From assembly GCA_012523135.1 (NCBI GenBank), contig JAAYJD010000058.1, positions 8,251-72,250 on the forward strand: DNA of 64,000 bases, read 5' to 3'. Positions 1 to 64,000 of the stretch are shown here, piece after piece; positions within the stretch are counted from its first letter, which is position 1, and every line of letters starts with the position of its first letter. Origin of the DNA: Clostridiaceae bacterium. Its GTDB lineage: Bacteria > Bacillota > Clostridia > Saccharofermentanales > UBA5734. The position numbers and the translations under genes are program-made. The notes under the pieces were generated by a model. It worked only from the letters and a program-made list of their open reading frames with translations, was not told the origin of the DNA and ran no database searches.

Positions 1-1250
1 ACCTCGCGGGCGGTGACGCGGCCGGTTTGGGCCAGGTCTCGCAGCATGGCGACCAGCGGCTCGTTCAGCTCGGCCAAGTTGCAGGAAAAGGCGGGCCAGT
101 AGTTCATCTCCGTGTTGATGTTGACCGTGTAGTTCGAATTCCAGGGCGGCCTCACCTCCTGGTTCCAGATCCCCTGCAGGTTGGTCGGCTGGGTGCCCGG
201 ACGCGATGACGCGATCATCAGGTAGCGGCCATACTGGAAGAGCAAGGTGTAAAGCGACGGATCGGCCGGATCCTCGCGGAACAGGCGTAACCGTTCGTCG
301 GTCGGCAGTGCGTCGCGCTCGGAGCGGCCCAAATCGAGGCTGACCCGGCCAAACAGCGCCTGGTGGTCGGCGACATGCGCTGCGCGCAGCGTGGCATAGG
401 GCAACGCAGCCGCCGTATCCACCTGCGTTTGGCAGGCCGCGGCATACTCCGCGCCATCCAGGTACGGATGCCTGGTAAAGCCGTTGAAGCTGGTCCTCAC
501 GGTCAGCAATAGCGTCAGGGCGTCAGCTGCGCGAATCTGCAGCACACCCTCCCCGGTCGTAACAGAGCCGCCTTCCGGCAAAGCCCGAACCCGGGTTGTG
601 AACCGGATGCCTCGCGCGGCGGGGTCTTCCGAATAGGTGATGGTCTTGTCCTGGTTCTGGTCGTAGATCCGCTCCAGGTGACCAGGCGCCTCGCCGCTCA
701 GGCTGAGGGTGTCGCCCCGGGCCTGGCAGTCAGAGCGCAGCGGGCTTTGCAGGGCCAGGTCCAGCTCGATCGATCCCGGCCGGTTTGCAGTCAGGCGGAC
801 AACAAGCACCTGATGCGGTGCCGAAACAAAAATTTCGCGGCTGTAGGTCACGCCGCTCCGCTCGTAGGACACCGAAGCGATCGCCCGGTCGAGATCCAGC
901 TGCCGGCGATACTGGCTGACCGGCCCGGCCGCGCTGGAACCGGCAAAGCGCAGGTTCAGGTCGCCCAGGGGCAGATAGGCCTGGCTCCAACCGGACGTCA
1001 GCTCCTGTTCGATCCGGGTTTGGGCCTCGTGGTAACGGCGCTGCAGGGCCAGTTCGACAACCTGGCGATAGACGTCCGCCTTGCCCTTCGGATTCAGGTC
1101 GCGGGGGGTACCGGACCACAGCGTGTCCTCGTTCAAGGCCAGACGCTCCTGGTCCGGATCACCAAAAACCATAGCGCCGATGCGGCCGTTGCCGAGCGGC
1201 AGCGCTTCTGTCCAGAGCCGGGCGGGTTCCTGATACCATAATGTCAACAT
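1..1250 (-). CDS. Glycoside hydrolase family 95 (alpha-L-fucosidase-like), N-terminal about 416 aa; the 3' end runs off the left edge
   Basis: Absent from the ORF track because it has no stop in the window. My translation of the minus strand from the ATG at 1250-1248 gives MLTLWYQEPARLWTEALPLGNGRIGAMVFGDPDQERLALNEDTLWSG ... NLQGIWNQE ... NINTEMNYWP. These are GH95 N-terminal and catalytic-region signatures. The start overlaps the upstream stop by 7 nt. Confidence 0.8.
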   Translation of the reverse strand, partial: MLTLWYQEPARLWTEALPLGNGRIGAMVFGDPDQERLALNEDTLWSGTPRDLNPKGKADVYRQVVELALQRRYHEAQTRIEQELTSGWSQAYLPLGDLNLRFAGSSAAGPVSQYRRQLDLDRAIASVSYERSGVTYSREIFVSAPHQVLVVRLTANRPGSIELDLALQSPLRSDCQARGDTLSLSGEAPGHLERIYDQNQDKTITYSEDPAARGIRFTTRVRALPEGGSVTTGEGVLQIRAADALTLLLTVRTSFNGFTRHPYLDGAEYAAACQTQVDTAAALPYATLRAAHVADHQALFGRVSLDLGRSERDALPTDERLRLFREDPADPSLYTLLFQYGRYLMIASSRPGTQPTNLQGIWNQEVRPPWNSNYTVNINTEMNYWPAFSCNLAELNEPLVAMLRDLAQTGRVTARE

Positions 1251-1966
1251 GATCGATTGTCCTTCCTTGTTCCATCAGCGGCGCAAAGCGCCAGCCAGCG
1301 TTGAAAAAGCGGCAGCATGTCGGTCAAACCCGGTCTGCCGAGCATGCGTTCCGGATGCCACTGAACTGCTTCGATGATCCGTGTTTCATGGGTTATGGCT
1401 TCGATGACACCGTCTTCCGACCAGGCGATGGCGTGAAACCCGGGCGCCAGATGGCGGACGGCCTGGTGATGGCTGCTGTTTGCTTCGATCACGGACCCGA
1501 ACAGCGCGGCCAGCTCGCTGGCTGCGTCCAACTGCACCTGGTGGGGCCGGCGGTGATCCCTCAGGCCGGGGCACTGGGTCTTCAGGTCCTGCCAGAGGGT
1601 CCCGCCTGCCGTCACGTTGATCAGCTGGATGCCGCGGCAGATGCCGAAAATCGGTTTGCCTGCGGTGAAAAAAGCCCGGTAGAGCCCACTTTCCAGCTCG
1701 TCCAGACGGCTGTCGCAGGTCACGGTTTCCGACAGGACGGCCTGCCCGTACCGGGCCGGATCCAGGTCAATGCCACCGGTCAGGAGCAGCCCGTCAGCTA
1801 GTTGGACGTAGCCTTTGGGATCGGCGTTTCCGGCCAGAACGGGGATACCGCCGGCCAGGGTCACGGCTTGGAAATAGCTTTCCTTGAGCCGGACCAGCTG
1901 GTCCTGGCCGGATGCAGGATCGGAGCTGAACTTGGGGGTCAATAAGATTACCGGGTCCATACACAC
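1244..1966 (-). CDS. Class I glutamine amidotransferase-like / peptidase C26 (gamma-glutamyl-GABA hydrolase family)
   Basis: 240 aa. Motifs GICRGIQLINVTAGGTL (nucleophile Cys), SSHHQAV and VQWHPE. RBS GAGGTG lies upstream of the ATG. Confidence 0.85.
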   Translation of the reverse strand: MCMDPVILLTPKFSSDPASGQDQLVRLKESYFQAVTLAGGIPVLAGNADPKGYVQLADGLLLTGGIDLDPARYGQAVLSETVTCDSRLDELESGLYRAFFTAGKPIFGICRGIQLINVTAGGTLWQDLKTQCPGLRDHRRPHQVQLDAASELAALFGSVIEANSSHHQAVRHLAPGFHAIAWSEDGVIEAITHETRIIEAVQWHPERMLGRPGLTDMLPLFQRWLALCAADGTRKDNRSC

Positions 1967-1990
1967 CTCGCAACGGTAACTGTACCCTCG

Positions 1991-2019
1991 ATTATGGTTG
2001 AGCGGTTCTGTTCCGTCAA
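1991..2019 (-). promoter_or_regulatory. Sigma-A-type promoter for the C26/GH95 genes
   Basis: On the minus strand: TTGACG (2019-2014), 17-nt spacer, CATAAT (1996-1991). It sits about 25 nt upstream of the start at 1966. Confidence 0.55.
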
Positions 2020-2110
2020 GGATACAAAAGCGTAGGCGCAGCGTTCACCATGGACGCGGCCATGTACAACAGACAGCCAGTTTTGTCCGGCTGCGCTGCC
2101 GCCAAACGAC

Positions 2111-2143
2111 AAAAAACCCCCCGGTCATGAACTGAACGGGGGG
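2111..2143 (-). terminator. Rho-independent terminator downstream of the ECF sigma operon
   Basis: On the minus strand: a 7-bp G/C stem (2143-2137 pairs with 2123-2117), a 13-nt loop, then a run of six T (2116-2111). It lies 25 nt after the stop at 2168. Confidence 0.7.
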
Positions 2144-2167
2144 GTCTTTCAGCAATCGTTTCTTTGT

Positions 2168-2629
2168 TCAGGTTTCCTGTTCGCCGACGATGGCTTCGTC
2201 TCCCATGGCGGCTTTGCGCGCTTCCTTGATCGCCTTAGCCAGGTCGCGGATTCTCATGGGGGCTTCCGGATTCGTAAACCAGGTGTGAATATCCGCACGC
2301 GTTTGCTCGGTCAGCGCCGACAGCTTATCGAACAGGTTGACATGTCCGGGCGGGATCCCCCACGCCCTGGCCTGCTCATTGCGCACGGCCACAAACAAGG
2401 CCCGCTCGCTCATTTCTTCCGGGTCTTCGCTTTCCGGTTCCTCCAGGTCCTCAGAATCCGGTGTTTTGATCTTCACTCGGTTGGCTTTGGCCTGGTGGGC
2501 CCTGACAGACGCCTGCGACGGAAGATTTTCATTTTCATCCGTTTCGTCTGCCATGACCGCCATTGGCAGTGCTGTGACTAAGAGCAGCAGTACCGATAGG
2601 AACAGCAGAATCTGGCGTGTTTTTTTCAT
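2168..2629 (-). CDS. Secreted acidic hypothetical protein, third gene of the ECF sigma operon
   Basis: 153 aa. Signal peptide MKKTRQILLFLSVLLLLVTALPMAVMA, followed by an Asp/Glu-rich stretch. ATGA overlap with the anti-sigma stop (2626-2629). Shares the motif AR.(W/L)GI.PG..NL..KL with the anti-sigma C-terminus. Confidence 0.7.
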   Translation of the reverse strand: MKKTRQILLFLSVLLLLVTALPMAVMADETDENENLPSQASVRAHQAKANRVKIKTPDSEDLEEPESEDPEEMSERALFVAVRNEQARAWGIPPGHVNLFDKLSALTEQTRADIHTWFTNPEAPMRIRDLAKAIKEARKAAMGDEAIVGEQET

Positions 2630-3429
2630 GGCTTGTTTCCTCCTTTACCTTGGTTGGCTTTGTCGTTACGGCGGTTTTCTTTATCAACATCCCGGGTGGC
2701 TTTTTCCGCTTCCCGTTCTTGTTGCTTCAGCTGGTTGATGCGCTGCATCAGGGACGCGAGATCTGTTTCCAGGTAATCGCCGGTCTCGCTCTCCGGATCG
2801 AGTTCTTGCAGTTTTTCGATCAGGTTCATCCGGCCTGGCGATATTCCGAGCTCGCGCGCCTGGGCGACCCGGGCCAGCGCGGTATGTGATGACAAAATTT
2901 CAGCAGGCTGGCCGGTTTCGTCAAGCGCCTGGCGGGCCGCCTTCTCGGCGGCTTTGGCCAGCTGGTTGCGGGCCGGCACCAGGTCGGCTGACGTCGTCAG
3001 AGCGATCAGGGACGAGCCGTCCCCGGCCAGGTACCCCTGCCGGGCCGCCATGGCAATAACCGCGCCGACGGCAGTCCGGACTGATTTATCTTCCAGCGCG
3101 AGCGCCGCCACGATCGCCTGGCCGGCCGGGTTGAAACCCCGGGCGGCGATGACCCGGTTGTAGAGGTTGACATCCAGCCCGATGCCGGGGTTGATGTCGA
3201 TGCTGACGGCGGCGACTGGAATCCGAACCGAAACCAGGCTGGCGGCGAGCAGGCAAACGGCAAGCATAACCAGGACAGACGATCGCAGCGCCAGACGACG
3301 GCGCAGACGGGCAGGCGCCCTGCCAAGCAGTTTCTGGCGCGTCGCGGCCACCAGGGGTTCGTCTGCCCGGATCGCCGCAAAAGCCTTTCGGATTTCAGCG
3401 TTCATCTCCATTGCCTCTCCATTGTTCAC
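2626..3429 (-). CDS. Anti-sigma factor (single-pass membrane protein)
   Basis: 267 aa. It lies directly downstream of the ECF sigma gene and overlaps it. It has a short cytoplasmic N-terminus, one TM helix (SSVLVMLAVCLLAASLVSV) and an extracytoplasmic domain with a charged coiled tail. The true start may be one of the in-frame Met codons 6-8 residues downstream. Confidence 0.7.
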   Translation of the reverse strand: MNNGEAMEMNAEIRKAFAAIRADEPLVAATRQKLLGRAPARLRRRLALRSSVLVMLAVCLLAASLVSVRIPVAAVSIDINPGIGLDVNLYNRVIAARGFNPAGQAIVAALALEDKSVRTAVGAVIAMAARQGYLAGDGSSLIALTTSADLVPARNQLAKAAEKAARQALDETGQPAEILSSHTALARVAQARELGISPGRMNLIEKLQELDPESETGDYLETDLASLMQRINQLKQQEREAEKATRDVDKENRRNDKANQGKGGNKP

Positions 3430-3931
3430 CTAATTTCTTCCTGGCCCGATGCAGGTGCGAGTACACGGTATTGGGCTTTTGTTTCAGCACACGGGCGATC
3501 TCCTCCGCCGTATAGCCCTCATAGTCGTGCAGGTAGACGGCGGTCCGCTCCCGGACCGGCAGCTGCAGCACGGCCTTGAGCAAACCCAGGTTTTCTGGCG
3601 GCATGTCCGCGGCCAGGTTCTCGTCGAGCGGCACGACCTGCCGGCGCCAGAAACTGCGCCTGACATCCTTGCAGCTGTTGATCGCGACCCGGATCAGCCA
3701 GGCCTGCTCGTGCTGTTCGCTGGCAAAAGGTGTCTTGCGCTGCAGGTATTTCAAGAACACATCCTGAAACACATCCTCGACATCCTCCCGCCGTCTCAGA
3801 TAGAGAAAGCAGATCCTGCGGACCTGGTCGGCATACAATGCCAAGGCCCGGTCAATATCCTTCTCCCAATGCGCGTCCGCTGCGACCATCCACACAACCT
3901 TTCTGCTTTGTATACGCATCGGGCCAGACAA
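3395..3931 (-). CDS. ECF-type RNA polymerase sigma-70 family factor
   Basis: 178 aa. Region 2 (DVEDVFQDVFLKYLQ) and region 4 HTH (RTAVYLHDYEGYTAEEIARVLKQKPNTVYSHLHRARKKL). An alternative start at 3889 (MVAADAHW) has a better-placed AAAGG. Confidence 0.9.
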   Translation of the reverse strand: MSGPMRIQSRKVVWMVAADAHWEKDIDRALALYADQVRRICFLYLRRREDVEDVFQDVFLKYLQRKTPFASEQHEQAWLIRVAINSCKDVRRSFWRRQVVPLDENLAADMPPENLGLLKAVLQLPVRERTAVYLHDYEGYTAEEIARVLKQKPNTVYSHLHRARKKLGEQWRGNGDER

Positions 3932-4027
3932 TCCTTGCGCTTTTTATGCAGGCCGCAAATAATTCGTCACTTGATACAAATCCAAGAGATCATCATTGGG
4001 CCATGTGTCGTATTCGCTTCAGATGGG

Positions 4028-5038
4028 TCAAGCCATGTGCTCCAGCATCTCCGGTCGGATCTCAAAAGACAGGAGTCCTTTGACCAGGCAATTATGCGTC
4101 TGCACAATGGCGTTGGCCCCCAGCCGCTTGCGCCCGTTCAAGGTATGGCCGCCGGCGATATGCGAGGTCAGGACGACATTGGGCAGTGAACGGAACGGGT
4201 GGTCGGCAGCCGGCGGTTCCGGGTCGGTCACATCGATGCACGCCTGGATCCGGCCGGTTTTTAGCTCCTTAATCAGGGCCGGTTCGTCAACCAGCAAGCC
4301 GCGCGCGGTGTTGATCAGCAAGGCGCCATCTTTGAGCAGCGGCAGGTTGCGGCTGTTCAGCAAGTGGCGGCAATCCGGATTGGCCGGCGCGTGCAGCGAA
4401 ACCACGTCACATGCTGCCAGCAGCGCGTCCAGCTCCATCCCGGTGACCTTCCAGCGGCGCATTTCAGCCGGGCAGACATAGGGATCCCAGACCCGGATAT
4501 CGCAATCGAAGAACGTGAACAGCCGGATCACTTCCTTACAGACCGATGAAAAGCCAACCAGGCCGATCTTCAGGCCGTTCAGCCGGCGCGTCGCGTGGAC
4601 ATTCGCCTCGCCGCCCAGCCATTTGCCGGCCCGCGTGGCAGCCGCGTTCTCCCACAGGCGTCCGAGCGATGTCAGCGTCAGGGCCAGCACAGTCTGGGCC
4701 ACGTCTTCGGCGATCACCGGCGCGTTGCTGGTAACGCGGCAGCCAGTCTGCCATAATTCCGGCGGGATCAGGTTCCGGATGCTGCCGGCCGCATGGGCGA
4801 CCAGCTTCAGGTTTGGCGCGGCTTCAAGCATCGCCGGCGTGATCGATGGCGTCCCCCAGCAGGTGATGCAGGCGTCAGCGCCGCGGATCAGCTCCAGCAT
4901 TTTATCTGCCGTCAAGACCTCCGGCAGGTCCCGCGGGTCGTTGATCGCGGCAAAACGCCTGAGATCCGCCAGATCTTCCTCGGCAAAAATACTTGCGGCC
5001 ATCGGCCGGTTCAACAGGATCGCCACCTTATGCTTCAT
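4028..5038 (-). CDS. D-isomer-specific 2-hydroxyacid dehydrogenase family (NAD-binding)
   Basis: The ORF-track entry 4028..5128 is trimmed to the ATG at 5038 (MKHKVAILL), which has GGGGGAGG upstream. Motifs GLVGFSSVCKEV, LINTARGLLVDEPAL, DVTDPEPP and LTSHIAG. Confidence 0.9.
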   Translation of the reverse strand: MKHKVAILLNRPMAASIFAEEDLADLRRFAAINDPRDLPEVLTADKMLELIRGADACITCWGTPSITPAMLEAAPNLKLVAHAAGSIRNLIPPELWQTGCRVTSNAPVIAEDVAQTVLALTLTSLGRLWENAAATRAGKWLGGEANVHATRRLNGLKIGLVGFSSVCKEVIRLFTFFDCDIRVWDPYVCPAEMRRWKVTGMELDALLAACDVVSLHAPANPDCRHLLNSRNLPLLKDGALLINTARGLLVDEPALIKELKTGRIQACIDVTDPEPPAADHPFRSLPNVVLTSHIAGGHTLNGRKRLGANAIVQTHNCLVKGLLSFEIRPEMLEHMA

Positions 5039-5039
5039 C

Positions 5040-5852
5040 TTAAGCCTCCCCCTTTTGCAGGCTGTCCCGCAAATCGCGCAGATAAACGACATCCTGGGCC
5101 AGGTATTCCAGAACCCGGTCCGTCTCACTGTATTCGGCCGGCATGCACAAAGCCCCGCGATAGCCTCGCTTCAGGGCATAGGCCAGGGCCTGCCGCCAAT
5201 TGGCGGCACCCTGCAAGGCTGGTGTGAAAAACGGTTTGAAGCGGGCCTGTTCGTCGTGCTGTTCCGGATTGACGCGTGCGTAGAACGCGTTCTTGAAGTT
5301 CATCAGCAGCAGGTGCTCCCACAAGATGTCCAGGGCTTTTTCGGGCAGCTCGCCGGCCAGAGCGCTGTGCGCGGCATCCCAGATGGCGCCGATCCGGCGC
5401 GGGTCGAACCCCTCGAGCACATGGCGCAGCTCCATGCTGGAAAACACACCTGAGCCGAAATGCTGCTGAATGCCGAGTTTGACCTGGTAGCGTTCGCAGA
5501 GCGGTTCCAGTCTGGTCAGTTCTTGCTTCCAGGTTTGTTCGGCGGCCAGGTAGCCCATCCCGGGTGGCGTGCCCAGCATGATGCGCAGCAGCGGCACACC
5601 GGCTTCCTGGCAGGCAGCGAAGGTCTCCTCACGGGTGTCACTGGCAACGCTGGCAATCGTCAGGTTGTATTGCGCCAGCGTCCTGGCCAGCCTGGGCAGG
5701 CCCTGCCGGGCATTTTCCGGATCGACCTGGTAGCCTGTGCGCAAAGGAAACTCAATCGCGTCAAAGCCTAACTGCTGCATTTTCGCACCGAGCTCGTCGG
5801 GGGACAGGTCTTTCCAGGGTTTGGTGAAAACGGACAAGGCTAGTGGTTTCAT
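5040..5852 (-). CDS. Sugar phosphate isomerase/epimerase (xylose-isomerase-like TIM barrel)
   Basis: Trimmed to the ATG at 5852 (MKPLALSVFTKPW), with GGGAGG upstream. Typical family layout (GFDAIEFPLR ... LGIQQH ... ICMPAEY). It stops 1 nt before the next gene start. Confidence 0.85.
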   Translation of the reverse strand: MKPLALSVFTKPWKDLSPDELGAKMQQLGFDAIEFPLRTGYQVDPENARQGLPRLARTLAQYNLTIASVASDTREETFAACQEAGVPLLRIMLGTPPGMGYLAAEQTWKQELTRLEPLCERYQVKLGIQQHFGSGVFSSMELRHVLEGFDPRRIGAIWDAAHSALAGELPEKALDILWEHLLLMNFKNAFYARVNPEQHDEQARFKPFFTPALQGAANWRQALAYALKRGYRGALCMPAEYSETDRVLEYLAQDVVYLRDLRDSLQKGEA

Positions 5853-5959
5853 AACGACCTCCCGGACAATCAAGATGCTTTCATTATAACAAACGGCGCC
5901 AATTGCATCTGCATCGGCCACGCGGTACAATTGGCGCATTGAAAAAACGGGGGCCGCGC

Positions 5960-6844
5960 ATGACATCTGAAAACAAACAAAAAAAAACTCTACCCGCCGG
6001 CCCGCTGGCGATCCTGGCGGCGGCTCTGCTCTGGAGCATGGCCGGGCTGCTGATCAAGTACCTCGACTGGCCGCCCCTGGCGATCGCGTCGGCGCGCAGC
6101 CTGCTGGCCTCGCTGGTTTTCCTGGCCTTTTTCCGCAAACGCCTTTGGGTCCGTCCGAACGCCGTGACTTGGCTGTCCGGCCTGGCCCTGATGCTGACAC
6201 AGGTCCTGTTCGTGGTCGCCAACAAGCTGACCACCGCAACCAATGCGATCATGCTGCAGTACACGGCGCCGGTCTTCGTGGTGCTGATCGGCGTCTTTTT
6301 CTACCAGGCCCGGCCGAAACGCCGGGAAATCGTCGCCCTGGTCTGGGCCATGGCAGGGGTTGCCCTGTTCTTTGCCGAACGTCTGGATGCCGGCGGCATG
6401 GCCGGCAACCTGATCGCCGTTTTCACAGGTCTGACTTTCGCCGCTGTTTTTGTCCTGAACAGCAGGCCGGAATGCCAGGTGCCCGCGGCTTTGCTGATCG
6501 GGCAGATCGGAACCTTCCTGATCGGTCTGCCGCAGCTGCTGCTCCTGGCACCGGGATCCTGGAACAGCCGGTCGTTGCCGGCTATCCTGATCCTCGGATT
6601 TTTCCAGTTGGGTCTGGCCTACATACTCTTCCAGGTTGGCATCCGGCGCACCCGGCCGCTCAACGCCAGCCTGCTGGCGATCGTGGAGCCGCTGATGAGT
6701 CCGGTCTGGGTGTTTCTCGTCCTGAACGAAAAGCCCGGCCTGCTGGCCCTGGCCGGAGCGGCGGTGATCATCTCCGCCGTGGTCTACCTCAATACCAGCA
6801 AGATCGCGCCGGCCGAATCCGTCAATTCCCGCACTCGATACTGA
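5960..6844 (+). CDS. DMT superfamily (EamA-like) transporter
   Basis: About 294 aa from MTSENKQKK. About ten hydrophobic segments and a duplicated EamA-like pattern. The 3' end overlaps the convergent ABC ATPase gene by 23 nt. Confidence 0.8.
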   Translation: MTSENKQKKTLPAGPLAILAAALLWSMAGLLIKYLDWPPLAIASARSLLASLVFLAFFRKRLWVRPNAVTWLSGLALMLTQVLFVVANKLTTATNAIMLQYTAPVFVVLIGVFFYQARPKRREIVALVWAMAGVALFFAERLDAGGMAGNLIAVFTGLTFAAVFVLNSRPECQVPAALLIGQIGTFLIGLPQLLLLAPGSWNSRSLPAILILGFFQLGLAYILFQVGIRRTRPLNASLLAIVEPLMSPVWVFLVLNEKPGLLALAGAAVIISAVVYLNTSKIAPAESVNSRTRY

Positions 6845-7595
6845 TTTCCGTAAAGATGTGCAAAACGTCGTCGACGGCCAGAGCCGCCTTTTCGGCGCCG
6901 GCTTTTTCGTAGATAACCCGGCCCTCGTTCATCATGATCAGGCGGCTGCCGTACTGGACCGCGTAACGCAGGTTGTGCGTGACCATCATGGCCGTCAGGT
7001 TCTTCTCCCGGACGATCTTGTCTGTCAGGACCATGATCGTTTCGGCCGTCTTGGGATCGAGGGCCGCCGTATGCTCATCCAAAATGAGAAAGTCAACCGG
7101 GGTCAGGGTCGCCATGATCAGGGCGACGGCCTGGCGCTGGCCGCCGGACAAGGATTCCAGCTTGACATCGAGCTTGTCCTCCAGGCCGAGGCCCAGCGAG
7201 GCGAGCTGCTCACGGTAATAAGCCCGGCGTTTCTTGTTGATGCCGGCCGTCAGGTTGTAGCGCTGGCCCTTGTTGTCGGCCAAAGACATGTTCTCCAGGA
7301 TCGTCAGGCTGGGGCAGGTTCCCATGGCCGGATTTTGGTAGACCCGGCCGATCCGGTTGTAGCGTTTGTAATCCTGCTGACGGACGATGCTTTCGCCGCC
7401 GACCAGGACATCGCCGCCTTCGATCGGGATGCTGCCGCAGATGATGTTCAAGAGCGAGGTTTTGCCGCTGCCGTTGCTGCCGACGATCGAGAGGAATTCA
7501 CCGTTCTCAATCGTCAGGCTGAAATCCTCGAACAGGCACATTTCCGTGATCGTGCCGGGATTGTAGATCTTGGTGATGTTCTTGAGCTCAAGCAT
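6822..7595 (-). CDS. ABC transporter ATP-binding protein of the T-box-controlled importer
   Basis: 257 aa. Walker A GSNGSGKTS, signature LSGGQRQ, Walker B LILDEHTAALD. Confidence 0.9.
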   Translation of the reverse strand: MLELKNITKIYNPGTITEMCLFEDFSLTIENGEFLSIVGSNGSGKTSLLNIICGSIPIEGGDVLVGGESIVRQQDYKRYNRIGRVYQNPAMGTCPSLTILENMSLADNKGQRYNLTAGINKKRRAYYREQLASLGLGLEDKLDVKLESLSGGQRQAVALIMATLTPVDFLILDEHTAALDPKTAETIMVLTDKIVREKNLTAMMVTHNLRYAVQYGSRLIMMNEGRVIYEKAGAEKAALAVDDVLHIFTEISIECGN

Positions 7596-8484
7596 GGGCC
7601 TTGACCCCTCCCTTCCGGGCGTGGCCGAAGACCAGGATTCCCAGAAACAGCACGGCGGTCACGAGTTTAAGCAGGTTGGCCGGCAGCCCGATGCTGATGG
7701 CGATCTGGATGCAACCCTTGTAGAGGATGCTGCCGACCAGGACGGCCGTCGTGCCTTTGACAAAGCTCATCGAGCGGAACAGGGTCGTCCCGATGATGAC
7801 CGTCGCCAGGCCGAAAACCACCTGGCCGGTTCCCATGGTGCTGGAAAACGCGCGCTGCTCGTGGCAGACGATGGCGCCGGACAGGGCCACCAGGGCGTTG
7901 GCGATCACCAGGCCGGTGATTTTTACCAGGCCTTTGTCTTTGGCCAGCGAGGTGACCAGGACGCTGTTGTCGCCGACAGCCCGCAGCAGCAAGCCGTTCT
8001 TGGTCTTGAGGTACACATCCAGAACGAGCTTGCCGATCAGGGCGATCAGGAGCGACACGATCAGCTTGCGGTAGATCAGGGGCAGGGCACCCAGCAGGGC
8101 CATAACCGGATCGGCCGTGAAGATCGTGCTGGCGGCACGCTCGACGGTCATGTTGGAGCCGGCGATCTGCAGGTTGATTGAAAACAGCGCCGTCATGGTG
8201 ATGATGCCGGCCAGCAGGTCGCGCACATGGAGCCGGACATGGATCAGGCCGGTCACCAGGCCGGCCAGGGCGCCGATCGCGATGGCGATCAGCAGCGTCA
8301 GAAACGGATCGGTACCCCGGGTGAGCAGGACGGCGGTGACGGCAGCGCCCAGGGGGAAGCTGCCGTCGACCGTCAAGTCCGGAAAATCGAGAATCTTGTA
8401 GGTGATGTAGACCCCGTAGGAGAGCAGGGCGTAGATCAAGCCCTGCGTCAGGGTGCTGATGGCAAGGTCCAGCAAAACATTCAT
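7588..8484 (-). CDS. ABC transporter permease of the same importer
   Basis: 298 aa polytopic membrane protein. It overlaps the ATPase gene by 8 nt. Confidence 0.85.
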   Translation of the reverse strand: MNVLLDLAISTLTQGLIYALLSYGVYITYKILDFPDLTVDGSFPLGAAVTAVLLTRGTDPFLTLLIAIAIGALAGLVTGLIHVRLHVRDLLAGIITMTALFSINLQIAGSNMTVERAASTIFTADPVMALLGALPLIYRKLIVSLLIALIGKLVLDVYLKTKNGLLLRAVGDNSVLVTSLAKDKGLVKITGLVIANALVALSGAIVCHEQRAFSSTMGTGQVVFGLATVIIGTTLFRSMSFVKGTTAVLVGSILYKGCIQIAISIGLPANLLKLVTAVLFLGILVFGHARKGGVKAHA

Positions 8485-8496
8485 GGTTGCCCTTCT

Positions 8497-9471
8497 CTAT
8501 GCGTCCTTGGCTTCGGTCATCCGGGCCGCAACATCGGCCGGCACGGTCAGGTTCGCGGCTGCGATCGCCTCTGAATTGACATAGATGCCGTATTCGCTGA
8601 TCACTTCATAGGGAATCTCAGACGCCTTGGCTTCGCCTTTGAGGATCCGGGCTGCGATTGCACCCGTCTGGCGGCCCAGCTGGTAGTAGTCGATGCCGGC
8701 GGCGGCGACGCAGCCGCGTTTGACCTGCTCGACCTCACTGCCGTAAACCGGGATGCCGGCTTCGTTGGTCTTTTCCAGGATCGAGGCCAGGACGCCGACG
8801 ACGGTGTTGTCGGTCAGGTTGGAAAAGCAGTCGACTTGCTTGGCGATCAGGGAATCGGCGGCCAGCGTGACTTCGGATTGGGCCGTCACGCCGATGGCTT
8901 CGATGGTAAAGCCGTACTGGCCGGCTTTGGCTTTGTATTCGGCGATCGCCGAAACCGAGTTGGGCTCGCTCGTGGTGTAGAGGATGCCGATCGTGTCGGC
9001 TTCCGGCTGCAGCTTGCGGATCAATTCCAGCTGGGCATCAACCGCCAGCTTGTCGCTGGTGCCGGTGATGTTGCCGCTGTCCAGCTTGGCCTCCACCGGA
9101 TCCGTGATGGCGGAAAAGACGACCGGGATGTCCTTGTCTTCGGCAGCCGCGTAGCAGGCGGTTGCCGACGGGGTGGCGATGGCGCACATCAGGGCCACGT
9201 TTTTGGCGGAAAAGGTCTGGGCGATCTGGGTGGCGATCGCACCGTCAAACCCGGCGTTCTGGTAGTCGATGGTGAAATCCTGGCCTTCTGTCAGGCCGGC
9301 GTCCTTCAGGCCCTGGAGAAAGCCGAGACGGCAGTTGTCCAGGGAGGCGTGCTCGCCGAACTGGGAGATGCCGATCACCCGGGTTTTGCTGCAACCGGCC
9401 GCGGCGGAAAAAGCAAGCGAGAGGATGAGCACCAGCACGGCGATTCGGGTCAATTTTGCGATGTTTTTCAT
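8497..9471 (-). CDS. ABC transporter substrate-binding lipoprotein (ABC_sub_bind-type); likely tryptophan-related
   Basis: 324 aa with a lipobox (FSAAAGC). It is the first gene after a Trp-specific T-box. I recall this binding-protein/permease/ATPase family being predicted as trpXYZ/hisXYZ in T-box regulon surveys. Confidence 0.8.
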   Translation of the reverse strand: MKNIAKLTRIAVLVLILSLAFSAAAGCSKTRVIGISQFGEHASLDNCRLGFLQGLKDAGLTEGQDFTIDYQNAGFDGAIATQIAQTFSAKNVALMCAIATPSATACYAAAEDKDIPVVFSAITDPVEAKLDSGNITGTSDKLAVDAQLELIRKLQPEADTIGILYTTSEPNSVSAIAEYKAKAGQYGFTIEAIGVTAQSEVTLAADSLIAKQVDCFSNLTDNTVVGVLASILEKTNEAGIPVYGSEVEQVKRGCVAAAGIDYYQLGRQTGAIAARILKGEAKASEIPYEVISEYGIYVNSEAIAAANLTVPADVAARMTEAKDA

Positions 9472-9604
9472 TTCGTTTCTCCTGTTTTTGTCAGCGTGCC
9501 TGGCACACTGTTTTGTGTCTCAAGCGATGGTCCTGTGACAACCTGTTCCCATCGCCATCGTCTGCCTGTCTGGTTCATAACCTGCCTCCTCCTGGTGTAA
9601 ACAT

Positions 9605-9639
9605 AAAAAAACAGCCCTGTCCCCTGAGGGACAAGACTG
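9605..9639 (-). terminator. T-box-controlled intrinsic terminator
   Basis: On the minus strand: CAGUCUUGUCCC-UCAG-GGGACAGGGCUG, a 12-bp stem including G-U pairs, followed by seven U (9611-9605). Confidence 0.8.
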
Positions 9640-9863
9640 ACGTCCTGCGGTGCCACCCTGATTGATCATATCCATGATCCGCTCGTTCCCGCACATGCAT
9701 GCGGGCCGCCTGGTTAACGGATACGGCTTCCGTCGGCTATTTAAGGCCGCCCTCCGAAGTCCATTCGCCCCGCGTCCGGCTGCTGCGCTCACACCAGCCG
9801 CAGCTCTCTGTCAACCGACCCTCGAGGGTACTTCTCTTCGTCACAGGTTTCAAATATTCAGCT
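9605..9863 (-). promoter_or_regulatory. T-box riboswitch leader, tryptophan (UGG) specifier
   Basis: The minus-strand leader contains four T-box elements. First, stem I elements (GAAGAGAAGUA ... AGAGAGC ... GGUGUGAGC). Second, a specifier-loop context GCGAA-UGG-A, with UGG at 9763-9761. Third, the T-box sequence AAUCAGGGUGGCACCGCAGG (9663-9644). Fourth, a terminator hairpin with a U7 tract. The UGGC in the T-box bulge would pair with a GCCA-3' acceptor end. Confidence 0.85.
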
Positions 9864-9869
9864 AGACTG

Positions 9870-9898
9870 ATTGTAGGCACGGTTTACCCGATTGTCAA
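9870..9898 (-). promoter_or_regulatory. Sigma-A promoter of the T-box/ABC operon
   Basis: On the minus strand: TTGACA (9898-9893), exactly 17 nt, TACAAT (9875-9870). Confidence 0.75.
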
Positions 9899-9927
9899 GC
9901 CAAACGCAACCCGGCTACGAAACCTGG

Positions 9928-10386
9928 CTACGCACCATTGTCCGTTTCGTTCCAGCGGTACCGCTTGTTCTGGCGCAGCCGTTGCAGGTCACAGTTCAGG
10001 CACAGCCCATTGTGGCAGCAGATGACGCCGCCGCAACGGGAACAGCGCCATATTCCGGCTTCCCGCTCCAGGAAGCTGGCCATGCCCCGGTCGCGAATCC
10101 AGGTCAGGTTGGCGATCATGCTCATGTGGTATTTTGTCCGGTAGCGCCGGTCCAGCATCTTGAGCCGCCGGCAGGGAAAGGACGCGCACTGGAAGCAATA
10201 GCGGATTTGACCGGTTGCCAGCTGCGTACACTGATCGCCCATGTGAAGGCAGTGCTTGCCCCTGGGCAGGCATCCCGGGCAGGTAGTCTTGCGAAATCCC
10301 TTCTGGTTGAGACCGGCAAGACCGGCCTGGTAGGCGATACATAGGCGGCAATTCATGCCGCAGGGGGCTATCAGCTGCTCGTCCAT
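9928..10386 (-). CDS. Cys-rich DUF3795-like protein
   Basis: 152 aa. N-terminal CGMNCRLC, then CPGC and several further CxxC pairs, matching my recollection of DUF3795. Confidence 0.65.
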   Translation of the reverse strand: MDEQLIAPCGMNCRLCIAYQAGLAGLNQKGFRKTTCPGCLPRGKHCLHMGDQCTQLATGQIRYCFQCASFPCRRLKMLDRRYRTKYHMSMIANLTWIRDRGMASFLEREAGIWRCSRCGGVICCHNGLCLNCDLQRLRQNKRYRWNETDNGA

Positions 10387-10489
10387 CGTCCATGCACCTC
10401 ATGTCTGCCTTTAGTTTAGCACCACCTGGCCTGGAAAACAGCGGGTCTTCTCCATTTCCACAAGCAAGGGTTCGTCTGTGGTCCCGGCA

Positions 10490-10498
10490 TGGTACAAT
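10490..10498 (+). promoter_or_regulatory. Possible extended -10 element (TGgTACAAT) for the GTPase gene
   Basis: TGGTACAAT lies 30 nt upstream of the ATG at 10528. I found no good -35 hexamer. Confidence 0.35.
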
Positions 10499-10527
10499 GA
10501 GCTGTGATAGACGGCCGGGAGACAGAT

Positions 10528-12456
10528 ATGACGGAGAACGGCATCACCAATATCGGCATCATCGCACATGTTGACGCCGGTAAAACAACCCTGACCGAAC
10601 AGCTGCTCTTCAAGAGCGGCGCGATTTTACGCGCCGGCAGCGTCGATCAGGGAACCGCCCAAACCGACTACATGGAGGTTGAACGCAAACGCGGCATATC
10701 GGTCAAAGCAGCGACAACCTACATCCGCTGGCAGAACCGCGCGATCAACCTGATCGATACGCCCGGGCATGTCGACTTTGCCGCCGAAGTGGAACGCAGT
10801 CTGCGCGTCCTGGATGCCGCGGTCTTGTGCCTGTCGGCGGTCGAAGGTGTACAGGCCCAGAGCGAGCAATATTACTTCGCCTTGCGCCAGCTGAATGTCC
10901 CGGTGCTGGTTTTCATCAACAAGACGGACCGGGTCGGCGCCGATGTCGAGCAGGTCCACCGCCAGATCCGCGAACTGCTCGGTCCGGAAACCCTCGCTTT
11001 CACCGCCAGCGAGGCGTGGTTGCCGGTTTTGGCCGAATACGAAGACAAACTGGCCGACGCCTGGCTGGAAAACCGCCCGCTCGGCCAGGCAGAGCTCCTG
11101 CCAGCCCTGGCCAATCAGTGCCGTCTGGGCAATATCCTGCCCGTTGTCGCCGGCAGCGCCCTCAAAGGCGAGGGAATCGACGCGCTGCTGGACATGGTTT
11201 GTGCCCTGGCCCCGCTGTCGACCGGCGATCCGGACGGCCCGGTGGCCGGGATCGTCTTCAAAGTCGAGCACGACAAGCGGCTGGGCCGGATCGCCTACGT
11301 CCGCCTGGCCAGCGGGACGCTGAAAAACCGGGACACGGTTGTCAACCAGAGCCGGGGACCGGTCGGCAAGATCGTCCAGATCCGCAAGGCGTCCGGGCGG
11401 AAGGCGACGGACATCGGCATTCTCAAGGCGGGGGACATCGCCGCGGTCTGTGGTTTGGACAGCATCGTTGCCGGCGACACCATCGGGGACGAAACGTGCT
11501 TGCCGAAGGCGCTGTCCGTCGTCCAGCCGCTTTTGCGTGTCCGGCTGCGCCCGGAACGCGAGCAGGACTACGCGCCGCTGGCGGCTGCCTGCGCCGAACT
11601 GGCCGCCGAAGACCCCAAACTTAAGATGATCTGGGAACCGGGCGTCCGCCAGTTGCTTTTGCATGTCACAGGCACGATCCAGATGGAAATTCTGGACGCG
11701 CTGTTCCGCGACCGCTTTGGCCTGGCCGTGACCTTGGAGAACCCCCAGGTGATCTACAAGGAAACGCCGGTGCGCCCGGCGCTGGGCTCCGACGCGTACA
11801 CCATGCCGAAACCCTGCTGGGCGATCGTCACGTTTGCCATCGAGCCCCTGCCGCTGGGCCAGGGCGTCGTCTATGAAAGCCGCGTTACGGAGATCAAGAT
11901 CCGCGACCGGTACCAGGGGCAGATTGCCCAGGCGCTTCCGCTCGCCCTGGAACAAGGTCCCCGGGGTTGGGAAGTCACCGATGTCAAGATCACCTTGACC
12001 GACGGCGAGGACCATCCGGTTCATACCCATCCGCTGGATTTCGCAACGGTCACCCCCATGGCCCTGATGAAGGGGCTGGCGGCTGCGGGAACCCGCCTGC
12101 TCGAACCGATGCTGCGCTTCCGGCTGACGGTACCGCTGCCGGACACGGGCAAGGTGATCAGCCAGATTGTCGCCATGCGCGGCATGCTGGACAGCGGCAG
12201 CGAAAGCGACACCCATGACACAGCCGACGAGCACGGCACGCCGCGACGGTTCCTGACCGGCCGCGTGCCGGTGGCCACCTCGCTCGATTTTCCCGTATTT
12301 ATCGCCCAGGCGACCAGCGGGCGCGGCATCCTGACCATGGTCTTTGACGGTTACGAGCCATGCCCCGAGGGCCTGGGCGAAGACACCGCCTATCGCGGCA
12401 TCAACCCGCTCGACCGCGAGCGCTATATTCTGCATGTGCGCGGAGCGCTGCGCTGA
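10528..12456 (+). CDS. Tet(M)/Tet(O)/Tet(W)-family-like translational GTPase (ribosomal-protection-like EF-G paralogue)
   Basis: The start is moved to the ATG at 10528, with GGGAG 7 nt upstream. G motifs AHVDAGKTT, DTPGH and NKTD. The length (about 642 aa) and the end-to-end layout resemble ribosomal protection proteins more than EF-G (about 690 aa). Confidence 0.8.
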   Translation: MTENGITNIGIIAHVDAGKTTLTEQLLFKSGAILRAGSVDQGTAQTDYMEVERKRGISVKAATTYIRWQNRAINLIDTPGHVDFAAEVERSLRVLDAAVLCLSAVEGVQAQSEQYYFALRQLNVPVLVFINKTDRVGADVEQVHRQIRELLGPETLAFTASEAWLPVLAEYEDKLADAWLENRPLGQAELLPALANQCRLGNILPVVAGSALKGEGIDALLDMVCALAPLSTGDPDGPVAGIVFKVEHDKRLGRIAYVRLASGTLKNRDTVVNQSRGPVGKIVQIRKASGRKATDIGILKAGDIAAVCGLDSIVAGDTIGDETCLPKALSVVQPLLRVRLRPEREQDYAPLAAACAELAAEDPKLKMIWEPGVRQLLLHVTGTIQMEILDALFRDRFGLAVTLENPQVIYKETPVRPALGSDAYTMPKPCWAIVTFAIEPLPLGQGVVYESRVTEIKIRDRYQGQIAQALPLALEQGPRGWEVTDVKITLTDGEDHPVHTHPLDFATVTPMALMKGLAAAGTRLLEPMLRFRLTVPLPDTGKVISQIVAMRGMLDSGSESDTHDTADEHGTPRRFLTGRVPVATSLDFPVFIAQATSGRGILTMVFDGYEPCPEGLGEDTAYRGINPLDRERYILHVRGALR

Positions 12457-12544
12457 GCGCAGCCTCCTCCGGGTACTGGATAGGATTGGGCACGCACCAA
12501 AGCTGAGGTCCGGCCGCCTCAATCAGCCGGGATGAGGTGTCACG

Positions 12545-13585
12545 ATGAAAAGAAACACGCGCATGTCATTTTGCTGCAGCCTGATCGTCCTGGCCTGCTG
12601 CATCGGCCTGGCGGCCTGTTCCACTGATCCCACGACCACCATAACGACAACAAAATCAAGCACGGTACAGACAACGACGTCGACGACAACAGCCACGACA
12701 AGCCCGACCACCACAGCGACAGCCAAACCGACGGCTGCGCCAAGCGCGACGACCACGGCGCGCGATCTGCCATCTTCCTTCCCGCTGCTCGACAGCTCCA
12801 CCGCGCGCATCCCCATAACAGCCGCCCTGTATGACCTGTTTGTCAGGCAGTACGGCGTACCGGGTCCTGAACCGATCTGCTCGAAAACCCACCAGGCCTG
12901 GCTGAACCTGGCCGACGGCACCGTTGATCTCATCCTGTGCATTGCGCCGACAGCTGAAGAGCAGGCTTATCTCAATGCAAAGGACGTCGATGTCGCCATG
13001 CGCCTTTATGGCTGCGACGGCCTGGTCTTCCTGGGCAATGCGGACAATCCGGTGCAAGACCTGACGCAAGACCAGGTTAAAGGCATTTACCGCGGCGAAA
13101 TTGTCAACTGGAGCCAGCTGGGCGGACCGGACCAGAAGATCAACGCTTATTACCGGGACGACCAGTCCGGCAGTCAGCGTTTTTTTGAAACCCTCGTCTG
13201 GAAAGATGAAGAAATACCTGACTTCGGATCGCTCGACCTGATCTTGTCCGACGAGATGAGCGATATCACCTATTCCGTCATCTCCGACCCATACGCGATC
13301 GGGTTCAACATCATGTCGTATGTCGACATGGCATTCAGCGACCCCAAGCTGATGCTGTTCGCGATTGACGGCATCGCGCCCAGTACGGAAACGCTGGCCG
13401 ACGCCCGTTACGCCTACATCACTCAGGCGTATGTCATCATCAACGCCGATGAGCCCGCCAACAGCCCTGCGCGCTGGCTCTTCGACTGGTTTGGCTGTGA
13501 AATCAGCCGCGAGCTGATCGCGAACAACAGCAGCCTGTCCGTCATTTTCGGCGATCCGGTGATCCTGAAGGCCGAAAAGAAATAG
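12545..13585 (+). CDS. PstS-like (PBP-like-2) substrate-binding lipoprotein with a Thr-rich linker
   Basis: 346 aa with a lipobox (IGLAAC). A tether of about 50 aa rich in Thr/Ala/Pro comes next. The binding-protein fold then shows a DDQSGSQRFFE motif where PstS-family proteins have SGTR..F. Confidence 0.7.
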   Translation: MKRNTRMSFCCSLIVLACCIGLAACSTDPTTTITTTKSSTVQTTTSTTTATTSPTTTATAKPTAAPSATTTARDLPSSFPLLDSSTARIPITAALYDLFVRQYGVPGPEPICSKTHQAWLNLADGTVDLILCIAPTAEEQAYLNAKDVDVAMRLYGCDGLVFLGNADNPVQDLTQDQVKGIYRGEIVNWSQLGGPDQKINAYYRDDQSGSQRFFETLVWKDEEIPDFGSLDLILSDEMSDITYSVISDPYAIGFNIMSYVDMAFSDPKLMLFAIDGIAPSTETLADARYAYITQAYVIINADEPANSPARWLFDWFGCEISRELIANNSSLSVIFGDPVILKAEKK

Positions 13586-13775
13586 CCATCCGCTCATCCC
13601 ATGAAGTCGGGTGAACCCCATCGTTCACGCAATCACGTTGTCTTGTAACGTGGGTATTATGGATCGCACGGACGATCCGTTATGCTTATTATGTATTCCG
13701 CTAACCGCGTACGGCTCAATTTCGGAGCAGGATCGCGAACGATGTCGCATCGTCTATGCGGCGGAGGTGTTTGAT

Positions 13776-14033
13776 ATGATGGGTTTTGGTTATGGAACCG
13801 GTTGGATTTACATGCTCATCGGCGGCCTGCTGATCGTAGGCTTGATCGTTTTGATCGTTTTTTTGCTCGTCCGTGCGAACAGCGTTTCTGGCAAATCGGG
13901 TGCTACCGCTCCGCCTGATGCAAACCAAACGGATACCCAGCGCGCATTGGCGATATTAGCGGAGCGCTATGCCCGAGGCGAAATCAGCGATGAAGAATAT
14001 CAGCATAAAAAATCCGAAATCACACGATTGTGA
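13776..14033 (+). CDS. Small membrane protein with a C-terminal SHOCT domain
   Basis: Start chosen at the ATG at 13776 (GGAGGTG 7 nt upstream). One TM helix (WIYMLIGGLLIVGLIVLIVFLLV), then LAERYARGEISDEEYQHKKSEI. Confidence 0.75.
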   Translation: MMGFGYGTGWIYMLIGGLLIVGLIVLIVFLLVRANSVSGKSGATAPPDANQTDTQRALAILAERYARGEISDEEYQHKKSEITRL

Positions 14034-14079
14034 CTGATGGCCGCGCGCTTCCGTGATCGGTGATCAGGAGGTAAAAGCG

Positions 14080-16194
14080 ATGAATAACAAAAGAGACCCG
14101 GTTTCGCATCCGCATGCGGATCACACACATTCGGACCATCAGCACCCGTCCACAACGCACCGTGGCTTGGCTCATGACGCACACGACGACCATGACGCGC
14201 ATGAACACGTCGGTCATCACGCGAGAATGGCAACCGATTTCCGGCGCCGCTTTTTCTTATCCCTCTTCCTGATGGTTCCCATTCTTGTGCTCTCGCCCAT
14301 GATCCAGATGTTTTTGGCTGTCAACTGGCGCTTCCCGGGCGATTCCTATTTGCTGTTTGGCTTGTCAACGGCCCTTTTCCTGTATGGCGGCTGGCCGTTC
14401 ATCAAAGGCTCAAAAGATGAATTGGCAGAAAAGTCACCGGCCATGATGACCTTGATTTCCCTGGCGATTGTTGTTGCTTACCTTTACAGCTCCCTCATGG
14501 TATTTTTCCTTGAAGGAAGCGATTTTTTCTGGGAGCTGGCCACGCTGCTTGTCATCATGCTGCTCGGTCATTGGATCGAAATGCGTTCTGTCATGGGTGC
14601 CTCAAGGGCACTGGATGCATTGGTGAAGCTCATGCCGGAAGAGGCTCATGTGATCCATGAGGATGGCGAAACGATGGATATGCCCGTTTCAAGCCTTCAA
14701 ACTGGCGATCAGATCCTGGTCAAACCTGGTGAAAAAATCCCGATTGACGGCGATATTTTTGCAGGCAGGTCAACCGTCAACGAGGCGATGATAACTGGTG
14801 AAGCGACACCGGTTGAAAAATTGCCGGGAGATGAGATCGTTGGTGGCTCGATCAATGGCGAAGGCATCTTGAAATTCACAGTCAGCAAGACAGGTGACGA
14901 AACATTTGTTTCCCAAGTGATCAAGCTGGTCCGAGAAGCACAGCAGTCCAAATCCAAAACACAGCGGCTGGCTGATGTCGCAGCCAAATGGCTGTTCTAC
15001 ATCGCTGTCTCGGCCGGTACGATCACATTCATAACCTGGATGTTAGCGACGGGTGAGCTTGGCTTTGCCCTGGAGAGGGCAGTCACGGTCGTCATAATCT
15101 CCTGCCCGCATGCCCTTGGACTCGCGATACCGCTCGTGACCGCGATGTCGACAGGGCTGGGTGCGGAGCAAGGTCTCCTGATCCGAAATCGTGCAGCGTT
15201 TGAAAACGGGCGTAAAACCGACGCCGTTATTTTTGACAAGACGGGCACGCTGACTGAAGGATCATTTGGGGTGACCGACATCGCAGCCATCGACCGAACA
15301 GAGCATGAGCTTTTGGAAATGGTTTTTGCCATAGAATCAAACTCCGAGCATCCAATAGCCAAAGGCATCGTTGCTGAGGGGAAAAAGCGCGGCCTCAAGC
15401 TCAAACCAGTCACGGATTATCAGAACTTGACTGGGCAAGGCCTCAAGGCAACCATTGACGGCCAGGAAATCCTGATTGTAAGCCCCGGTTATTTGCGCAC
15501 GCAGCAAATCAGCTTCGATGAGACCCGGCTGTCGGAATTGTCAGCTAAAGGGAAAACCGTCATTTACATCCTGGCGAACCGGAAATTACTTGGTTTCATT
15601 GCGTTGTCCGATATCATTCGCGTCAACGCCCGTCCGGCGATTGACGCGCTGCATGCGATGGGCATCGATGTATACATGGTGACGGGGGATAACCAGCGGG
15701 CGGCGCAGGCTGTGGCTAGCCAACTTGGGTTGAAACATGTCATGGCCGAAGTTCTGCCGCATGAAAAGGCTTTAAAGGTTGATGAGATCCATCATCTCGG
15801 TAAGTTCGTTGCCATGACCGGCGATGGTGTCAACGATGCGCCGGCGCTGGCCAGGGCAGATCTTGGTATTGCAATCGGTGCAGGCACGGATGTCGCAATC
15901 GAGACCGCTGATGTCATTCTCGTCAAGAGCAATCCCCAGGATGTCGTCAATCTGATCAAACTGTCACGTGCCACATACCGCAAAATGGTCCAGAACCTGG
16001 TCTGGGCAACGGCATACAATTTGATCGCCATCCCGCTGGCCGCCGGTGTCCTCTTCAACCAAGGCGTTGTGATTACGCCGGCACTTGGCGCGGTCCTGAT
16101 GTCGATGAGCACGGTTATTGTGGCGATTAATGCCAGACTGCTGCAAGTTGATAAGCCGTCATCACCGTCATTGAAGGCTGGGATGGAACGGTGA
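14080..16194 (+). CDS. copB: Copper-translocating P1B-type ATPase, CopB-like (His-rich N-terminus, CPH motif)
   Basis: Start at 14080 (AGGAGG upstream). His-rich N-terminus (HPHADHTHSDHQHP ... HDAHDDHDAHEHVGHH). Motifs TGEA, CPH (IISCPHALG), DKTGTLT and GDGVNDAP. Confidence 0.9.
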   Translation: MNNKRDPVSHPHADHTHSDHQHPSTTHRGLAHDAHDDHDAHEHVGHHARMATDFRRRFFLSLFLMVPILVLSPMIQMFLAVNWRFPGDSYLLFGLSTALFLYGGWPFIKGSKDELAEKSPAMMTLISLAIVVAYLYSSLMVFFLEGSDFFWELATLLVIMLLGHWIEMRSVMGASRALDALVKLMPEEAHVIHEDGETMDMPVSSLQTGDQILVKPGEKIPIDGDIFAGRSTVNEAMITGEATPVEKLPGDEIVGGSINGEGILKFTVSKTGDETFVSQVIKLVREAQQSKSKTQRLADVAAKWLFYIAVSAGTITFITWMLATGELGFALERAVTVVIISCPHALGLAIPLVTAMSTGLGAEQGLLIRNRAAFENGRKTDAVIFDKTGTLTEGSFGVTDIAAIDRTEHELLEMVFAIESNSEHPIAKGIVAEGKKRGLKLKPVTDYQNLTGQGLKATIDGQEILIVSPGYLRTQQISFDETRLSELSAKGKTVIYILANRKLLGFIALSDIIRVNARPAIDALHAMGIDVYMVTGDNQRAAQAVASQLGLKHVMAEVLPHEKALKVDEIHHLGKFVAMTGDGVNDAPALARADLGIAIGAGTDVAIETADVILVKSNPQDVVNLIKLSRATYRKMVQNLVWATAYNLIAIPLAAGVLFNQGVVITPALGAVLMSMSTVIVAINARLLQVDKPSSPSLKAGMER

Positions 16195-17615
16195 GCAGAA
16201 TCGTCACACAAAGGGTCTGGCTGATCCTGGCTTTGCTGGCATCCATCCTGGCGCTCGCCGGCATCGTCTTCCTGCTGGTGTCAGGGCGCTATTTCCCGCG
16301 CGCCCAGCCCGACCTTCAGAACGGCAACGAGCTCAAAATACCTGTCTTGCTGCAAGACCAGGATCCCGATCCTGACATGGCGGAATTTGTTCTGGAAGCA
16401 CAATCTGGCCAAACCAATTTCCTCGGCAGCGTCATGACAGACACACTCGGCTATAACGGCTCCTACCTCGGGCCGGTCCTTCGTATCCGGAAGGGCGAGA
16501 AAGTCACGATACGCGTCAACAATCAGCTGGATTTTCCCACCACCCTCCACTGGCACGGCCTGGTGGTCGACGGAGAACAGGATGGCGGTCCGCACCAGGG
16601 TATCCAGCCGGGCGAGAGCTGGAATCCGACCTTTACCGTCGACCAGGCGGCAGCCACCTTGTGGTACCACCCGCATCTGCTGGGGGATACGGCAGACCAG
16701 GTTTATTACGGATTGTCGGGACTGATCTACATTGACGATGAAAACGCCGACCAACTGAACCTGCCCCAAGCGTATGGCCAAAATGACATCCCGTTGATCG
16801 TTCAGGACCGCAGCTTCAACCGCGATGGCAGCTTAGCTTATCGCACATCGATGATGGGTGTGGCAGCCGGTGACACCCTCTTGATCAACGGGACAATCAA
16901 CCCCTATCTCAATGTCAAAAAAGAACCGGTCCGCTTCCGGATTTTAAACGCCTCAAACGCGCAGAATTTCGCGTTCCGCTTAAGTGACAACAGCCGTTTT
17001 TGGCAAATAGCCTCAGACGGCGGTTTCCTGGAAGCGCCGCTGATCCGTCGCTCGATCTTTCTGGCACCTGGGGAAAGGGCCGAAGTCATCGTTGATTTTT
17101 CGAAGACAAAGCGCAGCGACGTGGCGCTTATGGTTGGGAAATCGGCGATCATGGCGATCCGTATCTCCGATGAAAAAACGGAAACCAGCGCGATACCTGA
17201 ATCATTGACCGATATCGAGCCTTTGATCGAAGGCAATGAGCCGAGAACACGCGTCTTCGACTTGCAGAGCATGGGCATAAGCGGGACCATAAACGGGAAG
17301 TCTTTCGATATGAACCGCATTGACGAAGAGGTGAATCTCAACGAGACCGAAATCTGGATCATCAGGAACAGAGGTGGCATGATGCAAACCGGGGGGCACC
17401 CCTTTCACGTGCACGGTACGCAGTTTCAAATCATCTCCAGAAACGGCCGGCCGCCGCCGCCCCAGGAGCAAGGATACAAGGATACGGTCTTCGTCAACAT
17501 CGGGGAAGAAGTCGCCATCCGCGTGCGGTTCACCCATGCGGGTCTTTTCATGTACCATTGCCATATTCTTGAGCACGAAGACAACGGCATGATGGGACAA
17601 TTCCGGGTTTCCTGA
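16191..17615 (+). CDS. Multicopper oxidase (CueO/laccase-like)
   Basis: 474 aa. Copper-ligand motifs HWHG, WYHPH, HPFHVHG and HCHILEHEDNGMM. GTGA overlap with the copB stop. The N-terminal hydrophobic anchor has no twin-arginine motif. Confidence 0.9.
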   Translation: MSRIVTQRVWLILALLASILALAGIVFLLVSGRYFPRAQPDLQNGNELKIPVLLQDQDPDPDMAEFVLEAQSGQTNFLGSVMTDTLGYNGSYLGPVLRIRKGEKVTIRVNNQLDFPTTLHWHGLVVDGEQDGGPHQGIQPGESWNPTFTVDQAAATLWYHPHLLGDTADQVYYGLSGLIYIDDENADQLNLPQAYGQNDIPLIVQDRSFNRDGSLAYRTSMMGVAAGDTLLINGTINPYLNVKKEPVRFRILNASNAQNFAFRLSDNSRFWQIASDGGFLEAPLIRRSIFLAPGERAEVIVDFSKTKRSDVALMVGKSAIMAIRISDEKTETSAIPESLTDIEPLIEGNEPRTRVFDLQSMGISGTINGKSFDMNRIDEEVNLNETEIWIIRNRGGMMQTGGHPFHVHGTQFQIISRNGRPPPPQEQGYKDTVFVNIGEEVAIRVRFTHAGLFMYHCHILEHEDNGMMGQFRVS

Positions 17616-17748
17616 AGCGCAGGCAGGGCTGCCACGAGCCAGTCTGCGTGTCCTAGGCAACGGCGGATGATGCCTGCCTGCGATACGATAAACATGGCGA
17701 AATGTTGCTCATTTACGCTTATGCTGGATATAAAAGGATTGATGATCG

Positions 17749-18909
17749 ATGACCAACAAACAAAAAACCGTGCTGATCCTGCTGACCGTTGTTCTGGTCG
17801 GAGCCGTCGTGTTCGGCCTGACCCGGCTGGGCGGACAGCCTGCCGAAACGACAACCAACTCCGTCACCACAGCCACCACGGCCACGGATCCGCGCACGGG
17901 TCTGCCCTACAACCCCAATACCGCTATTGACTACAGCCAATCCAGCCTGCGGGATATCTGGCTGGCCGGCGGCTGCTTCTGGGGTGTGGAGGCCTACCTG
18001 GCCCGCGTTCCCGGCGTCGCCGAGGCGACAGTCGGGTACGCCAACGGCAACACGGAAAATCCGACCTACCAGGATGTATCGTACAAGAACACCGGCCACG
18101 CGGAAACGGTCCACCTGCGCTACGACCCCGATCGGATCAGCCTGGACCAGCTGCTCGAGCAGTACTTCCTGATCATCGACCCGACGGTCCTGAACCGCCA
18201 GGGCAACGATGTCGGCAGCCAGTACCGGACCGGAATCTATTACCAGGACGAGGCTGACCTGGCTGTGATCAAAGCGGCGATCGAGCGGGAACAGGAAAAA
18301 TACACCCGTCCGATCGTGGTCGAGGTCGAACCGCTGGCGCAGTACTATCTGGCCGAGGCGTACCACCAGGACTACCTGGAAAAAAACCCGGGCGGCTATT
18401 GCCACATCTCGTTTGACACCTTGCCAGGTGCGAACGACATGAACGCCACCGGTTTGGTCGACCCTTCCCTGTACCGCAAACCAGACCCGGATACCATCCG
18501 CAACATGCTCAGCGCGGAACAGTACCAGGTGACCCAGGAAAACGGGACGGAAATGCCCGGCACCGGCGAGTACGAAAAGAACAAGGCAGACGGCATCTAT
18601 GTCGACATCGTGACCGGCGAACCGCTGTTCAGTTCCCGTGACAAGTTTGATTCCGGCAGCGGCTGGCCCAGCTTCACCCGTCCGATCGATCCGGCGGTGG
18701 TCAATGAGCTCAAGGATATCTCGATCGGCATGCTGCGCACCGAGGTCCGCAGCCGGGTCGGCGATTCGCACCTGGGCCATGTTTTCGCCGATGGGCCGGC
18801 CGACCAAGGCGGCCTGCGCTACTGCATCAACAGCGCCGCTTTACGCTTCATCCCGCTTGCAGACATGGAACAGGAAGGCTACGCTTATTTGCTGCCGCTT
18901 TTCGGCTGA
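17749..18909 (+). CDS. msrAB: Membrane-anchored bifunctional peptide methionine sulfoxide reductase MsrA/MsrB
   Basis: 386 aa. N-terminal TM segment, MsrA motif GGCFWGVE, and MsrB motifs GWPSF and RYCINSAAL. Confidence 0.9.
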
Positions 18910-19775
18910 CCGGCCCGGTCCGCCAGGATCAGGCCGGCCAGGATCAGGGCGGCGCCGGCGCCGGTATAGAGCGAGACCGGTTCATCCAGCAGGATCGCCG
19001 ACAGGATCGTGGTCAGCAGCGGGCTGAAATAGATGTACTGGTTGGTCCTGGCCGGCCCGATCGCCCGGATCGCCTGGTTCCACAAGATGAAAGCCAGCGA
19101 AGAAGCCGCGATGCCCAAAAAGAGGATCCCTGCTATTGTGCCGGTGGAAACAGAACGGACAGCCGGCGGCTGCCGGCTGACCAGGGCAAATCCGGCCAGC
19201 ACGACAAACCCGTAGACAAAGACCTTGCGCGTCAGCTGCACCAGGTGCAGCCCGTGCCGGGTCTTTTCCATCAGGAGCGAATAGACCGCAAACATGACGG
19301 CGGCGCCCAGCGCCAGCAGATCGCCGTTCAAGGCCAGGCCGGATGCCTGCTGGCTGTTGCGAATGATCAGGAAAACGCCCAGGTAAGCCAGCACCAGGCC
19401 GGCCGCGCTCCGGATGCCGAACAATCGCTTCCGGAACAGCAGGAGCGACAGCAAACCGGTCAAGAGCGGAATGGTGGCGTCGATCAGGCTGACATTGGCG
19501 GCATAGGTCAGCTGGAGCGCGCGGTTCTCGAGCAGGAAATAGGCGGCCAGGGCTGCGCCGATCGCCAGAAACAAGCCTTCTTCCCGCCAGCTCACCGGTT
19601 TGCTGAAATGCGGATAAAGCACACTCAGCGCGGCCAGGGCCACCAGGAAGCGCGCCAGCAAAACCTGCAGGGGGCTGAGTTCCTCCAGCAGGACCTTGCT
19701 GATGATGAACGTCGAGCTCCAGATGGCAACCGTAACCAGGGCGAACAGGTGTCCCTTGAACGTATGGCGCGACAT
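18885..19775 (-). CDS. DMT superfamily (EamA-like) transporter
   Basis: 296 aa, about 10 TM. The start lies 1 nt after the ABC ATPase stop. The 3' end overlaps the convergent msrAB gene by 25 nt. Confidence 0.8.
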
Positions 19776-19776
19776 G

Positions 19777-20472
19777 TCAGATCATCGGGCGTGTGACGTC
19801 AAGGCTGATGCGTCCGTCCCGGATCTCGACGATCCGATCGGCTTTCTCGGCGATCTTGCGGTCATGCGTGATGATGATAAATGTCGTCTTGAACTGGCCG
19901 TTGACCTGGCGCAGGATATCGTAGATGATCTCTGTCGTGTCAGAATCGAGGTTGCCGGGCGGCGCATCCGCCAGGATAATCCTGGGGGTCATGATCAGGG
20001 CGCGGGCGAGCGCCGGCCGCTGCTGCTGGCCGCCGGACATTTCGGTCGCCTTGTTGTTCTTGACCTTGCTGCGGCCGACCAGTTCCATCAGCTCATCGGC
20101 CCGTTCGCGGACCTCGGCCGTCGGCTTGTTGTGCTTGATCAGGTAGGGCATCAGGACATTTTCCAGCGCGGTGAATTCAGGCAGCAGATAGTGGAACTGG
20201 AAAATGAACCCGATCGTCTCGTTGCGCACGACGGCCAAGTCGTTTTTGGTCATGTTGCTGGTTTGGATCCCGCCGATCATAACGGTTCCGGATGTCGGCC
20301 GGTCCAATGTGCCCATGATGTTCATCAGGGTCGACTTGCCCGAGCCGGACTGCCCGATGATGCTGTTGAAGGACTGCTCCTCGAAAGCGAGGTCGATGTC
20401 GAACAAGACCTGCGTCTGGATGGCGGTGCCATAAATCTTGTTGATGCCGGACAGCTCAATCGCATTAGCCAT
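19777..20472 (-). CDS. ABC transporter ATP-binding protein (MacB/LolD-type)
   Basis: 231 aa. Walker [10 protein letters not shown], signature MSGGQQQR, Walker [12 protein letters not shown] (a Pro-Gly where this subfamily usually has Glu-Pro). Confidence 0.9.
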
Positions 20473-21631
20473 TGCGTATCACCTCGATTGGATCAAGCCG
20501 GGCCGATTTGCGGGCCGGGATCAGGGAAGCCAGCGACGATGCCGTCACGGCGATCAGGAAGGACAAAAAGAAGAAGGCCGGATCGATCAACAAGGCGATG
20601 ACCGGGGTTCCGTCCGGGTTACGGGCGAAGACGGTGAAGCTGTACGCCAGGCCCAGACCGAGCACAACCCCCGCCAGGCCGCCCAGGACGCCAAGAATCA
20701 GGCCCTGATAGAGAAACACCAGGCTGGCCTGGCGGCTCTTGATGCCCATCGCCTTGAGAATGCCGATCTGACGCGATTTCTGCATGACCGAGATCGCCAG
20801 CACGCTGGCGATGGCCAGGACAACCGATACGACGACAAACACCTGGATCATGATGCTGGAAATGCTCTGGCCGTTCAGGCCGGACAGCAGCTGTTCATTC
20901 TGCGCTTTCCAGTTGGTGACCGCCAGGTCCTTAAGCTCGGGCAACGCCTGCAAATCGGCGGCGATCGTGTCGGCCAGGAAAACATCGCCGCTGTCCACCT
21001 GCATTTCGATTGAAGTCACCCGGCCGGCCTGGTCGAGCTGCTCCTGGGCTGACGCCAGCGTGGTCAGAAACCAGCTCGTATTCAGGCTTTGCACCTGCAG
21101 GTCGAAAACGCCGCAGATCGTATATGTCAGGCGTTTGCCGCCGGCGACGGTCACATCAAGCGCGTCGCCGATGGCCACACCCCACTCGGCCTGCAGTCCT
21201 TTGCCGATGATCGCCTCGTCCACAGCGGACGGCAGCCGCCCCTGGACGATCCGGTCAGCCAGGGCGTAAATCTGCTCGGCGGCAGCAAAGTCCAGGCCGC
21301 GAAGCAGGACCGAACCTGTCTCGTCGCCGTTGGTCGCCAGTCCGGCCTGGTCGAGGACCGGTGAAAGGGCCGTGATCCGGCTTTCCGTCTGCCGGATCGC
21401 CTGCATGACACGGTCGGCGTCCGTGAACAGCTTGTCGTCAGCCTTTGAGACGACCGTGATCTGGGACGCGTTGCCAATGGTCGTTTCGACCAGGCTCTTC
21501 TGCAATCCCTGGATCAGGGATCCGATAAAAATCTGCACCGAGATGCCGATGGCAATCCCCAGCACGATCAGGATGGTCTGCCCGCGGCTCGATTTGAGGA
21601 AGCGAACGGCGATTTTCAGCGATACACTCAT
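20465..21631 (-). CDS. ABC transporter permease, FtsX/MacB-type (4 TM plus a large extracytoplasmic domain)
   Basis: 388 aa. N-terminal TM helix, an extracytoplasmic domain of about 230 aa, and a C-terminal FtsX-like 3-TM bundle (GILKAMG ...). Confidence 0.85.
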   Translation of the reverse strand: MSVSLKIAVRFLKSSRGQTILIVLGIAIGISVQIFIGSLIQGLQKSLVETTIGNASQITVVSKADDKLFTDADRVMQAIRQTESRITALSPVLDQAGLATNGDETGSVLLRGLDFAAAEQIYALADRIVQGRLPSAVDEAIIGKGLQAEWGVAIGDALDVTVAGGKRLTYTICGVFDLQVQSLNTSWFLTTLASAQEQLDQAGRVTSIEMQVDSGDVFLADTIAADLQALPELKDLAVTNWKAQNEQLLSGLNGQSISSIMIQVFVVVSVVLAIASVLAISVMQKSRQIGILKAMGIKSRQASLVFLYQGLILGVLGGLAGVVLGLGLAYSFTVFARNPDGTPVIALLIDPAFFFLSFLIAVTASSLASLIPARKSARLDPIEVIRNG

Positions 21632-22287
21632 GCGTGTTCCTCCTCGAGCTGCCGGATGTCGTCCGGGGTCCGGATCACAGCCAGCGCCCCGATTTGGCGG
21701 AAGAGCTCCGGATCGTGGTAGAACGCGTTGCCGCTGGCCAGGATCCGTTGGCCAGGCAGCCGCTCCTTGATCTCCGCAACGATTTTTTTGATCTTGAACA
21801 AATTGTAAAAATTGACCGCGTTGATCACCACGTAGGCAGGCTTTTCCAGGGCCAGTCCCTGGAGCAGTTCAGCCTTGGGCGTGTTGGCGCCGACATAGAT
21901 CGCCTCGTAGCCCTGCAGGGTGAAAAAATCGCTGCCCATCCGGGCGCCCAGCTCATGGAACTCGTCGGTCGGCGAGACGATGACGACCTTGCCCTTGTCC
22001 GCGGTGGTCTGCCTGGCCGCACGCTCCGCGAGCACGAAGGGATAGCAGCACTCGATCACGGTACGGACGATGCCGCTGCGGACGTGCTCTCGCCAGATGG
22101 CGGCCGGATGGCCGGACTCCGAATCGGTCATGCTGTTCAAAACCGGTGCCAGGATTTTCGTATAAAGCCCCACGATGTCGTGCGCGTTTGCCTCCAGCAG
22201 TTGCCTGGCCAGCTGGACACAGCGTGGCTTGTCCATGGCTTCCAGAGCCGCGCGGAAAGCCGTATAGTCGGTTATTTCTGCATTCAT
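21628..22287 (-). CDS. Stand-alone cobalamin (B12)-binding domain protein (helical cap plus Rossmann domain with DxHxxG)
   Basis: 219 aa. It has the VVIVSPTDEFHELGARM motif (DxHxxG) and a downstream GANTP segment in a Rossmann-like domain. I see no DNA-binding or catalytic domain. ATGA overlap with the FtsX permease gene. Confidence 0.75.
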   Translation of the reverse strand: MNAEITDYTAFRAALEAMDKPRCVQLARQLLEANAHDIVGLYTKILAPVLNSMTDSESGHPAAIWREHVRSGIVRTVIECCYPFVLAERAARQTTADKGKVVIVSPTDEFHELGARMGSDFFTLQGYEAIYVGANTPKAELLQGLALEKPAYVVINAVNFYNLFKIKKIVAEIKERLPGQRILASGNAFYHDPELFRQIGALAVIRTPDDIRQLEEEHA

Positions 22288-22359
22288 GGCTCTTCCTCCC
22301 CTTTTTGCTATCTGGTGCGGACGCGACGCACCGCATGACCCTCTAGGGTGATCTTCATC

Positions 22360-22388
22360 ATCTTAGCAGAGTATTCATTCGATCGCAA
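22360..22388 (-). promoter_or_regulatory. Sigma-A-type promoter of the B12-binding/ABC/DMT operon
   Basis: On the minus strand: TTGCGA (22388-22383), 17 nt, TAAGAT (22365-22360). Confidence 0.55.
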
Positions 22389-23702
22389 TCATGCCCGTTT
22401 CGGCGGCAGCATGACCGCAGCCCGGCTCTCGACGGGACCGGACGGCGGCGGCAGGCGCCGGGCCAGGCCGACCGCCAGGGCTGCGGCGGCCAGGCTGGCG
22501 GCAAAGACCGGCCGGTAACCGGCCGCCTGGATGACCAGGCCGGACGCCAGCGTCAGGAACGTGAACGGGAGTGTCACCAGGTTGCTGATCAAGAGGTAAT
22601 GCGTCCGGTAAGCATCACCGGCGATATCGATGGTGTAGTTCATGTAGCCGAGCCAGGCCGCCATGTTGATGCCGTTGATCAGGGCCAGCGGCGCGAAAAG
22701 CCAGACAGGCACAGCGGACAGGACCCCCAGGGAAAGCAGCAGCGCTGACCCGGCCAGCATTAGGCCGAGGGATTGGGACAACAGGATCACCTGCTGGTTG
22801 CCCAGCCGGTTGCTGACCTGTCCCCAGAGCAAACCGCCCAACAGGCTGCCGATGATCTGGAGGTATACCAGCGTCGACACCTGCTGCGGCGCAAAGCCCA
22901 GCTGCTCCTGGGCGAAGAGGACGATAAACGGCGCCAGCATCAGGCTGACCAGGGACAGGCTGCGGATCGTGACTACCCGCCGGAAGAGGCTGTCCCGGCT
23001 TAACAGGTGCGGCAGGCTGCGGTAATACTGCCGGGGCGACTGCTGCGCCAGCTGAGGCGGATGCGGCAAGTCGCGCGTGAAGGACATCACCAGGGCGGAC
23101 AGCGTCAGGACGGCGCCCGCTGCGCCGAACAAGACGGCGAAGCGCTGCCCGTCCGCCAGGCGCGGGTGGTCCAGCAGCGTCTTGACGATCGTGCCGGCCG
23201 CCAGGGCGCCGATCCCGCCGAACAGCTGCTGGCTGCCCAGCAGCAGGCCGCGCCTGCCGGGGACAACCGTCCGGCTGAACAGTTCCGCCCAGGGAACGAG
23301 AATCAGGCCGTCGCCACCGCAGAGCAGCGCGTAGACCAGGAAGAACACACCTACAGCCAGGGACGCAGGCAGGTCCAGCAGCAGCACCGGGATCATCACG
23401 AAGGGCAGCGGCCGGATCAAAAACATCACCAGGGTGATGTAGGAGGGCAGGTTGCGCAGGCGGCGGATGTGGGGGCCGACCAGGAGCTGGACCAGGATCG
23501 ATGCGGCCGCGTTGATCGTCGCGGCCAGGCCGGCCAGGCGAACACTGCCGGTATAGGCATAAATGAAGACCGGGATGACCGCGTTGACATCGATGAAGGA
23601 CATGCCGCTGAAAAACAGGCTGCCTTCGGCCAACAGCGCGCCGTAGTTGCGCTTGCGCAGCCGCTGTTCATCCATCTGATGCTGTCGCCGGCCCGCACCC
23701 AC
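22389..23702 (-). CDS. MFS transporter
   Basis: 437 aa, about 12 TM. The start is uncertain: GTG at 23702, or ATG at 23675. Confidence 0.8.
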   Translation of the reverse strand: MGAGRRQHQMDEQRLRKRNYGALLAEGSLFFSGMSFIDVNAVIPVFIYAYTGSVRLAGLAATINAAASILVQLLVGPHIRRLRNLPSYITLVMFLIRPLPFVMIPVLLLDLPASLAVGVFFLVYALLCGGDGLILVPWAELFSRTVVPGRRGLLLGSQQLFGGIGALAAGTIVKTLLDHPRLADGQRFAVLFGAAGAVLTLSALVMSFTRDLPHPPQLAQQSPRQYYRSLPHLLSRDSLFRRVVTIRSLSLVSLMLAPFIVLFAQEQLGFAPQQVSTLVYLQIIGSLLGGLLWGQVSNRLGNQQVILLSQSLGLMLAGSALLLSLGVLSAVPVWLFAPLALINGINMAAWLGYMNYTIDIAGDAYRTHYLLISNLVTLPFTFLTLASGLVIQAAGYRPVFAASLAAAALAVGLARRLPPPSGPVESRAAVMLPPKRA

Positions 23703-23708
23703 CGGCCG

Positions 23709-24872
23709 TCACGATGGCAGGCCGCGCTTTTCCAGGCGCAGGAGCAGCAGCGCCACCAGCGGCAGGATCAGCAAAAGCGCGATGTTGATGGCAAAGCCCA
23801 GGCGGAAACCGGCCCGGTCGGCCACGAATCCGGTCAGCCAGGGAACGGCCGTGGCGGAAAACGTCATGGCCAGCGACAGCATGCTGGATACCGTGCCGCC
23901 AAGCTCCGGATACAGGCGATTGGCATACGCCAGGCTGGTCGGATGCAACCCGGCCAGGAAGACGCCGGCCAGCAAAACCCCCGCACCGATCAGAAGCGGC
24001 GGGTTCGCGTAGATGGCAAGCGGATAAAAGGCCAGGCTGCCCAGGGCGCAGAGCAGGATCAGGCGGGAATAGCCGATTTTCTCAGCCAGAATGCCGCCGC
24101 TGAAACGGCCGGCCGCCAGGCCCAGGTAGAAGAGCGAGACCATGCCTGCGCCAAGCAGGAGCGGAAAGTCGGCCTGCTTCAGATAGGTGTTGATCCAGTT
24201 GACCAGGCTGGTTGCGGTCCCGTTGTAGAGAAACGAAACGGCAAAAAGAAGCAGGAAAAAGGGGTTCAGAAAAATCGTGCTGATCCGGATAGCCGGTCTG
24301 GCTCCGGACTTTTGACCCTGAACCGGCGGCAGGCGCAGAAAAATAAGTCCCAGACCGTAGAGGCTCCAGATCAGGCTGCCGGCTCCGAAAACCAGCCGCC
24401 AGCCATCGGGCGAAGCCAGCACCAACCCGGCCGCGACGGGACCGAGCATCGCGCCGACACTGTAGACGCCGTGCAGCGAATTCAGTGCCACCCCCCGCTT
24501 TTGCGCATGAACCTGGGCGATCAGTGCGTTGATCGCGGGGTTGACCAGGCCGGACGCCAGGCCGGCCAGGCCGAAGCAGATGATGATCAAAAGCCAGCTG
24601 GCCGAAAATCCGACCAGGCCCAGGAAGAGGCCCTGAAGCAGGCAGCCGGTGACCATGACCGGCTTGCGCCCGATGCGGTCGGACAAGGTTCCGCCCAGCA
24701 AGGTACCCAGAAAAGCCCCGGCCGAACGGGCAGCAAAAACAGCGCCGGCCGATGCCAGCGTCAGCTGGAACGTTTGAATCAGCGCGGGCAGGGCCGGCGC
24801 CAGCGTAATCGGGACAAACCCAAGGAAAAAATAGCCGGTCAGGCCAACCCAGGTGATCGTGCGCTTGTTCAT
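23709..24872 (-). CDS. MFS transporter
   Basis: 387 aa, 12 TM, with an MFS loop motif (LSDRIGRKPVM). ATGA-type overlap with the formamidase gene. Confidence 0.85.
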   Translation of the reverse strand: MNKRTITWVGLTGYFFLGFVPITLAPALPALIQTFQLTLASAGAVFAARSAGAFLGTLLGGTLSDRIGRKPVMVTGCLLQGLFLGLVGFSASWLLIIICFGLAGLASGLVNPAINALIAQVHAQKRGVALNSLHGVYSVGAMLGPVAAGLVLASPDGWRLVFGAGSLIWSLYGLGLIFLRLPPVQGQKSGARPAIRISTIFLNPFFLLLFAVSFLYNGTATSLVNWINTYLKQADFPLLLGAGMVSLFYLGLAAGRFSGGILAEKIGYSRLILLCALGSLAFYPLAIYANPPLLIGAGVLLAGVFLAGLHPTSLAYANRLYPELGGTVSSMLSLAMTFSATAVPWLTGFVADRAGFRLGFAINIALLLILPLVALLLLRLEKRGLPS

Positions 24873-25765
24873 GCTTCCAGGTAACGCCTGGGTATCTTGC
24901 AGACGTACGATCGGGTCGGATTGACAAACTGCGTGCAGCGGGCTTCCATCACCTGACCCAAAAGCAGGTAGGCCTCCTGTTCGGTCATGCCGCAGCCTTC
25001 CGTCATATAGCCGATCAGGTCGCGGGCAGCGGCGGCGAAAGCCTCCTCGGCGCTACGCTCACAGGCGACGGACATGATGTATGCCTCGTTCTCGATCCGG
25101 ACCTGGCTCATGCGGCGAAACCGGCTGACCGTTTCGACCTGCAGCGTGACCACGGCGCGGCATTCGACACCGCCGGCCAGGTTGATCTCCCCGTCCCCCT
25201 GGATGGCATGGACGTCGCCCACGTGCAGCAGGGCGCCGGGTACGGCGACCGGCAAATAGACGGTGCTGCCAACCGTGACTTCCTGCACATCCAGGTTGCC
25301 GCCGTGGCTGCCGCCCTTGCTGTTCAGGATCTCTTCCCGTTCAGGTGCTGTACCCAGCGTGCCGATCATGGGGCGCACCGGGATGCGCAGCGTGTCGCTC
25401 CAGATGATCTGCCGGTCGCGAATCGCCAGCGTCCGGTGCGTCGCGGCCCAGTCGTGGTCCAGGATGTGGCGGGACAGGGGGTTTTGCTGCCGCAAAAAGC
25501 CCGTATAGCCCACGCTGTCCAACTCGACATCCAGAATTCGCACCGCCAGCTGGCTGCCGGGCACAGCGCCCGCGACAGCGACCACGACGGTGGGATTGGG
25601 GCCGCTGGTGCAAGCCAGGTCATACCGGTCGTCCAGGTTATGCAGCCAGGGCCCGGAACACAGTTCCGTCTCGACCTGGAAGATCTCCCCGGAACGGACA
25701 GTCAGAGCCGGCAGGTTGTGCCGGCTGTGGGTCGTATACGTTGTTTCACGCGTTGCGCGGCGCAC
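24869..25765 (-). CDS. Acetamidase/formamidase family protein
   Basis: 298 aa. Family-typical segments (GGNLDVQEVTVGSTVYLPV, HVGDVHAIQGDGEI). Confidence 0.8.
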   Translation of the reverse strand: MRRATRETTYTTHSRHNLPALTVRSGEIFQVETELCSGPWLHNLDDRYDLACTSGPNPTVVVAVAGAVPGSQLAVRILDVELDSVGYTGFLRQQNPLSRHILDHDWAATHRTLAIRDRQIIWSDTLRIPVRPMIGTLGTAPEREEILNSKGGSHGGNLDVQEVTVGSTVYLPVAVPGALLHVGDVHAIQGDGEINLAGGVECRAVVTLQVETVSRFRRMSQVRIENEAYIMSVACERSAEEAFAAAARDLIGYMTEGCGMTEQEAYLLLGQVMEARCTQFVNPTRSYVCKIPRRYLEA

Positions 25766-25768
25766 GGC

Positions 25769-26323
25769 TCATTTTTTCCCCAGCAGCCTGCCGACATCGT
25801 CGAGGATGCTGCCATCGTTGTTGGCGTCGAGCATACCGGTGACCTTGCTCAGCAGCCCCTTGCCGGCCGCTCCCTTGAGCAGGTTGACCACGCCGGAAAC
25901 ATCCAGCTGCTGCTGCTTTTTCTGCTGGCCGAGCGTGCCGAGCAGCAGCGGGGCCAGTTGGGCCAGCACACCGGAGACCTGGCTCTTGTCCAGGCCGGTC
26001 TTGCTGGCCAGGTTGTTCTGCACCCGGGTCTGGCTGCGCGGAAACAAGTGGCCGAGGATCTTGGCGCCATCGTTGACGTCGACCTGGCCGAGAAACGACG
26101 CCACGTCGTCGACCGGATCGTCCTGGTGCTGGTCGAGAGCGCCGGCCAGCGACTGCGCCCCTTCTTCTGTCTTGACATTGCGGCCCATCGCCCGCATCAG
26201 GGCCGGCAGGCCCAGTTCGGTCAGCTGCTTCACCTTGTCGGTATCGGCTCCGACAGACTGTCCGAGCTTACCCAGAACAGACGGATTGTTCACCTGGCTG
26301 GTGATCATGTCTAGAATGTTCAT
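25769..26323 (-). CDS. DUF937-like protein
   Basis: 184 aa. N-terminus MNILDMITSQVNNPSVLGKLGQSVG, with repeated helical segments ending in LLG.LLGKK, as I recall for DUF937. Confidence 0.6.
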   Translation of the reverse strand: MNILDMITSQVNNPSVLGKLGQSVGADTDKVKQLTELGLPALMRAMGRNVKTEEGAQSLAGALDQHQDDPVDDVASFLGQVDVNDGAKILGHLFPRSQTRVQNNLASKTGLDKSQVSGVLAQLAPLLLGTLGQQKKQQQLDVSGVVNLLKGAAGKGLLSKVTGMLDANNDGSILDDVGRLLGKK

Positions 26324-26365
26324 GAAAAGCCTCCCCGCAACGGTTTTCTCCGATGCTTATTCGCC

Positions 26366-27583
26366 TTATTCGGCGTAATGCTTGACCAGTTCGATGATCA
26401 TGCGCGTACAGAGCTCCATGCCTTCGGCTGTGATATGTTCGAAAACGCCGTGATAGGCGTATCCGCCGGTGCCCAGGTTCGGACAGGGCAATCCCTTATA
26501 GCTGAGCGTCGCCCCGTCCGTGCCGCCGCGCATGGGGATGATGATCGGCTCGATGCCCGCCCTGGCCATCGCCAGTTTGGCGCTGTCGATCAGGTGGGTG
26601 TGGTCCTTGATGATCTCGGCCATGTTCCGGTAGCGGTCCTTGATCTCCATCTGGATGGTCTGCGGGCCGTAGCGCGCGTTAAGGATCCTGACTGCGTGCT
26701 CCAGCGTCTTTTTGCGTGCTGTCAGCATGGCGGCGTCGTGGTCGCGCAAGCTGTAGGCCATCGACACCTGCTCTGGGGTCCCCTCCAGCCGGCGCAGGTA
26801 ATAGAAGCCCTCGTAGTTCTCCGTGTGGGCCGGTGTTTCGCAGCCGGGCAGCGAGCTGTTGAGCTCGCAGGCCACCAGCAGCGCGTTGACCATGATGTTC
26901 TTGGCCGTGCCGGGATGGACGGCCACGCCCCGGATCTCGAGCGTCGCCTCGGCGGCGTTGAAGTTCTCGTACTCCAGCTCGCCCTCCGGCCCGCCGTCCA
27001 GGGTATAGGCAAAATCGGCGCCAAAGCCGGCGACATCGAAGTTATCCGCACCGCGCCCGATTTCCTCGTCCGGGGTGAAGCCGACACAGATCCGGCCATG
27101 CGGGATCTTCTCGCGGTTGATCCGCTCGATCGCGGTCAGGATCTCGGCAATGCCCGCCTTGTCGTCCGCGCCCAGCAGGGTGGTCCCGTCTGTCGTGATC
27201 AGGGTTCTGCCCTCCAGAGAGGTCAAATGGGGGAAGCGTTCAACGGAAAGGACGTTCTGGCTGCCCGGCAGGACGACATCTAGGCCGTCATATGTCTCGA
27301 TGATCTGCGGCTTGACCTGGTCGCCGCGGGCATCCGGGCTGGTGTCCATGTGGGCGATAAAGCCGATTTTCGGCTTGCCCTCGTAGTCCTGTGTCGCCGG
27401 CAGGCAGCCATAGACATACCCGTGTTCGCTGATGCGGACCTGGCGCATGTTCAGGTCATTCATCTCGGCGGCCAGCAGACGGGCCAGATCCAGCTGGCAG
27501 CTGGTGCTGGGCCTGGTGTTCGATTTCTCATCGGACGCGGTCCGGATTTTGACGTACTTGATCAGGCGTTCATGAGCCTTCAT
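26366..27583 (-). CDS. pepT: Peptidase T (tripeptide aminopeptidase, M20B)
   Basis: 405 aa. N-terminal LIKYVKIRTASDE, HMDT, GADDKAG and TPDEEIG motifs. Confidence 0.9.
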   Translation of the reverse strand: MKAHERLIKYVKIRTASDEKSNTRPSTSCQLDLARLLAAEMNDLNMRQVRISEHGYVYGCLPATQDYEGKPKIGFIAHMDTSPDARGDQVKPQIIETYDGLDVVLPGSQNVLSVERFPHLTSLEGRTLITTDGTTLLGADDKAGIAEILTAIERINREKIPHGRICVGFTPDEEIGRGADNFDVAGFGADFAYTLDGGPEGELEYENFNAAEATLEIRGVAVHPGTAKNIMVNALLVACELNSSLPGCETPAHTENYEGFYYLRRLEGTPEQVSMAYSLRDHDAAMLTARKKTLEHAVRILNARYGPQTIQMEIKDRYRNMAEIIKDHTHLIDSAKLAMARAGIEPIIIPMRGGTDGATLSYKGLPCPNLGTGGYAYHGVFEHITAEGMELCTRMIIELVKHYAE

Positions 27584-27610
27584 CGCTGTTACCTGCCTTT
27601 ACAGATTGCA

Positions 27611-28243
27611 TCAGGCGAGCGGGTCGCTGATGAAATTGGTGACAACCCGCTTCTCTTGTTCCGGCCAGGGCACCTTGCCCCGCGCCTGGTCGATGCAGGC
27701 AAGCAGCCAGGCCATGTTGCGGCCCAGTGTGCGCATGACCTGCATCCCCTCCAGGTCCCGGCGCACCTCGTCCGGCGTCAAGCCGTGGGTGGCGTTCCAG
27801 TACTGCGAGGGCACCACCGGCATGCTGGCGATGGTGAAATACTTGTTCAGCCGGTCGAAAGCGGCGCTGGCCCCGCCCCGCCGGCAGTTGAGAACCGCCG
27901 CCGCCGGTTTGTAGGCATAAAGGCCGGACTTCATGTAGAACATCCGGTCGAGCAGCGCGCATACGGCGGCGTTGGGTCCGGCGTAATAGACGGGCGAACC
28001 GACGACGATCCCGTCGGCCCGGCTGGCGGCCTCGACGCAGGTGTTGACCGGGTCGTCGGTGAAGATGCAGCGTTTCGTCTTGGCACATTTGCCGCAGCCC
28101 AGACAGCCGCGGATCGGCCGGCTCCCGATCTGAATCGTCTCGACGGTTATGCCCCGTTCCTCGAGCGGACCTGCGACTTCGGCCAGTGCCGTGGCGGTGC
28201 AGCCCCCGGGGTTGGGACTGCCGTTGATCATCAAAACATGCAT
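27611..28243 (-). CDS. Flavodoxin-like NAD(P)H-dependent FMN reductase / iron-sulfur flavoprotein-like
   Basis: 210 aa. MHVLMINGSPNPGG, a compact Cys cluster (CLGCGKCAKTKRC) and GSPVYYAG. Confidence 0.8.
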   Translation of the reverse strand: MHVLMINGSPNPGGCTATALAEVAGPLEERGITVETIQIGSRPIRGCLGCGKCAKTKRCIFTDDPVNTCVEAASRADGIVVGSPVYYAGPNAAVCALLDRMFYMKSGLYAYKPAAAVLNCRRGGASAAFDRLNKYFTIASMPVVPSQYWNATHGLTPDEVRRDLEGMQVMRTLGRNMAWLLACIDQARGKVPWPEQEKRVVTNFISDPLA

Positions 28244-29082
28244 CAGGATGCTCCTTTCAAGCCGGCGTGCTCACTGAGCCAGCGGGCCACGCCATCTTCC
28301 GTGTTGCTGCCGATCAGGATGTCCGCCCGGTCTTTAACCTCGGGCAGGGCATTGGCGACAGCCAGGCAACGCTCGCAGCCGGCGAACAACGGCAAATCAT
28401 TGAGGTTGTCGCCAAAACACGTGACCGACGTATAGCCATAGGCCTGGCGCAGAAACTGCATCGCGTTCAGCTTCGAGGCGTTCAGGGCGCAGGCTTCCAG
28501 AAAATAATGGTCAGGCTGGTAGATATCGCGGTAGAACTCGACACGCAGCGAACCTGATGTGCGCAGGTCGCGGGCAAGCAGCTCCAGCTTCTCCGCGCGG
28601 TCGGACAACGAATAATAAACCACGGTCCTGTCCGCCAGGGCGTCGGCGAACCGGTCGACACGCTGGAAAACTTTACCGTAGCGTTGTTGCCGTTCCGCGA
28701 CAAAAGCGCGGGCAGCCGGGTTATCCAGCTGCTCGTAGAAAGTTTCCAACCGGTTGTTGTCGATCGTATAGACGAATCCGGACATCTGGCGGCGTTCCAG
28801 CGCATCGAACAGCACCGACCGGCCCTGCTCACCGATATCCTCGGCCTTGATGTAGCGGTCTGTCTTTAAATCGTAGACACAAGCCCCGTTCATCAGGATG
28901 ACCGGGGCGCTGATGGCCACACCGGCCAGAATTTGCCGGACCGTCGCCGCGGTTCGGGCCGTCGCGACACTGAAATGGATGTTTTCGTCCGCCAGACGGT
29001 TGAGCACCGACCGGGTAAAGTCGCTGACCGTCGCGTCAGGCTGCAATAAGGTGCCGTCCAGATCCGACAAATACAAGTGCAT
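28243..29082 (-). CDS. HAD-IIB (Cof-type) phosphatase
   Basis: 279 aa. DLDGTLL near the N-terminus and a C-terminal GDNLNDLPLF. It overlaps the next start by 1 nt (TGATG). Confidence 0.85.
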   Translation of the reverse strand: MHLYLSDLDGTLLQPDATVSDFTRSVLNRLADENIHFSVATARTAATVRQILAGVAISAPVILMNGACVYDLKTDRYIKAEDIGEQGRSVLFDALERRQMSGFVYTIDNNRLETFYEQLDNPAARAFVAERQQRYGKVFQRVDRFADALADRTVVYYSLSDRAEKLELLARDLRTSGSLRVEFYRDIYQPDHYFLEACALNASKLNAMQFLRQAYGYTSVTCFGDNLNDLPLFAGCERCLAVANALPEVKDRADILIGSNTEDGVARWLSEHAGLKGAS

Positions 29083-29152
29083 CGTTTCCTCCAGCGCGTC
29101 GCGCCGATTCTCGCTGCTTGTATTGTATCAGATTTTGCCTTGCGTAGACCGG

Positions 29153-29866
29153 TCAGGGCGCAAGCAAAGCCGCTATCTCGTTTTTCACGCTGGAAAAAGG
29201 CAGATTCTCAGCGAGGCAGAAATCCTTGACCGTCTGATTCGTGGCCGGCATCGCCTGTCCGAGCACCGATTCGACCTGTTCGCGGCTTAATCCGGCGTCG
29301 AGCAGATTCTGGAATGTGGTCTTGCCGTTGATCTGAAGCGCCGTGACAGGATGCGGGCTGACCGTTTCCACGGGCGGGCTGACCGAGCTGACATCCACCC
29401 GATGCGCATCCAGCCAGTCACGCTGTTCTTGTGTCAGGTCAGGGTTGGCACCAAGGATCAGGTCAACAGCCTGGTCCGGCAGCGCCGTGTCCTCCAGGGT
29501 GACAGGCAGCTGCTTGTAAAGGGCGACAAAAACCTGCACCGATTCATTGCCGATCTCGCGTTCGAGACCTGCATAGCGCGCCTCCAGATCCCGGGTCCGG
29601 TATTGGCTTGCATCCGTGTCGGCGGGCAGGGCAAAAGCCGACAGCAGCACCGGCTCGTCGATCGCGAACAGCCGGGCCACATCGGCCAGGGTGTACGAGC
29701 CGCGGATATCGGCCGGATTATACTGGCCGGCATAGGCGCCGCTCGTGTAGCGGGCCGGATTTTTCTGCGATGTTGTCGCCCAGACCCCGGTCCATTGCGC
29801 CAGCCCGATGCCGCCCAGCAGCACGGCGAAAACGACGACCGGAACGAACTTCTGACCAAGTCTCAT
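29153..29866 (-). CDS. Membrane-anchored hypothetical protein coupled to the polyferredoxin
   Basis: 237 aa with one N-terminal TM helix (FVPVVVFAVLLGGIGLAQW). Two similar segments, IRGSYTLADVARLF and INGKTTFQNLLDAGLS. ATGA overlap with the upstream gene. Confidence 0.6.
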   Translation of the reverse strand: MRLGQKFVPVVVFAVLLGGIGLAQWTGVWATTSQKNPARYTSGAYAGQYNPADIRGSYTLADVARLFAIDEPVLLSAFALPADTDASQYRTRDLEARYAGLEREIGNESVQVFVALYKQLPVTLEDTALPDQAVDLILGANPDLTQEQRDWLDAHRVDVSSVSPPVETVSPHPVTALQINGKTTFQNLLDAGLSREQVESVLGQAMPATNQTVKDFCLAENLPFSSVKNEIAALLAP

Positions 29867-30735
29867 AAGCTGCCTCCTGGCTGTCCGGACACGACCCGGG
29901 GGTTCGCCGCGCGGGTCTCAACCACGACTGTGTCCGGCACCGGACAGGCGCTTTCGGATGTGCAGGCATAGCAGCTGATGCACTGGTGGTCGGTAACCTT
30001 GTCAGCGGTCGAAACGGTAATGTTCATCGGGCAGGCGCGGTCGCAGCGCTTGCAGTCGATGCAGCTGGCCGCCTTACGGCGCACCTTGAACAAACTGATC
30101 TTGTTGAACAGGCCCAGCAGAGCCCCGTAGGGGCAGGCGTACTTGCACCAGGGTCTTTCAGTCAGCAGAGAACCGGCCAGGGTCAGGCCCAGGATCACGA
30201 GGGCGGCCGGGGCGACTTCGCCCGTCCAGAATTGGAACAAGGCGTAATAGGGGTCGATGTTGGCAAAAATAAGCGAGCCTGAGCGCGCGGTGACATAGAC
30301 CACCCAGATTAGCACCGCATAGCGGGCATAACGCAGCACGCGGTCGGTGCGGGGCAGCAGGATGCGATTATAGCGCCTGCCCAGCAGCTTGCGCCCGAGC
30401 TTACCGATCCATTCCTGGATCGAGCCGAGCGGACAGACCCAGCCGCAGAAGACCGGACCGAGCAGAACAGCCAGCACGAAGACCAGCGTCATCAGGACGA
30501 CTGAGGAGGCGTGGATTTTTTGCACGTAACGGCCCAGCGTCGCCAGGTTGTACAGCGTCACGACGCCGCCGAACGGGCAGACGGCGTGCAGCGACACATC
30601 CGGCAGAAAGGGCATGTCCATGCCGGCCTCAGCCAGGCCCTTGCCAACGGCCAGGATGGCGATCCAGGCAAAAAAGACGAGTTGGACCCACGTGCGCACC
30701 GGCCAGCCTTTTTTCAGGCTCTTTGCTGGCTTCAT
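29863..30735 (-). CDS. NapH/MauN-like membrane polyferredoxin (4Fe-4S binding)
   Basis: 290 aa with several TM helices. Motifs CPFG, CPLG and CKYACPYG, plus a C-terminal CIDCKRCDRACP and CISCYACTSESACP. Confidence 0.8.
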   Translation of the reverse strand: MKPAKSLKKGWPVRTWVQLVFFAWIAILAVGKGLAEAGMDMPFLPDVSLHAVCPFGGVVTLYNLATLGRYVQKIHASSVVLMTLVFVLAVLLGPVFCGWVCPLGSIQEWIGKLGRKLLGRRYNRILLPRTDRVLRYARYAVLIWVVYVTARSGSLIFANIDPYYALFQFWTGEVAPAALVILGLTLAGSLLTERPWCKYACPYGALLGLFNKISLFKVRRKAASCIDCKRCDRACPMNITVSTADKVTDHQCISCYACTSESACPVPDTVVVETRAANPRVVSGQPGGSL

Positions 30736-30878
30736 CTTCCTGTTCCCCGATTCTTCAGGATGCCGCCCAGGGCGGTCTCAAACCCAGTATAGGGCGCAGA
30801 TATGTGCAAATTGTGATGAATGCTTTCCTATCCGCGTGTTATCGCGTAAAATAGAGCACGGACCGGGAGGGATGTCAC

Positions 30879-31580
30879 ATGCTCGCTGTCAACGATGTCA
30901 CAAAATCCTACGGCAAGCTGCAAGCCAACAAGCACCTGACTTTGCAGGTTCAGCCAGGCGAGACCGCCGTGCTGCTGGGTCCGAACGGAGCTGGCAAGTC
31001 GACCTTGATCAAATGCATCACCGGGCTGCTGCGTTTCCAGGGTCACATCACGATCGGCGGTTACCCCAATAAGTCCCTGGATGCCAAGCGCCTGCTCGGC
31101 TATGTGCCGGAGGCGCCGGCGCTCTACGATCTGCTGACCGTATCGGAACATCTCGAATTCATCCGCCGGGCCTACCGCATGGACGATGACGGCGATACCC
31201 AGAACCTGCTCACCCGGTTTGAGCTGCTGGACAAGCAGAAAAAACTGGGCAAAGAGCTGTCCAAAGGCATGCAGCAGAAACTGTCGATCTGCTGCGCCCT
31301 GCTGCACCGCCCCCGGCTGGTCGTCTTCGACGAGCCGATGGTCGGGCTGGACCCGCACGCGATCAAGGAATTGAAGCGGTTGTTCGGGGAGCTCAAGGCG
31401 GCCGGCGCAGCCGTCCTGATCAGCACGCACATGCTCGACTCGGTCACGGATATCTGGGACACGGCGCACATCATGGTCGATGGCGCCATCGCCGCCAGCC
31501 GGACCCGCCTGGAAGAAGCCGGTCAGGACCAATCGCTTGAAGAGCTCTTTTTCAACATCACGGAAGGTCGGCAGCCATGA
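30879..31580 (+). CDS. ABC transporter ATP-binding protein
   Basis: 233 aa. Walker A GPNGAGKST, signature LSKGMQQK, Walker B VVFDEPMVGLD. Confidence 0.9.
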   Translation: MLAVNDVTKSYGKLQANKHLTLQVQPGETAVLLGPNGAGKSTLIKCITGLLRFQGHITIGGYPNKSLDAKRLLGYVPEAPALYDLLTVSEHLEFIRRAYRMDDDGDTQNLLTRFELLDKQKKLGKELSKGMQQKLSICCALLHRPRLVVFDEPMVGLDPHAIKELKRLFGELKAAGAAVLISTHMLDSVTDIWDTAHIMVDGAIAASRTRLEEAGQDQSLEELFFNITEGRQP

Positions 31581-33130
31581 AAAGCCCACTCACCTACCTG
31601 CTCCTGATGCGCTTGAAAAACCAGGTGCTGTCCTGGCTGAAGAGCCCGGCCAAGCTGATCTACCTGCTGTTCATCGCGGCCATGCTGGCGATGGTTGTTT
31701 TCAGCGGACAGGCGAACCCGGCCATGCCGCAGGACCGGCGGGATATCCACGAATTGACCGCGGGCCTGTTCGCCCTCTATTTGCTCCTGTACGTGCTGCT
31801 GGCCCAACGTGGTTTCGGCCAGGGCGCCAGCCTGTTCCGCCTGGCGGATGTCAACCTGATCTTTGCCGCCCCGTTCCGGCCCCGCTCCGTCCTGTTTTTC
31901 GGCCTGGTCCAGCAAATGGGGCAATCCTTGCTGCTGGGCGTGTTTTTGCTCTACCAGTTCGCCTGGATGCGCCAGCTCTATGGTGTCTCGCTGCCAACCC
32001 TGCTGGTTATCCTGCTCGGCTATGCCCTGACCGTTTTCAGCGCCCAGCTGACCGCCATGGTGCTCTACAGCCTGACCAGCGGCGATGACAAGCGCCATAC
32101 CGTGTTCAAGGTCGCTTTCTACGGTTTGCTCGTCGCATACGGCGGCTATGTGCTGACACGCCTGCTCGCCGATCCGGACCATGTCCTGGACGCGCTGGTC
32201 ACCGCCGGCAACAGCACCGTCACCCGCCTGGTCCCGGTCGCCGGCTGGGTCGGCGCCTTTGTCGCCGGCTTCGCGATGCAGGACCGCCTGCTGGCCGTAT
32301 CTGGCATCGCGGCCTGCCTGGCTTACCTGGTTCTGCTGGTCGTCACGGTGATGCGCGCCCGGCAGGATTTCTACGAGGATGTCCTGCTGACAACAGAAAG
32401 CAACCACAACGCGATCACGGCCAGGAAAGAAGGGCGGCTGGAAGACGCCGCGCCGCGCCGTGTCCGCCTGGGCCGCGTCGGACTGAACAAGGGCTCGGGC
32501 GCCGCCGCCTTCTATTACAAGCATGTCGTGGAAAACCGGCGCAGCCGCGTTTTGCTGCTGAGCGGCCAGTCGCTCGTCTTTATCGTCACGGTCCTGGCCG
32601 TTTCTTTTTTCATGCAGGATATCGGGCTGCTGGGCATGTTCGCCTTTTCTTCCTACATTCAGATCTTCTCGGTCGCGATGGGACGGCTCAACCGGGAGCT
32701 GCTCAAGCCCTACATCTACCTGGTGCCCGATCCGCCTTTCGCCAAGCTGCTGCACAGCCTGCGCGAAAGCCTGCGCAGCCATGTGACCGAAGCCGTCGTG
32801 CTGTTTGTCCCGCTCGCCTTGCTGCTTCGCATCAGCCCGCTCAACTGCGCGCTCTGCATCCTGGCCCGGGTTAGCTACGCCTACCTGTTTACATCAGGCA
32901 ATCTGCTGACCGAGCGGATCTTCGGCGCGGGCACCTCCAAGGTGCTGACCTTCTTTTTCTATTTCCTGATCCTGACGCTGCTGGCCCTGCCGGGCATCGT
33001 GCTGGCTATTATGGCCGGCACGGTAACCGGCGCGCTGCTGGCCCTGCTTGGCGCCAATATCCCGATGGCGCTGCTGGTGTTCTTCCTGTGCCGCAACATC
33101 CTGCAGACGGCTGAGTTCAACAACCGCTGA
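31577..33130 (+). CDS. Large polytopic permease (putative ABC exporter family)
   Basis: 517 aa with more than 10 hydrophobic segments. ATGA overlap with the ATPase gene. Confidence 0.65.
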   Translation: MKSPLTYLLLMRLKNQVLSWLKSPAKLIYLLFIAAMLAMVVFSGQANPAMPQDRRDIHELTAGLFALYLLLYVLLAQRGFGQGASLFRLADVNLIFAAPFRPRSVLFFGLVQQMGQSLLLGVFLLYQFAWMRQLYGVSLPTLLVILLGYALTVFSAQLTAMVLYSLTSGDDKRHTVFKVAFYGLLVAYGGYVLTRLLADPDHVLDALVTAGNSTVTRLVPVAGWVGAFVAGFAMQDRLLAVSGIAACLAYLVLLVVTVMRARQDFYEDVLLTTESNHNAITARKEGRLEDAAPRRVRLGRVGLNKGSGAAAFYYKHVVENRRSRVLLLSGQSLVFIVTVLAVSFFMQDIGLLGMFAFSSYIQIFSVAMGRLNRELLKPYIYLVPDPPFAKLLHSLRESLRSHVTEAVVLFVPLALLLRISPLNCALCILARVSYAYLFTSGNLLTERIFGAGTSKVLTFFFYFLILTLLALPGIVLAIMAGTVTGALLALLGANIPMALLVFFLCRNILQTAEFNNR

Positions 33131-33141
33131 AGATCCGCGTC

Positions 33142-33993
33142 CTAAAAGGGGATCTTGTCGGGGTCGGAGGCCTTGCCGCAGCAGTCCTTGAGGCCGGTGA
33201 TCCGGTCCATGTCTTCCTGCGACAACGCGAAATCAAAGAGTTCGGCGTTCTCCTTGATCCGGGACGGTGTCGTCGATTTGGGCAGGGGCAGAAAGCCCAT
33301 CTGCAAACTCCAGCGCAAGCTGACCTGGGCGACGGTCTTGCCGTACTTGGCCGCCATTTCCTGCATTAGGGGCACGCCAAAGATCTTACCTGTGCCGAGG
33401 GGGCTGTAAGCTTCCAGGAGGATGTTGTGCTTGCGGCTGGCGGCGACCGTCTCATCCTGGGTGTCGCCGGGACAGAGCCTGATCTGGTTGACCATCGGGA
33501 TAATCCGTGCAGTCTTTAAAAGCGCATCCAGGTGGTGCGGGCGGAAGTTGCTGATCCCGATCGCGCTGATGCGGCCGGCTTCGTAGAGCTCCTCGAAAGC
33601 CTTCCAGGTCGCCGCGTTGGCTTCTTGCCAGTTATCTCGGAACGGTGCCGGATTGGGCCAGTGGATCAGGTACAGGTCAAGCGTGTCCAGTCCGAGGCGC
33701 TGCATGGTCAGGTCGAAGGCCGCCAGCGTGCTTTCGTAACCATGGTCGGGGTTGCGCAGCTTGCTGGTCACGAAAATCTCCGACCGGTCGATGCCGCTGC
33801 CGCGAACCGCCCGGCCGACGCTCTCTTCGTTGCCGTAGGCGGCTGCCGTGTCGATATGGCGGTAACCCGCCTCCAGGGCCACCCGCACGGCTGTTTCAGC
33901 CTGCTCGCCATCCTGGGCCTGCCAGGTGCCAAACCCGACGCAGGGGATGGTGACGCCGTTGTGCAAGGTATAAGTGCTGTTTAATGACTGCAT
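33142..33993 (-). CDS. Aldo/keto reductase (2,5-diketo-D-gluconate reductase-like)
   Basis: 283 aa. Motifs GYRHIDTAAAYGNE, LDLYLIHWP and NQIRLCP. Confidence 0.9.
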   Translation of the reverse strand: MQSLNSTYTLHNGVTIPCVGFGTWQAQDGEQAETAVRVALEAGYRHIDTAAAYGNEESVGRAVRGSGIDRSEIFVTSKLRNPDHGYESTLAAFDLTMQRLGLDTLDLYLIHWPNPAPFRDNWQEANAATWKAFEELYEAGRISAIGISNFRPHHLDALLKTARIIPMVNQIRLCPGDTQDETVAASRKHNILLEAYSPLGTGKIFGVPLMQEMAAKYGKTVAQVSLRWSLQMGFLPLPKSTTPSRIKENAELFDFALSQEDMDRITGLKDCCGKASDPDKIPF

Positions 33994-34082
33994 GTTTTCG
34001 TCCTCCCGTCATACATATAAGCCAAGCTTACCATGCCGCGCCTCATGTCGCGGTGATACAGGATACGAACAAGTAAAAACAA

Positions 34083-35495
34083 TCAGACAGCTGTTTCGGC
34101 GGCCGGTACCGTTTCAATGACGCGCTTGTGGCGCCACTTGCCGCGCCGGTACCAGCCATATGTCAGGACTGCGCCCAGAACCCAGCTGGTCAGCAGGGAG
34201 AAGAAGAGCGCGTCCGGCGATCCGTTGGGCCATTCCGGGGAACGGGTCAGGAACGTCAGCAAATACGCAAGCGGCACGCGGAAAGCAACGGTTGTGAACA
34301 TGGAGATCCACATTGAGGGCATCGTATCGCCGGCACCGCGCATGATGCCGCCGAAAACCTGTGTGATGGACATGGCGATATACCCGGCTGCCAGGATGCG
34401 GATCTGGCGTTCCCCCAGGGCGACGATCGCCGGCGTGTCCGTGAACAGCTTGATCAGGCTGGCGCCGAAGAGCAGCAGCAGAACGGTCAGGAACGAGGAC
34501 AGACCGACGCTGAGCTTGACCGCCGCCCGCGTGCCCTGGTCGACGCGATCCATGCGCCGGGCCCCGATGTTCTGGCCGACATAGGTCATGATGGCCATGC
34601 CGAAGGTGAAATTGGGCATCATGGCAAAGCCGTCCACGCGCATCACGGCCATCGTCGTCGTGATCACCTGGTAGCCCATCGAATTGGTCAGCGCCTGGAC
34701 GACGACCATGGCCAGGGAGAAAATCGCCTGGGTCAGGCCGGCCGGCATGCCGATACGCAGCAGTTTGCGGATCAGGCCGCGATCCGGCTTCAGGCTGCGC
34801 CAGCGGATGATTACGATGTCCTTGATGCGCAGCAGATGCCAGACGCACAGGGCCGCTGCAACGGTCTGGGACAGCACGGTAGCCACGGCGGCACCCGCCA
34901 CGCCCCAGCCCAGGCCGGTGACAAACCAGATGTCCAGGATCGTATTCAGCGCCGTGGTGATCAAGAGGAAAATAAGCGGTGTGATCGAGTCGCCCAGGCC
35001 GCGCAGGATGCTGGCGATGATGTTGTACAGCCCGAAGCTGATGCAGCCGATAAAGATGAGCTGCAGATAAGCCAATGACGTGTCGAAAATCTCAGGCGGC
35101 GTGTCAAGCAGCACCAGGATCGGCCGGGCCAGGATCAGGGCGGCTGCCGTCATCAGGACGGAGGACAGGCCGATCAGCAGCAGTGCGTTGCCGATCGTGC
35201 GATCCAGGCGTTTCCAGTCACGGGCCCCGAAATACTGGGAGACCAGGATGCCGGCCCCGGTCGAGACGGCCATGAACAGGACCAGCAGCAGGTTGATGAT
35301 CGGCATGACGGCGCCGATGGCGGCCAGGGCCGTATCGCCGACATATTTGCCGACGATGATCGAGTCAACCGTGCTGTAAAGCTGCTGGGCGACATTGCCG
35401 ATCAAGAGCGGCACGGAAAATTTAAGAAGATTGACCATCGGGGACCCCGTTGTCAGATCCTGGGCCCCAAAGATGGTCTTCAGTTTTTTGAACAT
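34083..35495 (-). CDS. MATE family efflux transporter
   Basis: Start chosen at 35495 (MFKKLKTIFG; TGGAG 8 nt upstream). 12 TM, with a typical MATE N-terminus (LLKFSVPLLIGNVAQQLYSTVDSIIVG). Confidence 0.88.
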   Translation of the reverse strand: MFKKLKTIFGAQDLTTGSPMVNLLKFSVPLLIGNVAQQLYSTVDSIIVGKYVGDTALAAIGAVMPIINLLLVLFMAVSTGAGILVSQYFGARDWKRLDRTIGNALLLIGLSSVLMTAAALILARPILVLLDTPPEIFDTSLAYLQLIFIGCISFGLYNIIASILRGLGDSITPLIFLLITTALNTILDIWFVTGLGWGVAGAAVATVLSQTVAAALCVWHLLRIKDIVIIRWRSLKPDRGLIRKLLRIGMPAGLTQAIFSLAMVVVQALTNSMGYQVITTTMAVMRVDGFAMMPNFTFGMAIMTYVGQNIGARRMDRVDQGTRAAVKLSVGLSSFLTVLLLLFGASLIKLFTDTPAIVALGERQIRILAAGYIAMSITQVFGGIMRGAGDTMPSMWISMFTTVAFRVPLAYLLTFLTRSPEWPNGSPDALFFSLLTSWVLGAVLTYGWYRRGKWRHKRVIETVPAAETAV

Positions 35496-35545
35496 GCACG
35501 GCTCCATTCATCGTATCAATGCGGTTGCCCAACGGCACCGTGCCT

Positions 35546-35574
35546 ATCATAGTTCAAATGAGACCGTTCGGCAA
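35546..35574 (-). promoter_or_regulatory. Sigma-A-type promoter of the MATE gene
   Basis: On the minus strand: TTGCCG (35574-35569), 17 nt, TATGAT (35551-35546). Confidence 0.5.
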
Positions 35575-35582
35575 TCCTGATG

Positions 35583-36464
35583 TCATTTCAGGCTGAGCAA
35601 GACCGCTCCGACCAGACCGAGCGCAAAAGCCACCACACCGGATGGCCGGACTTTATCTTTGTAGACAATCAGCGAAAACAGCCAGAGGATCATCAGCAGG
35701 CCACCGGCATTGAGGGGAAAAACCACCACCGCCGGCACGGTACGCAGCGCCAGCAGCTGGAACAGATTGCCGCCGCCGGTGGCCACGCCGACCCCCAGGG
35801 CGCAGAGGCCGAGCCACTTGGGATCGGCTGTCCAGGTCGAGAAGTCCTGCTTTCGGAGCAGCAGAATCGCGACGATCAGCCAGGAAATGGCCGCGACGGT
35901 GAGAAAGCCCCAGAACGTAAACGCGGCGGAATCCGCCTCCGGAAAATACCAGGAAAGGGAGCGCTTCAGGATCGTCAGGACGCCGTTGCAGAGCGTTGTC
36001 GCCAGCGTCAGCAAGAACCAGCGCAGTGTCAGGGCCTGCCGGTTCTGCTGCAGCTTCTTGTCACGCGGAGCCGACAGAACCGTCACCGCCAGCATGCAGG
36101 CGATGCCGATCAGCTTGGTCGGCGTGACGGTCTCGTCGAAAAACAAGATGCTGTAGACGACCGGGAAGATCATGTAGATGTTGTTGAGCAGGATGGTCGC
36201 ACCCATCGGCCCCGCGGCCAGGGCGGCCTGCAGCGTGACGATCGTCAGGATGTAAACCACGCCGAAGACGCCGGCCAGTACCAAAACGGGACCATCCAGC
36301 GGGCGGGCCCGGCCGGCCAGGGCCAGGATCAGGGCCACGATCGACATCGCCAGGGCGTCGAGCAGAATGATTCCGGCCAGCCGGCTGGGAAAGCGGCGGG
36401 CAAAAGTCTTGTTGGTGATGTTCTGCAGGCTGTACAGCAGCAGAGAGAGGATCTGGTAACCCAA
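35583..36464 (-). CDS. DMT superfamily membrane transporter (EamA/sugar-transport-like)
   Basis: 293 aa, about 10 TM. Apparent TTG start with GAGG 6 nt upstream. It is the last gene of the Gfo-TIM-DMT operon. Confidence 0.7.
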   Translation of the reverse strand: MGYQILSLLLYSLQNITNKTFARRFPSRLAGIILLDALAMSIVALILALAGRARPLDGPVLVLAGVFGVVYILTIVTLQAALAAGPMGATILLNNIYMIFPVVYSILFFDETVTPTKLIGIACMLAVTVLSAPRDKKLQQNRQALTLRWFLLTLATTLCNGVLTILKRSLSWYFPEADSAAFTFWGFLTVAAISWLIVAILLLRKQDFSTWTADPKWLGLCALGVGVATGGGNLFQLLALRTVPAVVVFPLNAGGLLMILWLFSLIVYKDKVRPSGVVAFALGLVGAVLLSLK

Positions 36465-36524
36465 GCGTTTCGCCTCGCAATCCTTCAGCCAGCCCGGCTG
36501 GCCGGATCAGAATCAGGTCGATAC

Positions 36525-37316
36525 TCAGTCTTCGAGCAAGGCCCACATCTTGAGGCAGACCACTTCGACCGGCTCGGTCAGGCCGCACTCAAAGACGACA
36601 AAACCGGTGTAGCCGGTGTCGCGAATCGCCTTGAAGACGTTCTTGTAGTTGATCTCGCCGGTTCCCGGCTGCTTGCGCCCGGGTACGTCGCCGACATGGA
36701 TGTGGCCGATGTGCCGGATGTTGGCGCGGATGTTGTTGATCAGGTTGCCTTCGGTGATCTGCTGGTGGTAGACATCGTAGAGCACCTTGACCATCGGGCT
36801 GCCGACTTCCTCAATGACCGCCACCGACTCCGCCGTTGTGGTCAGGAAGTAGCCCATGTGGTTGACCAGGATGTTCAGCGGCTCGAGCACCAGCCGGATG
36901 TTGGCCGCTTCAGCCAGGGGCGCCGCAGCCTTGAGCGCCGCGACAACCTGGGCGTGCTGTTCGGCGCGCGCAACGCCGGCGATCTCGTTGCCGGTTGTCA
37001 CCACGATGTTCGTGCAGCCAAGCACCTGGGCGGCGGCGATCGTTTCCCGGATCGCCGTGACAAAGGCGTCTTTGGCGTCCGCGTGGACGATGCCGTGGGT
37101 GTTGGCGATCAGGGCCTGCTGTGCGGGGTCGCTGGCGTGAAACAGGATCGCCGAAACGGCGACGCCGGTGCGGTCGATTTCCCCGCGCAGGCGCTGCAGG
37201 TCGAGATGGGCCCAGTTGAGAATTTCGATGGCTTTGAAGCCTTGCTGGCGGGCCAGCTCGAGCTTGCCGTATTCCTCGCCGGAAAACCAGGAGTTATGGA
37301 CGGTTAATGTAAACAT
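36525..37316 (-). CDS. Sugar phosphate isomerase/epimerase (xylose-isomerase-like TIM barrel; hydroxypyruvate-isomerase-like)
   Basis: Start trimmed to 37316 (MFTLTVHNSWF; AAAGGAGG upstream). Contains the segments LVLEPLN and HIGHIHVGDVPGR. Confidence 0.85.
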   Translation of the reverse strand: MFTLTVHNSWFSGEEYGKLELARQQGFKAIEILNWAHLDLQRLRGEIDRTGVAVSAILFHASDPAQQALIANTHGIVHADAKDAFVTAIRETIAAAQVLGCTNIVVTTGNEIAGVARAEQHAQVVAALKAAAPLAEAANIRLVLEPLNILVNHMGYFLTTTAESVAVIEEVGSPMVKVLYDVYHQQITEGNLINNIRANIRHIGHIHVGDVPGRKQPGTGEINYKNVFKAIRDTGYTGFVVFECGLTEPVEVVCLKMWALLED

Positions 37317-37347
37317 GATCCGATGGCCTCCTTTGCTTTTTTCACAA

Positions 37348-38325
37348 TCAGTCCAGGACAATTTCCTTGCCGGTGGCGATCGACTCGTTGCAGGCCAGGG
37401 TCAGGGCCAGCGACTTGCAGGCGTCGGCATAGGGGGAGCGGATGATCGACGGGTTGTTGGTCTTGACGGCGTCGAGGAAGGTCCGGTCTTCGGTGACGCC
37501 TTGATCGATCTCCTTGCGGTGCTGTTCGACATAGCTGCCGGTGTCCAGCTCGACGGACTGGCGCAGGACGTAGCGGATGTCCGCGTCGGCACAGCGGATG
37601 TGCAGCCCGTTCTTGTTCGGCACGTTGCGGCCCAGGTAGCAGCCGGTGAACAGCGTGGCGATGACCTTATTCTTGAACGTGATGACCGCGGACGAATAAT
37701 CATGCAGGTCATAGCCCTCGCGCTGCACGATGCCGCGGGCCGCGGCGCAATAGACCCGTTCGGGTTCGCCGAACAGGTAGCGCAGCATGTCGAACAGATG
37801 GATGTTCTGCTCGACGATCTGGCCGCCGCTGGTCGCGTAGGTCGGCCACCAGTAAACGCCCGGAATACCGCCCAGCCAGGCACCGTCGACCAGGCCGACC
37901 TGGCGGCCCTTGAGAAACTCGCGGGTCTTTTCGATGACGTCGAGGTAGCGGTCCTGGAACCCTACGGCCGTGATGATGCCGGCTTTTGCGACGGCGTCCC
38001 GGATCTTCGTTGCCAGTTCCATGGAAAGGGCCATCGGTTTTTCGACCAGGAAGTGGATCTTGCGCTTGATCGCCTCGAACTCGATGGTGCCGTGCTGGTC
38101 CGGCGGTACGCAGATGTAGAGCACATCCGGTTTGGCCTCGTCCAGCATCTGGCAATAGGTGTCGAACACGGGCGCTCCGCCGACCTGGGCGGCCTTTTCA
38201 CGCGCCCGTTCCGGCCGGATGTCCATAAACCCGACATAGTCGACATCGTCGAACTGCACCAGGTGGCTGAGATGGAAATTGCAGATGCCGCCGCATCCGA
38301 CAAACGCTGCTTTTATCCGATCCAT
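37348..38325 (-). CDS. Gfo/Idh/MocA family oxidoreductase
   Basis: 325 aa. N-terminal Rossmann motif (IKAAFVGCGGI) and EKPMAL. RBS AAGGAGGG. Confidence 0.9.
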   Translation of the reverse strand: MDRIKAAFVGCGGICNFHLSHLVQFDDVDYVGFMDIRPERAREKAAQVGGAPVFDTYCQMLDEAKPDVLYICVPPDQHGTIEFEAIKRKIHFLVEKPMALSMELATKIRDAVAKAGIITAVGFQDRYLDVIEKTREFLKGRQVGLVDGAWLGGIPGVYWWPTYATSGGQIVEQNIHLFDMLRYLFGEPERVYCAAARGIVQREGYDLHDYSSAVITFKNKVIATLFTGCYLGRNVPNKNGLHIRCADADIRYVLRQSVELDTGSYVEQHRKEIDQGVTEDRTFLDAVKTNNPSIIRSPYADACKSLALTLACNESIATGKEIVLD

Positions 38326-38472
38326 TTAATTCCCTCCTTGATGACCTTAGATGCGATCAGGCGCACGCCTGCCGCTATGCATACAAAAGCACAATCGGAG
38401 CAGTCCGTCAACATACGCCGGCAGAGGCGCGTAAAATGAGCATTTTGTCCATATAGTTGGCGATATATGACC

Positions 38473-38501
38473 TTGCATTTCCAAAACAAGCATGGTAAAC
38501 A
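38473..38501 (+). promoter_or_regulatory. Candidate promoter of the plus-strand Gfo/Idh/MocA gene
   Basis: TTGCAT (38473-38478), 17 nt, then TAAACA preceded by TGg. The -35 region is embedded in TGACCTTGCATTT, which resembles the 12-mer repeated upstream of the QueG-like operon. Confidence 0.4.
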
Positions 38502-38557
38502 TAGGAGTTGAGGCACGGCAGGCCGTCCCTCGAGAACAAAACAGTTAGGAGATCACT

Positions 38558-39610
38558 ATGATTCGCGCAGGCATTCTTGGCTACGGATACATGGGCCATG
38601 TCCATACGCAGAAAATCGCCCCGATCGCCGGCATCGATGTCTTTTCCGTACACGATATCGACCCGGCAAAAAAAGCTGAAGCTGGTAAGGCCGGTTATTC
38701 TTTTTTTGCCGACCGCACCCTGTTCCTGGCCCAGGCGGACCTGGACCTGGTCATCATCGCCACGCCCAACCAGTTCCATCGCGACTACGCGATTGAAGCA
38801 CTGCGGGCCGGCAAGCACGTGATCTGCGAAAAGCCGGTCACGCTCAACACGGACGAGCTCGACGCGATCCTGGCCGCCGCCCGGGAAAGCGGAAAGATTT
38901 TCACGGTCCACCAGAACCGGCGCTGGGACACCGACTACCTGATGCTGCGTCAGATCATCGCGGACGGCACGCTCGGCAGACCGGTCGCGGTTGAATCGCG
39001 CGTCCTGGGCGAGCGCGGCATCGTCTTCGGCTGGCGGGCGGACCCGGCCTATGGCGGCGGCATGCTCTATGACTGGGGCGTCCACCAGGTCGACCAGATC
39101 CTGCAGCTCTTCCCCGACCGCAAGGTGACGCGCGTTTTCGCCCAGCTTTGGTCAGTCAACACGCTCCAGGTCGATGACTACTTCAAACTGGAGCTGGTCT
39201 TCAACGACCAATGCTCGGCCCACGTCGAGTGCGGCGTCTTCGCTCTTGAAAAACTGCCGCGCTGGTTTGTCTACGGCAGCAGCGGCACCCTGAAGATCGA
39301 CGACTTCAGCGCCAAATCCGGGCGCATCTCCAAGATCAACAACCAGTACACGGTCGAAGTGTCCGAGGGCGTCGATCCGGTTGTCGGCTCCAGCCGCACC
39401 ATGGCGCCCCTGCGCCCGGAACAGATCCAGCATGTTCCGCTGCCCGCCCCGGTCGACGCGGCCAACGCCTTCTATGAGAACATCGTCCTCGCCTGCCAGG
39501 ATCCGGACCAGCTCGCCGTCAAGCCGGACAGCGTGCGCCGCACCATGCAGGTGATCGACGCCGCGTTCGCGTCTGCCCGCGCGCGCCAGTCGATCGATGT
39601 CCTGATCTGA
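38558..39610 (+). CDS. Gfo/Idh/MocA family oxidoreductase
   Basis: 350 aa. Motifs IRAGILGYGYMG and CEKPVTL. RBS AGGAG. Confidence 0.9.
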   Translation: MIRAGILGYGYMGHVHTQKIAPIAGIDVFSVHDIDPAKKAEAGKAGYSFFADRTLFLAQADLDLVIIATPNQFHRDYAIEALRAGKHVICEKPVTLNTDELDAILAAARESGKIFTVHQNRRWDTDYLMLRQIIADGTLGRPVAVESRVLGERGIVFGWRADPAYGGGMLYDWGVHQVDQILQLFPDRKVTRVFAQLWSVNTLQVDDYFKLELVFNDQCSAHVECGVFALEKLPRWFVYGSSGTLKIDDFSAKSGRISKINNQYTVEVSEGVDPVVGSSRTMAPLRPEQIQHVPLPAPVDAANAFYENIVLACQDPDQLAVKPDSVRRTMQVIDAAFASARARQSIDVLI

Positions 39611-39635
39611 ACCGAACAGCAAGCACCATATGGCT

Positions 39636-39676
39636 GCGGCCGCGATTCGTAACAGAATCGCGGCCGCTTTGATTTT
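39636..39676 (+). terminator. Intrinsic terminator between convergent genes
   Basis: Perfect 13-bp stem GCGGCCGCGATTC / GAATCGCGGCCGC with a 6-nt loop, followed by TTTGATTTT on the plus strand. Confidence 0.8.
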
Positions 39677-39706
39677 CCTCAGCATGTCCGGCGGGCCCGG
39701 CTTTGT

Positions 39707-40531
39707 TCAGATATCGTGCAGATCCAGACCCCAGGGTTCGCGGCGCCGAAACGCGGTGGCGTAACGGTGTTCCAGCTTGCCGGAGGCATCCAGGTGGGCC
39801 AGGCAGGCCCGGCCGCAGGCAGCCGTCAGGCGGTTGGGCATCGCCTCGCTGTACGTCGTGTCCGGGAAGGCGCCGTTCGGGCAATAGAGACATTTCTGCC
39901 GGTTGACTTCGGCAACTGTGCGCGTGACACCGCAAATGGTAACATCAGTCGTTTTGCTGGTATCGATGGCACCCAGCGGGCAGGCGGCGGCACATTTGGC
40001 GCATTGCTCGCGGTCACAGACCGTGCCCGTGAAAACCGGATCCGGTTCAATTTCCAGGTCCGTGATGATCAGGCCCAGTGCCTGGCGGGTGCCGAACTGG
40101 GGTGTCAGAAGCAGCCCGCAGTAGCCGATTTCGCCCAGACCGCAGGCGACCATCGCGTAGCTGAGATCCGGGTAGACATTGGGCGCGACTGAACCGGTGC
40201 GGAACACGACACCTTCCGGCCAGCGCTCGGCGGCCATCGGGCTCGACGGCACGGCGACCCCGCCCTCATCTTCCAGGAAACGGGCCAGCGTGTACATGTA
40301 GTGGGCTCCGATCAGGCGGCCGGCGCGGGTCCACAGCGTGCCCTCCTCGGTACCGCGGAACACGCCGCGCGGAATCTCCTGTGCGCACAGGACGATCGAG
40401 CGGGCCTGGGGGAAGATCGAGAGCGGATTGCGCTGCGGTTCAACATCACGGAAACGCTCGGCCGGCGCGACGCCGACGGCGTCGATGCCGCTTCTCTTGG
40501 CGTATGCCAGCAGCTCTTGCTTACTCAACAT
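39707..40531 (-). CDS. QueG/reductive-dehalogenase-superfamily-like Fe-S protein, paralogue 1 (274 aa)
   Basis: The ORF-track entry 39707..40780 is trimmed to the ATG at 40531 (MLSKQELLAYAKRSGIDAVGVAP; AAAGGGGG upstream). The core is ACGLGEIGYCGLLLTPQFGTRQALGLIITDLEIEPDP, then CDREQCAKCAAACP, then CLYCP ... CGRAC. Confidence 0.75.
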   Translation of the reverse strand: MLSKQELLAYAKRSGIDAVGVAPAERFRDVEPQRNPLSIFPQARSIVLCAQEIPRGVFRGTEEGTLWTRAGRLIGAHYMYTLARFLEDEGGVAVPSSPMAAERWPEGVVFRTGSVAPNVYPDLSYAMVACGLGEIGYCGLLLTPQFGTRQALGLIITDLEIEPDPVFTGTVCDREQCAKCAAACPLGAIDTSKTTDVTICGVTRTVAEVNRQKCLYCPNGAFPDTTYSEAMPNRLTAACGRACLAHLDASGKLEHRYATAFRRREPWGLDLHDI

Positions 40532-41534
40532 GGTTCTCGCCCCCTTTAGCGCTGTCGTCCTTCTGCAGGTAATAGGCCCGCTTGTCCTTGCCGATCCGGC
40601 CGGTCTGCTTGAGATGCTCGTAGCAGGACTGGATGCAGCCGTACGCGCCGCAGATGCTGCCGGGTCGGCCGCCCTGGCCCAGTTCATCGAAGCCGTTGGC
40701 CACCGTCGACAGGTAACGGGAGCGCTGGGACAGCGCACGGCCAAAGTTGATCGCTTCGAACCAGCCCATGGTCTGTTCATCGATGTTCATCTTGAAACCG
40801 GGCATGTCCTTCTTGACAAAAGGCGAGGCCAGTTCGTTGAGGCCCCAGTGCGTCAATTTGCACTTGCCCAGGTCGACGTCGCCCCACTCGAAGACGCGGT
40901 CCTCGATCTTGACCGACACTTTTTTATGTTTGCTGTACAGGGCATGGCCGGGGCAGTCGCGGACGCAGTGCAGGCAGCGGTCGCAGATGCTGCGCTGCAG
41001 CAGCGGATCCGGTTCCAGCTCGGCGTCGGTCAGGAAGATCTCGAAACGCTGGCGCGGTCCGAACTCGGGGGTCAGGAACACCTTGGACCAGCCCAGCTCG
41101 CCCAGGCCGGCGGCCGCAGCCGTGATGCGCATGTGCAAAACGACATTGGACGGCATTTTGCCTTCGGCGACCGGCGGACGGTGCGGCGGGGCCTCGTGGG
41201 GCAGAAACGTATGGCCGCCAGGTGAAACGACGGTCTCGTAACCGTGCGATTCCACGAACTGGCGCGTCATGCGCATGGCATTGCCGAGCGGGCCGTAGAT
41301 GCCGGTACCGTAGCCGTAGATCCAGTAGGTCGACCAGTCAGCATTTTCGCGGACGCCCTTATACGAGCCTTCCAGGATACGCCCGGCCAGCACGACGACC
41401 GATTTCGTCTTCGGATAGATGTTAAGCGGATGCGTCTCGGGCGGCGCCTGCATCAGGCGCGAAAGCGGCGCGATGCCGACCAGGTCGGCGCCCGCTTCCC
41501 GGGCCACTTTTTTGACCATTTCACTGGTTAACAT
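40521..41534 (-). CDS. QueG/reductive-dehalogenase-superfamily-like Fe-S protein, paralogue 2 (337 aa, divergent)
   Basis: Start chosen at 41534 (MLTSEMVKKVAREAGADLVGIAP; GGGGGA upstream). The core is AAGLGELGWSKVFLTPEFGPRQRFEIFLTDAELEPDP, then CDRCLHCVRDCP, then a late CGAYGCIQSC. Confidence 0.75.
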   Translation of the reverse strand: MLTSEMVKKVAREAGADLVGIAPLSRLMQAPPETHPLNIYPKTKSVVVLAGRILEGSYKGVRENADWSTYWIYGYGTGIYGPLGNAMRMTRQFVESHGYETVVSPGGHTFLPHEAPPHRPPVAEGKMPSNVVLHMRITAAAAGLGELGWSKVFLTPEFGPRQRFEIFLTDAELEPDPLLQRSICDRCLHCVRDCPGHALYSKHKKVSVKIEDRVFEWGDVDLGKCKLTHWGLNELASPFVKKDMPGFKMNIDEQTMGWFEAINFGRALSQRSRYLSTVANGFDELGQGGRPGSICGAYGCIQSCYEHLKQTGRIGKDKRAYYLQKDDSAKGGENHVE

Positions 41535-41548
41535 ATCTCGTGATCCCC

Positions 41549-42448
41549 CTATCTTTCCCACGTTTCAAGTCGCCACGGTTCGCCGTCCCGGAACGGGTTG
41601 ACATACTTTTGCGTCAGGCGGCCGGTCTTTTCCAGGTGGTTCAGGCAAGTCCGGCTGCAGACAGCGGTGGCAATGTTGGGCACGTTCCGGCGGGTCAGAG
41701 CGGTCGACGTTTCGACGATCTTGGGCTGGTTGCCCGAGAACTCGACCATCAGCTCCTCCTGGCCGACCTTGTTGATGAAGTCCGGTGCCGCGCCGTTAGG
41801 GCAGAGGCGGCACAGGTTGTAGTTGATCTCGGCCAGGACGGTCTGGCGGCCGCAGATGTCAAGCGTGACCGTCTTGTCCGGGTTGATCGAGTGGGCCGGG
41901 CACACGGCGATGCATTCGCGGCAGGCCAGGCCGTCGCAGAGCGTGCCGGCATAAATGGGGTCCGGTTCCAGCTCGAGCTCGGTCAGGATCACGCCCAGGG
42001 TGTTGCGGTTGCCATACTGAGGCGTCAGCAATTGCCCGAGCAGGCTGATTTCACCTAACCCGGCGGCCACGGCCGCGTATTCCAGGTTGATGGTCACGTT
42101 GTACATGGGGCGGTCCGGGGCAACCGGGCGGCTGCGCGGGGCAACCTTGGGGAAGTGGGCCAGGTAGGGCACGGCCTCGAAATGGGTCTGCTGCTCGATG
42201 GTGCGGGCCATATCGAGCACCAGGCGCTGGTCGAGGTACTTGCTGGCGAAACTCCAGAGCGTCCCCTCTTCCACACCGCGGTAATTGCCGCGCGGAATGT
42301 CCGCCCCGATGACAATGACCGAACGGACCTCCGGCAGGATGGAGGCCGGATGGACATTTTGGGGGAGTCCGTCGAAGCGTTCAGCGGACGCGACGCCAAA
42401 CAGGGTGAGACCGATGCTGCGCGCATAGTCCCTCAGCATTTCCTTCAT
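41549..42448 (-). CDS. QueG/reductive-dehalogenase-superfamily-like Fe-S protein, paralogue 3 (299 aa)
   Basis: Start chosen at 42448 (MKEMLRDYARSIGLTLFGVAS; GAGGTG upstream). The core is AAGLGEISLLGQLLTPQYGNRNTLGVILTELELEPDP, then CDGLACRECIAVCP, then CRLCP ... CSRTC. It is closest to paralogue 1. Confidence 0.75.
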   Translation of the reverse strand: MKEMLRDYARSIGLTLFGVASAERFDGLPQNVHPASILPEVRSVIVIGADIPRGNYRGVEEGTLWSFASKYLDQRLVLDMARTIEQQTHFEAVPYLAHFPKVAPRSRPVAPDRPMYNVTINLEYAAVAAGLGEISLLGQLLTPQYGNRNTLGVILTELELEPDPIYAGTLCDGLACRECIAVCPAHSINPDKTVTLDICGRQTVLAEINYNLCRLCPNGAAPDFINKVGQEELMVEFSGNQPKIVETSTALTRRNVPNIATAVCSRTCLNHLEKTGRLTQKYVNPFRDGEPWRLETWER

Positions 42449-42529
42449 GTTATCACCTCGAATTGAATCGGTGCGCCCGGCGCGCCCGCCGGGTGCGGCA
42501 GTCTTGTTCACATCCTAAAGATATGCTAT

Positions 42530-42584
42530 GATCTTGCTGTTTAAAAGCCTTGTTATTGCCGATTTATAGCTTGATCTTGCTGTC
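42530..42584. promoter_or_regulatory. Candidate AraC operator: direct repeat of TGATCTTGCTGT, two copies 43 bp apart
   Basis: An identical 12-mer occurs at 42530-42541 and 42573-42584. Both lie in the 170-bp divergent region between the AraC gene and the QueG-like operon. Confidence 0.45.
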
Positions 42585-42618
42585 TTGAGCCAAGCACAAG
42601 GTCAAAGAAAGAGGGTAC

Positions 42619-43572
42619 ATGCACGACAGCGTCAATCGGGACCTTGCGGCACCGTCCGGCGACGGCCGCCGTTTTCACCTCGCCGCCAGTCCATCGGTCG
42701 AACGGCCTGTTCCAAGCCTGCCTGACCTGGATTTGCCGCTGGATCACCTGTCGCCCACCATCGCGGTTATGTCGCTGCACAACTCCCGTAACCGCAAGGG
42801 GCAGCTGTCTTTGGACCGTTACACCCAGCCTAGGGCCGTTCATCTCTATGAAATCGAATTCTTCACCCAAACCGGCGGCGTGGCCGTTGTCGATGACTGC
42901 CAGTACCCGATCTCCAGGGGCGATGTCCGGTTTCACCGGCCCGGCCAGATCGTCTGGAGTCATGTCCACTACGAATGCTACGCCATGCGACTTGCCCTCG
43001 ACGGCCGGCTGCCGGAACCCGGCGCGTATCAGCCGCTTTTTCACAATACATACCTAGACGCGATTCCCTGCTTCATGTCCGTGTCGTCACCTGAATCCTA
43101 CGCGCGGCTGCTCGATGACATGCTGCGGTTGTGGATCAACCCGCAGCCCGGCTCTGAACTGCTGCTCAAGAGCAAGACCCTTGAGCTGATCTGCCTGCTG
43201 TACAAGGACGCTGTCCAGCTGAACGTGCTGGGCGGCTCGCAGCGGCTTACGGACACTGTGACACGGGCCATGGACTACATTGCGGCGCATTTTTGCGAAC
43301 CCGTCCGGCTGACGGACATCGCCGCGGCGGTCAATCTCAGCCCGTATCACTTTCACCGCCAGTTCACCCGGGCTGTCACCATGACGCCCCTGGCCTACCT
43401 GACCCGGGTACGCATCGAGCAAGCCCGCGAGCTGCTGCTGACCACCCGTATGCCGGTCAGTGAAATTGCCCCGGCTTGCGGGTTTGAAAGCCCGTCTTAT
43501 TTTACCCGGGTTTTCCGCGGTCTGACCGGCCAGACCCCCGGCATGTTCCGCCGCCACCGCCAGCTGTTTTGA
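42619..43572 (+). CDS. AraC family transcriptional regulator (cupin sensor plus dual HTH)
   Basis: 317 aa. Cupin-like N-terminal half, and a C-terminal AraC HTH (LSPYHFHRQFTRAVTMTPLAYLTRVRIEQARELL ... SPSYFTRVFRGLTGQTP). Confidence 0.9.
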   Translation: MHDSVNRDLAAPSGDGRRFHLAASPSVERPVPSLPDLDLPLDHLSPTIAVMSLHNSRNRKGQLSLDRYTQPRAVHLYEIEFFTQTGGVAVVDDCQYPISRGDVRFHRPGQIVWSHVHYECYAMRLALDGRLPEPGAYQPLFHNTYLDAIPCFMSVSSPESYARLLDDMLRLWINPQPGSELLLKSKTLELICLLYKDAVQLNVLGGSQRLTDTVTRAMDYIAAHFCEPVRLTDIAAAVNLSPYHFHRQFTRAVTMTPLAYLTRVRIEQARELLLTTRMPVSEIAPACGFESPSYFTRVFRGLTGQTPGMFRRHRQLF

Positions 43573-43644
43573 CGCGCTCCCCTTGACAGAAGGCGGCAGG
43601 CCGCAGAAGATGAATAGAGGAAAATCGCGAAAGGAGCAGACACC

Positions 43645-43875
43645 ATGAGTGAACAAACCCCGGAAAGTGTCTGGATAACGCGCGGCATGGGCCTTCGACT
43701 GCGCACCGCCCGCGAAGCGAAAGGTCTTAGCCAGGCCCGGCTGGCCCAACTGACCGGTTCTTCCCTGGCCCAGATTGAGCATTATGAACGCGGCGAGCAT
43801 GCCATGGCGATGGAGCGCCTGTTCGACATGGCCAGGATCCTCGAGATCCCGGCTGGCGACCTGTTCGATGCCTGA
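43645..43875 (+). CDS. XRE-family HTH transcriptional regulator (small)
   Basis: 76 aa. LRTAREAKGLSQARLAQLTGSSLAQIEHYERGE. RBS AAAGGAG. Confidence 0.8.
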   Translation: MSEQTPESVWITRGMGLRLRTAREAKGLSQARLAQLTGSSLAQIEHYERGEHAMAMERLFDMARILEIPAGDLFDA

Positions 43876-43887
43876 AAGAGGTTCAAG

Positions 43888-45192
43888 ATGACTGATGCGA
43901 CCCGCCAAGACGTGTCCTTGCGCCGGCAAGCCGAAGAGCTGCTGGCTTTTATCCGGCGCAGCCCGACCGCCTGGCAGGCAGCCGGCCAGCTGGCCAGCTT
44001 GCTTGGCGAGGCCGGTTTCCGGCCCTACGACAGCCAGCGGCCGCTGCAAACCGGCGACCGCGGCCTGGTCGGCCACGGTTCGGCCCTGTTTGCGTTCAGC
44101 GTGGGGGACAATCCCCTGGCCGGCGGGTTCCGCCTGGTCGGCGCGCACAACGATTCGCCCGGCCTGCTGGTCAAGCCGAACAGCGTCGTGCTCAGCGAGG
44201 GCTGCCTCAAGCTGTCCACCGAAGTCTATGGCGGGCCGCTGCTGCACACCTGGTTCGACCGGCCCCTGGCGCTGGCCGGACGGGTCGTCCTGACCGGCAG
44301 CCGGCCTCTGGAGCCGGAAACGCGGCTGGTCAGCCTGGAGCGCCCTTTGCTGATCATCCCCAACGTCGCCATCCACATGAACCGGACCGCCAACGACGGC
44401 ACCAAGGTCGAACCGCAAAAAATGCTGCTGCCTGTGATCGGGCTGGCGGACGCCAAACCCGACCAGTTGCTGGAGCGCCTGCTGGCCGAAGCGCTGGGCG
44501 TCATGCCCGAAGCCATCCTGGACTACGACTTGTTCCTGCACGACAGCACGCCGGGCACGTTCCTCGGCCTTGAAGATGAGCTGATCGCGTCACCGCGGCT
44601 GGACAACCTCGGCCTGGCTTTTGCCGCGACGACGGCACTGGCGGCTGCGGAGCCCCGCAGCGGCATCAGCGTCGTCGCCTGCTTCGACCACGAAGAGATC
44701 GGCAGCCAGACCCGTGAGGGCGCCCACTCGCTGTACTTGCGCGATCTGCTGGAAAAAATCGTGCTGAGCCTGGGCGGCAGCCGCCGCGATTTTCTCAGCA
44801 TGCTGGAGCGTTCGTTTCTGGTATCCGCCGACCAGGCGCACGCCGTCCATCCCAACTTCGGCGAATATGCCGATGCCACCAACCGGCCGCGCATCAACGG
44901 CGGACCGGTGATCAAGCGGGCGGCCAGCCGCTCCTACACGTCGGACGCGGCAACAGCCGCTGCTTTCCAGGCCCTCTGCAGCCAGGCCGGTGTCCCCTGC
45001 CAGACCTTTGTCAACCGCAGCGACTTGCGCGGCGGCTCGACCGTCGGGCCGGTCCTGACCGAGCATCTGCCGATTCCGGCCGTCGATGTCGGCAACCCGA
45101 TCTGGGCGATGCATTCGATCTGTGAAACCGGCGGCGTCGCTGATCACGCCGCCATGCTGGCGGTGCTGCGCCTGTTCTTCTCCCAGGACTGA
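43888..45192 (+). CDS. M18 family aminopeptidase (aspartyl aminopeptidase-like)
   Basis: 434 aa. Motifs GAHNDSPGLLVKP, FDHEEIGS and VDVGNPIWAMHS. Confidence 0.88.
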   Translation: MTDATRQDVSLRRQAEELLAFIRRSPTAWQAAGQLASLLGEAGFRPYDSQRPLQTGDRGLVGHGSALFAFSVGDNPLAGGFRLVGAHNDSPGLLVKPNSVVLSEGCLKLSTEVYGGPLLHTWFDRPLALAGRVVLTGSRPLEPETRLVSLERPLLIIPNVAIHMNRTANDGTKVEPQKMLLPVIGLADAKPDQLLERLLAEALGVMPEAILDYDLFLHDSTPGTFLGLEDELIASPRLDNLGLAFAATTALAAAEPRSGISVVACFDHEEIGSQTREGAHSLYLRDLLEKIVLSLGGSRRDFLSMLERSFLVSADQAHAVHPNFGEYADATNRPRINGGPVIKRAASRSYTSDAATAAAFQALCSQAGVPCQTFVNRSDLRGGSTVGPVLTEHLPIPAVDVGNPIWAMHSICETGGVADHAAMLAVLRLFFSQD

Positions 45193-45194
45193 GG

Positions 45195-46382
45195 TCAGGC
45201 CTTTTCCAAAACGTCGGGCCGGGCTTGCTCGAGCGTTTCACGCTGCCGGGACACATCGTTGAGGTGCACGGTCAGGGCGGAGAAGGCGAAAGACAGCTTT
45301 TCCTGAGCCATGACATCCATGATCTCCAGCAGGATCTCTTCCTGTTCCTTGAGATACTGGATAAAGTCCAGCGTTTTCGTGAAACACTGGAACAGCACGT
45401 CGATCGAGCTGGTGTTGAACTTCTCCAGGACGATGATCGTGTTCTCCGGAATCAGGTTTTCCCGGGCGGCCATGCGGTCCTTCAGCTTTTCGATCAGGCT
45501 GCGGATCTGGTCCGGCGCCGTGCCGTACTCCAGGCTGATGTTGAAACGGATGCGGCGCTTGATGACCCGGGACAGGTTGGTCACGGTGTTGCTGCTCAAC
45601 CGCGAGTTGGGCACAGTCACCTGCATCTGGGTGAAGGTGCGCACTTTGGTGGAACGAAAGCCGATATCCTCGACGATGCCCTCGACGTCCGGCGTCGTGA
45701 TGACATCGCCGATGCTGAAGGCGTGGTCCGTCATGATCGTCAGCCCGCCCAGCAGGTTGGAGAACGTGTCCTGAGCCGCCAAAGACAGCGCCAGGCCGCC
45801 GATGCCAATTCCGGCCAGCAGGCCGCTGATGTCAAAGCCCCACACCCGCAGCCCGATAAAGACCCCGATGACGATCGCCGCTACCTGGATCGCCCGCCGG
45901 TAGAAGACATGCGCGGTCACTGTCTGCTTGTTGCCGTCGGCCTTGGCCTTGCGGGTACTGATCTCCAGCAGGCTGACGCCGATACCGGCGAAAGCCAGGC
46001 AGAGGATGACCGCTTTCAGGGTGTCGATCATGTGCTGGAAAAAGAGGTTGACCTTATCAGAAAAGGCCAGCAGGCCGGACTGCAGGGCCAGGCTAAACCC
46101 GATCAGGAGAATCAGGAGCCGGACGGCAGGGGCCAGGGATGCCGCCATGGCGGCGCCTGTCTCACGGTCTTTGCTCAGGGATTTTTTCCCGATCAGCTCT
46201 GCCAGACGGCTGACCGGCCGTCTCAGGGCCAGGGCGGCCAGGATGATCGCGCAGGCGATCAGCCAGTTCCAGACCGCGTTGCCCATTACGATCCGGGACA
46301 TAAAAGTGTCCTGCCAGAAAGATGGCAGCAGATTCGGGGCTTCAGATATCGTTTCGGACGCATTAAGAGCAACAGAATACAC
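45195..46382 (-). CDS. Mechanosensitive ion channel family protein (MscS-like)
   Basis: 395 aa. GTG start with GGAAGGAG 7 nt upstream. TM helices, then the MscS beta-domain (FSIGDVITTPDVEGIVEDIGFRSTKVRT). Confidence 0.85.
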   Translation of the reverse strand: MYSVALNASETISEAPNLLPSFWQDTFMSRIVMGNAVWNWLIACAIILAALALRRPVSRLAELIGKKSLSKDRETGAAMAASLAPAVRLLILLIGFSLALQSGLLAFSDKVNLFFQHMIDTLKAVILCLAFAGIGVSLLEISTRKAKADGNKQTVTAHVFYRRAIQVAAIVIGVFIGLRVWGFDISGLLAGIGIGGLALSLAAQDTFSNLLGGLTIMTDHAFSIGDVITTPDVEGIVEDIGFRSTKVRTFTQMQVTVPNSRLSSNTVTNLSRVIKRRIRFNISLEYGTAPDQIRSLIEKLKDRMAARENLIPENTIIVLEKFNTSSIDVLFQCFTKTLDFIQYLKEQEEILLEIMDVMAQEKLSFAFSALTVHLNDVSRQRETLEQARPDVLEKA

Positions 46383-46416
46383 AACGGGACTCCTTCCATC
46401 GGGAACAGATCACAGA

Positions 46417-48063
46417 TTAAGCTTCGGGCAGCGCGTGGCTTTCGACCAGCTCGCCGGTTGTCGCGGCGATCCGCTTCGGCAGCACGGCCAGCAGCGTTTC
46501 CAGCTCATCGGGGGTTTTCGTCCGCGCGACTTCCTGCTTGAACTGCTCCATGACGGATATGAAGTCAGCCTGCAGCGTGTCCAGGGCGTAGGTCGCCAGA
46601 ACCATGCGCGGGTCGCGCAGCCGTTCCGGCACAATGCGGCGATGCGCGACGGGCATGCCGAGCGTGACCGTCTCGTTCAGGCTGGCGATATGGGTCTCCA
46701 GGCCGAATCTGCGCCCGATCGTCTCCGCAAAGGCCTCCAGAGACTCCATTTCGCCGTGAACCAGCAGGATCTGGGCTGGCTTGTGGCGCATGGCGGCGAT
46801 CCAGTTGATCAGGCCGTCGCAATCGGCGTGTCCGGAAAAGCCTTCGATCGACTCGATCCGGGCGCGCACGACGATCTCATCGCCGAACACGCGGACCTTG
46901 TCGGCCCCCTCGACGATGCGGCGCCCCAGGGTTCCCTCAGCCTGGTAGCCGACAAACAAGATTGTCGACTCAGGCCGCCAGAGGTTATGTTTCAGGTGAT
47001 GCTTGATGCGGCCGGCGTCGCACATCCCGCTGGCTGAGATGATGATCTTGCTGCTGGGGTCCTCGTTGAGCCACTTGGATTCGTCCACGCTTGGGGTGAA
47101 ATGGAGATCCGGAAAATCGAGCGGGTTCTTGCCGTCGGCAATGTAGCGGCGCGCTTCCTCGTCGTAGCAGTCGGTATTCTGGCGGAAAACGGCCGTCGCG
47201 GAGATCGCCAGGGGGCTGTCGATAAAGACCGGCGTACGCAAGAATTTTTCGCGCCGGCTCCTGAAGCGCTCTTCCTGGCGGAAGAGCTCGTAGATGATCT
47301 CCTGGGTCCGGCCCACGGCAAAGGACGGGATGACGACATTGCCGCCGCCGTCGATCGTCTCGTTGATGATCGTGACAAAGCGTTCCACTTCGTCCTGGGC
47401 CCGGGGATGCTTGCGCGCGCCGTACGTGGACTCGATCACCAGGTAGTCGGCGCCGTCCAGGATGGTCGGGTCGCGCAGGATAGGCATATCGTTGTTGCCC
47501 AGGTCACCGGAAAAGACGATTTTGCTGGTCTGGCCGTCTTCCGTGACCCAGATTTCCAGAACAGCCGAGCCCAGGATATGGCCGGCATCGCGGAAATTGA
47601 CCCGGACATCCGGCGCCGGATTGAACGTTACGTCGTATTTGACCGGCTTGAACAAGTTGCAGCTCTTGACCGCGTCTTCCATCGTGTAGAGCGGCGGCGT
47701 CTCGGCGCGTCCGGCCCGGCGGGCCTTGCGGTTCTGCCATTCCTGCTCCGACTCCTGGATATGGCCGGAATCAGGCAGCATGATCCGGCACAGGTCCGTA
47801 GTCGCCTTGGTCGCGTAGACCGGGCCGCGGTAGCCGTGCGTGTAAAGCTTGGGGATCCGGCCGCTGTGATCGATGTGCGCGTGGGTCAGCAGCAGGAAAT
47901 CCAAGTCATCCATCTCAAACGGAAACGGACCCTGATTGAGCTGTTCTTCCCGGGCTGAACCCTGGAATAGGCCGCAGTCGACCAAAAATGATGTGTTTTC
48001 TGTCTCAACCAGGTAACAGGACCCGGTAACGGTGCGGGCAGCGCCCAAAAACGAAATTTTCAT
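46417..48063 (-). CDS. MBL-fold beta-CASP ribonuclease-like hydrolase
   Basis: 548 aa. N-terminus MKISFLGAARTVTGSCYLVE, the metallo-beta-lactamase motif THAHIDHSG, and a downstream beta-CASP-like region. Confidence 0.85.
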   Translation of the reverse strand: MKISFLGAARTVTGSCYLVETENTSFLVDCGLFQGSAREEQLNQGPFPFEMDDLDFLLLTHAHIDHSGRIPKLYTHGYRGPVYATKATTDLCRIMLPDSGHIQESEQEWQNRKARRAGRAETPPLYTMEDAVKSCNLFKPVKYDVTFNPAPDVRVNFRDAGHILGSAVLEIWVTEDGQTSKIVFSGDLGNNDMPILRDPTILDGADYLVIESTYGARKHPRAQDEVERFVTIINETIDGGGNVVIPSFAVGRTQEIIYELFRQEERFRSRREKFLRTPVFIDSPLAISATAVFRQNTDCYDEEARRYIADGKNPLDFPDLHFTPSVDESKWLNEDPSSKIIISASGMCDAGRIKHHLKHNLWRPESTILFVGYQAEGTLGRRIVEGADKVRVFGDEIVVRARIESIEGFSGHADCDGLINWIAAMRHKPAQILLVHGEMESLEAFAETIGRRFGLETHIASLNETVTLGMPVAHRRIVPERLRDPRMVLATYALDTLQADFISVMEQFKQEVARTKTPDELETLLAVLPKRIAATTGELVESHALPEA

Positions 48064-48093
48064 GCAGACCTCCTTGGAGCCGTCTTATCCCGT

Positions 48094-48122
48094 ATTATAG
48101 ACTGAAGCGCCCGGTTTGTCAG
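48094..48122 (-). promoter_or_regulatory. Sigma-A-type promoter of the MBL/MscS genes
   Basis: On the minus strand: CTGACA (48122-48117), 17 nt, TATAAT (48099-48094). It overlaps the GH32 stop codon. Confidence 0.55.
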
Positions 48123-49483
48123 GTCAAAAGCGTCAGGGCGGCGGCGCCTTCGACTTCGAGCCGGGTATAGGGCCTGGCCGGATAAACCGCCGACGTCACA
48201 GCCAGCAGACCGGAATCGGCAAACCAGTCGCAGATGCTGACGTCAAAATAGAACACCATGTCATAGGGGCCCGACGCCAGACGGGGCACACGCAGCTGTT
48301 GAAAAAGCGGCCGGTCGTACCAGTCGGAGAAGCGTAACGAGGAGGCCTGGCTGCGGTCGAGGAAAAAGGTGCCTGGATCCGACAGGCCAAAGCACAGCCG
48401 CTCGCCCGCGTCGTTGGCCAGGCTGACCGAAACAGGCCCCTCCCCGGTCAGCCGGATCCCGAAGGACTCGCCCGGTAAGGGCAGCGAGCGATCTGCCTCG
48501 CCTGACTCCAGCCTGGCGGCTGGCTTCAGCAGCAGGTCCAGAGCAGGGCAGGGCCGGCCGGCCAGACGCAGCCCGGCCGGTGTCTGACGCAGGGACAGGA
48601 TGCGCGGCAGCGTCATGGCACCGCGATAAACACCGGTCGGCGTCAGTCCGGCATACGTCCAGTTGCTCGCCCAGCCGACCAGGATACGCTCCGGGGCGTT
48701 GTCGAACGTGATCGCCGCGTAATCGTCAAAACCCGGGTCGACCAGCCGCGTCTCCCCTGCCGGATCCGCCATGAACGATACGCCGTCAAACGAACCGGAA
48801 AAATACTGCGTACAGGAGCCGCCGTCTTCTTTGGCCCGCCCCATGCTGACCACCAGCACCCACTTGAGCTGGCCGTCCGGTGCCGGCAGCGCGAAAAAAT
48901 CCGGGCATTCCCAGACACCAGGCAGATTCCCGGCCGGACCGAAAGCGCTGGTCCGGCACCAGCGCTTCAGGTCGTCGGAACGGTAGAAATCGATGTGGTC
49001 GCCGGATGCCACCACGCAGCTCCAGCAGCTGAGAACGGGATTCCAGAACGGCTTGGGGTCACGAAAATCCCGAAGACCGCCGTTGGGAATGACCGGATTC
49101 TTGTCATAGGGATGAAAGTGGATGTAGTCGGTGCTCCAGGCGATCCCCTGCTGCTGGACGCGACCGCTCTGGCAGTACATCAGGACCAGGGCCGGGTTTG
49201 CGCCAGGCCCGGAAAAACCCGCCGTGTTCGCCTTGTCCAGGACGGCGCCGCCCGAAAAGGCCATGCCGTGCGCATCCGGCGCCAGGGCGATCGGCTGGTG
49301 CTGCCAGTGCAGCAGGTCGCGGCTGGTCGCGTGGGCCCAGTGCATAGGGCCCCAGTCGGTTCCGTCGGGGTGATGCTGGGCAAACAGGTGGTAGGTGTCG
49401 CCGACCTGGCAAAGGCCGTTGGGGTCGTTGATCCAGCCGGCAGGCGGCGTGTAGTGCCAGCGGGGACGGAAGTTACGCACCAT
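48119..49483 (-). CDS. Glycoside hydrolase family 32 (beta-fructofuranosidase / sucrose-6-phosphate hydrolase-like), cytoplasmic
   Basis: 454 aa. Motifs WINDPNG, FRDP and WECPDFF. No signal peptide. RBS GAGGAGG. The start overlaps the DUF1848 gene by 11 nt. Confidence 0.9.
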   Translation of the reverse strand: MVRNFRPRWHYTPPAGWINDPNGLCQVGDTYHLFAQHHPDGTDWGPMHWAHATSRDLLHWQHQPIALAPDAHGMAFSGGAVLDKANTAGFSGPGANPALVLMYCQSGRVQQQGIAWSTDYIHFHPYDKNPVIPNGGLRDFRDPKPFWNPVLSCWSCVVASGDHIDFYRSDDLKRWCRTSAFGPAGNLPGVWECPDFFALPAPDGQLKWVLVVSMGRAKEDGGSCTQYFSGSFDGVSFMADPAGETRLVDPGFDDYAAITFDNAPERILVGWASNWTYAGLTPTGVYRGAMTLPRILSLRQTPAGLRLAGRPCPALDLLLKPAARLESGEADRSLPLPGESFGIRLTGEGPVSVSLANDAGERLCFGLSDPGTFFLDRSQASSLRFSDWYDRPLFQQLRVPRLASGPYDMVFYFDVSICDWFADSGLLAVTSAVYPARPYTRLEVEGAAALTLLT

Positions 49484-50318
49484 CGGGGTTGACCTCCTCG
49501 TCTTCTATCTCGCCGGCACAGCCGGCGTAGCAGTAGCGGCAGCCGTGGCGGCAGGTGCGGTACTGGCCGATATCGACGGCCTGGACACAACGGCAGCCGG
49601 GCCGTTGGCTGCGGTCCGGCTTGAGGGAAAGCGGCCGTTCCGCGATGCGTAGCAGGCGTTCCGGATCGATGCAGGCGGCCGGACGCACGGGCAGATCCTG
49701 CCAGTCGACAAAACTGCAGCAGGCTTCCAGCCCGATGCCCGCCTGGCGGGCAACCGGCGCCAGGCGGGCGATCAGGTCCCGTTTCCCGTCGTCATCCGGC
49801 TGCAGGGCCCCGATCCTGGCCATCTGCCGCACGGTCTTGCGATAAGGGGTGTAAAACGAAAAGACACAGGCTCCGGTCAGATCGGCCAGCTGGCCGCACA
49901 GCGCGGCAAACTGCCGCACATGCCAGTCCCAGGTCAGTTCGCCGCCTAAAACGATCGGGTCATAGCGCCAGACCATCCGGTCGGCCCCGATTCTAGCGGC
50001 CAGCTGCCGGAAGGTGTCCAGGCGGTCGGCCAGGGCGGGCACACGCGGCTCGAGCAGGGCGGGATACGCGTTGAGCGTGAACTGGAAATAATACGGGTAG
50101 CCGGCCGCATCGAGCCGGTCCAGCGCGGCGAAAAACGGACGCGGATTCTTGCTCCAGAAAACAAAGGCGTCGACCGCGGCGCGCGTGAGGTCGACCTGGC
50201 GCTGCTGGGCCGGATTCATGGGGTTGCGGACCGTGACCGTTCCGGCCGCGAGCTGCTGCAAAAACCAGTCGGCAAAAAAGGCCGGTATATCGGTGCGGCG
50301 GCTGGCAGAGACGATCAT
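49473..50318 (-). CDS. DUF1848-like protein with a C-terminal Cys cluster
   Basis: Trimmed to the ATG at 50318 (MIVSASRRTDIPAFF), with an ATGA overlap with the PHP gene. The C-terminus reads CRCVQAVDIGQYRTCRHGCRYCYA. Confidence 0.65.
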   Translation of the reverse strand: MIVSASRRTDIPAFFADWFLQQLAAGTVTVRNPMNPAQQRQVDLTRAAVDAFVFWSKNPRPFFAALDRLDAAGYPYYFQFTLNAYPALLEPRVPALADRLDTFRQLAARIGADRMVWRYDPIVLGGELTWDWHVRQFAALCGQLADLTGACVFSFYTPYRKTVRQMARIGALQPDDDGKRDLIARLAPVARQAGIGLEACCSFVDWQDLPVRPAACIDPERLLRIAERPLSLKPDRSQRPGCRCVQAVDIGQYRTCRHGCRYCYAGCAGEIEDEEVNPDGA

Positions 50319-51661
50319 GGCCGTGCGACAACCTGGTTCAGCCAGGCCGCGCACCGGCCTTGCCTGTCCCGGAGCTGCTCGCGGACCCACGCTTGGCCCT
50401 GTTCCAGCCCGGACGGATGCTCGCCGATCCAGCGCAGCATCAAATCCCCCTCGGCGGCGCACAACCGGTCATGTTCGGGAAACACCTCGCGCAGCAGAAA
50501 GAGGACAACCTTGACCAGCCTGAACGGTCCATAGACGCGCACCGTCTCCCCGGGCAGCGCCTCGACCGCGACGGAAAGGCTGTCCTTGACCGCCCCGATC
50601 AGGTCCGGCAGGTCCAGGCTGTGCGCGAATGCGACCGTATAATACCACCCGAAAAGCTTGCCGGTCTCGCAGCCGTGGGCATCGCTGACCCCGACGATCG
50701 GGAGCGGCTGGCTTCGGGCCAACTCGGCGGCGTAGCGGGTGACCTGCAATATGTTGGCCTCGACTTCATGGCGGTGATAGCCGCCCAGCAGCTCAAGGGC
50801 GTCAAAGGGGCGCCGCTCCAGCAGGCAGCTGGTCAGCGCCTCGCTGATGTAGGCAGCCTGGGCCTGGTCCGGGCTGTAGGACAGCCAGTAGGGGTGGCAG
50901 AAGATACCCAGCCCGCCGACGCGGCGAATCTGGTCAAAAATCCAGCTTGTCGCGGCATAGACGCGGGGGTCGACGCCAGCCGGCAGGTCGAGGCTGCGGC
51001 TGAGCTGGCCGACAGCCGCCTCATACGCCGGGTCCTGGAAGAGGGCGTTGATGCTGGCTTTTCCTCCGAAATTGACGATATGCACCGGGTTGCCGGGCGC
51101 ATGGATCTCCTCGCCCGGCAGGATCGCCAGGTCGATCGGCAGATCCCGGAACGCGTCCCGGGCCTCAAGGGATGGCTCATATTGGCGATGGTCCGTGACA
51201 GCCATGAAATCGAACCCGATCCTGCGGCAGGCCGCGGCGACATGGGCCGGGCTGTCCCGCCCGTCCGAACGATTCGAGTGCATGTGCAGATCGCCCTTGT
51301 ACGGCATCCGGCCGAGCAAGTCGTCTTCAAGGGCGTAGAAGGACAGCTCGGCGACCACCTGGTCTTTGCCGTCGACAGCGGACCGGATGCGCAGCCGGTA
51401 CTCCTGTTCAACAGAACAGCTGACCCGCAGCCGGAAGGCATCCGCATCCGGGTCGAACCTGAGGGGCAGGATGTGGTCCTGGTTGGCAAGCGGCCCTGCC
51501 TCGAACAAGCCCATGGCAAAGACCGTGCACGGCTGGCCCCGGCAGAGCAGGTTCCCCTGGCGCTGCGTGAACAGCGGCCCGCCGGCGATCCGGATCTGCA
51601 GGTCAATGGCTTTCCGAACCGGAACGATCCGGGGAAGCAAGGTGAGTTCAGCGTGCGGCAT
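50315..51661 (-). CDS. PHP-domain metallo-hydrolase (CehA/McbA-like)
   Basis: 448 aa. GDLHMHSNRSDGRDSP ... FMAVTDH, preceded by an N-terminal domain of about 110 aa that I cannot assign. RBS AAGGAGGG. Confidence 0.75.
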   Translation of the reverse strand: MPHAELTLLPRIVPVRKAIDLQIRIAGGPLFTQRQGNLLCRGQPCTVFAMGLFEAGPLANQDHILPLRFDPDADAFRLRVSCSVEQEYRLRIRSAVDGKDQVVAELSFYALEDDLLGRMPYKGDLHMHSNRSDGRDSPAHVAAACRRIGFDFMAVTDHRQYEPSLEARDAFRDLPIDLAILPGEEIHAPGNPVHIVNFGGKASINALFQDPAYEAAVGQLSRSLDLPAGVDPRVYAATSWIFDQIRRVGGLGIFCHPYWLSYSPDQAQAAYISEALTSCLLERRPFDALELLGGYHRHEVEANILQVTRYAAELARSQPLPIVGVSDAHGCETGKLFGWYYTVAFAHSLDLPDLIGAVKDSLSVAVEALPGETVRVYGPFRLVKVVLFLLREVFPEHDRLCAAEGDLMLRWIGEHPSGLEQGQAWVREQLRDRQGRCAAWLNQVVARP

Positions 51662-51682
51662 AACAAGACCCTCCTTGACACC

Positions 51683-51710
51683 AGTCTAGCGGTTCGGGCC
51701 CGAAATGCAA
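51683..51710 (-). promoter_or_regulatory. Possible promoter of the PHP-DUF1848-GH32 operon
   Basis: On the minus strand: TTGCAT (51710-51705), 16 nt, TAGACT (51688-51683). The spacer contains the palindrome TTCGGGCCCGAA. Confidence 0.35.
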
Positions 51711-51732
51711 CCGCAATCCGGCCGTCTGCCGG

Positions 51733-51761
51733 TTTTCATTCCAGGAGGAGGCGGGTATAAT
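51733..51761 (+). promoter_or_regulatory. Candidate promoter of the CE7 esterase gene
   Basis: TTTTCA (51733-51738), 17 nt, TATAAT (51756-51761). Confidence 0.5.
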
Positions 51762-51788
51762 GGGAAAAAAGTCTCTGGAGGTACCCTT

Positions 51789-52751
51789 ATGCCGTTGATT
51801 GACATGCCGCTGGAAGCCTTGCGCCAGTACCAGGGCAAAAATCCGCGTCCGGACGATTTCGACCGCTACTGGACCGACGCCCTGGCCGAAATGCGGGCCG
51901 TCGACCCGAATCTCGAATTGATTCCGGCCAGTTTCCAGGCGCCCGGCGTCGCCTGTTATGACCTCTATTTCACCGGTGTGCGCAATGCCCGCCTGCACGC
52001 CAAGTATGTCCGTCCGCTGGGCCGGACCGAGCCGCATCCGGCGGTCGTCATCTTTCATGGCTACAGCGGCAGCAGCGGTTCCTGGCTGGACAAGCTGCCC
52101 TATGCCGCCATGGGCTTTTCTGTCGCCGCGCTGGACTGCCGCGGCCAGGGCGGCCAGTCGCAGGAGACCGGCGGGGTCCTGGGCACCACCTTTCGCGGCC
52201 ACATCGTGCGCGGTCTCGACGACAAACCGGAGAATCTGCTGATGCGCCACAATTTCCTGGATACGGCCCAGCTGGCCGGACTCGTCATGGACATGCCTGA
52301 GGTCGATGCCGACCGGGTGGCCGCCATGGGCGGATCCCAGGGCGGCGGCCTGACCGTCGCCTGCGCCGCGCTGGAGCCGCGCATCGCCCGGCTGGCGCCC
52401 CGCTGCCCCTTCCTGAGCGACTACCGCCGCGTCTGGGAAATGGACCTGGCCAAGGACGCCTACGAGGAACTGCGCACCTTCTTCCGCCAGTTCGACCCGA
52501 CCCACGCCCGCGAGGCGGAGATTTTCACCCGGCTGGGCTACATCGACATCGCCCACCTGGCGCCCCGCATCCAGGGCCAGGTGCTCTGGGCCGCCGGCCT
52601 GATGGACACGATCTGTCCGCCCTCGACCCAGTTTGCCGCCTACAATAAGATCACCTCGCCCAAGGACATGATCCTGTATCCCGACTACGGGCATGAGAGC
52701 TACCCCGGTTTCGACGACCAGGCCTTCATGTTTTTAGGCGAACTGCTCTGA
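51789..52751 (+). CDS. Carbohydrate esterase family 7 (acetyl xylan esterase / cephalosporin-C deacetylase)
   Basis: Trimmed to the ATG at 51789 (MPLIDMPLEALRQYQG; GGAGGT upstream). Motifs RGQGG, GGSQGG (nucleophile Ser) and YGHE. Confidence 0.9.
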   Translation: MPLIDMPLEALRQYQGKNPRPDDFDRYWTDALAEMRAVDPNLELIPASFQAPGVACYDLYFTGVRNARLHAKYVRPLGRTEPHPAVVIFHGYSGSSGSWLDKLPYAAMGFSVAALDCRGQGGQSQETGGVLGTTFRGHIVRGLDDKPENLLMRHNFLDTAQLAGLVMDMPEVDADRVAAMGGSQGGGLTVACAALEPRIARLAPRCPFLSDYRRVWEMDLAKDAYEELRTFFRQFDPTHAREAEIFTRLGYIDIAHLAPRIQGQVLWAAGLMDTICPPSTQFAAYNKITSPKDMILYPDYGHESYPGFDDQAFMFLGELL

Positions 52752-52756
52752 GCCGT

Positions 52757-53638
52757 TCAGGGCGCGTCTGCCAGGACTGAGCGCGCATATTCGGTCATCG
52801 TCATCTCCTGGCGGCTGCGGAACAGGCGCGAAAAATAGTGCGGATTGTCGTAGCCCAGGCGCAGGGCGATCTGGGTGAAGTTCAGTTCGCCCTCGGCGAC
52901 CATGCGCCTGGCTTCGCTGATCTTGAGCTCGATCAGCTGGTCGATGACGCTGGCGCCGGTCGCCGCCTTGAACGCCTTTTTGACCTGGGCTACGCTGCAA
53001 CCCATGGCCGCGGCGACCTCGGACAGCGTCAGGCGGTCCTGGACATGGTCTTCGAGAAAGGCCTGGATGCGTTCGGCCAGCGCCCGGCTGGTGCCGGGCG
53101 GGGCCGTGTTGAGCGCCCGTTGCTGGATTTTGACGGCATGGCCCTGCCGGTACAGCCGGATCAGCATCTGCTCGAGGCTGGTGCGGACCAGCTGCCCGGA
53201 GCCAAAGGCAGTCCCCGGAAAATCCGGCGGTTCGTCCTCCGCCGGCAGCAGGCTGCCGTCGACCTCGCGCAGGGCGGCTTGCAGGCCGGCGCGCGCCGCG
53301 GCATCGAGCAGCAGGATCTTGTGCGTGAAATACGACATGCACGGGCTCTCACTGGCAAAGGCGCAGACAATGAAGTTGGCTTTTTCCCGGCTGCAGGCCT
53401 GCACGGCGTGGAACTCGCCCGGACAATGGAAAGCCAGCTCGCCGGCCCGCAGCTGGTACTGCTGGCCGCCCGCCGTTATCAGCATCTGGCCTTTGTCGAT
53501 GTAGATGAATTCCCAGAAATCATGCGTCTCGCCGGCGAAGCTGAAATTGCTGGGGCTCCGGAAATAGAACAGGCTGATCAAGCGGGTGATCGACAAGACA
53601 TTTTCCAGGATATGGCCGTAATAATCGATGTTCGCCAT
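52757..53638 (-). CDS. AraC family transcriptional regulator (cupin plus HTH)
   Basis: Trimmed to the ATG at 53638 (MANIDYYGHILE; GGAGGTG upstream). Cupin-like half (HDFWEFIYIDKG ... FHAV) and a C-terminal AraC HTH (NPHYFSRLFRSRQEMTMTEY). Confidence 0.9.
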   Translation of the reverse strand: MANIDYYGHILENVLSITRLISLFYFRSPSNFSFAGETHDFWEFIYIDKGQMLITAGGQQYQLRAGELAFHCPGEFHAVQACSREKANFIVCAFASESPCMSYFTHKILLLDAAARAGLQAALREVDGSLLPAEDEPPDFPGTAFGSGQLVRTSLEQMLIRLYRQGHAVKIQQRALNTAPPGTSRALAERIQAFLEDHVQDRLTLSEVAAAMGCSVAQVKKAFKAATGASVIDQLIELKISEARRMVAEGELNFTQIALRLGYDNPHYFSRLFRSRQEMTMTEYARSVLADAP

Positions 53639-53811
53639 CGGGCACCTCCGCCTGCGCCGCGCGCCAAGGCCAGTATCCTGCACTATCGGTCACCTGTCAA
53701 GAATCAATCAGTTTCCGTAGCCGATCGTGCACAAACGAGAGCCCTTTGTTTATTTTTCCGCGCCTGAAAAATGATATGATGAAAACAAGAGAAGTGACCT
53801 GGAGGTGCATT

Positions 53812-54669
53812 ATGAAAAAAGGCATCAGCATCTGGTCCTTTACCGGCCAACCCCTGGAGACATGCTTTCAACTGGCGCGCAAGGCCGGCTTTGATGGTGT
53901 CGAAGTCGCCCTGGACGAGCAAGGGCCGATCCACCTGGCATCGACCCGCCAGGATATGGCGGCCGTCCGGAACGCGGCCGACCGGCAAGGCGTCGACGTG
54001 ACCAGCGTCGCCAGCGGCCTCTACTGGACCTACTCCCTGACCGCGGACGAACCGGATGTCCGGGCCAAGGCCCGCTCGATCGTGGTGCAGCAGCTGCGGG
54101 TGGCTTCCTGGCTGGGCTGCGACACGATTCTGGTTCTGCCGGGCAGCGTGACCTGCGGGTTCGGCCCCCAGGCGCCAGTCGTTCCCTACGATGTCGCCTA
54201 TGACCGTTCCCTGGAGGCGCTGCACGCGCTGGCCCCGGTCGCCGCCGACCTCGGCGTCGCCATCGGCCTGGAAAACGTCTGGAACAACTTTCTGCTCTCC
54301 CCCCTGGAAATGCGCAGCCTGATCGACGCGATCGACAGCCCGGCGGTCGGCGCCTATTTCGATGTCGGCAATGTGCTGGCCTTCGGTTATCCGGAGCAGT
54401 GGATCCGTATCCTCGGGCCGCGCATCCGCAAGGTGCACATCAAGGACTTCCGCCGCGGCGTCGGCGGCTTGAACGGTTTCGTCGACCTGCTGGCCGGCGA
54501 CGTCGATTTCCCGGCGGTCATGGCCGCGCTCGCCGCCGTAGGCTACGACGACTATCTGACCGCCGAGATGTCGCCCTACCGGCTGTATCCCGAGACCATC
54601 CTCGTTAATACGTCATCGGCCATGGACCGGATCCTGGGCAGGACCGGCCTGGCTGACAAGGAGGTGTGA
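53812..54669 (+). CDS. Sugar phosphate isomerase/epimerase (xylose-isomerase-like TIM barrel)
   Basis: Trimmed to the ATG at 53812 (MKKGISIWSF; GGAGGTG upstream). Contains the segments GFDGVEV, IGLENVWN and YFDVGNV. Confidence 0.88.
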   Translation: MKKGISIWSFTGQPLETCFQLARKAGFDGVEVALDEQGPIHLASTRQDMAAVRNAADRQGVDVTSVASGLYWTYSLTADEPDVRAKARSIVVQQLRVASWLGCDTILVLPGSVTCGFGPQAPVVPYDVAYDRSLEALHALAPVAADLGVAIGLENVWNNFLLSPLEMRSLIDAIDSPAVGAYFDVGNVLAFGYPEQWIRILGPRIRKVHIKDFRRGVGGLNGFVDLLAGDVDFPAVMAALAAVGYDDYLTAEMSPYRLYPETILVNTSSAMDRILGRTGLADKEV

Positions 54670-54672
54670 TCC

Positions 54673-55704
54673 ATGCTGCATGTTGGGATGATCGGCTTTG
54701 GCGGCATCGCCCAGGCCCATCGGGCCGCTTACGAGAAGCTGGCCAGAGAATGTGCGCCCGTCAAGCTCCTGGCGGCCTGCGACATCGACCCGGAGCAATT
54801 CAAGCGGCGGATCGAGATCAACCTGGGGGCCGCGGATGTCGACCCCGCCTCGAAGCTCGCCTGCTACACCGATCTCGAGGAGATGCTCGCGCGCGTGCCG
54901 TTTGACCTGATCGACATCTGCCTGCCGACGCCCTTGCACGCCCCCTACGCGATCGACATGCTGCGGCGCGGCTACCACGTGCTGAGCGAAAAGCCGATGG
55001 CCCGGACGTCCGGTCTGTGCCAGGCGATGGTGGACGCAGCTTCCAAGGCCCGCGGCCAGCTCATGATCGGGCAATGCCTGCGCTTCTTCCCCCAGTACGA
55101 GTACCTGCGCGACCTGGTGCAGCAGGAAACCTACGGCAAGGCCATCAGCGCTGTCTTCGAACGGACCAGCGGCCCGCCGCGCTGGGCCTGGGAAAACTGG
55201 TTCATGGACTATGAACGCTCAGGCGGCTGCCTTTTGGACATGCATATTCACGATCTGGACATGGCCCGCGCCCTGTTCGGCGAGCCGGAAGCGGTTTCCT
55301 GCGTCACCCAGGATGTCCAGTCGCGCATGGATGTCGTCCACAGCACCCTCTATTACGGCGACGGCAAGCCGGTCTTCGCCCTGGGCGACTGGTCGATGGA
55401 AAGCTGCCCGTTCCAGCATGGCTACCGGATCGGCTTCGAAAAAGCCACCGTGATCTTTGACGGCAGCAAGGTCACCGTTTATCCGCGCGGCGGCGACAGC
55501 TTCGATGCCGACCTGCCGTACGAGCAGGGCGGCATCGAGCGCGAGATCCGCTACTTCACCGGCCTTTTGGAATCCGGCCGGCCAAACGAGATCAACCCGC
55601 CGCAGAGCGCCCTGCGCTCGGTCCTGCTGGCAGAGGCGCTGCGGGACAGCGCGCTGGCGGGCGGGACACGCGTCACGCTTAAAAACCAGGAGGTGAGCAG
55701 ATGA
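54673..55704 (+). CDS. Gfo/Idh/MocA family oxidoreductase
   Basis: 343 aa. Motifs VGMIGFGGIA and SEKPMA. Confidence 0.9.
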   Translation: MLHVGMIGFGGIAQAHRAAYEKLARECAPVKLLAACDIDPEQFKRRIEINLGAADVDPASKLACYTDLEEMLARVPFDLIDICLPTPLHAPYAIDMLRRGYHVLSEKPMARTSGLCQAMVDAASKARGQLMIGQCLRFFPQYEYLRDLVQQETYGKAISAVFERTSGPPRWAWENWFMDYERSGGCLLDMHIHDLDMARALFGEPEAVSCVTQDVQSRMDVVHSTLYYGDGKPVFALGDWSMESCPFQHGYRIGFEKATVIFDGSKVTVYPRGGDSFDADLPYEQGGIEREIRYFTGLLESGRPNEINPPQSALRSVLLAEALRDSALAGGTRVTLKNQEVSR

Positions 55705-56525
55705 AAATCGGATCTATTATCGGCTATCGTCCCGGCACGGACCTGGCGGCCGCCTTCGGTCAGGCGCGCCAGCTCGGCCTGGACAGCTGTCAGCTGAACA
55801 TCTGGGACAGCACACTCTTCAGCGAGGACCAGACCCAGGTCGTCCGGCAGGCCCAGGAGAAAACCGGGCTTGAAATTTCCGCCTTGTGGGCCGGCTGGAG
55901 CGGGCCGAAGGAATGGAACTTCACCGGCGGGCCGGCAACGCTCGGCCTCGTGCCCCCTGCCTACCGCGGCCAGCGTCTCCAGGAGCTGCTGGCGGCCAGC
56001 GCCTTCGCGGTTCACATCGGCGTCACGGATATCGTGACCCACGTCGGTTTTCTGCCGGAAAACCCGGACGACCCCAACTACTCGGGCGTCGTTTGCGCGC
56101 TGCGCCACCTGGCCCAGGTCATGCAGGGGCGCGGGCAGTTTTTCTTGTTTGAAACCGGCCAGGAAACACCGGTCACCCTGCTGCGCACCATGCAGGATAT
56201 CGGCACCGCCAATCTCGGTGTCAATTTCGACATGGCCAACTTGCTGCTGTACGGCAAGGCGAATCCGGCGGACGCACTGGACATCCTGGGTGCTTATGTG
56301 CGCGGGGTTCACTGCAAAGACGGCGAGTACCCGACCGACGGCCGGCGTCTCGGCCATGAAAAGGCGCTGGGCCAGGGTCGCGTCGACCTGGCGCAGATCA
56401 TCCGTAAGCTCAAAGAGATCAACTACCAGGGTCACTTGACCATCGAGCGGGAGATTTCCGGACCAGAGCAAATCCGGGACATCCAGGCGGCCCGCGACCT
56501 GCTGCTGCAGCTGCAGGGGGCCTGA
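55701..56525 (+). CDS. Sugar phosphate isomerase/epimerase (xylose-isomerase-like TIM barrel)
   Basis: 274 aa with an ATGA overlap with the Gfo gene. Contains the segments FLFETGQE, NFDMANLL and VHCKDG. Confidence 0.85.
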   Translation: MKIGSIIGYRPGTDLAAAFGQARQLGLDSCQLNIWDSTLFSEDQTQVVRQAQEKTGLEISALWAGWSGPKEWNFTGGPATLGLVPPAYRGQRLQELLAASAFAVHIGVTDIVTHVGFLPENPDDPNYSGVVCALRHLAQVMQGRGQFFLFETGQETPVTLLRTMQDIGTANLGVNFDMANLLLYGKANPADALDILGAYVRGVHCKDGEYPTDGRRLGHEKALGQGRVDLAQIIRKLKEINYQGHLTIEREISGPEQIRDIQAARDLLLQLQGA

Positions 56526-56538
56526 CAGGGAGGTTGCC

Positions 56539-57243
56539 ATGCGCGTACTCGCAATCGGGTGTCATCCCGATGATCTGGAAATAGGCTGTTTCGGAACATT
56601 GGCCCGCTGCGTGCAGCGCGGCGATACCGTCACCATCTGCCACATCGCCAACGGCAGCCGCGGCCATGTGCTGATCGACCCGGTCAGCCTGCGTGAAATC
56701 CGGCTGGAAGAGGCCCGGGAAGCCGGGCGGCGGATCGGGGCCCAGGTCCTGACGCTGGACGTTCCGGACCTGGAAGTCAACAGCCGGGACCCGGAACAGA
56801 TCAAGGCCCTGACCGAAGTCGTCCGTAAGGTCAAGCCGGACCTGGTCATCACCCACAGCCCGCAGGACTACATGCAGGATCACCTGGAGGTCCAGAAACT
56901 GGCCTTCGACGCCAGTTTTTCCGCCAGCATCTGGAACCAGCAGGACCGGGCGGCCGGCGTCGCCGCCATCACGCCGCTGTATTACATGGATACGCTGGCC
57001 GGCGTCAATTTTCTGCCCGGCGAATATGTCGATATCTCGGATGTCATCGACATCAAGCTGGAAGCGCTCGGCTGCCACCACAGCCAGATCGACTGGATGC
57101 GGGATCACGATAAGATCGATTTTATCGATTTCGTCGCGACCTGCTCCAAGTTCCGCGGCCTGCAGTGCGGTGTCCGCTATGCCGAAGGCTTCCAGAGCGC
57201 GGCGGTCTGGCCGCGCCTGCCGACGAGCCGGCTGCTGCCCTGA
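56539..57243 (+). CDS. PIG-L/LmbE family N-acetyl-sugar deacetylase
   Basis: 234 aa. N-terminus [20 protein letters not shown], followed by a later [10 protein letters not shown] segment. Confidence 0.88.
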
Positions 57244-57269
57244 GGCATCCGAAGAGGAGGAACCGTCAC

Positions 57270-58220
57270 ATGGACTTTATCACAACCGTCAAGGGATCGC
57301 TGCTGGAATCCTTCTACCCCGCCGGCTGGGATATGGCCCGCATCGACCGATGTGCCAGCCACCCGCCGGAAACAGTCACCGAGCGGCAAAGCTGGTGGCA
57401 CGACCGGTTCACACCGATCCCCTGCGCCACGCTCTCTGATTTCGACACCCTGATGGGGCATGAAATTGCCTGGACCATCCGCCAGGCGCGCGAAGAAGGC
57501 GTTCCCCTGGCCATGATTTTGCCGGTCGGCCCGATGGGCATGTACCGCTGGGCCGTCTTTTTCCTGCGCGAATGGGGTGTCCGCTGCGGCCATGTCCATG
57601 GTTTCAACATGGACGAATGGTCGGACGGCGAGGGGAACACCTTACCGCCCGACAACCCCGGCGCGTTTCAGAACGCTATGGAGGCCGCCTTCTACGGGCC
57701 GCTGGGGGATCTGACCGTTCCGCCCGCCCAGCGCCATTTTGCCACCTCCGGGGAACTGCCCCGCTATGCCGGCCAGATCGCCGAGCTCAAACGGCAGGGG
57801 GCGCGGCTGGTCACGGTCTTCGGCATCGGCCGCATGTGCCACATCGCCTTCTGGGAACCCCATTTCGCCTCCGAATTCGATCAAGAAGCCGACTGGATGC
57901 GCCAGACCCACCGGCTGGGGGCCCAGCTCCACCCCTTGACGATCGAGCAGAACGCGATCACATCGTTCAAGAGCCGGACCACGCTGGTGCCCTGCCGGGC
58001 CAACACGGTCGGCCCCGGACTCTTCCTGCAGTCGGATTGGATCATCGGCGGCGCGGACGGCGTTCTGGGGCGGGGCATGCAATGGCAGGGCCTGTCGCTG
58101 TGGATGACGCTGCGCTACGGGCCGGACATCTGGGTGCCGTCCTCCTACATGCCGACAAGGCCCGGCAAGCTCTTCTTCCTCAGCGAGCTCGCCGGACCTC
58201 TGGTCGCGGAATGCAACTGA
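57270..58220 (+). CDS. Glucosamine-6-phosphate isomerase/deaminase (NagB)-family-like protein, long form
   Basis: Trimmed to the ATG at 57270 (MDFITTVKG; GAGGAGGA upstream). Contains LPVGPMGMY ... GFNMDEW, which resembles the NagB LPTGxTP ... FNLDEY pattern. Confidence 0.65.
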
Positions 58221-58261
58221 CGCGTCTTGATCGCGGCTTTTTTAGGGACTGTCCATCAATA

Positions 58262-58337
58262 AGTTGCTCGATAGATTCTCCGAGAGATGAACCAGATTTG
58301 TCAATCTCTCGGAGAAAAGAGCAACTCATTTATTTTT
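58262..58337 (+). terminator. Long hairpin terminator between convergent operons (possibly bidirectional)
   Basis: Outer stem AGTTGCTC / GAGCAACT and inner stem TTCTCCGAGAGAT / ATCTCTCGGAGAA with a 15-nt loop, followed by TTTATTTTT on the plus strand. The T-tract on the minus strand is weaker. Confidence 0.7.
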
Positions 58338-58358
58338 GCAGTCCCTTTGAACAGTCCT

Positions 58359-60845
58359 TTAAACAAACAAATTGGTGTCGGATCGTTCGGCCGCGCCCAG
58401 CATCGTGGCGACACCGCCGATTTCGACGCCTGGCATCAATTCCTCCGGCTTGATGCCCATGACATCCATGGACATTTGGCAGGCGACCATGCGGATGCCG
58501 TTCGCAAGGCCTGTTTCGATCAGCTCCTCCAGCGAGGCAACGTTCTTGTGCTTCATGACCTGCCGGATCATCTGGCTGCCCAGGCCGGCCATGTTCATGC
58601 GCGAAAGACCAAGCTTGCGGCTGCCGCGCGGCATCATCCAGCCGAACATTTTCTCGATCGCCGTTTTCCTGACCGCGACCCGGTGGCTGCGCCGCAGCAC
58701 GTTAAGGCCCCAGAACGTGAAGAAGATGGTCACTTTCCGGCCCATGGACGCGGCGCCGTTGGCGATGATCATGGCCGCGATCGCCTTGTCCAGGTCGCCG
58801 CTGAACAGGACGATCGATTTGTCGTTGCCGCCACCGGCAGGCGCATCGGCCTGCTCCTCGCCCTTGATGATGCTGGCCGTGTAAATGCCGCCTTTGACGG
58901 CGAGATCTTCCAGGCGGTGACCGGTCCGTTCGCACCAGACAACGACATCCGACGCGAAACCGGGGTCGGTGGCCGCGACGGTCAGGCGGTCGCCGGGCTC
59001 GATCTGGCGAATGCCTTCCGCCAGCTTCAGGATCGGGCCGGGGCACTGCAGGCCGCCGGCATCGAGGGCTAGCGTGCGCTGGGGACGGGCGGCCTTTGCC
59101 GGGCTGCTTTCGGGGATCGGGCAATAGACCAGCTTTTCGCCTTCGCCTTCGTTGACGGGCTGACCGAAGCAGTCGAAGGGGATCTCTGCCGACTGGTCCA
59201 TCACGACAGTGTGGTAGAGCTTGTAGCCGCCGCTCAAGTTGTAGACCTGCCCGTAACCGAGCTGAGTCAGGATCCGGGCCGCCAGGTAGCCGCGCAGGCC
59301 GACCTGGCACAGGATGTAGATCTTCTTGTCTTTCGGCAGCTCCTGGATGCGCTGGCGGATTTCGTCGAGCGGGATGTTGATCGCTTCGTTGATCGACCCC
59401 AGGGCGAACTCCTCGGGTGTGCGCACGTCGACCAGCAGCGCCTCTGTCATGTCCAGGCCGGCGACATCGTGGTAATGGAACACCTTGACATCGCCCTTGA
59501 TGATGTTGTGCGCGGTGAACCCGAGCATGTTGACCGGGTCCTTGGCGGAGGAGTAGGGCGGCGCGTATGCCAGCTCCAGCTTCTCCAGATCCATGACCGT
59601 CGCGCCCAGCCGCTGGGCTGTCGCCAGCACATCGATGCGCTTCTCGACGCCGTTGACCCCGACGGCCTGAGCGCCCAGGATACGGCCGCTCGCGGGGTCG
59701 AAGAGCATTTTCAGGGACATCTGGATGGCGCCCGGGTAATAGCCGGCGTGATCGAGCGGATGCACATACGTTTTCTCGTAGGGAATCTGGTCGCGCTTGA
59801 GCTGTTTCTCGTTGAGGCCGGTGCTGGCCGCGGTCATATCGAAGACCTTGAGGACAGCCGTTCCCTGAACGCCCTCGAAGACGCTGTCCCGGCCGGCGAT
59901 GTTCTCGGCTGCGATCCGGCCCTGCTTGTTGGCAGGCCCGGCCAGCGGGATCAGGCCAGGCTGGCCGGTGACCAGGTTCTCGATCTGGATGGCGTCGCCG
60001 ACGGCGTAGATATCCGGGTCGGATGTGCGCAGGTGGCGATCCACCTTGATGCTGCCGCCGATGCCCAGTTCGAGGCCGGCGCCCTTGGCCAGGCGGCTGT
60101 CCGGAGCGATCCCGATGCAGAAGATGACCAGGTCGGTGTCCAGCGTGTGACCGGTCGTCAGGCGCACCTGCAGCCGGCCGTCCGCGTTGCGGGCAAACCC
60201 GGCGGCACCGGTGCGGAACAGCAAATTCAGGCCCTTCAGGCGCATATGCTGGTGCAGGAACGCCGCCATGTCGGCGTCCATGGACGCGACAACCTGGTCG
60301 GTAAACTCAACCAGGGCGACATCAATGCCGCGGTCTTTCAGGTTCTCGGCCATCTCAACGCCGATGAAGCCACCCCCGATGACCACGACGTTGCGCACGG
60401 CATGCTTGTCGATATATTCATGGATGCGGAAGGTGTCCGGAACCGTCCGCAAGGTGAAGATACCCTCCAGGTCCAGACCCTCGATCGGCGGTCGTTTCGG
60501 TTCGGCACCGGGGGAGAGGACCAGCTTGTCATAGGTTTCCGTATAAACGTGCCCGGTCCGGTGGTCCTGGATGCGAACCACATGTGCCATGGGATCGATC
60601 GCAAGGGCTTCGTTCAGGACGCGGACATCGAGGTTGAATCGGGCGCGCATCGCCTCCGGTGTCTGGACGAACAGCGCGTCTTTTTCCTTGATCACGTTGC
60701 CGATGTAATAGGGCAGGCCACAGTTCGCGTAGGAAATGTACTCGCCCTTTTCCAGCAGGATGATTTCCGCCTTTTCGTCGAGCCTGCGCAAGCGGGCTGC
60801 CGCGGATGCGCCCCCGGCGACACCGCCGATCACGATAACCTTCAT
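58359..60845 (-). CDS. Four-domain sulfur-transfer flavoenzyme: CoA-disulfide/persulfide reductase, rhodanese, TusA(SirA)-like and DsrE-like
   Basis: 828 aa. FAD motif GGVAGGASAA, redox Cys in SYANCGLPYY, rhodanese active-site loop CQVGLRG, TusA motif LQCPGPIL, and a C-terminal DsrE/DsrF-like region (IVLFSGDLDKAIAA ... FFTFWGL). Confidence 0.85.
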   Translation of the reverse strand: MKVIVIGGVAGGASAAARLRRLDEKAEIILLEKGEYISYANCGLPYYIGNVIKEKDALFVQTPEAMRARFNLDVRVLNEALAIDPMAHVVRIQDHRTGHVYTETYDKLVLSPGAEPKRPPIEGLDLEGIFTLRTVPDTFRIHEYIDKHAVRNVVVIGGGFIGVEMAENLKDRGIDVALVEFTDQVVASMDADMAAFLHQHMRLKGLNLLFRTGAAGFARNADGRLQVRLTTGHTLDTDLVIFCIGIAPDSRLAKGAGLELGIGGSIKVDRHLRTSDPDIYAVGDAIQIENLVTGQPGLIPLAGPANKQGRIAAENIAGRDSVFEGVQGTAVLKVFDMTAASTGLNEKQLKRDQIPYEKTYVHPLDHAGYYPGAIQMSLKMLFDPASGRILGAQAVGVNGVEKRIDVLATAQRLGATVMDLEKLELAYAPPYSSAKDPVNMLGFTAHNIIKGDVKVFHYHDVAGLDMTEALLVDVRTPEEFALGSINEAINIPLDEIRQRIQELPKDKKIYILCQVGLRGYLAARILTQLGYGQVYNLSGGYKLYHTVVMDQSAEIPFDCFGQPVNEGEGEKLVYCPIPESSPAKAARPQRTLALDAGGLQCPGPILKLAEGIRQIEPGDRLTVAATDPGFASDVVVWCERTGHRLEDLAVKGGIYTASIIKGEEQADAPAGGGNDKSIVLFSGDLDKAIAAMIIANGAASMGRKVTIFFTFWGLNVLRRSHRVAVRKTAIEKMFGWMMPRGSRKLGLSRMNMAGLGSQMIRQVMKHKNVASLEELIETGLANGIRMVACQMSMDVMGIKPEELMPGVEIGGVATMLGAAERSDTNLFV

Positions 60846-60949
60846 GTCATCACCTTAGCCTTTCACATAAATAGACCCGCTCAGCTTAGCTGAAACGGCT
60901 CTTTCTTTCCGTGACTATGTGACACAAAGCATTTCCCGAGTGTCTCGAA

Positions 60950-62146
60950 TCAGGCGATGACCTCCAGCCAGAGGCTTTTCAGGTAGTGGGATTCCGGATA
61001 GCTGCCCAGGACGGGGTGATCGAAATCCTGGCGGTGCACGGCCAGGATGCGGACGGTCCGGCGCGCGTCCCAGGCCGCTTCCAGGACGGTCTCGATGAAC
61101 ATCGCCTCAGGCATGTGGTAGGAACAGGAGTGCGTCACCAGGATGCCGCCGGGACCGAGCAGCCGGAAGGCGCTCAGGTTGATCTCCTTGTACCCGCGCC
61201 GGGCGGCGTCGCGCGCACCATGGCTCTTGGTAAAGGCGGGCGGGTCGAGCACGATGGTGTCGTAGGCCCGCTTCTCGGTGACCGCCTGGCGCAGGAAATC
61301 GAACGCGTTGGCCAAAGCAAACTGCATCTTGTCCGCCAGGCCGTTGCGCTCGGCGTTCGCCCGGGCCAGGATCAGCGCCTCGGGCGAGATGTCCACCGCC
61401 GTGACCGCCGCGGCACCGGCCGCAGCCGCGTTGAGGGCAAAACCGCCGCTGTAGCAAAAGGCGTCGAGCACACGCCGGTTGGCGGCAAAACGGCGCAGCC
61501 GGAGATGGTTGGCTTTCTGGTCGAGAAAATAGCCCGTTTTCTGGCCCTGGCCAAGGTCCGCCTGCATGAGCAGGCCGTTCTCCCGGATGGTCACCTGGCG
61601 GACAAGGTCGCCCAGCCAGGCGCGCTGTTCGAGCGGCAAGCCTTCCTTAAGCCGGATCGGGTCGTCGTTTTTCAAGATCAGGCGCGCCGGTCGCAGCTTC
61701 TCCGCCAGGCAGGCGGCGGCGGTTTCCTGCCAGCGCGCCATGCCCAGGGCCAGCACTTGCAAAACCAGCGTGTCGCCGAACTGGTCGACGATCAGGCCCG
61801 GCAGGCGGTCCGCCTCGGCGAAAACAAGCCGGTAGCTGTCGGTATCCGGACGCCGGTTGGCCGCGCGGAAGGCGAGCGCTGCTTCGATGCGCCGTTCGAT
61901 CAGCGTCTCGTCAAGCACCTCGTGCTGGTGCGTCAGCAAACGGATGGTGATCATGGAATTCGAGTTAAAGAAACCGCTGCCCAGATAACGTCCCCGGCTG
62001 TCGTGCACGGACACCAGGCTGCCGGGCTCAACCGCTGGCATGGCGGCCAGGTCGCCGGCTGCCGGATCGATCTGGTTGCGATAAACCCAGGGGTGACCGG
62101 AGGCAGCGGCCTTTTGCGTGCCCGGGCGCAGCCAGACCTGGATCAT
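60950..62146 (-). CDS. rlmI: Class I SAM-dependent 23S rRNA (cytosine-C5) methyltransferase, RlmI-like (PUA plus MTase)
   Basis: 398 aa. N-terminal PUA-like region (HPWVYRNQI), SAM-binding CYSGGFAL, and LDPPAF. Confidence 0.85.
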   Translation of the reverse strand: MIQVWLRPGTQKAAASGHPWVYRNQIDPAAGDLAAMPAVEPGSLVSVHDSRGRYLGSGFFNSNSMITIRLLTHQHEVLDETLIERRIEAALAFRAANRRPDTDSYRLVFAEADRLPGLIVDQFGDTLVLQVLALGMARWQETAAACLAEKLRPARLILKNDDPIRLKEGLPLEQRAWLGDLVRQVTIRENGLLMQADLGQGQKTGYFLDQKANHLRLRRFAANRRVLDAFCYSGGFALNAAAAGAAAVTAVDISPEALILARANAERNGLADKMQFALANAFDFLRQAVTEKRAYDTIVLDPPAFTKSHGARDAARRGYKEINLSAFRLLGPGGILVTHSCSYHMPEAMFIETVLEAAWDARRTVRILAVHRQDFDHPVLGSYPESHYLKSLWLEVIA

Positions 62147-62970
62147 GAGCCGATGTGCTCGCGCGGTGCGCGCGGCGAACGCGCCCCGCCGTGCTGCAGA
62201 CGGAAAATCAGACTGAGCAAGCGATGGCGATGGCGGTCCTGGTACCAGCGGTGGCTGTGCGGCTGCAAGGTCCGGTCTGCCGGATAAAACAAGCGGTGCT
62301 GCCCGGTTGACAGCAACAGGACGCCGAGCGTGCCGCCGCTGAATTTGCCGAGAAAGTTGACCACTCCGGCGCCGCAGGACGCGATTTCCTCGGCTTCCTG
62401 CATCCTGGTCACGATGATCAGCATGTTGCGCCGGGAACGGTTTGCAGTCTGGCTGCGGATATAGCGGATGCAGTCCTGGAGCAGCTGGTCGATCACAAAG
62501 ACATTGAGCGGTTCATGCTGCACGATCAAGACGCGGTCGTAACGGTAACGCTGCAGAAAGGCCAGCAGGTGCTTGCGGGCATAGACCCGGCCGATCAGGT
62601 GGCTGTCGGTTTCCAGGAAATAGCGCTTGGCCAGCAGGACCGCTTCATAGTCCACCAGCAGGGCTTCGGTCGGTATATCCTTCTTGTTCAGCTTGTAGCG
62701 GGTTCGCTTCATCAGGCGCTTGAGGCTGCCCAGGTTGCCGGGGTCATAGCGCTCCAGGTCGTAGGTGGACAGAACATGGCTGATCGTAATCACGCAGAGC
62801 AGCACATAGGTGATGCCGATGATGCGGATCAGCCAGTAGATGAAACGTGAGGTCTGGACGATCGGAACGGCGCCCAGGCGGCCATACAGCCAATAAAGGA
62901 CAAAGCCGAACAACGCCAGGTATAAAACAGGCAAAAGAACGTCGCGCCGCAGCCAGTGGCGACCTTTCAC
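62143..62970 (-). CDS. Hypothetical membrane protein (2 N-terminal TM plus a cytoplasmic domain)
   Basis: 275 aa. GTG start with AGGAGGTG upstream. ATGA overlap with rlmI. I recognise no motif. Confidence 0.6.
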   Translation of the reverse strand: MKGRHWLRRDVLLPVLYLALFGFVLYWLYGRLGAVPIVQTSRFIYWLIRIIGITYVLLCVITISHVLSTYDLERYDPGNLGSLKRLMKRTRYKLNKKDIPTEALLVDYEAVLLAKRYFLETDSHLIGRVYARKHLLAFLQRYRYDRVLIVQHEPLNVFVIDQLLQDCIRYIRSQTANRSRRNMLIIVTRMQEAEEIASCGAGVVNFLGKFSGGTLGVLLLSTGQHRLFYPADRTLQPHSHRWYQDRHRHRLLSLIFRLQHGGARSPRAPREHIGS

Positions 62971-62988
62971 GATCCACCTCCTTCCGAC

Positions 62989-63022
62989 AAAAAGCCGGAT
63001 TCTTGCTTTTTTGCAAGAATCC
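62989..63022 (-). terminator. Rho-independent terminator after htrA
   Basis: Perfect 10-bp stem GGATTCTTGC / GCAAGAATCC with a 6-nt loop. On the minus strand it is followed by a CTTTTTG tract. Confidence 0.8.
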
Positions 63023-63088
63023 GTCTCTCTTATCGTTCGCTGGCCCTCATTTTACCATGAAGCCGCCAACGCAACAAGGCAAGGGGCT

Positions 63089-64000
63089 TCAGATCTGGCT
63101 CAGAGTGACGCCGGAGCGGCTGCTGGTCGGTTTGTAGTCGGAAGGAAGCTCTTCCAGCAAGGTCAGCCGGACCGTGATCTCGCGGCCGTTTCGCACCACC
63201 GTCAGGGTCATGACATCGCCGGGTTTGCGGGCGTTCTTGCGGGCGTTGAGTTGCTCGATCGTCACGGTTTTTTCACCGTCGACGGCCGTGATGATGTCTT
63301 TGACCTGGAGACCGGCCTTGTCCGCGGCGCTGCCGCTTTCAATCTCGACGATGTAGATGCCTTCCGTCAGGCGGTAGTATTCAGCCATCTGGGCGCTGAC
63401 ATCGCGCGCGACGATGCCGATCTTGGGCCGGCCGCGCACGTAACCGAACTGGATCAGGCTCTCGATGATCGGTTCGGCATGTTTGATCGGGATGGCGAAA
63501 CCCAGTCCTTCAACGCCCGTGCCGGCGTTCTTGGCCGTGTTGATCCCGATCACCTCGCCGAACGAGTTGAACAGGGCGCCGCCGGAATTGCCGGAGTTGA
63601 TCGCGGCATCGGTCTGGAGCAGATTCAGCCGCTGCGGGCCGCTGCTGCTGTTCAAGGTGATTTCCCGGTCCAGTGCGCTGATGATGCCCGCCGTGACGGT
63701 GCCGCTCAGTTCACCCAGGGGGTTGCCGATCGCGACGGCCAGCTCGCCGACCAGCAGGTCGTCCGAATCGCCCAGCACCACGGTCGGCAGGTCGGTCGCG
63801 TCGATCTTTATCACCGCAATGTCGTTGCTGGGATCGGTACCAACCAGAACCGCTTCATAGACATCGTCATTGTCGAGCACGACCGTGATCGCCTCGGCGC
63901 CTTCGATGACATGGTTGTTCGTGACGATGTAGCCGTTGTCGGTGATGATGAACCCGGAGCCGGCGGCCGTCGGCCGGTAAATCTGGCCGAACATGTCTGT
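63089..64000 (-). CDS. htrA: HtrA/DegP-family trypsin-like serine protease with a PDZ domain (5' end off the right edge)
   Basis: GSGFIITDNGYIVTNNHVI (His), DIAVIKI (Asp), GNSGGAL (Ser), then a PDZ domain (GIYIVEIESGSAADKAGLQVKDIITAVDG). The frame stays open to the window edge. Confidence 0.9.
   Translation of the reverse strand, partial: TDMFGQIYRPTAAGSGFIITDNGYIVTNNHVIEGAEAITVVLDNDDVYEAVLVGTDPSNDIAVIKIDATDLPTVVLGDSDDLLVGELAVAIGNPLGELSGTVTAGIISALDREITLNSSSGPQRLNLLQTDAAINSGNSGGALFNSFGEVIGINTAKNAGTGVEGLGFAIPIKHAEPIIESLIQFGYVRGRPKIGIVARDVSAQMAEYYRLTEGIYIVEIESGSAADKAGLQVKDIITAVDGEKTVTIEQLNARKNARKPGDVMTLTVVRNGREITVRLTLLEELPSDYKPTSSRSGVTLSQI

Follow-up and report, generated by a model that had tools for sequence, protein, structure and literature searches.

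A stand-alone B12-binding protein related to light sensors is encoded ahead of a MacB-type pump in anaerobic bacteria and some archaea

In hundreds of bacterial anaerobes, and in some archaea, the gene of a B12-binding protein stands before those of a MacB-type pump. The conserved unit comprises three genes, which encode a B12-binding sensor that stands alone, a MacB-type permease that would form a homodimer, and an ATPase. We tentatively read the first as a B12 photosensor that may act as a dedicated regulatory partner of the exporter. The place of the protein in the light-sensor branch, its pairing with a pump, and the UV-repair and carotenoid genes found nearby suggest an undescribed B12- or light-controlled pump. 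No earlier account of this cassette was found in the literature searched.

In the window, by which we mean the whole 64-kb stretch of DNA analyzed, four tightly packed minus-strand genes run from the B12-binding protein through the FtsX/MacB permease and the ABC ATPase to a DMT transporter. Their open reading frames agree exactly with the preliminary description of the locus, including a 4-nt ATGA overlap of the permease start with the B12-gene stop, an 8-nt overlap between permease and ATPase, and a 1-nt gap between ATPase and DMT genes. The features are as follows:

22360..22388, minus strand: candidate promoter TTGCGA-17-TAAGAT with a TGn extended -10, read in the sequence
22295..22300, minus strand: Shine-Dalgarno GGGAGG, 7 nt 5' of the B12-gene ATG, read in the sequence and kept in L001
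21628..22287, minus strand: stand-alone B12-binding protein, 219 aa, helical cap plus Rossmann domain (Pfam PF02310)
22084..22095, minus strand: cap motif W65-R-E67-H68, invariant in alignment A1
21946..21963, minus strand: ExHxxG motif E109-F-H111-E-L-G114 with the lower axial cobalt ligand His, from alignment
20465..21631, minus strand: MacB/LolC-type permease, 388 aa (Pfam FtsX and MacB_PCD)
19777..20472, minus strand: ABC ATPase, 231 aa, LolD/MacB-NBD-like (Pfam ABC_tran)
19957..19965, minus strand: Walker B anomaly GCG CCG CCC (Ala170-Pro-Pro172), against GAG CCG ACC (Glu-Pro-Thr) in relatives, from alignment
18885..19775, minus strand: EamA/DMT transporter, 296 aa (Pfam EamA)

The promoter reported earlier at 22388-22360 is present, though it matches the consensus at 8 of 12 positions and fell below the threshold of a promoter scan, from whose list it was absent. 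Its -10 block, AATACTCTGCTAAGATGATGAAGATCAC, is identical in L081 and in L001, an 88%-identical relative. The DMT transporter had been counted as part of the system. However, of the 80 loci from genomes and the 80 from metagenomes, L001 alone has a DMT homologue 3' of the cassette, and the EamA/DMT gene is a lineage-specific passenger outside the conserved cassette.

Adjacency of the B12 gene and the ABC genes extends far beyond chance and is not unique to one genome. When loci were found from the B12 protein, 77 of 80 in genomes had the B12, permease, and ATPase genes in that order and on the same strand, the exceptions being two loci at contig ends and one from Bathyarchaeota. When they were found from the permease, a stand-alone B12 gene lay directly 5' of it in 63 of 71 metagenome loci, with an HTH-fused paralogue in 2 more, and the ATPase gene followed downstream in all 65 metagenome loci with room for it. 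The B12-gene stop and permease start overlapped or stood ≤14 nt apart in 124 of 125 loci (a 4-nt overlap in 79), and the permease-ATPase junction was ≤20 nt in 117 of 120. Hosts include Bacillota, Dehalococcoidia, Thermotogaceae, Methanomassiliicoccaceae, and Thermoplasmata archaea, a phylum-crossing spread which suggests that the cassette is a self-contained unit. A mirror-tree comparison of B12 protein and permease gave only a moderate correlation (r 0.75, Spearman 0.30), and homologue searches turned up no protein in which the B12 module is naturally fused with permease or ATPase; both points weigh against a dedicated partnership.

The 219-aa protein scored 42.9 bits with Pfam B12-binding (PF02310; cut-off 32.1) and matched the B12-binding_2 cap weakly, and it carried no DNA-binding or other output domain. 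Together with the conserved motifs, this bears out the initial view of a stand-alone cap-plus-Rossmann module, for which an AF2 model reached pLDDT 93.2 and pTM 0.89. The window protein showed 0 deviations at 22 positions conserved at ≥95% among 73 homologues. Within an alignment of 34 sequences, E109, H111, E112, L113, and G114 were invariant, so the ligand His is conserved in homologues. The label DxHxxG first given to the motif was wrong: because the residue at His-2 is the invariant Glu and the Asp of DEFHELG stands only at His-3, the cobalt-ligand motif is of the CarH-type ExHxxG. In the cap, E67-H68 aligned with the adenosyl-pocket EH of CarH and CtMerR, falling against “IWEEH” of CtMerR (8jbs). 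This adenosyl-contacting EH is part of a published four-part light signature (PMC11796333), which the B12 protein carries only in part, a point against the light-sensor reading: it has GxxxP, EH, and the ligand His, but another residue takes the place of the Gly in GxxH, and GxxW is absent, with a Trp at EH-2 instead.

Comparison with CarH, AerR, and MtaC-type domains by HMM and structure placed CtMerR, photocobilins, and CarH closest, with AerR marginal and MtaC weak. The family profile matched solved structures of CtMerR (8jbs, 9e-20), photocobilins (2e-18), MttC (1.6e-12), and AerR (7te2, E 9e-4), and the best Foldseek matches were a photocobilin (TM 0.85), CtMerR, and CarH. The EH pair was absent from MttC in the alignment. 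The NCBIfam CarH score was 32 against a cut-off of 400. Among 1.84 billion representatives searched, 760 matched the B12 protein at E ≤ 1e-30; the next-best relatives beyond this family had an extra N-terminal region of ~140 aa, and the ten of them that were scanned included one with a phycobilisome/globin-type match plus GGDEF and another with PAS plus histidine kinase, recalling photocobilins and AerR. On these comparisons, the protein is best placed among the B12-binding domains of the photoreceptor branch (CarH, CtMerR, photocobilin).

Its likeness to CarH/LitR and CtMerR, which are AdoCbl-dependent light-responsive MerR repressors (PDB 5c8d, 8jbs), extends to the helical cap plus Rossmann module, the ExHxxG ligand His, and the adenosyl-pocket EH, with the Trp two residues before EH common to CtMerR. 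Unlike these repressors, it lacks a DNA-binding domain and the canonical Trp of Wx9EH/GxxW, and its constant partner is an ABC transporter rather than an operator. In having neither enzymatic nor DNA-binding output, it resembles the stand-alone photocobilins, which work via protein-protein contacts (PMC10979010), and AerR. Photocobilin B12 domains are its best structural match, yet it has no globin or biliverdin domain, and the MacB-type transporter that we infer as its partner differs from the partners reported for photocobilins and AerR (CrtJ, diguanylate cyclase).

Photolyase and carotenoid genes, which CarH/LitR and CtMerR control, also occur around the cassette. Photolyase, UvdE, or carotenoid genes, and also DUF523/DUF1722, stood near it in 23 of 80 loci (photolyase in 15, CrtI plus phytoene/squalene synthase in 13, UvdE in 5, DUF523/DUF1722 in 10), covering at least six lineages with differing gene orders. 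UvdE or photolyase began 27-126 nt after the ATPase in 12 loci, and in L082 UvdE overlaps the ATPase stop. Still, ~70% of loci had no obvious light-related neighbor, nor was one obvious in the 64 kb of the window, and the hosts are mainly strict anaerobes, many of them from poorly lit digesters and sediments, which runs counter to a light-based reading. In L015, a gene for a CobW/MeaB-like GTPase lies 27 nt downstream.

The permease has TM1, an extracytoplasmic MacB_PCD, and three C-terminal TM helices, and its best solved relatives are LolF, LolE, LolC, and MacB. It thus shares FtsX plus MacB_PCD and four TM helices with the MacB-type (type VII) systems MacAB, LolCDE/LolDF, HrtBA, and YknXYZ/Spr0693-0695, as well as a separate LolD-like ATPase with a single permease gene, which therefore implies a homodimer. 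An HlyD-type adaptor is encoded 5' in some cassette loci, as in MacAB and YknXYZ. Unlike Lol components, the cassette proteins score below the LolCE and LolD equivalog cut-offs (240.5 bits against 307.75 for the ATPase with NCBIfam LolD), and the hosts are presumed monoderm bacteria and archaea with no outer membrane or Lol pathway. We know of no operon-encoded cytoplasmic cofactor-binding partner in MacB-type systems.

Of the three functions first suggested, a B12- or light-dependent regulator of transport best fits the photoreceptor relatives and light-gene neighbors. The gene position is in line with a regulator too: where the stand-alone protein was missing, its slot held a MarR, TetR, or XRE-HTH-B12 regulator in 4 of 8 loci and an HlyD-type adaptor in two others. 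The cytoplasmic B12 protein would be co-produced with the pump as its dedicated regulatory subunit and would most likely hold adenosylcobalamin between the EH pair of the cap and the ExHxxG His of the Rossmann domain. Light would cleave the Co-C bond and alter the conformation or oligomeric state of the protein, which could then start or stop the pump's ATPase cycle. Like MacB, Lol, and Hrt systems, the pump would act at the outer face of the membrane, here within a photoprotection response; as a guess, its substrate could be a membrane-partitioning photosensitizer or a photo-damaged lipid. A cytoplasmic sensor protein or domain on the nucleotide-binding subunits likewise gates the ATPase cycle by signal in EIIA-Glc on MalK and in the regulatory domains of MetN and ModC. 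The parallel is one of working and not of homology; unlike in those systems, the signal would be light or corrinoid state, and the contact is a predicted one.

The protein could instead be an AerR-like light-sensing transcriptional co-regulator that leaves the pump untouched, the pump being its most conserved regulated target and the DNA-binding partner a neighboring TetR or XRE protein or one encoded elsewhere. Stand-alone B12 co-regulators of this kind exist (AerR; photocobilins, PMC10979010), and several loci are in line with one: TetR is encoded immediately 5' of the B12 gene in Carnobacteriaceae, Proteiniclasticum has a divergent XRE-HTH-B12 paralogue with a conserved palindrome, ATCAC-N6-GTGAT, in the shared intergenic region, and an HTH-fused form replaces the stand-alone protein in L094 and L095. 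However, most loci have no adjacent transcription factor, dependence on a host-specific partner ill fits a set of three genes that stays together from bacterial to archaeal phyla, and the near-universal stop/start overlap with the permease is typical of co-made subunits rather than of a regulator. We consider this reading unlikely.

A rather improbable reading gives the protein a role in the dark, in the sensing, buffering, or transfer of corrinoids, with the ABC system serving to export, salvage, or clear corrinoids or the products of their photolysis. Its B12-binding residues are kept, one locus (L015) has the GTPase gene, and the light-stress genes are also compatible with removal of photolyzed corrinoids. 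Some hosts, among them Dehalococcoidia, Methanomassiliicoccales, and Clostridia, rely strongly on corrinoids, and MacB-type pumps are reported to handle tetrapyrroles (for example HrtBA with heme, MacAB with protoporphyrin). However, no cobalamin riboswitch preceded the 23 cassettes scanned or that of the window, the sole one found (L037, 3751-3927) serving other genes, and cluster analysis gave no recurrent cobamide biosynthesis or Btu/Cbr neighbors, which speaks against the corrinoid transport or salvage proposed earlier. To our knowledge, a hydrophilic substrate has no route from the cytoplasm through MacB-type transporters, so that a binding protein in the cytoplasm cannot pass cargo to them; the invariant EH is, moreover, a light-sensor feature that MttC lacks. 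General Pfam and NCBIfam scans showed no homology to BtuCDF, CbrT, or BtuM.

A role in methyl transfer, as a corrinoid protein of MtaC, MtmC, or MttC type that lies beside an unrelated ABC transporter by chance, is very improbable: weak NCBIfam matches to MtgC, MtaC, and pyl_corrinoid (E 6e-7 to 1e-4), homologues named “methanogenic corrinoid protein MtbC1” in some sources, and a Foldseek TM of 0.80 to MtmC (3ezx) stand against scores of 21-29 bits under curated cut-offs of 215-450, near-absolute ABC-gene synteny, the EH missing from MttC, and no recurrent methyltransferase (MT1, MT2) or RamA-type activase across 160 loci.

The odd Walker B region noted earlier in the ATPase is real in the window sequence but private to this one genome and no feature of the system, since DEPTGNLD is kept in all 71 full-length homologous ATPases aligned. 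The changes are E170A and T172P; with the catalytic Glu gone, and barring a sequence error, the pump of the window probably cannot hydrolyze ATP. At conserved positions, the window deviates at 3 of 80 in the ATPase, 0 of 66 in the permease, and 0 of 22 in the B12 protein.

The four minus-strand open reading frames of the window lie exactly where the preliminary description had placed them.

Genes of the locus in the window, with Pfam matches
21628-22287, minus strand: B12-binding protein, 219 aa (B12-binding plus a weak B12-binding_2 cap)
20465-21631, minus strand: permease, 388 aa (FtsX plus MacB_PCD)
19777-20472, minus strand: ABC ATPase, 231 aa (ABC_tran)
18885-19775, minus strand: DMT transporter, 296 aa (EamA)

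The B12 and permease genes share a 4-nt ATGA overlap, the permease and ATPase genes overlap by 8 nt, and a 1-nt gap separates the ATPase and DMT genes. The promoter proposed for this gene set (TTGCGA-17-TAAGAT) is present in the sequence, but only 8 of its 12 positions agree with the consensus, and a promoter scan did not list it. This candidate carries an extended -10 (TGn), and L001, an 88%-identical relative, shares the -10 block without any difference. The sole Rfam match in the window is a T-box leader (RF00230, 9624-9853, minus strand, 100.7 bits), which fits a Bacillota origin. Three plus-strand genes (14053-18909) converge with the DMT gene immediately downstream of it; judged from their translations alone, they resemble a copper P-type ATPase (CPH, DKTGT), a multicopper oxidase, and a fused MsrA/MsrB methionine sulfoxide reductase.

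The B12, permease, and ATPase genes (the cassette) are co-encoded near-universally, with overlaps, and are spread over distant phyla. In 77 of the 80 genome loci kept from a search with the B12 protein, permease and ATPase genes directly follow the B12 gene on the same strand; the exceptions are two contig ends and one Bathyarchaeota locus. The reverse test started from the permease in an independent metagenome collection, where 71 loci had room upstream. A stand-alone B12 gene lay directly upstream of the permease in 63 of these, and a divergent XRE-HTH-B12 paralogue took its place in 2. In the 6 others, there was no B12 gene upstream, and the slot held a MarR, a TetR, or an HlyD-type adaptor; conventional regulators thus take the position of the B12 gene in a few loci that lack the stand-alone protein. 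The ATPase gene followed the permease gene in all 65 metagenome loci with room. Across both sets, 124 of 125 B12-permease junctions have the stop and start overlapping or at most 14 nt apart, and 79 of them show an identical 4-nt overlap; the permease-ATPase junction spans at most 20 nt in 117 of 120. The expectation that B12-binding genes adjoin FtsX/MacB ABC genes beyond this genome is therefore upheld in genomes and metagenomes alike. The DMT transporter, earlier counted as a member of the unit, was dropped from it because, among genome and metagenome loci, a homologue follows the cassette only in L001.

The B12-protein family comprised 76 clusters in a word-indexed search and 256 genome loci; among 1.84 billion proteins, 760 representatives reached E ≤ 1e-30, fused relatives included. 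Cassette hosts are mostly uncultured Bacillota, along with Dehalococcoidia, Thermotogaceae, Methanomassiliicoccaceae, and other Thermoplasmata. No fusion of the B12 protein to the permease or ATPase was found among the 76 B12 matches, the 120 best permease matches, or the 150 best representatives. Mirror-tree comparison gave r = 0.75 (Spearman 0.30) for B12 protein vs. permease and r = 0.88 for permease vs. ATPase, but this correlation is uninformative because the B12-protein distances are saturated. Of the 80 genome loci, just the one on the Bathyarchaeota contig (L063, 6884-7570, plus strand) clearly has a family member with no permease or ATPase gene nearby.

The B12-binding domain of the 219-aa protein scored above its cut-off (PF02310, 42.9 bits vs. 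32.1), and the cap scored below (PF02607, 16.9 bits vs. 23), although a helical bundle is visible in the AF2 model (pLDDT 93.2, pTM 0.89). Family members are stand-alone proteins of ~205-245 aa in which E109, H111, and G114 are invariant, as is G186 at the GG motif position. The proposal of a stand-alone module with a conserved ligand His thus stands, and the lower axial His motif of base-off/His-on domains, (D/E)xHxxG, is present. Its reading as DxHxxG does not hold, however: the Asp of DEFHELG is at His-3 and the invariant Glu at His-2, giving a CarH-like ExHxxG. At the SxT/SxL position, most family members have Ser and the window's clade has Asn156. The EH of Wx9EH, the adenosyl-pocket motif of CarH/LitR, is invariant (E67-H68) and aligns with the EH of CtMerR and photocobilins, which is absent from MttC. 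There is no Trp 10 residues upstream; an invariant Trp is found at EH-2, like W164 of CtMerR.

The signature of light-responsive cobalamin-binding domains used by SignatureFinder consists of GxxW, EH, GxxH, and GxxxP (PMC11796333). Our family has EH, the His of GxxH, and GxxxP (G133...P137), but GxxW is missing and the Gly of GxxH is replaced by D, E, or another residue. Because only part of the signature is present, the family is related to, yet outside, the current definition, and judging from these motifs it would probably be overlooked by the four-part filter of PMC11796333. The cassette is abundant yet partly invisible to a published filter.

Foldseek against the PDB ranked photocobilins first (TM 0.85), followed by the CtMerR B12 domain and TtCarH. 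MtmC, a methyl-transfer corrinoid protein, was also a good fit (TM 0.80), so fold alone is not decisive for the class of the B12 protein. Going by the family profile matches (CtMerR 9e-20, photocobilins 2e-18, MttC 1.6e-12), sequence is more telling than fold. The next-best relatives in an exhaustive search have an extra N-terminal region of ~140 aa. Among ten of these that were scanned, one had a phycobilisome/globin-type match plus GGDEF and another had PAS plus histidine kinase, a predicted domain make-up that resembles the photoglobin/photocobilin sensor class. CarH, CtMerR, and photocobilins are the known systems closest to our sensor protein. CarH/LitR differ in their N-terminal MerR-type DNA-binding domain, whereas neither a Pfam scan nor the AF2 model revealed an HTH in the 219-aa protein, which lacks the Wx9 Trp and scores far below the curated CarH threshold (NCBIfam, 32 bits vs. 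400). The protein is a photoreceptor-lineage B12 module without an output domain.

The permease matched both FtsX (63.4 bits) and MacB_PCD (59.7 bits) above cut-off, and the ATPase matched ABC_tran at 95.9 bits. The window transporter is MacB-type (type VII), with a four-TM FtsX region, an extracytoplasmic MacB_PCD domain, and a cognate ATPase. Although the closest PDB relatives of the permease are LolF, LolE, LolC, and MacB, the transporter is not LolCDE: the nearest NCBIfam models, lolCE (130.8 vs. 362.45) and LolD (240.5 vs. 307.75), fell below their equivalog cut-offs, and hosts are Bacillota, Chloroflexota, and archaea.

The unusual Walker B region flagged in the preliminary description is real in the window sequence, but it is confined to this genome. 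The window reads ILADAPPG/DAPPGNLD (E170A, T172P), whereas all 71 full-length homologous ATPases aligned read DEPTGNLD. In the DNA (19957-19965, minus strand), GAG CCG ACC has become GCG CCG CCC through two A-to-C changes 6 nt apart. We rejected a general A-to-C error pattern, as the substitution spectrum of the window vs. L001 was ordinary and transition-dominated. Of 80 ATPase positions with at least 95% conservation, the window differs at 3 (E170A, T172P, and I190V), whereas it differs at none of 66 such positions in the permease and none of 22 in the B12 protein. Active ABC ATPases carry a catalytic Glu in Walker B (hhhhDE), which is absent in the window. In established ABC enzymology, loss of this residue abolishes ATP hydrolysis and spares ATP binding, and the same should apply to the window ATPase. 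Its dN/dS of 0.21 indicates that the gene is still under purifying selection. There is no second copy of this exact ATPase sequence on record, and L081, a locus from the same species, ends before the ATPase. The change is either private and probably recent (a recent inactivation) or a sequence error, and has no bearing on the family.

To characterize the neighborhood, the flanking open reading frames of the 80 genome loci were clustered and recurrent clusters annotated. The cassette is often embedded in UV-repair and carotenoid operons.

Recurrent neighbors of the cassette and layouts in which they occur
photolyase: 15/80 genome loci
CrtI-type desaturase with phytoene/squalene synthase: 13/80 genome loci
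DUF523, with or without DUF1722: 10/80 genome loci
UvdE-DUF1722: 5/80 genome loci
Mageeibacillus-like: photolyase, DUF523, CrtI, CrtB, two membrane proteins, cassette, all on one strand
Carnobacteriaceae: CrtI, CrtB, TetR, cassette, UvdE
Proteiniclasticum: HTH-B12 regulator divergent from cassette, photolyase, DUF523, DUF2177
Further loci with such neighbors: one Dehalococcoidales, one Clostridiaceae, one Lachnospiraceae

At least one of the photolyase, CrtI-plus-synthase, DUF523, and UvdE clusters occurred in 23 of 80 loci, from at least six lineages and in differing gene orders. Because the loci are phylogenetically non-independent, the number of lineages is a fairer measure than the locus count. 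A single-copy gene, photolyase for instance, is expected, by our estimate, in well under 1% of random 14-kb windows. In 12 loci, a same-strand UvdE or photolyase gene starts 27-126 nt past the end of the ATPase gene. In three metagenome loci, UvdE immediately precedes the B12 gene, and on contig P0010 it overlaps the ATPase stop. The window's 64 kb holds no photolyase, carotenoid (crt), or UvdE gene. Oxidative or DNA-damage stress is suggested by other neighbors, among them a flavodiiron protein, a protein with an AP-endonuclease fold, SRAP, glutathione peroxidase, and glyoxalase. One clade (L062, L064, L065, and L072) has the flavodiiron protein convergent downstream, with SRAP, an SOS-response peptidase, upstream in L062, L065, and L072 and a DUF2703 protein upstream in L062, L064, and L065. 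Such genes relate to oxygen and DNA damage rather than specifically to light.

Our best reading, which we hold tentatively, is that the stand-alone B12 protein is a light-sensing regulatory subunit of the pump. The B12 protein would bind AdoCbl, respond to light, as light-responsive cobalamin-binding domains do through Co-C cleavage, and regulate the pump by touching it on the cytoplasmic side, with the ATPase dimer as the most plausible contact. A family-specific patch, E79-x-x-Y82-P83, is a candidate for the interface. MacB-type systems (MacB, LolCDE, and HrtBA) work by mechanotransmission on substrates at the outer face of the membrane, which makes a cytoplasmic B12 protein more likely a regulator than a cargo carrier. 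As a guess, the substrate may be a membrane-partitioning photosensitizer or a photo-damaged lipid. It is possible, if more doubtful, that the cassette as a whole is a portable three-gene photoprotection module of anaerobic bacteria and archaea, in which a B12 photoreceptor with an ABC-transporter output binds the ATPase or permease and light-gates mechanotransmission.

Known B12 photoreceptors act through DNA binding (CarH), an antirepressor partner (AerR), or diguanylate cyclases (photocobilins). We know of no ABC transporter controlled by light or by a corrinoid-binding subunit, and to our knowledge no light-gated ABC transporter has been described; one would be the first of its kind, and direct light gating of an ABC ATPase, if demonstrated, a new regulatory principle for transporters. 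Full-text literature searches also gave no description of a B12-binding protein paired with an FtsX/MacB transporter, although one may exist in print; databases label the parts only “cobalamin-dependent protein” and “lipoprotein-releasing system permease.” What is new here is the partner, an unusually constant one, of a sensor module that is itself known. Direct coupling, if confirmed, would provide a new output class for B12 photobiology and a compact switch by which green light could control a membrane ATPase, which would interest optogenetics. It would also help to explain how light is tolerated by strict anaerobes, Dehalococcoidia and methanogen relatives among them. The idea is directly testable, since some hosts are in culture: Proteiniclasticum ruminis (DSM 24773, L066), P. 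aestuarii, P. sediminis, and Clostridium grantii (DSM 8605, L028).

It is rather unlikely that the protein is instead an AerR-like transcriptional co-regulator, as its own reading frame runs into that of the permease in most loci. HTH-fused relatives do occur nearby. In Proteiniclasticum (L066, 5907-6983; also L057, L061, L068, L069, L073, and L075), an XRE-HTH plus B12-binding_2 plus B12-binding protein of ~300 aa, with the same WxEH motif, is encoded divergently from the cassette. In the intergenic region between them, a TTGCAA/TATATT promoter is preceded by a conserved palindrome, ATCAC-N6-GTGAT, the likely operator of a light-responsive repressor of non-MerR type. In two metagenome loci (L094, 782-1669, and L095, 6-917, both minus strand), the HTH-fused paralogue adjoins the permease-ATPase pair and the stand-alone gene is absent, indicating that the same pump can pair with either sensor form.

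Corrinoid sensing or handling in the dark would also account for the conserved B12-binding residues, but we consider it unlikely. Neither cobamide biosynthesis nor Btu/Cbr genes recur among cassette neighbors, and the BtuCDF, ECF-CbrT, and BtuM families are absent from the Pfam and NCBIfam matches listed for window proteins. Cobalamin riboswitch control was rejected, as no RF00174 match lies upstream of the window's cassette or of those in 23 further loci (270 kb). A single cobalamin riboswitch was detected in the vicinity of a cassette (L037, 3751-3927, minus strand). It lies on the strand opposite the cassette, ~3 kb upstream, and presumably serves other minus-strand genes downstream of it, including an ABC-type ATPase gene, rather than the cassette. 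A methyl-transfer corrinoid protein is highly improbable despite the fold match to MtmC, with methyltransferase corrinoid models (TIGR02370, MtaC, and MtgC) scoring 21-29 bits vs. cut-offs of 215-450 and no cognate methyltransferase recurring among cassette neighbors. The remaining probability we reserve for explanations outside these three and the light-sensing subunit.

Two further kinds of neighbor were observed. In Anaerovoracaceae, the gene before the B12 gene encodes a PAS-GGDEF-HD protein and overlaps the B12 start by 9 nt, in translational coupling; its domains were checked in L015, and those in L031 are predicted from the same layout.

Genes flanking the cassette in Anaerovoracaceae
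L015: 5115-6998 and 9553-10341
L031: 5211-6992 and 9530-10429

The ATPase gene is followed in L015 by one for a CobW/MeaB-like GTPase and in L031 by one for a PAS-GGDEF protein. These neighbors hint at a link to c-di-GMP signaling. A c-di-GMP-I riboswitch also lies ~5 kb upstream of the cassette in L011 (1078-1162, plus strand). Finally, an HlyD-type membrane-fusion protein is encoded near the cassette in four genome loci (L021, L030, L033, and L055) and six metagenome loci (L103, L117, L123, L127, L157, and L160), directly upstream in L021, L030, L033, L117, and L123. This is a MacA-MacB-like layout in hosts expected to be single-membrane.

Follow-up and report, generated by a model that had tools for sequence, protein, structure and literature searches.

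The closest described relatives of the three Fe-S proteins studied here belong to the class-III cobalamin/[4Fe-4S] superfamily, whose known enzymes have a single active-site Tyr in common (PMC4646009). QueG (5d6s, 5d08) is a cytoplasmic enzyme without a TAT signal that is encoded by a single housekeeping gene; in its chain, a nitroreductase-type core precedes a ferredoxin domain that holds two [4Fe-4S] clusters. The reductive dehalogenases PceA/RdhA (4uqu, 8q4h) and the catabolic NpRdhA (4ras, 6zy0) are proteins of 464-700 aa whose genomic context is organohalide respiration. The DgpA/DgpB/DgpC, YcjQRS and LgdA/B pathways pair a Gfo/Idh/MocA oxidoreductase with a xylose-isomerase-like TIM barrel, a pairing also present in our locus; a B12/Fe-S reductase is missing from all of them. 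Literature searches found no described pathway of such composition, in agreement with a preliminary description of this DNA.

The locus lies in a 64,000-nucleotide stretch of contig JAAYJD010000058.1 from a Clostridiaceae bacterium, referred to as the window in the rest of the text. ORF calls and family profile searches confirmed the eight genes, with the positions, families and arrangement first proposed for them (see table). The three Fe-S proteins, T1, T2 and T3 (the trio), are encoded by tandem paralogues on the minus strand, with a gap of 14 nt between T1 and T2 and an overlap of 11 nt between T2 and T3. GC3 ranges from 0.76 to 0.84 across all eight genes, which is the genome norm; the region is therefore no recent foreign island. 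A longer T3 ORF reaching position 40780 was discarded as a high-GC artefact. We favor, at somewhat better than even odds, an interpretation in which the stretch consists of separately inherited transcription units, an AraC-controlled operon for a heteromeric corrinoid-type reductase lying beside separate keto-sugar operons.

Table. Features of the locus, in window positions.
Feature	Position	Strand	Basis or remark
DMT/EamA transporter, last gene of the Gfo1-TIM-DMT operon	35583..36464	-	PF00892, E 9e-12
TIM, xylose-isomerase-like TIM barrel, hydroxypyruvate-isomerase / ketose-3-epimerase type	36525..37316	-	PF01261, E 1.5e-40; ORF 36525-37361 (-), gene callers' start 37316 giving 263 aa
Gfo1, Gfo/Idh/MocA oxidoreductase, heading the minus-strand sugar operon	37348..38325	-	PF01408 + PF22725
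Conserved block AATGCAAGGTCA, divergent gfo1/gfo2 promoter region	38466..38478		GCAAGGT invariant
Gfo2, Gfo/Idh/MocA oxidoreductase, monocistronic, DgpA2 / 3e18 type	38558..39610	+	PDB matches
Hairpin resembling an intrinsic terminator, between the stops of convergent Gfo2 and T3	39636..39667	+	followed by TTTGATTTTC
T3, small subunit, 274 aa, class-III-cobalamin-like Fe-S reductase	39707..40531	-	model, Foldseek, Cys
T2, large subunit, 337 aa, likely catalytic	40521..41534	-	model, Foldseek, Arg motif
T1, small subunit with insertion, 299 aa, first gene of the trio operon	41549..42448	-	paralogy, NCBIfam RDH
Direct repeat ACAGCAAGATCA, two copies 43 bp apart, araC-T1 intergenic region	42529..42580	-	candidate AraC operator
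AraC-family regulator, transcribed divergently from the trio operon	42619..43572	+	HTH_18, E 4e-26

The trio belongs to a new, widespread and uncharacterised, probably multi-subunit family within the class-III superfamily of RdhA and QueG, each subunit consisting of a minimal nitroreductase-type core and a two-cluster ferredoxin domain. T1 shares 42% identity with T3 and 28% with T2. None of the three reached the Pfam gathering score for any family (a Fer4_6 match of T1 stayed below threshold, with 16.9 versus 25 bits), and the NCBIfam models gave 40-46 bits for RDH (44 for T1, cut-off 160) and 24-31 bits for QueG (cut-off 200). The predicted folds matched RdhA and QueG with Foldseek E values ranging overall from 1e-7 to 1e-10, although this likeness is limited, with TM-scores of 0.4-0.55 and a sequence alignment that spans only about 70 residues. 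The model of T2 (pLDDT 80.7) was closest to the dehalogenases (PceA/RdhA, E = 3.5e-8; sequence E = 3.7e-10), followed by QueG (E = 3e-7), while that of T3 (pLDDT 89.8) was closest to QueG (E = 8e-10), followed by PceA (E = 1e-8) and NpRdhA (E = 2e-7). PceA/RdhA, QueG and NpRdhA were the only PDB matches of T2 and T3 with E <= 0.001, MMACHC coming next (E = 2e-3 for T3, 2e-3 to 2e-2 over both). The trio was thus rightly described as reductase-type Fe-S proteins, and its label 'QueG-like' holds at the level of the superfamily but not of the QueG family.

A segment GLGE...TPxFGxR...CxxCxxCxxxCP is common to the trio and its profile aligns to PceA (E = 1.7e-15); an AG(L/I)G...TPxxG segment is likewise found in QueG, as is the first CxxCxxCxxxCP motif. 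Eight Cys are invariant in the small and in the large subunits, and the second Fe-S motif (small subunits, C-x2-C ... C-x3-C; T2, C ... C-x4-C-x3-C) differs from that of the dehalogenases. Through its invariant FGPRQR, T2 has an Arg where PceA has R305 and NpRdhA has K488. This Arg is present in all 65 large subunits with a locatable motif (65/65) and variable in small ones, T2 alone keeping it within the trio. Unlike QueG, the trio has no helical-repeat tRNA domain at the C terminus and no D-Y-H / Asp130 active-site motif and, unlike the dehalogenases, it has neither RdhB anchor nor reductase fusion, its subunits are short (274-337 aa) and its genomic context is carbohydrate use. No TAT signal or C-terminal HEAT domain was found in any trio subunit.

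In 80 loci, a small-subunit gene directly followed by a large-subunit gene forms the invariant core of the module (small>large in 41, small>large>small in 23). Homologues of T2 and T3 are naturally fused in P0001, P0002 and L017, single-chain relatives of about 770 aa hold three core modules, and the vestigial second core of NpRdhA aligns to the same profile as the trio core. This gene order and these fusions suggest that small and large subunits form a heteromer, presumably around a core dimer for which the vestigial and active cores of NpRdhA, paired within one chain, would be the analogue. The araC gene and the divergent T1-T2-T3 operon would make up one unit specifying a cytoplasmic enzyme. 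A low-potential donor would supply electrons that reach a corrinoid, held mainly by T2, by way of the Fe-S clusters, and the reduced cofactor would cleave a small cytoplasmic substrate reductively, or catalyse an elimination from it, in a two-electron reaction. This substrate is probably carbohydrate-derived and may be sensed by the AraC regulator. A corrinoid-binding protein encoded at 21628-22287 was counted toward availability of the cofactor. Gfo2 and Gfo1-TIM-DMT would form two further units, made of ordinary genes for keto-sugar oxidoreductases, an epimerase/isomerase and a transporter; in the window lineage they may supply the reductase with substrate or consume its product.

More than 3072 homologues were found, and 261 clusters at 50% identity reached E <= 1e-30. 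GTDB species genomes hold at least 579 relatives, in Bacillota, Lentisphaerota, Armatimonadota, Verrucomicrobiota, Spirochaetota, Bathyarchaeia and other groups. In contrast to the single queG gene, they occur as small+large(+small) sets in sugar loci, often at several loci per genome. No family dominates the operon neighbours (n = 97: Gfo 5, SBP_bac_5 4, AraC 4, beta-helix 4, sulfatase 3). GH2, GH4 and DUF4838 proteins also occur in this variable, mostly carbohydrate-related set, as do esterases, varied regulators and a glycyl-radical enzyme. The carbohydrate context could merely mirror the CAZyme-rich genomes that bear the family.

The sugar genes code for enzymes of the keto-sugar type, as expected from their first annotation. 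Gfo2 matched 3e18 (E = 3e-67) and, over its full length, the DgpA2-isoorientin complex 9m37 (E = 3e-58), and Gfo1 matched 3ezy (E = 1e-17) and DgpA1 9m3d (E = 2e-16). In the PDB, TIM matched psicose 3-epimerase (E = 3e-19), YgbM (E = 9e-15) and the 3-keto-glucoside 4-epimerase YcjR (E = 1e-12), and its score against NCBIfam Hyi was 168 bits (cut-off 353). The earlier comparison of TIM with DgpB/C or LgdB did not hold, as the PDB search gave no DgpB/C match for TIM and the LgdA, IolG, IolE and BT_2158/2159 models scored far below their own cut-offs. Unlike the Dgp system, the locus has one TIM protein of Hyi / ketose-epimerase type without DgpB/DgpC or a CarB/C-type lyase pair.

AraC is the commonest regulator adjoining T modules, which it flanks directly in 7 of 15 clades. 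Its sensor domain and the candidate operator repeat stay with the trio over a wider range of relatives than the sugar genes: the domain is kept in the trio-adjacent AraC proteins of L011, L012, L014 and L015, and weakly in L017, while the ACAGCAAGATCA repeat keeps both copies in L011 and L012, one in L013 and variants of them in L014. The GCAAGGT core of the gfo1/gfo2 block is invariant in the window and L012-L014 and matches GCAAGRTCA, present twice upstream of T1; the block may be a regulator half-site. Matches to GCAAGRTCA number 8 in the window versus 1.24 expected, three of them in the short T1 and gfo intergenic regions. Since a similar conserved GCAAGRTCA occurs in both promoter regions, the sugar genes may be true partners here.

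That the trio belongs to a known family, as cytoplasmic reductive dehalogenases of organohalides or as additional, tRNA-directed copies of QueG, would agree with RdhA and QueG being its best sequence and fold matches and with the label 'epoxyqueuosine reductase' given to homologues in some public sources. We regard this as very improbable, given scores far under both curated cut-offs, the absence of matches to Pfam Dehalogenase and DUF1730, the missing TAT signal, RdhB, QueG C-terminal domain and D-Y-H motif, and the several paralogues and loci per genome, which lie among carbohydrate genes with sugar-type regulators. It is also unlikely that the trio, on a retained RdhA/QueG scaffold with Fe-S clusters, binds a flavin or lacks any organic cofactor and serves as a complex for electron transfer or redox sensing. 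Other members of the nitroreductase-type fold do bind FMN (PMC4646009), NpRdhA exemplifies such a core turned vestigial, the class-III active-site Tyr was looked for in the trio proteins and not located, and no corrinoid-related family is among the 25 commonest in the census of 97 operon neighbours. However, all strong structural matches are cobalamin enzymes and none is an FMN nitroreductase, GLGE is intact in T1, T2 and T3 versus a degenerate AGLARV in the vestigial core of NpRdhA, and T2 keeps the RdhA-type Arg, all of which argue against such a complex.

The 8 kb had been described as one compact pathway. On this reading, Gfo1 and Gfo2 would turn a glycoside or cyclitol into a keto-sugar by oxidation, TIM would epimerise, isomerise or eliminate, the trio would process the product reductively (by dehydroxylation, ether cleavage or enone reduction, for example) and DMT would import the substrate, under one AraC regulon. 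The shared GCAAGRTCA core and the adjacency of trio and sugar genes in the window species and L012-L014 speak for this pathway, which we nevertheless hold to be doubtful. Among window-clade loci, the trio stands beside Gfo/TIM only in these near relatives, which are syntenic over unrelated genes for more than 15 kb (among them RNase J, MscS and M18 peptidase); the adjacency therefore reflects recent ancestry. The trios of L016 and L017 (T2 identity 73-74%) have other neighbours, without Gfo/TIM/DMT, and an AAA_14/DUF4143 gene is inserted between T3 and Gfo2 in L014. DMT is not conserved: it adjoins TIM in the window species and L012 alone and is missing from L013, L014 and L090, the last of which has a Gfo1-TIM pair (TIM identity 74%) without the trio. 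Moreover, the units are convergent, with a terminator-like hairpin between them (GC-rich 13-bp stem, 10 G-C pairs, then a T-run), five of the eight GCAAGRTCA matches lie within genes, and Gfo, TIM and AraC clusters are common in the window genome, the window itself carrying a second AraC-TIM-Gfo-TIM cluster without a trio. Because the trio has Gfo/TIM/DMT at its side in near relatives only, the neighbourhood is largely not conserved elsewhere, and the trio would be independent of the Gfo2 and Gfo1-TIM-DMT units. The co-occurrence of trio and sugar genes did find favourable evidence on two points. Of the genes at +/-1 of T modules, 9.8% are Gfo, versus 1.9% at a distance of five genes or more. 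Both Gfo and TIM come within 4 genes of T in just 2 of the 15 clades, the second being Victivallaceae, of an unrelated phylum, whose operon reads GntR/LacI - M19 - large protein - Gfo - small - large - GH4 - DUF4838 - TIM; this independent operon lends residual support to a looser functional link between Gfo/TIM and the trio.

Every gene that the preliminary description had listed for the region is present, including the trio of tandem Fe-S paralogues formed by two small subunits (T1 and T3) and a large subunit (T2). The T2 and T3 genes overlap by 11 nt, T1 and T2 are separated by 14 nt, and a strong hairpin with a T-run (39636-39667) lies between the convergent genes for T3 and the oxidoreductase Gfo2; gene arrangement, spacing and this hairpin indicate three or more transcription units in addition to araC. 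The eight locus genes have the same codon-position GC as the rest of the window, and horizontal transfer of the locus was rejected because its GC3 matches the genome norm. The anaerobic-digester MAG 'Clostridiaceae bacterium AS10tlH2TH_285' matches the window at 98%. We found no cobalamin riboswitch or other RNA element at the locus, the sole Rfam match in the window being a T-box leader (RF00230, 9624-9853, minus strand, 100.7 bits). Long antisense ORFs are numerous throughout the high-GC window, and a minus-strand ORF containing T3 (39707-40780) reaches 83 codons upstream of the true start, into T2; the T3 start lies at MLSKQELL (40531) according to homologues and gene callers.

Genes of the trio locus and of a second sugar cluster in the window
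Feature	Position	Strand	Remark
EamA/DMT transporter (DMT)	35583-36464	-	with Gfo1 and TIM on minus strand
Xylose-isomerase-like TIM barrel (TIM)	36525-37316/37361	-	
Gfo/Idh/MocA oxidoreductase (Gfo1)	37348-38325	-	
Gfo/Idh/MocA oxidoreductase (Gfo2)	38558-39610	+	divergent
T3	39707-40531	-	tandem with T2 and T1
T2	40521-41534	-	tandem gene
T1	41549-42448	-	tandem gene
AraC regulator	42619-43572	+	divergent from trio
AraC with cupin sensor	52757-53683	-	second sugar cluster
TIM barrel	53746-54669		second sugar cluster
Gfo/Idh/MocA oxidoreductase	54673-55704		second sugar cluster
TIM barrel	55701-56525		second sugar cluster
PIG-L deacetylase	56539-57243		second sugar cluster

T1, T2 and T3 are paralogues (28-42% mutual identity), none of which reached the gathering score of any Pfam family. 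Their sequence similarity to PDB entries is limited to about 70 residues (GLGE..TPxFGxR..CxxCxxCxxxCP), a segment for which PceA is the best match (E = 3.7e-10 with T2, 1.7e-15 with the profile). When the AlphaFold models of T2 (pLDDT 80.7) and T3 (pLDDT 89.8) were compared with the PDB using Foldseek, the sole strong matches (E ≤ 0.001) were the cobalamin enzymes PceA/RdhA, QueG and NpRdhA, at E-values of 1e-6 to 1e-10 and a probability of 1.0, followed by MMACHC at 2e-3 to 2e-2. As modelled, T2 and T3 have the nitroreductase-type cobalamin-binding core fold of the class-III superfamily. Eight Cys residues are invariant in the small subunits (C171, C176, C179, C183, C213, C216, C238 and C242 of T3) and eight in the large subunits (C184, C187, C190, C194, C225, C295, C300 and C304 in the numbering of the 337-residue T2), which suffices for two [4Fe-4S] clusters per subunit, as in a ferredoxin domain. 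The first Cys motif, C-x(2-5)-C-x2-C-x3-CP, occurs in 176 of 193 family members, and the GLGE motif is intact in T1, T2 and T3, unlike in the vestigial core of NpRdhA. The trio proteins represent the class-III cobalamin architecture, as described from QueG and RdhA (PMC4646009), in minimal form.

The subunits differ at the predicted active site. A single conserved Tyr sits above the corrin in QueG (Y101) and PceA (Y246) (PMC4646009). The small subunits contain no invariant Tyr; Y70 and Y75 of T2 are invariant and belong to a Tyr-rich insertion, found in 46 of 90 large subunits. The invariant FGPRQR of T2 aligns to FGPNVR of PceA and GPRSK of NpRdhA, such that its Arg occupies the position of PceA R305 and NpRdhA K488, the active-site partner of the catalytic Tyr (K488 was placed in the alignment through the sequence difference between 4ras and 6zy0, a K488Q variant). 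This RdhA-type Arg was present in all 65 large subunits with a locatable motif, and the position is variable in the small subunits (Ala in T3, Thr in T1). By these alignments, the large subunit alone keeps the active-site Arg hallmark of RdhA.

Despite these resemblances, the trio was assigned neither to RdhA nor to QueG. Against the NCBIfam reductive dehalogenase model (TIGR02486), T1-T3 scored 39.6-45.7 bits over about 75 residues only, far below the curated cut-off of 160.35, and PF13486 had no match among them. Respiratory RdhA carries a TAT signal and has an adjacent RdhB anchor, both of which the trio lacks: its N-termini begin straight with the core (MKEMLRDYARSIG..., MLTSEMVKK...), its neighbours are AraC and Gfo2, its subunits are 274-337 aa long, and it is cytoplasmic. 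It likewise lacks the fused reductase and vestigial core of catabolic RdhA. Scores against the QueG model (TIGR00276) were 23.7-30.8 bits, far below the cut-off of 200, and no protein in the window matched PF08331 (DUF1730). QueG also ends in a helical-repeat, tRNA-binding domain, whereas T2 and T3 stop about 30-60 residues past the last Cys, and the D-Y-H/Asp130 active-site motif defined for QueG (PMC4646009) is found in none of the T1, T2 and T3 sequences. The 'RdhA-like' clades of a cold-seep study were also rejected as members of the trio family because membership there calls for a length above 300 aa and a CXXCXXXCP motif. Our literature searches returned papers on RdhA, QueG and DgpA only, with no description of the trio family and no characterised homologue.

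A profile search with the trio retrieved more than 3072 homologues, which are unnamed or automatically labelled 'epoxyqueuosine reductase' or 'ferredoxin'. Among GTDB species genomes, the T2 profile found at least 579 relatives, including members of Bacillota, Lentisphaerota/Victivallales, Armatimonadota, Verrucomicrobiota, Spirochaetota, Bathyarchaeia, WS1, Omnitrophota and Ratteibacteria, as well as the cultured Oligosphaera ethanolica DSM 24202; when 1.84 billion cluster representatives were searched, 261 clusters reached E ≤ 1e-30. The family occurs in sugar-utilisation loci of anaerobic glycan degraders, whose habitats are digesters, guts, rumen and sediments. We surveyed subunit anatomy in 79 fetched loci and the window by conservation-ranked ORF calling and HMMs for small and large subunits. 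The universal core is a small gene directly followed by a large one on the same strand, with the order small-large in 41 loci and the window-type order small-large-small in 23. Natural large-small fusions exist in P0001 (596 aa), P0002 (591 aa) and L017 (612 aa), and about 40 of the best 150 cluster representatives are single chains of roughly 770 aa (about 750-850 aa across such chains) with three core modules, ordered as core with Fe-S, degenerate core, core with Fe-S. Weak QueG_DUF1730 matches occur in these chains where the middle module begins, and NpRdhA has a vestigial second core of its own that can be aligned to the trio-family profile. On account of the subunit order, the fusions, the three-module chains and the NpRdhA vestigial core, we infer that the subunits form a heteromer on a core dimer of the nitroreductase type, in which catalysis falls mainly to T2.

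Single-chain members include P0246, P0248 and P0298 and the ORFs L017:14460-17000 and L084:6958-9174. A few loci (L034, L042, L044, L065, L075 and L006/L007 of Dictyoglomi) contain 4-6 trio-family paralogues, together with a protein of 340-357 aa that weakly matches Peptidase_U32 and with SBP_bac_5 binding proteins; in L034 and L007 the AraC regulator is long (about 410 aa). In O. ethanolica DSM 24202 (Lentisphaerota; L023, 6625-15404), a small-large-small trio is flanked by a GH2 gene and by a 691-aa short PFL-like glycyl-radical enzyme with a Zn-alcohol dehydrogenase.

The sugar genes are related to known enzymes at varying distance. Gfo2 has its nearest match in the uncharacterised 3e18 (E = 3e-67) and, less closely, matches the DgpA2-isoorientin complex 9m37 over its full length (E = 3.3e-58); Gfo1 is related to DgpA1 and DgpA at a greater distance (E = 2-3e-16). 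All 27 PDB matches of TIM at E ≤ 1e-5 are ketose 3-epimerases, Hyi/YgbM or YcjR (psicose 3-epimerase, 3e-19; YgbM, 9e-15; the 3-keto-glucoside 4-epimerase YcjR, 1e-12), with DgpB/C absent among them, and its best NCBIfam match is hydroxypyruvate isomerase. By these similarities, TIM belongs to the Hyi/OtnI/ketose-3-epimerase type. The DgpA/B/C system relies on a C-C-cleaving heterodimer of DgpB and DgpC, whereas the window locus has a single TIM gene. Scores were also far below the cut-offs of the LgdA equivalog (50-65 bits, cut-off 650), IolG (107-113, cut-off 355), IolE (43, cut-off 290) and the BT_2158/2159 models. Judged by family knowledge, the set is presumably closer to a YcjQRS-type oxidise-epimerise-reduce module than to a C-glycoside lyase system. 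A CbiR-type cobamide-remodelling enzyme shares the Pfam superfamily of TIM (PMC7733943), an identity that was set aside because TIM is nearest to Hyi/OtnI and the ketose epimerases.

The preliminary description had joined these keto-sugar genes, the trio and the transporter into one pathway encoded by an 8-kb locus, which predicts that they co-occur across genomes. The trio-Gfo2-Gfo1-TIM arrangement was found in the window species (L001-L004) and in L012-L014 (80-94% T2 identity), with DMT limited to the window species and L012 and, in L014, T3 and Gfo2 separated by an inserted AAA_14/DUF4143 gene. These same loci also share, in the same order, RNase J, MscS, an M18 peptidase, an HTH gene, MatE and an aldo-keto reductase, and the adjacency of trio and sugar genes in them is general synteny. 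At 73-74% T2 identity (L016 and L017) the trio is flanked instead by SBP_bac_1, a Mur ligase, an M42 peptidase and an aldose epimerase; conversely, L090 has a TIM orthologue (74% identity) paired with Gfo1 and without a trio in the 9 kb around it, and TIM orthologues of 59-67% identity lie in unrelated contexts. The window itself holds a second, trio-less AraC-TIM-Gfo-TIM-PIG-L cluster (52757-57243), and such Gfo/TIM clusters are therefore common in its genome. Co-occurrence thus holds in close relatives only, and the 8-kb block as one new pathway lacks support in the form first proposed.

We also considered small-large(-small) gene sets of the trio family in any genome (T modules). The 97 putative operon partners of T modules across phyla show no dominant family (Gfo 5, SBP_bac_5 4, AraC 4, beta-helix 4, sulfatase 3). 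Neighbours include GH2, GH4, DUF4838/GH67N-like proteins, carbohydrate esterases, a U32-like protein, Zn-ADH, a glycyl-radical enzyme and M19/M55 peptidases, with regulators of the AraC, IclR, LacI or GntR type; carbohydrate utilisation is their common theme, in genomes that are CAZyme-rich anyway. The share of Gfo genes falls with distance from the T module, from 9.8% at ±1 to 4.3% at ±2, 2.7% at ±3-4 and 1.9% at ≥5, and AraC decays similarly from 9.8% at ±1; when the loci were crudely dereplicated into 15 clades, 4 had an adjacent Gfo and 7 an adjacent AraC. Independently of the window lineage, an operon of a Victivallaceae clade (GntR/LacI, M19, a protein of about 1190 aa, Gfo, small, large, GH4, DUF4838, TIM) brings a T module together with a TIM barrel and two NAD-dependent enzymes of sugar oxidation.

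Upstream of T1, a direct repeat of ACAGCAAGATCA occurs as two copies 43 bp apart (42529-42580) and is conserved in L011 and L012, as variant copies in L014 and as one copy in L013. The gfo1/gfo2 intergenic region contains a conserved block, AAtGCAAGGTsA (38466-38478), and a GCAAGRTCA core is common to both regions, with eight occurrences in the window against 1.24 expected from shuffles. Because five of the eight are intragenic (20061, 25840, 47043, 55466 and 63157) and the shuffle control ignores codon structure, an operator shared by the trio and gfo regions is suggestive only, and codon bias could be the cause of the excess. Distance decay, the Victivallaceae operon and the promoter elements keep the link between trio and sugar genes alive, at a lower probability. 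Both the AraC sensor domain and the repeat stay with the trio as far as L015 and, weakly, L017, a longer range than that of the sugar genes, such that araC and the trio form the conserved unit. This pair, not the 8-kb block, is the unit to study.

What is new here is the trio family, a widespread, uncharacterised and putatively heteromeric minimal branch of RdhA/QueG that recurs in sugar loci and is most often AraC-linked. To our knowledge, class-III B12/[4Fe-4S] enzymes have two established reaction types only, dehalogenation and epoxyqueuosine reduction, and we know of no enzyme for reductive C-O/C-X cleavage of carbohydrate-derived intermediates in anaerobic sugar catabolism. For the trio we propose a mechanism modelled on QueG and RdhA (PMC4646009): the [4Fe-4S] clusters of both subunit types would relay low-potential electrons to a base-off corrinoid held by T2, and Co(I) would then attack or reduce a C-X bond (perhaps in an epoxide, ether, ester or halide, or at an activated hydroxyl) of a small cytoplasmic substrate, with this substrate or a precursor of it sensed by the AraC regulator. 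Genomic context makes a carbohydrate-derived molecule our best guess for the trio substrate. In the most far-reaching reading, which we hold unlikely, T modules constitute a third functional branch of class-III B12 enzymes, namely a heteromeric ferredoxin-driven corrinoid reductase with which anaerobic glycan degraders of many phyla cleave C-O (or other C-X) bonds of carbohydrate-derived intermediates reductively; keto-sugars from Gfo- or GH4-type NAD enzymes would be candidate substrates.

Since the family is widespread and multi-subunit, lacks a Pfam model or characterised member and occurs in sugar loci, it offers a concrete lead to new corrinoid chemistry in the breakdown of carbohydrates and to a new demand for B12 in such communities. 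Its value would rise sharply if corrinoid binding and a carbohydrate substrate were demonstrated. The O. ethanolica trio and, for expression, the natural T2-T3 fusions offer tractable entry points.

The organism uses corrinoids, as the window encodes a small corrinoid protein with a B12-binding domain (PF02310, 21628-22287), which adjoins two MFS transporters (whole stretch 21628-24872) and may belong to a methyltransferase-type system. Elsewhere in the window, a low-GC stretch (13611-17615; GC 0.53, GC3 0.56-0.69 compared to about 0.8 elsewhere) carries a P-type ATPase and a multicopper oxidase and is probably an acquired copper-resistance island. An 828-aa fusion on the minus strand (58359-60845) combines pyridine-nucleotide-disulphide oxidoreductase, rhodanese, TusA and DsrE-like domains and is of the CoA-disulfide/persulfide reductase type.

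Follow-up and report, generated by a model that had tools for sequence, protein, structure and literature searches.

A three-gene operon of Fe-S proteins related to QueG and reductive dehalogenases and its proposed role as a heteromeric reductase

The closest described relatives of the locus considered here share the class III cobalamin fold: QueG, the reductive dehalogenases PceA and NpRdhA, and CblC. In QueG, Arg141 lies under the corrin ring (PMC5175355). In PceA, Arg305 is catalytic, and Tyr246, like Tyr101 of QueG (S. thermophilus numbering), is the Tyr above the corrin (PMC4646009). NpRdhA has a vestigial cobalamin-binding domain, and surveys describe cytosolic RdhA-like proteins of 300-1000 aa.

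In the window (the whole stretch of 64,000 nucleotides that was analysed), the ORF listing contains three adjacent minus-strand genes, gC, gB and gA, which encode related Fe-S proteins (Table 1). Their lengths, the 14-nt gap between gC and gB (41535-41548) and the 11-nt overlap of gB and gA (40521-40531) agree with the first-pass annotation of this DNA. Each ATG has a Shine-Dalgarno-like site on its 5′ side (GAGGTG, GGGGGA, AGGGGG), and the start residues match those of homologues. Because a hairpin separates the trio from the convergent gene, we regard it as a self-contained three-gene operon. The paralogy of the products is well above chance level, with BLASTP identities of 39% for gA and gC (E 1e-70), 28% for gB and gC (E 6e-35) and 31% for gB and gA (E 3e-31). 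Together with the per-clade alignment, these values bear out the earlier view that the two short paralogues are close to each other and that the long one has diverged and carries insertions.

Table 1. Coordinates of the trio genes, their motifs and the flanking features.
Feature	Position	Strand	Description
gC	41549-42448	-	First gene, 299 aa, "short" subunit; ATG at 42448
gB	40521-41534	-	Second gene, 337 aa, "long" subunit, putative catalytic; ATG at 41534
gA	39707-40531	-	Third gene, 274 aa, "short" subunit; ATG at 40531
Family signature motif RGxxRGxEEGT	42260-42292	-	gC residues 53-63, RGNYRGVEEGT
Tyr-rich loop Y70-W-I-Y73-G-Y75-G-T-G-I-Y80	41295-41327	-	In gB; deleted in gC and gA
gB Arg136	41127-41129	-	Six residues before AGLG; aligns with B. 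subtilis QueG Arg141
gB R161-Q-R163 in FGPRQR	41046-41054	-	R163 aligns with PceA Arg305 (column 235)
GC-rich hairpin	39636-39667		13-bp stem, between trio and convergent gene; probable bidirectional terminator of the operon
Gfo/Idh/MocA oxidoreductase	38558-39610	+	Convergent with trio; Pfam
gC-AraC divergent intergenic region	42449-42618		170 bp; presumed promoter/operator region
AraC-family regulator	42619-43572	+	317 aa, divergent from trio; Pfam HTH_18/HTH_AraC

The translations have in common the core AAGLGE...LTPxFGxR...TDxELEPDP. In gC, an RdhA/QueG-type N-domain (~1-165) is followed by a ferredoxin-like domain with eight Cys (C171, C176, C179, C183, C213, C216, C264, C268); the corresponding residues of gA are C172, C177, C180, C184, C214, C217, C239 and C243, and gB possesses only eight Cys in total, every one inside the motifs (C184, C187, C190, C194, C225, C295, C300, C304). 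gC and gA have C-x4-C-x2-C-x3-CP as their first set and C-x2-CP...C-x3-C as their second; in gB these are C-x2-C-x2-C-x3-CP and C...C-x4-C-x3-C. The shared core and the two Cys sets, the second of them rearranged in the long paralogue, had already been noticed in the first-pass annotation. The N-terminal pattern it proposed (..A...G.D.VG(V/I)A...RF) is shared in general but not in every detail: gC has GLTLFGVA instead of G.D.VG, and gB ends in RL, not RF. Among 69 diverse homologues, C171, C183, C213, C264 and C268 never vary, and at least 90% keep C176/C179, so the Cys are conserved as the annotation needed; the second cluster has a fourth ligand that depends on the clade, as per-clade conservation indicates. 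Two [4Fe-4S] clusters would account for the eight Cys of each protein, and the QueG ligand scheme has the same pattern (PMC5175355). With a QueG-type crossover, the proximal cluster of gB would be held by C194/C225/C295/C300 and the distal one by C184/C187/C190/C304.

No curated model reaches its cutoff for gA, gB or gC. Apart from ferredoxin models, the sequence matches of all three are limited to TIGR02486 (RDH; 40-46 bits vs. a cutoff of 160, ~3.5-fold short) and TIGR00276 (QueG; 24-31 bits vs. a cutoff of 200, ~7-fold short), and the Pfam Dehalogenase N-terminal domain and QueG_DUF1730 models match none of them. The PDB sequence matches are PceA, QueG and NpRdhA, and with the family profile the PceA-type chains score best (73 bits). 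An AF2 model of gC (pLDDT 86.5, pTM 0.86), when searched with Foldseek, retrieved QueG as the top match by E-value (1.9e-8), followed by PceA, NpRdhA and MMACHC/CblC, at an only moderate fold similarity (TM ~0.45 to QueG and PceA). This confident model predicts for gC the class III cobalamin fold of QueG, PceA, NpRdhA and CblC. The QueG/RdhA relationship proposed in the first reading is thus observed in both sequence and fold matches, and none of the trio proteins is an orthologous QueG.

No twin-arginine motif was found in gA, gB or gC, and no TM helix is predicted in them, since Kyte-Doolittle means over 19 residues peak at 1.0-1.4. Furthermore, no rdhB-like small hydrophobic ORF with coding-type composition lies near the trio, and the proteins terminate after the ferredoxin domain, without a HEAT tail. 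Lacking these features and scoring far under both cutoffs, the products are neither QueG nor respiratory RdhA, just as had been suspected. The best reading of the missing Tat motif, TM helix and rdhB is that they are cytoplasmic.

Judging from alignments, the subunits are unlikely to be equivalent, and only gB retains active-site-type residues. The position of Arg136 comes from an HMM alignment to 5d08, for which Cys188 supplied the chain offset; the counterparts of this residue are Glu123 in gC and Ser124 in gA, and in its column (196) R is found in 100% of the long clade and 96% of the single clade, E in 71% of the gC/gA clade and D in 39% of the paired-short clade. R163, placed by phmmer/hmmsearch alignments to 4uqu (ITPEFGPNVRL), corresponds to Thr150 in gC and Ala151 in gA, and gB also carries Asn at the PceA Asn272 position. 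The Tyr residues of the gB loop are kept in 96-100% of the long and single clades, with a gap in the gC/gA clade. The loop is a tentative candidate for the equivalent of the Tyr above the corrin; its placement relies on a weak 1.4-bit HMM segment to PceA 202-272, anchored by two conserved strands, and on anchor counting, and the equivalence is ambiguous between Y75 and Y80. Within the trio, the Tyr-rich loop and the residues aligned with QueG Arg141 and PceA Arg305 are kept solely by the long subunit, which is also the best conserved one across taxa (~60% identity to Lentisphaerae and Christensenellales orthologues vs. ~37-50% for the short subunits). The motif RGxxRGxEEGT, whose columns are nearly invariant in A1/A2, would, judging by the succession of secondary-structure elements, occupy the place of the QueG Asp-Tyr-His active-site loop. 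Its gB version is degenerate (EGSYKGVRENA), so that, should RGxxRGxEEGT prove catalytic, activity may reside in a subunit other than gB.

The Arg, Asn and Tyr candidates that gB shares with PceA would suit a true cytoplasmic (catabolic, non-respiratory) reductive dehalogenase for natural organohalides, as would the higher scores of the RDH model over the QueG model in all three proteins, the first place of PceA-type chains among the PDB matches of the family profile and the cytosolic RdhA-like proteins known from surveys. We nevertheless consider such a function improbable: the scores remain ~3.5-fold under the RDH cutoff, RdhA is devoid of the motif RGxxRGxEEGT, the hosts are fermentative glycan degraders of guts and digesters, and the neighbouring genes encode AraC/IclR regulators, ABC importers and glycoside hydrolases, not the CprK/MarR regulators or the reductase domains usual in rdh loci.

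The family comprises 444 clusters at E<=1e-30 and extends over Clostridia, Lentisphaerota, Armatimonadota, Verrucomicrobiota and Bathyarchaeia. Since no characterised function, family annotation or paper was found for it, it is best read as a widespread, previously undescribed family of Fe-S enzymes of the class III cobalamin type (RdhA/QueG/CblC fold). When 155 family proteins from 81 loci were clustered by average linkage, they fell into long and short clades, which are arranged as ordered tandem pairs, trios or fused three-module proteins of ~770 aa. Of 49 pairs, 48 have the long gene in second place, and the short gene comes first in 45 of 48. Many loci have a stop codon that overlaps the next start codon or almost touches it. 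Every short subunit from a paired locus has its best score with gA. Wherever a gB-type subunit (at least 55% identity) was seen with both flanks, a short-long-short trio was present (L001, L004, L011, L031, L034, L086-L089, L091-L096, L099, L100, L102, and L104 with the third gene cut by the contig end), i.e., the synteny is observed across many unrelated metagenomes. About one-quarter of the loci bear a single family gene of ~345 aa; these singletons form their own subclade, with their own conserved 340-aa partner gene. Fusions of ~750-800 aa account for 42 of the best 150 representative clusters. One of them (P0127) was modelled as a single compact body (pLDDT 92.3, pTM 0.94) with three N-domain-like modules, the first and third full and the second without Fe-S, and its best PDB match is NpRdhA. 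FMN nitroreductases are weak fold matches of this fused relative, at ranks 47-50.

Instead of forming one complex, gA, gB and gC might be independent paralogous enzymes (for different substrates) or isoenzymes. The single-gene loci imply that a lone subunit can suffice, every trio protein has the full eight-Cys set, and tandem rdhA multiplication is frequent in dehalogenating organisms. We give this possibility little credence, as the clades keep the same gene order from phylum to phylum (short before long in 45-48 of ~49 pairs), the genes overlap or are tightly spaced, the residue loss is complementary between the clades, the three-module fusions are modelled as one body, and the singletons belong to a separate subclade with a partner of its own. 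The fixed order, the compact fusion and the trio synteny support the heteromer suggested in the first-pass annotation, every testable element of whose interpretation is now supported.

The divergent AraC-family gene is likely a substrate-responsive regulator of the trio. An orthologous divergent AraC gene is present in 30 of 80 loci at a median distance of 153 bp, 23 AraC and 12 IclR genes were counted among the immediate neighbours (n=132), and broadly conserved neighbours are limited to these two kinds of regulators. A simple scan revealed no consensus sigma-70 site in the intergenic region. By eye, this region is AT-richer than its surroundings. Gfo/Idh/MocA genes lie within 6 kb of family genes in 9 of 80 loci and adjoin them also in L091; the association with the trio is weak: it recurs across several phyla, but such genes are abundant in these genomes. 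In trio-type loci, the commonest neighbours are SBP_bac_5 and ABC permeases, and one locus has the order CUT1-type ABC genes, trio, GH28 gene. Since the neighbour functions are mixed (Opp-type and sugar-type ABC systems, GH20-like, GH28, GH78, Gfo/Idh/MocA), the substrate class is undefined and may differ between clades. From the regulators and importers we infer that the trio is inducible and acts on an imported solute. No electron-donor gene is conserved near family loci.

An importer could also serve precursor salvage, if the trio consisted of divergent QueG-type enzymes that reduce epoxyqueuosine or free epoxy-queuine/nucleoside. Many family members carry the JGI annotation epoxyqueuosine reductase, and QueG leads the Foldseek matches by E-value. 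We find this hardly credible in view of the 24-31 bits with TIGR00276, the missing HEAT-like tRNA-binding domain with its supporting Cbl and Fd inserts, the missing DYH motif, the failure to find a preQ1 or any other riboswitch, and the AraC/IclR regulation and GH28, GH20-like and Gfo/Idh/MocA neighbours, which are unlike queuosine genes.

A corrinoid in the trio is inferred, without direct evidence. The same fold could function without it, in oxidoreductases that use Fe-S alone or together with flavin, or in electron-transfer modules, with an N-domain that binds FMN or nothing. Flavins are the main cofactors of the nitroreductase fold. The weak match of the fused relative to FMN nitroreductases and the failure of the two Pfam N-terminal models fit this option, as do the short subunits without the under-corrin QueG Arg and the absence of B12 transport/biosynthesis genes and riboswitches near family loci. 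However, the nearest relatives in sequence and structure are all corrinoid members (QueG, PceA, NpRdhA, then CblC) and not flavin enzymes, a dicluster domain placed immediately after the shared AGLGE...FGPR...T..D core is the signature layout of class III, and the entire long clade keeps the Arg at the QueG Arg141 position, so we regard a trio without corrinoid as unlikely, though it cannot be set aside.

Taken together, the data lead us to propose, with about even confidence, that the trio is a soluble cytoplasmic heteromeric reductase that probably depends on a corrinoid, has its catalytic subunit in gB and is inducible by an imported compound. Each subunit would comprise a ~165-residue N-terminal nitroreductase-like alpha/beta domain of the base-off-corrinoid-binding type (QueG, RdhA) and a ferredoxin-like domain whose eight Cys would bind two [4Fe-4S] clusters. 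The putative sole catalytic subunit gB would rely on its under-corrin Arg, the Arg305-aligned Arg and the Tyr-rich loop. Having lost catalytic-type residues but kept all the clusters and RGxxRGxEEGT, gC and gA may complete the obligate dimer-type nitroreductase-fold interface, a part played in NpRdhA by the vestigial domain, and may act as modules for electron entry and wiring. The inferred assembly would be gC:gB:gA 1:1:1, mirroring the three-module fused relatives. Electrons from a generic low-potential donor (presumably ferredoxin or flavodoxin) would travel along the clusters and reach the cofactor of gB, where a C-O or C-X bond of a small imported molecule may be reductively cleaved with Tyr/Arg-assisted protonation. 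The divergent AraC regulator would turn the operon on when the imported compound is present.

This proposed reductase resembles QueG (TIGR00276; PDB 5d6s, 5d08) in its nitroreductase-like corrinoid-type N-domain of similar size followed by a 2x[4Fe-4S] ferredoxin-like domain, in the common core AG(L/I)G...TP(E)(F/Y)G...T....EPD, in the crossover pattern of the eight Cys, in the cytoplasmic location and, for gB, in the Arg at the Arg141 position. In contrast to monomeric QueG, the trio is a multi-subunit system that lacks the HEAT-like tRNA-binding domain, its Cbl and Fd inserts and the Asp-Tyr-His/Asp134 catalytic motif, and the family is under AraC/IclR regulation and adjoins importers and glycan genes. 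Respiratory RdhA/PceA (TIGR02486; PDB 4uqu, 8q4h) give the best sequence matches over the core (at most 73 bits, with the family profile), share with the long subunit the Arg305-aligned Arg, Asn/Asp at the Asn272 position and Tyr candidates, and likewise rely on a dimer-type nitroreductase-fold interface. However, the trio proteins have no Tat signal or RdhB anchor, are ~150 aa shorter, without the PceA N-terminal and substrate-channel elements, have heteromeric paralogues with their own clusters as partners, and belong to the ecology of fermentative glycan degradation. With NpRdhA/BhbA (PDB 4ras, 6zxu), a catabolic self-sufficient dehalogenase that the three-module fused relatives match best in the PDB, the trio shares the cytoplasmic location and the use of an additional, non-catalytic cobalamin-binding domain in place of a homodimer partner, but its extra modules are separate polypeptides with full Fe-S domains, it has no fused NAD(P)H/flavin reductase domain, and the sequence identity is only ~15%. 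Finally, MMACHC/CblC (PDB 3som) has the same nitroreductase-like corrinoid-binding fold, as a weaker fold match (E ~5e-4), but is mainly eukaryotic, carries out other chemistry and has neither a ferredoxin domain nor Fe-S clusters.

The three tandem minus-strand genes gC, gB and gA were found exactly where the first-pass annotation had placed them, with a 14-nt gap between gC and gB and an 11-nt overlap between gB and gA, and all the Cys motifs it had read were recovered in the translations; gB contains exactly eight Cys. Inspection of the sequence revealed a Shine-Dalgarno-like site 5′ of each ATG, and the start residues coincide with those of the homologues. The hairpin on one side and the intergenic region with the divergent AraC gene on the other define the unit as a regulator plus a three-gene operon. 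In pairwise comparisons gA and gC were 39% identical (E 1e-70), and gB shared 28-31% identity with gC or gA (E about 1e-31 to 1e-35), so that, at the sequence level, the paralogy of the three genes is unambiguous, as first proposed.

Features of the window and of related loci (window coordinates unless a locus L, i.e. a homologous locus in another genome or metagenome contig, is named)
Feature	Position	Strand	Remark
gC	41549-42448	minus	299 aa, short subunit, first gene
gB	40521-41534	minus	337 aa, long subunit, second gene
gA	39707-40531	minus	274 aa, short subunit, third gene
GC-rich 13-bp hairpin	39636-39667		separates trio from convergent gene
170-bp intergenic region			at 42449-42618, between trio and AraC gene
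AraC gene	42619-43572		divergent from trio
TIM-barrel/Gfo pair	36525-38325		14-nt overlap
AraC-regulated sugar-type cluster, second in window	52757-57243		AraC (cupin/AraC_binding domain) divergent from TIM barrel, Gfo/Idh/MocA, TIM barrel, PIG-L deacetylase
GH32 gene	48119-49483		near second AraC cluster
AXE1 gene	51705-52751		near second AraC cluster
T-box leader RF00230	9624-9853	minus	100.7 bits; upstream of minus-strand gene run
ABC_sub_bind substrate-binding protein gene	8497-9471		first of the run downstream of the T-box
650-aa EF-G-family GTPase	10504-12456	plus	all five EF-G domains
Low-GC stretch	14001-18000		GC 0.53-0.56 vs about 0.62 elsewhere
Three-domain multicopper oxidase	16191-17615		inside low-GC stretch
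Fused MsrA-MsrB gene	17749-18909		at border of low-GC stretch
828-aa fusion protein	58359-60845	minus	pyridine-nucleotide-disulfide oxidoreductase, Rhodanese, TusA, DsrE-like
~340-aa partner protein	L087:11822-12856; L054:8957-10030; L056:9011-10033; L099:6102-7124; L104:6100-7134		also at 7 more loci
Family gene, then 794-aa flavoprotein	L084:961-3345		Bathyarchaeia contig JAWBSK010000007.1
IclR gene, then short-short-long trio	L049:6305-9985		Oligosphaera ethanolica DSM 24202, NZ_JAUSVL010000001.1

No curated model claims any of the three proteins. The Pfam scan returned only sub-threshold Fer4 matches and no match to the Dehalogenase model (PF13486), and in the NCBIfam scan the proteins remained far under both relevant whole-protein cutoffs, scoring 40-46 bits with the reductive dehalogenase model TIGR02486 (cutoff 160) and 24-31 bits with the QueG model TIGR00276 (curated equivalog cutoff 200), the matches to both being confined to the core (residues ~125-200). 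Their only non-ferredoxin sequence relatives in the PDB are PceA-type dehalogenases, QueG and NpRdhA. An AF2 model of gC, to which gB and gA are related by sequence, was built from an alignment of 69 homologues and is confident (pLDDT 86.5, pTM 0.86). Among solved structures, Foldseek matched it best to QueG (E 1.9e-8), then to PceA and NpRdhA, and then to MMACHC/CblC, with probability 1.00 for all of them and E values from 1.9e-8 to 5e-4; to our knowledge, these are the complete set of class III cobalamin folds. Judged from the model, gC has the nitroreductase-like fold of a corrinoid-binding domain, and a fused relative matches the same structures. By predicted fold, then, the trio proteins are members of the RdhA/QueG superfamily.

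An eight-Cys ferredoxin-like domain directly follows the corrinoid-type domain in gC, gB and gA and is kept across 69-155 homologues. In QueG, the distal cluster is held by CxxCxxC and the last Cys, and the proximal one by the Cys of the CP motif and three later Cys (PMC5175355); the eight Cys of the trio proteins fit this scheme for two [4Fe-4S] clusters. In gC, C171, C183, C213, C264 and C268 are invariant over diverse homologues and C176/C179 are kept in at least 90%, so the Cys conservation on which the earlier reading depended holds; the position of the fourth ligand of the second cluster differs from clade to clade. We hold the fold and Fe-S assignment with high confidence.

Average-linkage clustering of 155 family proteins from 81 loci by pairwise identity separated a long (~347 aa) and a short (~298 aa) clade. 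In two-gene loci the genes mostly overlap or lie a few bases apart, with the short gene leading (45 of 48) and the long gene in second place (48 of 49). Wherever a gB-type long subunit (at least 55% identity) had both flanks visible, the order was short-long-short; the exceptions are L005 and L006, where a short gene is paired with a gB-type one. Had the trio been syntenic nowhere else, the first-pass reading would have been refuted; its order is kept in genomes of Clostridia, Christensenellales and Lentisphaerales (L001, L004, L011, L031, L034) and in many unrelated metagenome contigs (L086-L089, L091-L096, L099, L100, L102, as well as L104, where the contig end cuts the third gene). Long subunits 37-48% identical to gB come almost always from two-gene loci. 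Furthermore, 42 of the 150 best representative clusters are fusions of ~750-800 aa in which two full modules (N-domain plus ferredoxin-like domain) flank an Fe-S-less copy of the N-domain. The very confident AF2 model of one of them, P0127 (pLDDT 92.3, pTM 0.94), shows one compact body in which the secondary-structure pattern of the N-domain occurs three times, and its best PDB match is NpRdhA.

The subunits also differ in the residues expected around a corrinoid, as judged by HMM alignments to QueG and PceA, published residue roles and per-clade conservation.

Residues of the trio at positions of known role in QueG and PceA
Position	Conservation in family	gB	gC	gA
QueG Arg141 (under corrin)	Arg 96-100% in long and single clades	R136	E123	S124
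PceA Arg305	Arg 93-100% in long and single clades, 96% in paired-short subunits	R163	T150	A151
PceA Tyr246, Tyr-rich loop (weak alignment only)	Y..YGY in long and single clades, Y 96-100%	Y70-Y80	deleted	deleted
PceA Asn272	Asn/Asp kept in all clades	N130	N117	N118

Both the Arg305-type arginine and the Tyr-rich loop are thus missing from gC and gA. Taken together, the clades and gene order, the conserved trio, the fusions and this complementary loss of features allow us to conclude that the products of the trio are likely to form a heteromer, a possibility the first-pass annotation had raised. Between phyla gB is the most conserved (about 60% identity vs about 37-50% for the short subunits), and we infer from these alignments that it is probably the corrinoid-binding subunit; whether it is also the catalytic one we consider an even call, catalysis itself being inferred. 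The presence of a corrinoid cofactor is only slightly favoured; for a bound base-off corrinoid the evidence is indirect and limited to the arginine that long-clade members have where QueG has Arg141. In such an arrangement the part of gC and gA would be to complete the dimer-type interface of the fold and to supply extra clusters. Were the family motif RGxxRGxEEGT the catalytic element, the subunits might instead share these roles; the motif is degenerate in gB of the window (EGSYKGVRENA), and gB orthologues have K for R.

Two further families came to light. Within the long clade, singletons make up a subclade and come with a conserved partner of their own, of ~340 aa and unknown fold, encoded directly downstream and found alongside the trio in some loci. 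Its invariant features include G41/R42 (consensus PSGR), NxxCYG, SVNM, NSGC...C...HDN and RPE, with a C-terminal CxxxCxxCxYC in most members. No Pfam, NCBIfam or PDB match was obtained, the U32 "collagenase-family" protease 5d88 appearing only at a non-significant E of 0.97. This partner makes up another uncharacterised family, with a functional link to that of the trio. The fused proteins (P0122, P0127, P0134 and 39 others) are a sister family of unknown function, whose loop motifs (consensus HHPDA..ELGGE in the first module, PPAE..GPY in the last) set it apart from the window family; P0122 reached 124 bits with TIGR02486, under the cutoff.

The trio proteins are NLO35284-NLO35286 of the "Clostridiaceae bacterium" MAG, labelled hypothetical proteins at NCBI; JGI labels are ferredoxin, PFOR delta subunit or QueG. 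With E<=1e-30 as the limit, the profile search of 1.84 billion representatives gave 444 clusters (at 50% identity), and with E<=1e-10 it gave 2331; when each GTDB species was scanned through a single genome, relatives were confirmed at no fewer than 247 places. The hosts are mainly gut and digester Clostridia (Oscillospiraceae, Lachnospiraceae, Christensenellales), together with Lentisphaerota, Armatimonadota, Verrucomicrobiota/Kiritimatiellia, Brocadiaceae, Spirochaetales, Prolixibacteraceae and Bathyarchaeia. Besides the Cys motifs, AAGLGE, FGPRQR and T...D...EPDP are family signatures. Neither Pfam nor NCBIfam has a model covering the family, and the literature search found no description of it and no characterised function that would overturn the earlier reading. 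Among the Lentisphaerota is the cultured Oligosphaera ethanolica DSM 24202, a tractable experimental system, whose trio differs in gene order from that of the window and therefore probably arose independently.

Neighbouring genes were called with a filter comparing GC3 with GC1, in place of longest-ORF calls, which are unreliable in high-GC loci. Neighbour clustering and Pfam censuses of the first 80 loci showed that regulators are the only broadly conserved neighbours: an orthologous divergent AraC gene is present in 30 of the 80, and the 132 immediate neighbours include 23 AraC and 12 IclR genes. At trio-type loci ABC importer genes are commonest (SBP_bac_5 in 7 and BPD_transp_1 in 6 of 61 neighbours): in L087 and L099 the gene just upstream, in the same orientation, encodes the SBP, and in L100 and L104 the SBP gene belongs to the co-oriented series of genes that precedes the family genes; Opp-type transporter genes occur in L005 and L006 and SBP_bac_1 in L004, while in L089 sugar-type ABC genes are followed by the trio and GH28. 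Glycan-related neighbours are sporadic (GH78, GH20-like/DUF4838 with CBM9, GH127, sulfatase, Gfo/Idh/MocA, xylose-isomerase-like TIM barrels), and URO-D genes lie near three loci. Gfo/Idh/MocA genes, found in 9 of 80 loci, are not clearly enriched because they are abundant in those phyla; in the window one is convergent with the trio, and TIM-barrel/Gfo pairs lie nearby. The GH78, GH20-like/DUF4838, GH28, sulfatase, URO-D, Gfo/Idh/MocA and TIM-barrel neighbours are insufficient to name the substrate.

The URO-D genes could point to a corrinoid methyltransferase or activase, a reading that we reject: they are non-adjacent and missing in most loci, and the fold is RdhA-like, not RamA/RACo-like. 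Corrinoid salvage would agree with the CblC-like fold and the importers, but it is not supported, since the loci yielded neither a cobalamin riboswitch nor Btu-type genes. Neighbour and riboswitch scans likewise associated no electron-donor gene, B12 gene or riboswitch with the loci. The most economical reading, in which neither substrate nor reaction is identified, is that the trio forms an inducible reductase of the cytoplasm that would act on a small molecule brought in from outside and take its electrons from a generic ferredoxin. This agrees with the cytoplasmic reductase of unknown substrate inferred at first pass, an interpretation that the analysis supports. The imported substrate is plausibly glycan- or plant-derived; that it is glycan-related in particular is doubtful.

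Several other observations were made along the way. In the Bathyarchaeia locus L084, the flavoprotein after the family gene (FAD_binding_5, Fer4_20, Pyr_redox_2, CO_deh_flav_C) is a candidate dedicated electron donor, at this one archaeal locus only. In the window, the second AraC cluster and the similar TIM-barrel/Gfo pair resemble 3-keto-sugar or C-glycoside-type catabolic modules, and the T-box-led run looks like an amino-acid-responsive transporter. The low-GC stretch, with a multicopper oxidase unexpected for an anaerobic Clostridia MAG, may be an oxidative-stress or copper island obtained by horizontal transfer. The 828-aa fusion resembles a CoA-disulfide/persulfide-reductase sulfur-trafficking protein, and the EF-G-family GTPase, which has no ribosomal context, could be a ribosomal-protection (Tet-like) protein or an EF-G2 paralogue.

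For class III cobalamin/Fe-S enzymes we know of only two reaction types, organohalide and epoxyqueuosine reduction. We tentatively propose a third functional branch, which remains a minority expectation: a heterotrimeric or heterodimeric multi-[4Fe-4S] corrinoid enzyme, in which paralogous subunits wire electrons to a single catalytic one, that would reductively cleave a C-O or C-X bond of an imported, probably glycan- or plant-derived metabolite. Its hosts would be anaerobic bacteria from guts, digesters and sediments, as well as Bathyarchaeia. The family is large, un-modelled and apparently heteromeric, labelled only "hypothetical", "ferredoxin" or, wrongly, "QueG"; it is common in gut/digester Clostridia and in glycan-degrading Lentisphaerota, Armatimonadota and Verrucomicrobiota, and linked to dedicated regulators and importers. 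Identification of the substrate would add a new B12 chemistry, reveal a new B12-dependent anaerobic catabolic step and correct a widespread misannotation, as surveys of queuosine synthesis and dehalogenation potential give inflated figures when these genes are called queG or rdhA. The dedicated AraC/IclR regulators and the cultured host make the question directly testable.

When set against the known systems, the trio qualifies, on the defining features tested, neither as QueG nor as RdhA of the respiratory or self-sufficient type, in line with the first-pass view. In B. subtilis QueG, a C-terminal HEAT-like tRNA-binding domain (Leu257-Leu385) rests on the Cbl and Fd inserts (PMC5175355). The trio proteins (274-337 aa) end just past the last Cys motif, right after the ferredoxin domain, and the gC model has no helical bundle beyond residue 274, which confirms that they lack this domain. 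The Asp-Tyr-His motif of QueG is not present in them either; the topologically equivalent loop, after the second strand, bears RGxxRGxEEGT in the family, and a conserved Asn/Asp lies at or adjoining the position of QueG Asp134 (B. subtilis numbering, as for the catalytic Asp-Tyr-His; Asp130 in S. thermophilus). As to RdhA, no RR motif of a Tat signal (RRxFLK) occurs within the first 60 residues, no TM segment is found (maximum KD19 1.0-1.4), and no small hydrophobic ORF with coding-type composition, as expected of an rdhB-like anchor gene, lies near the trio; the absence of Tat signal and rdhB had been noted at first pass. NpRdhA, monomeric because of its vestigial cobalamin-binding domain, combines this domain with a fused NAD(P)H-dependent reductase module in one chain, whereas the trio proteins are single-module, with no flavin or NAD domain found by Pfam and NCBIfam scans, and the fused relatives have the Fe-S-less module but not the reductase domain. 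We conclude that the trio is an un-modelled, apparently heteromeric variant of the class III cobalamin/Fe-S enzymes, with corrinoid binding itself inferred, and is distinct from both QueG and classical RdhA.
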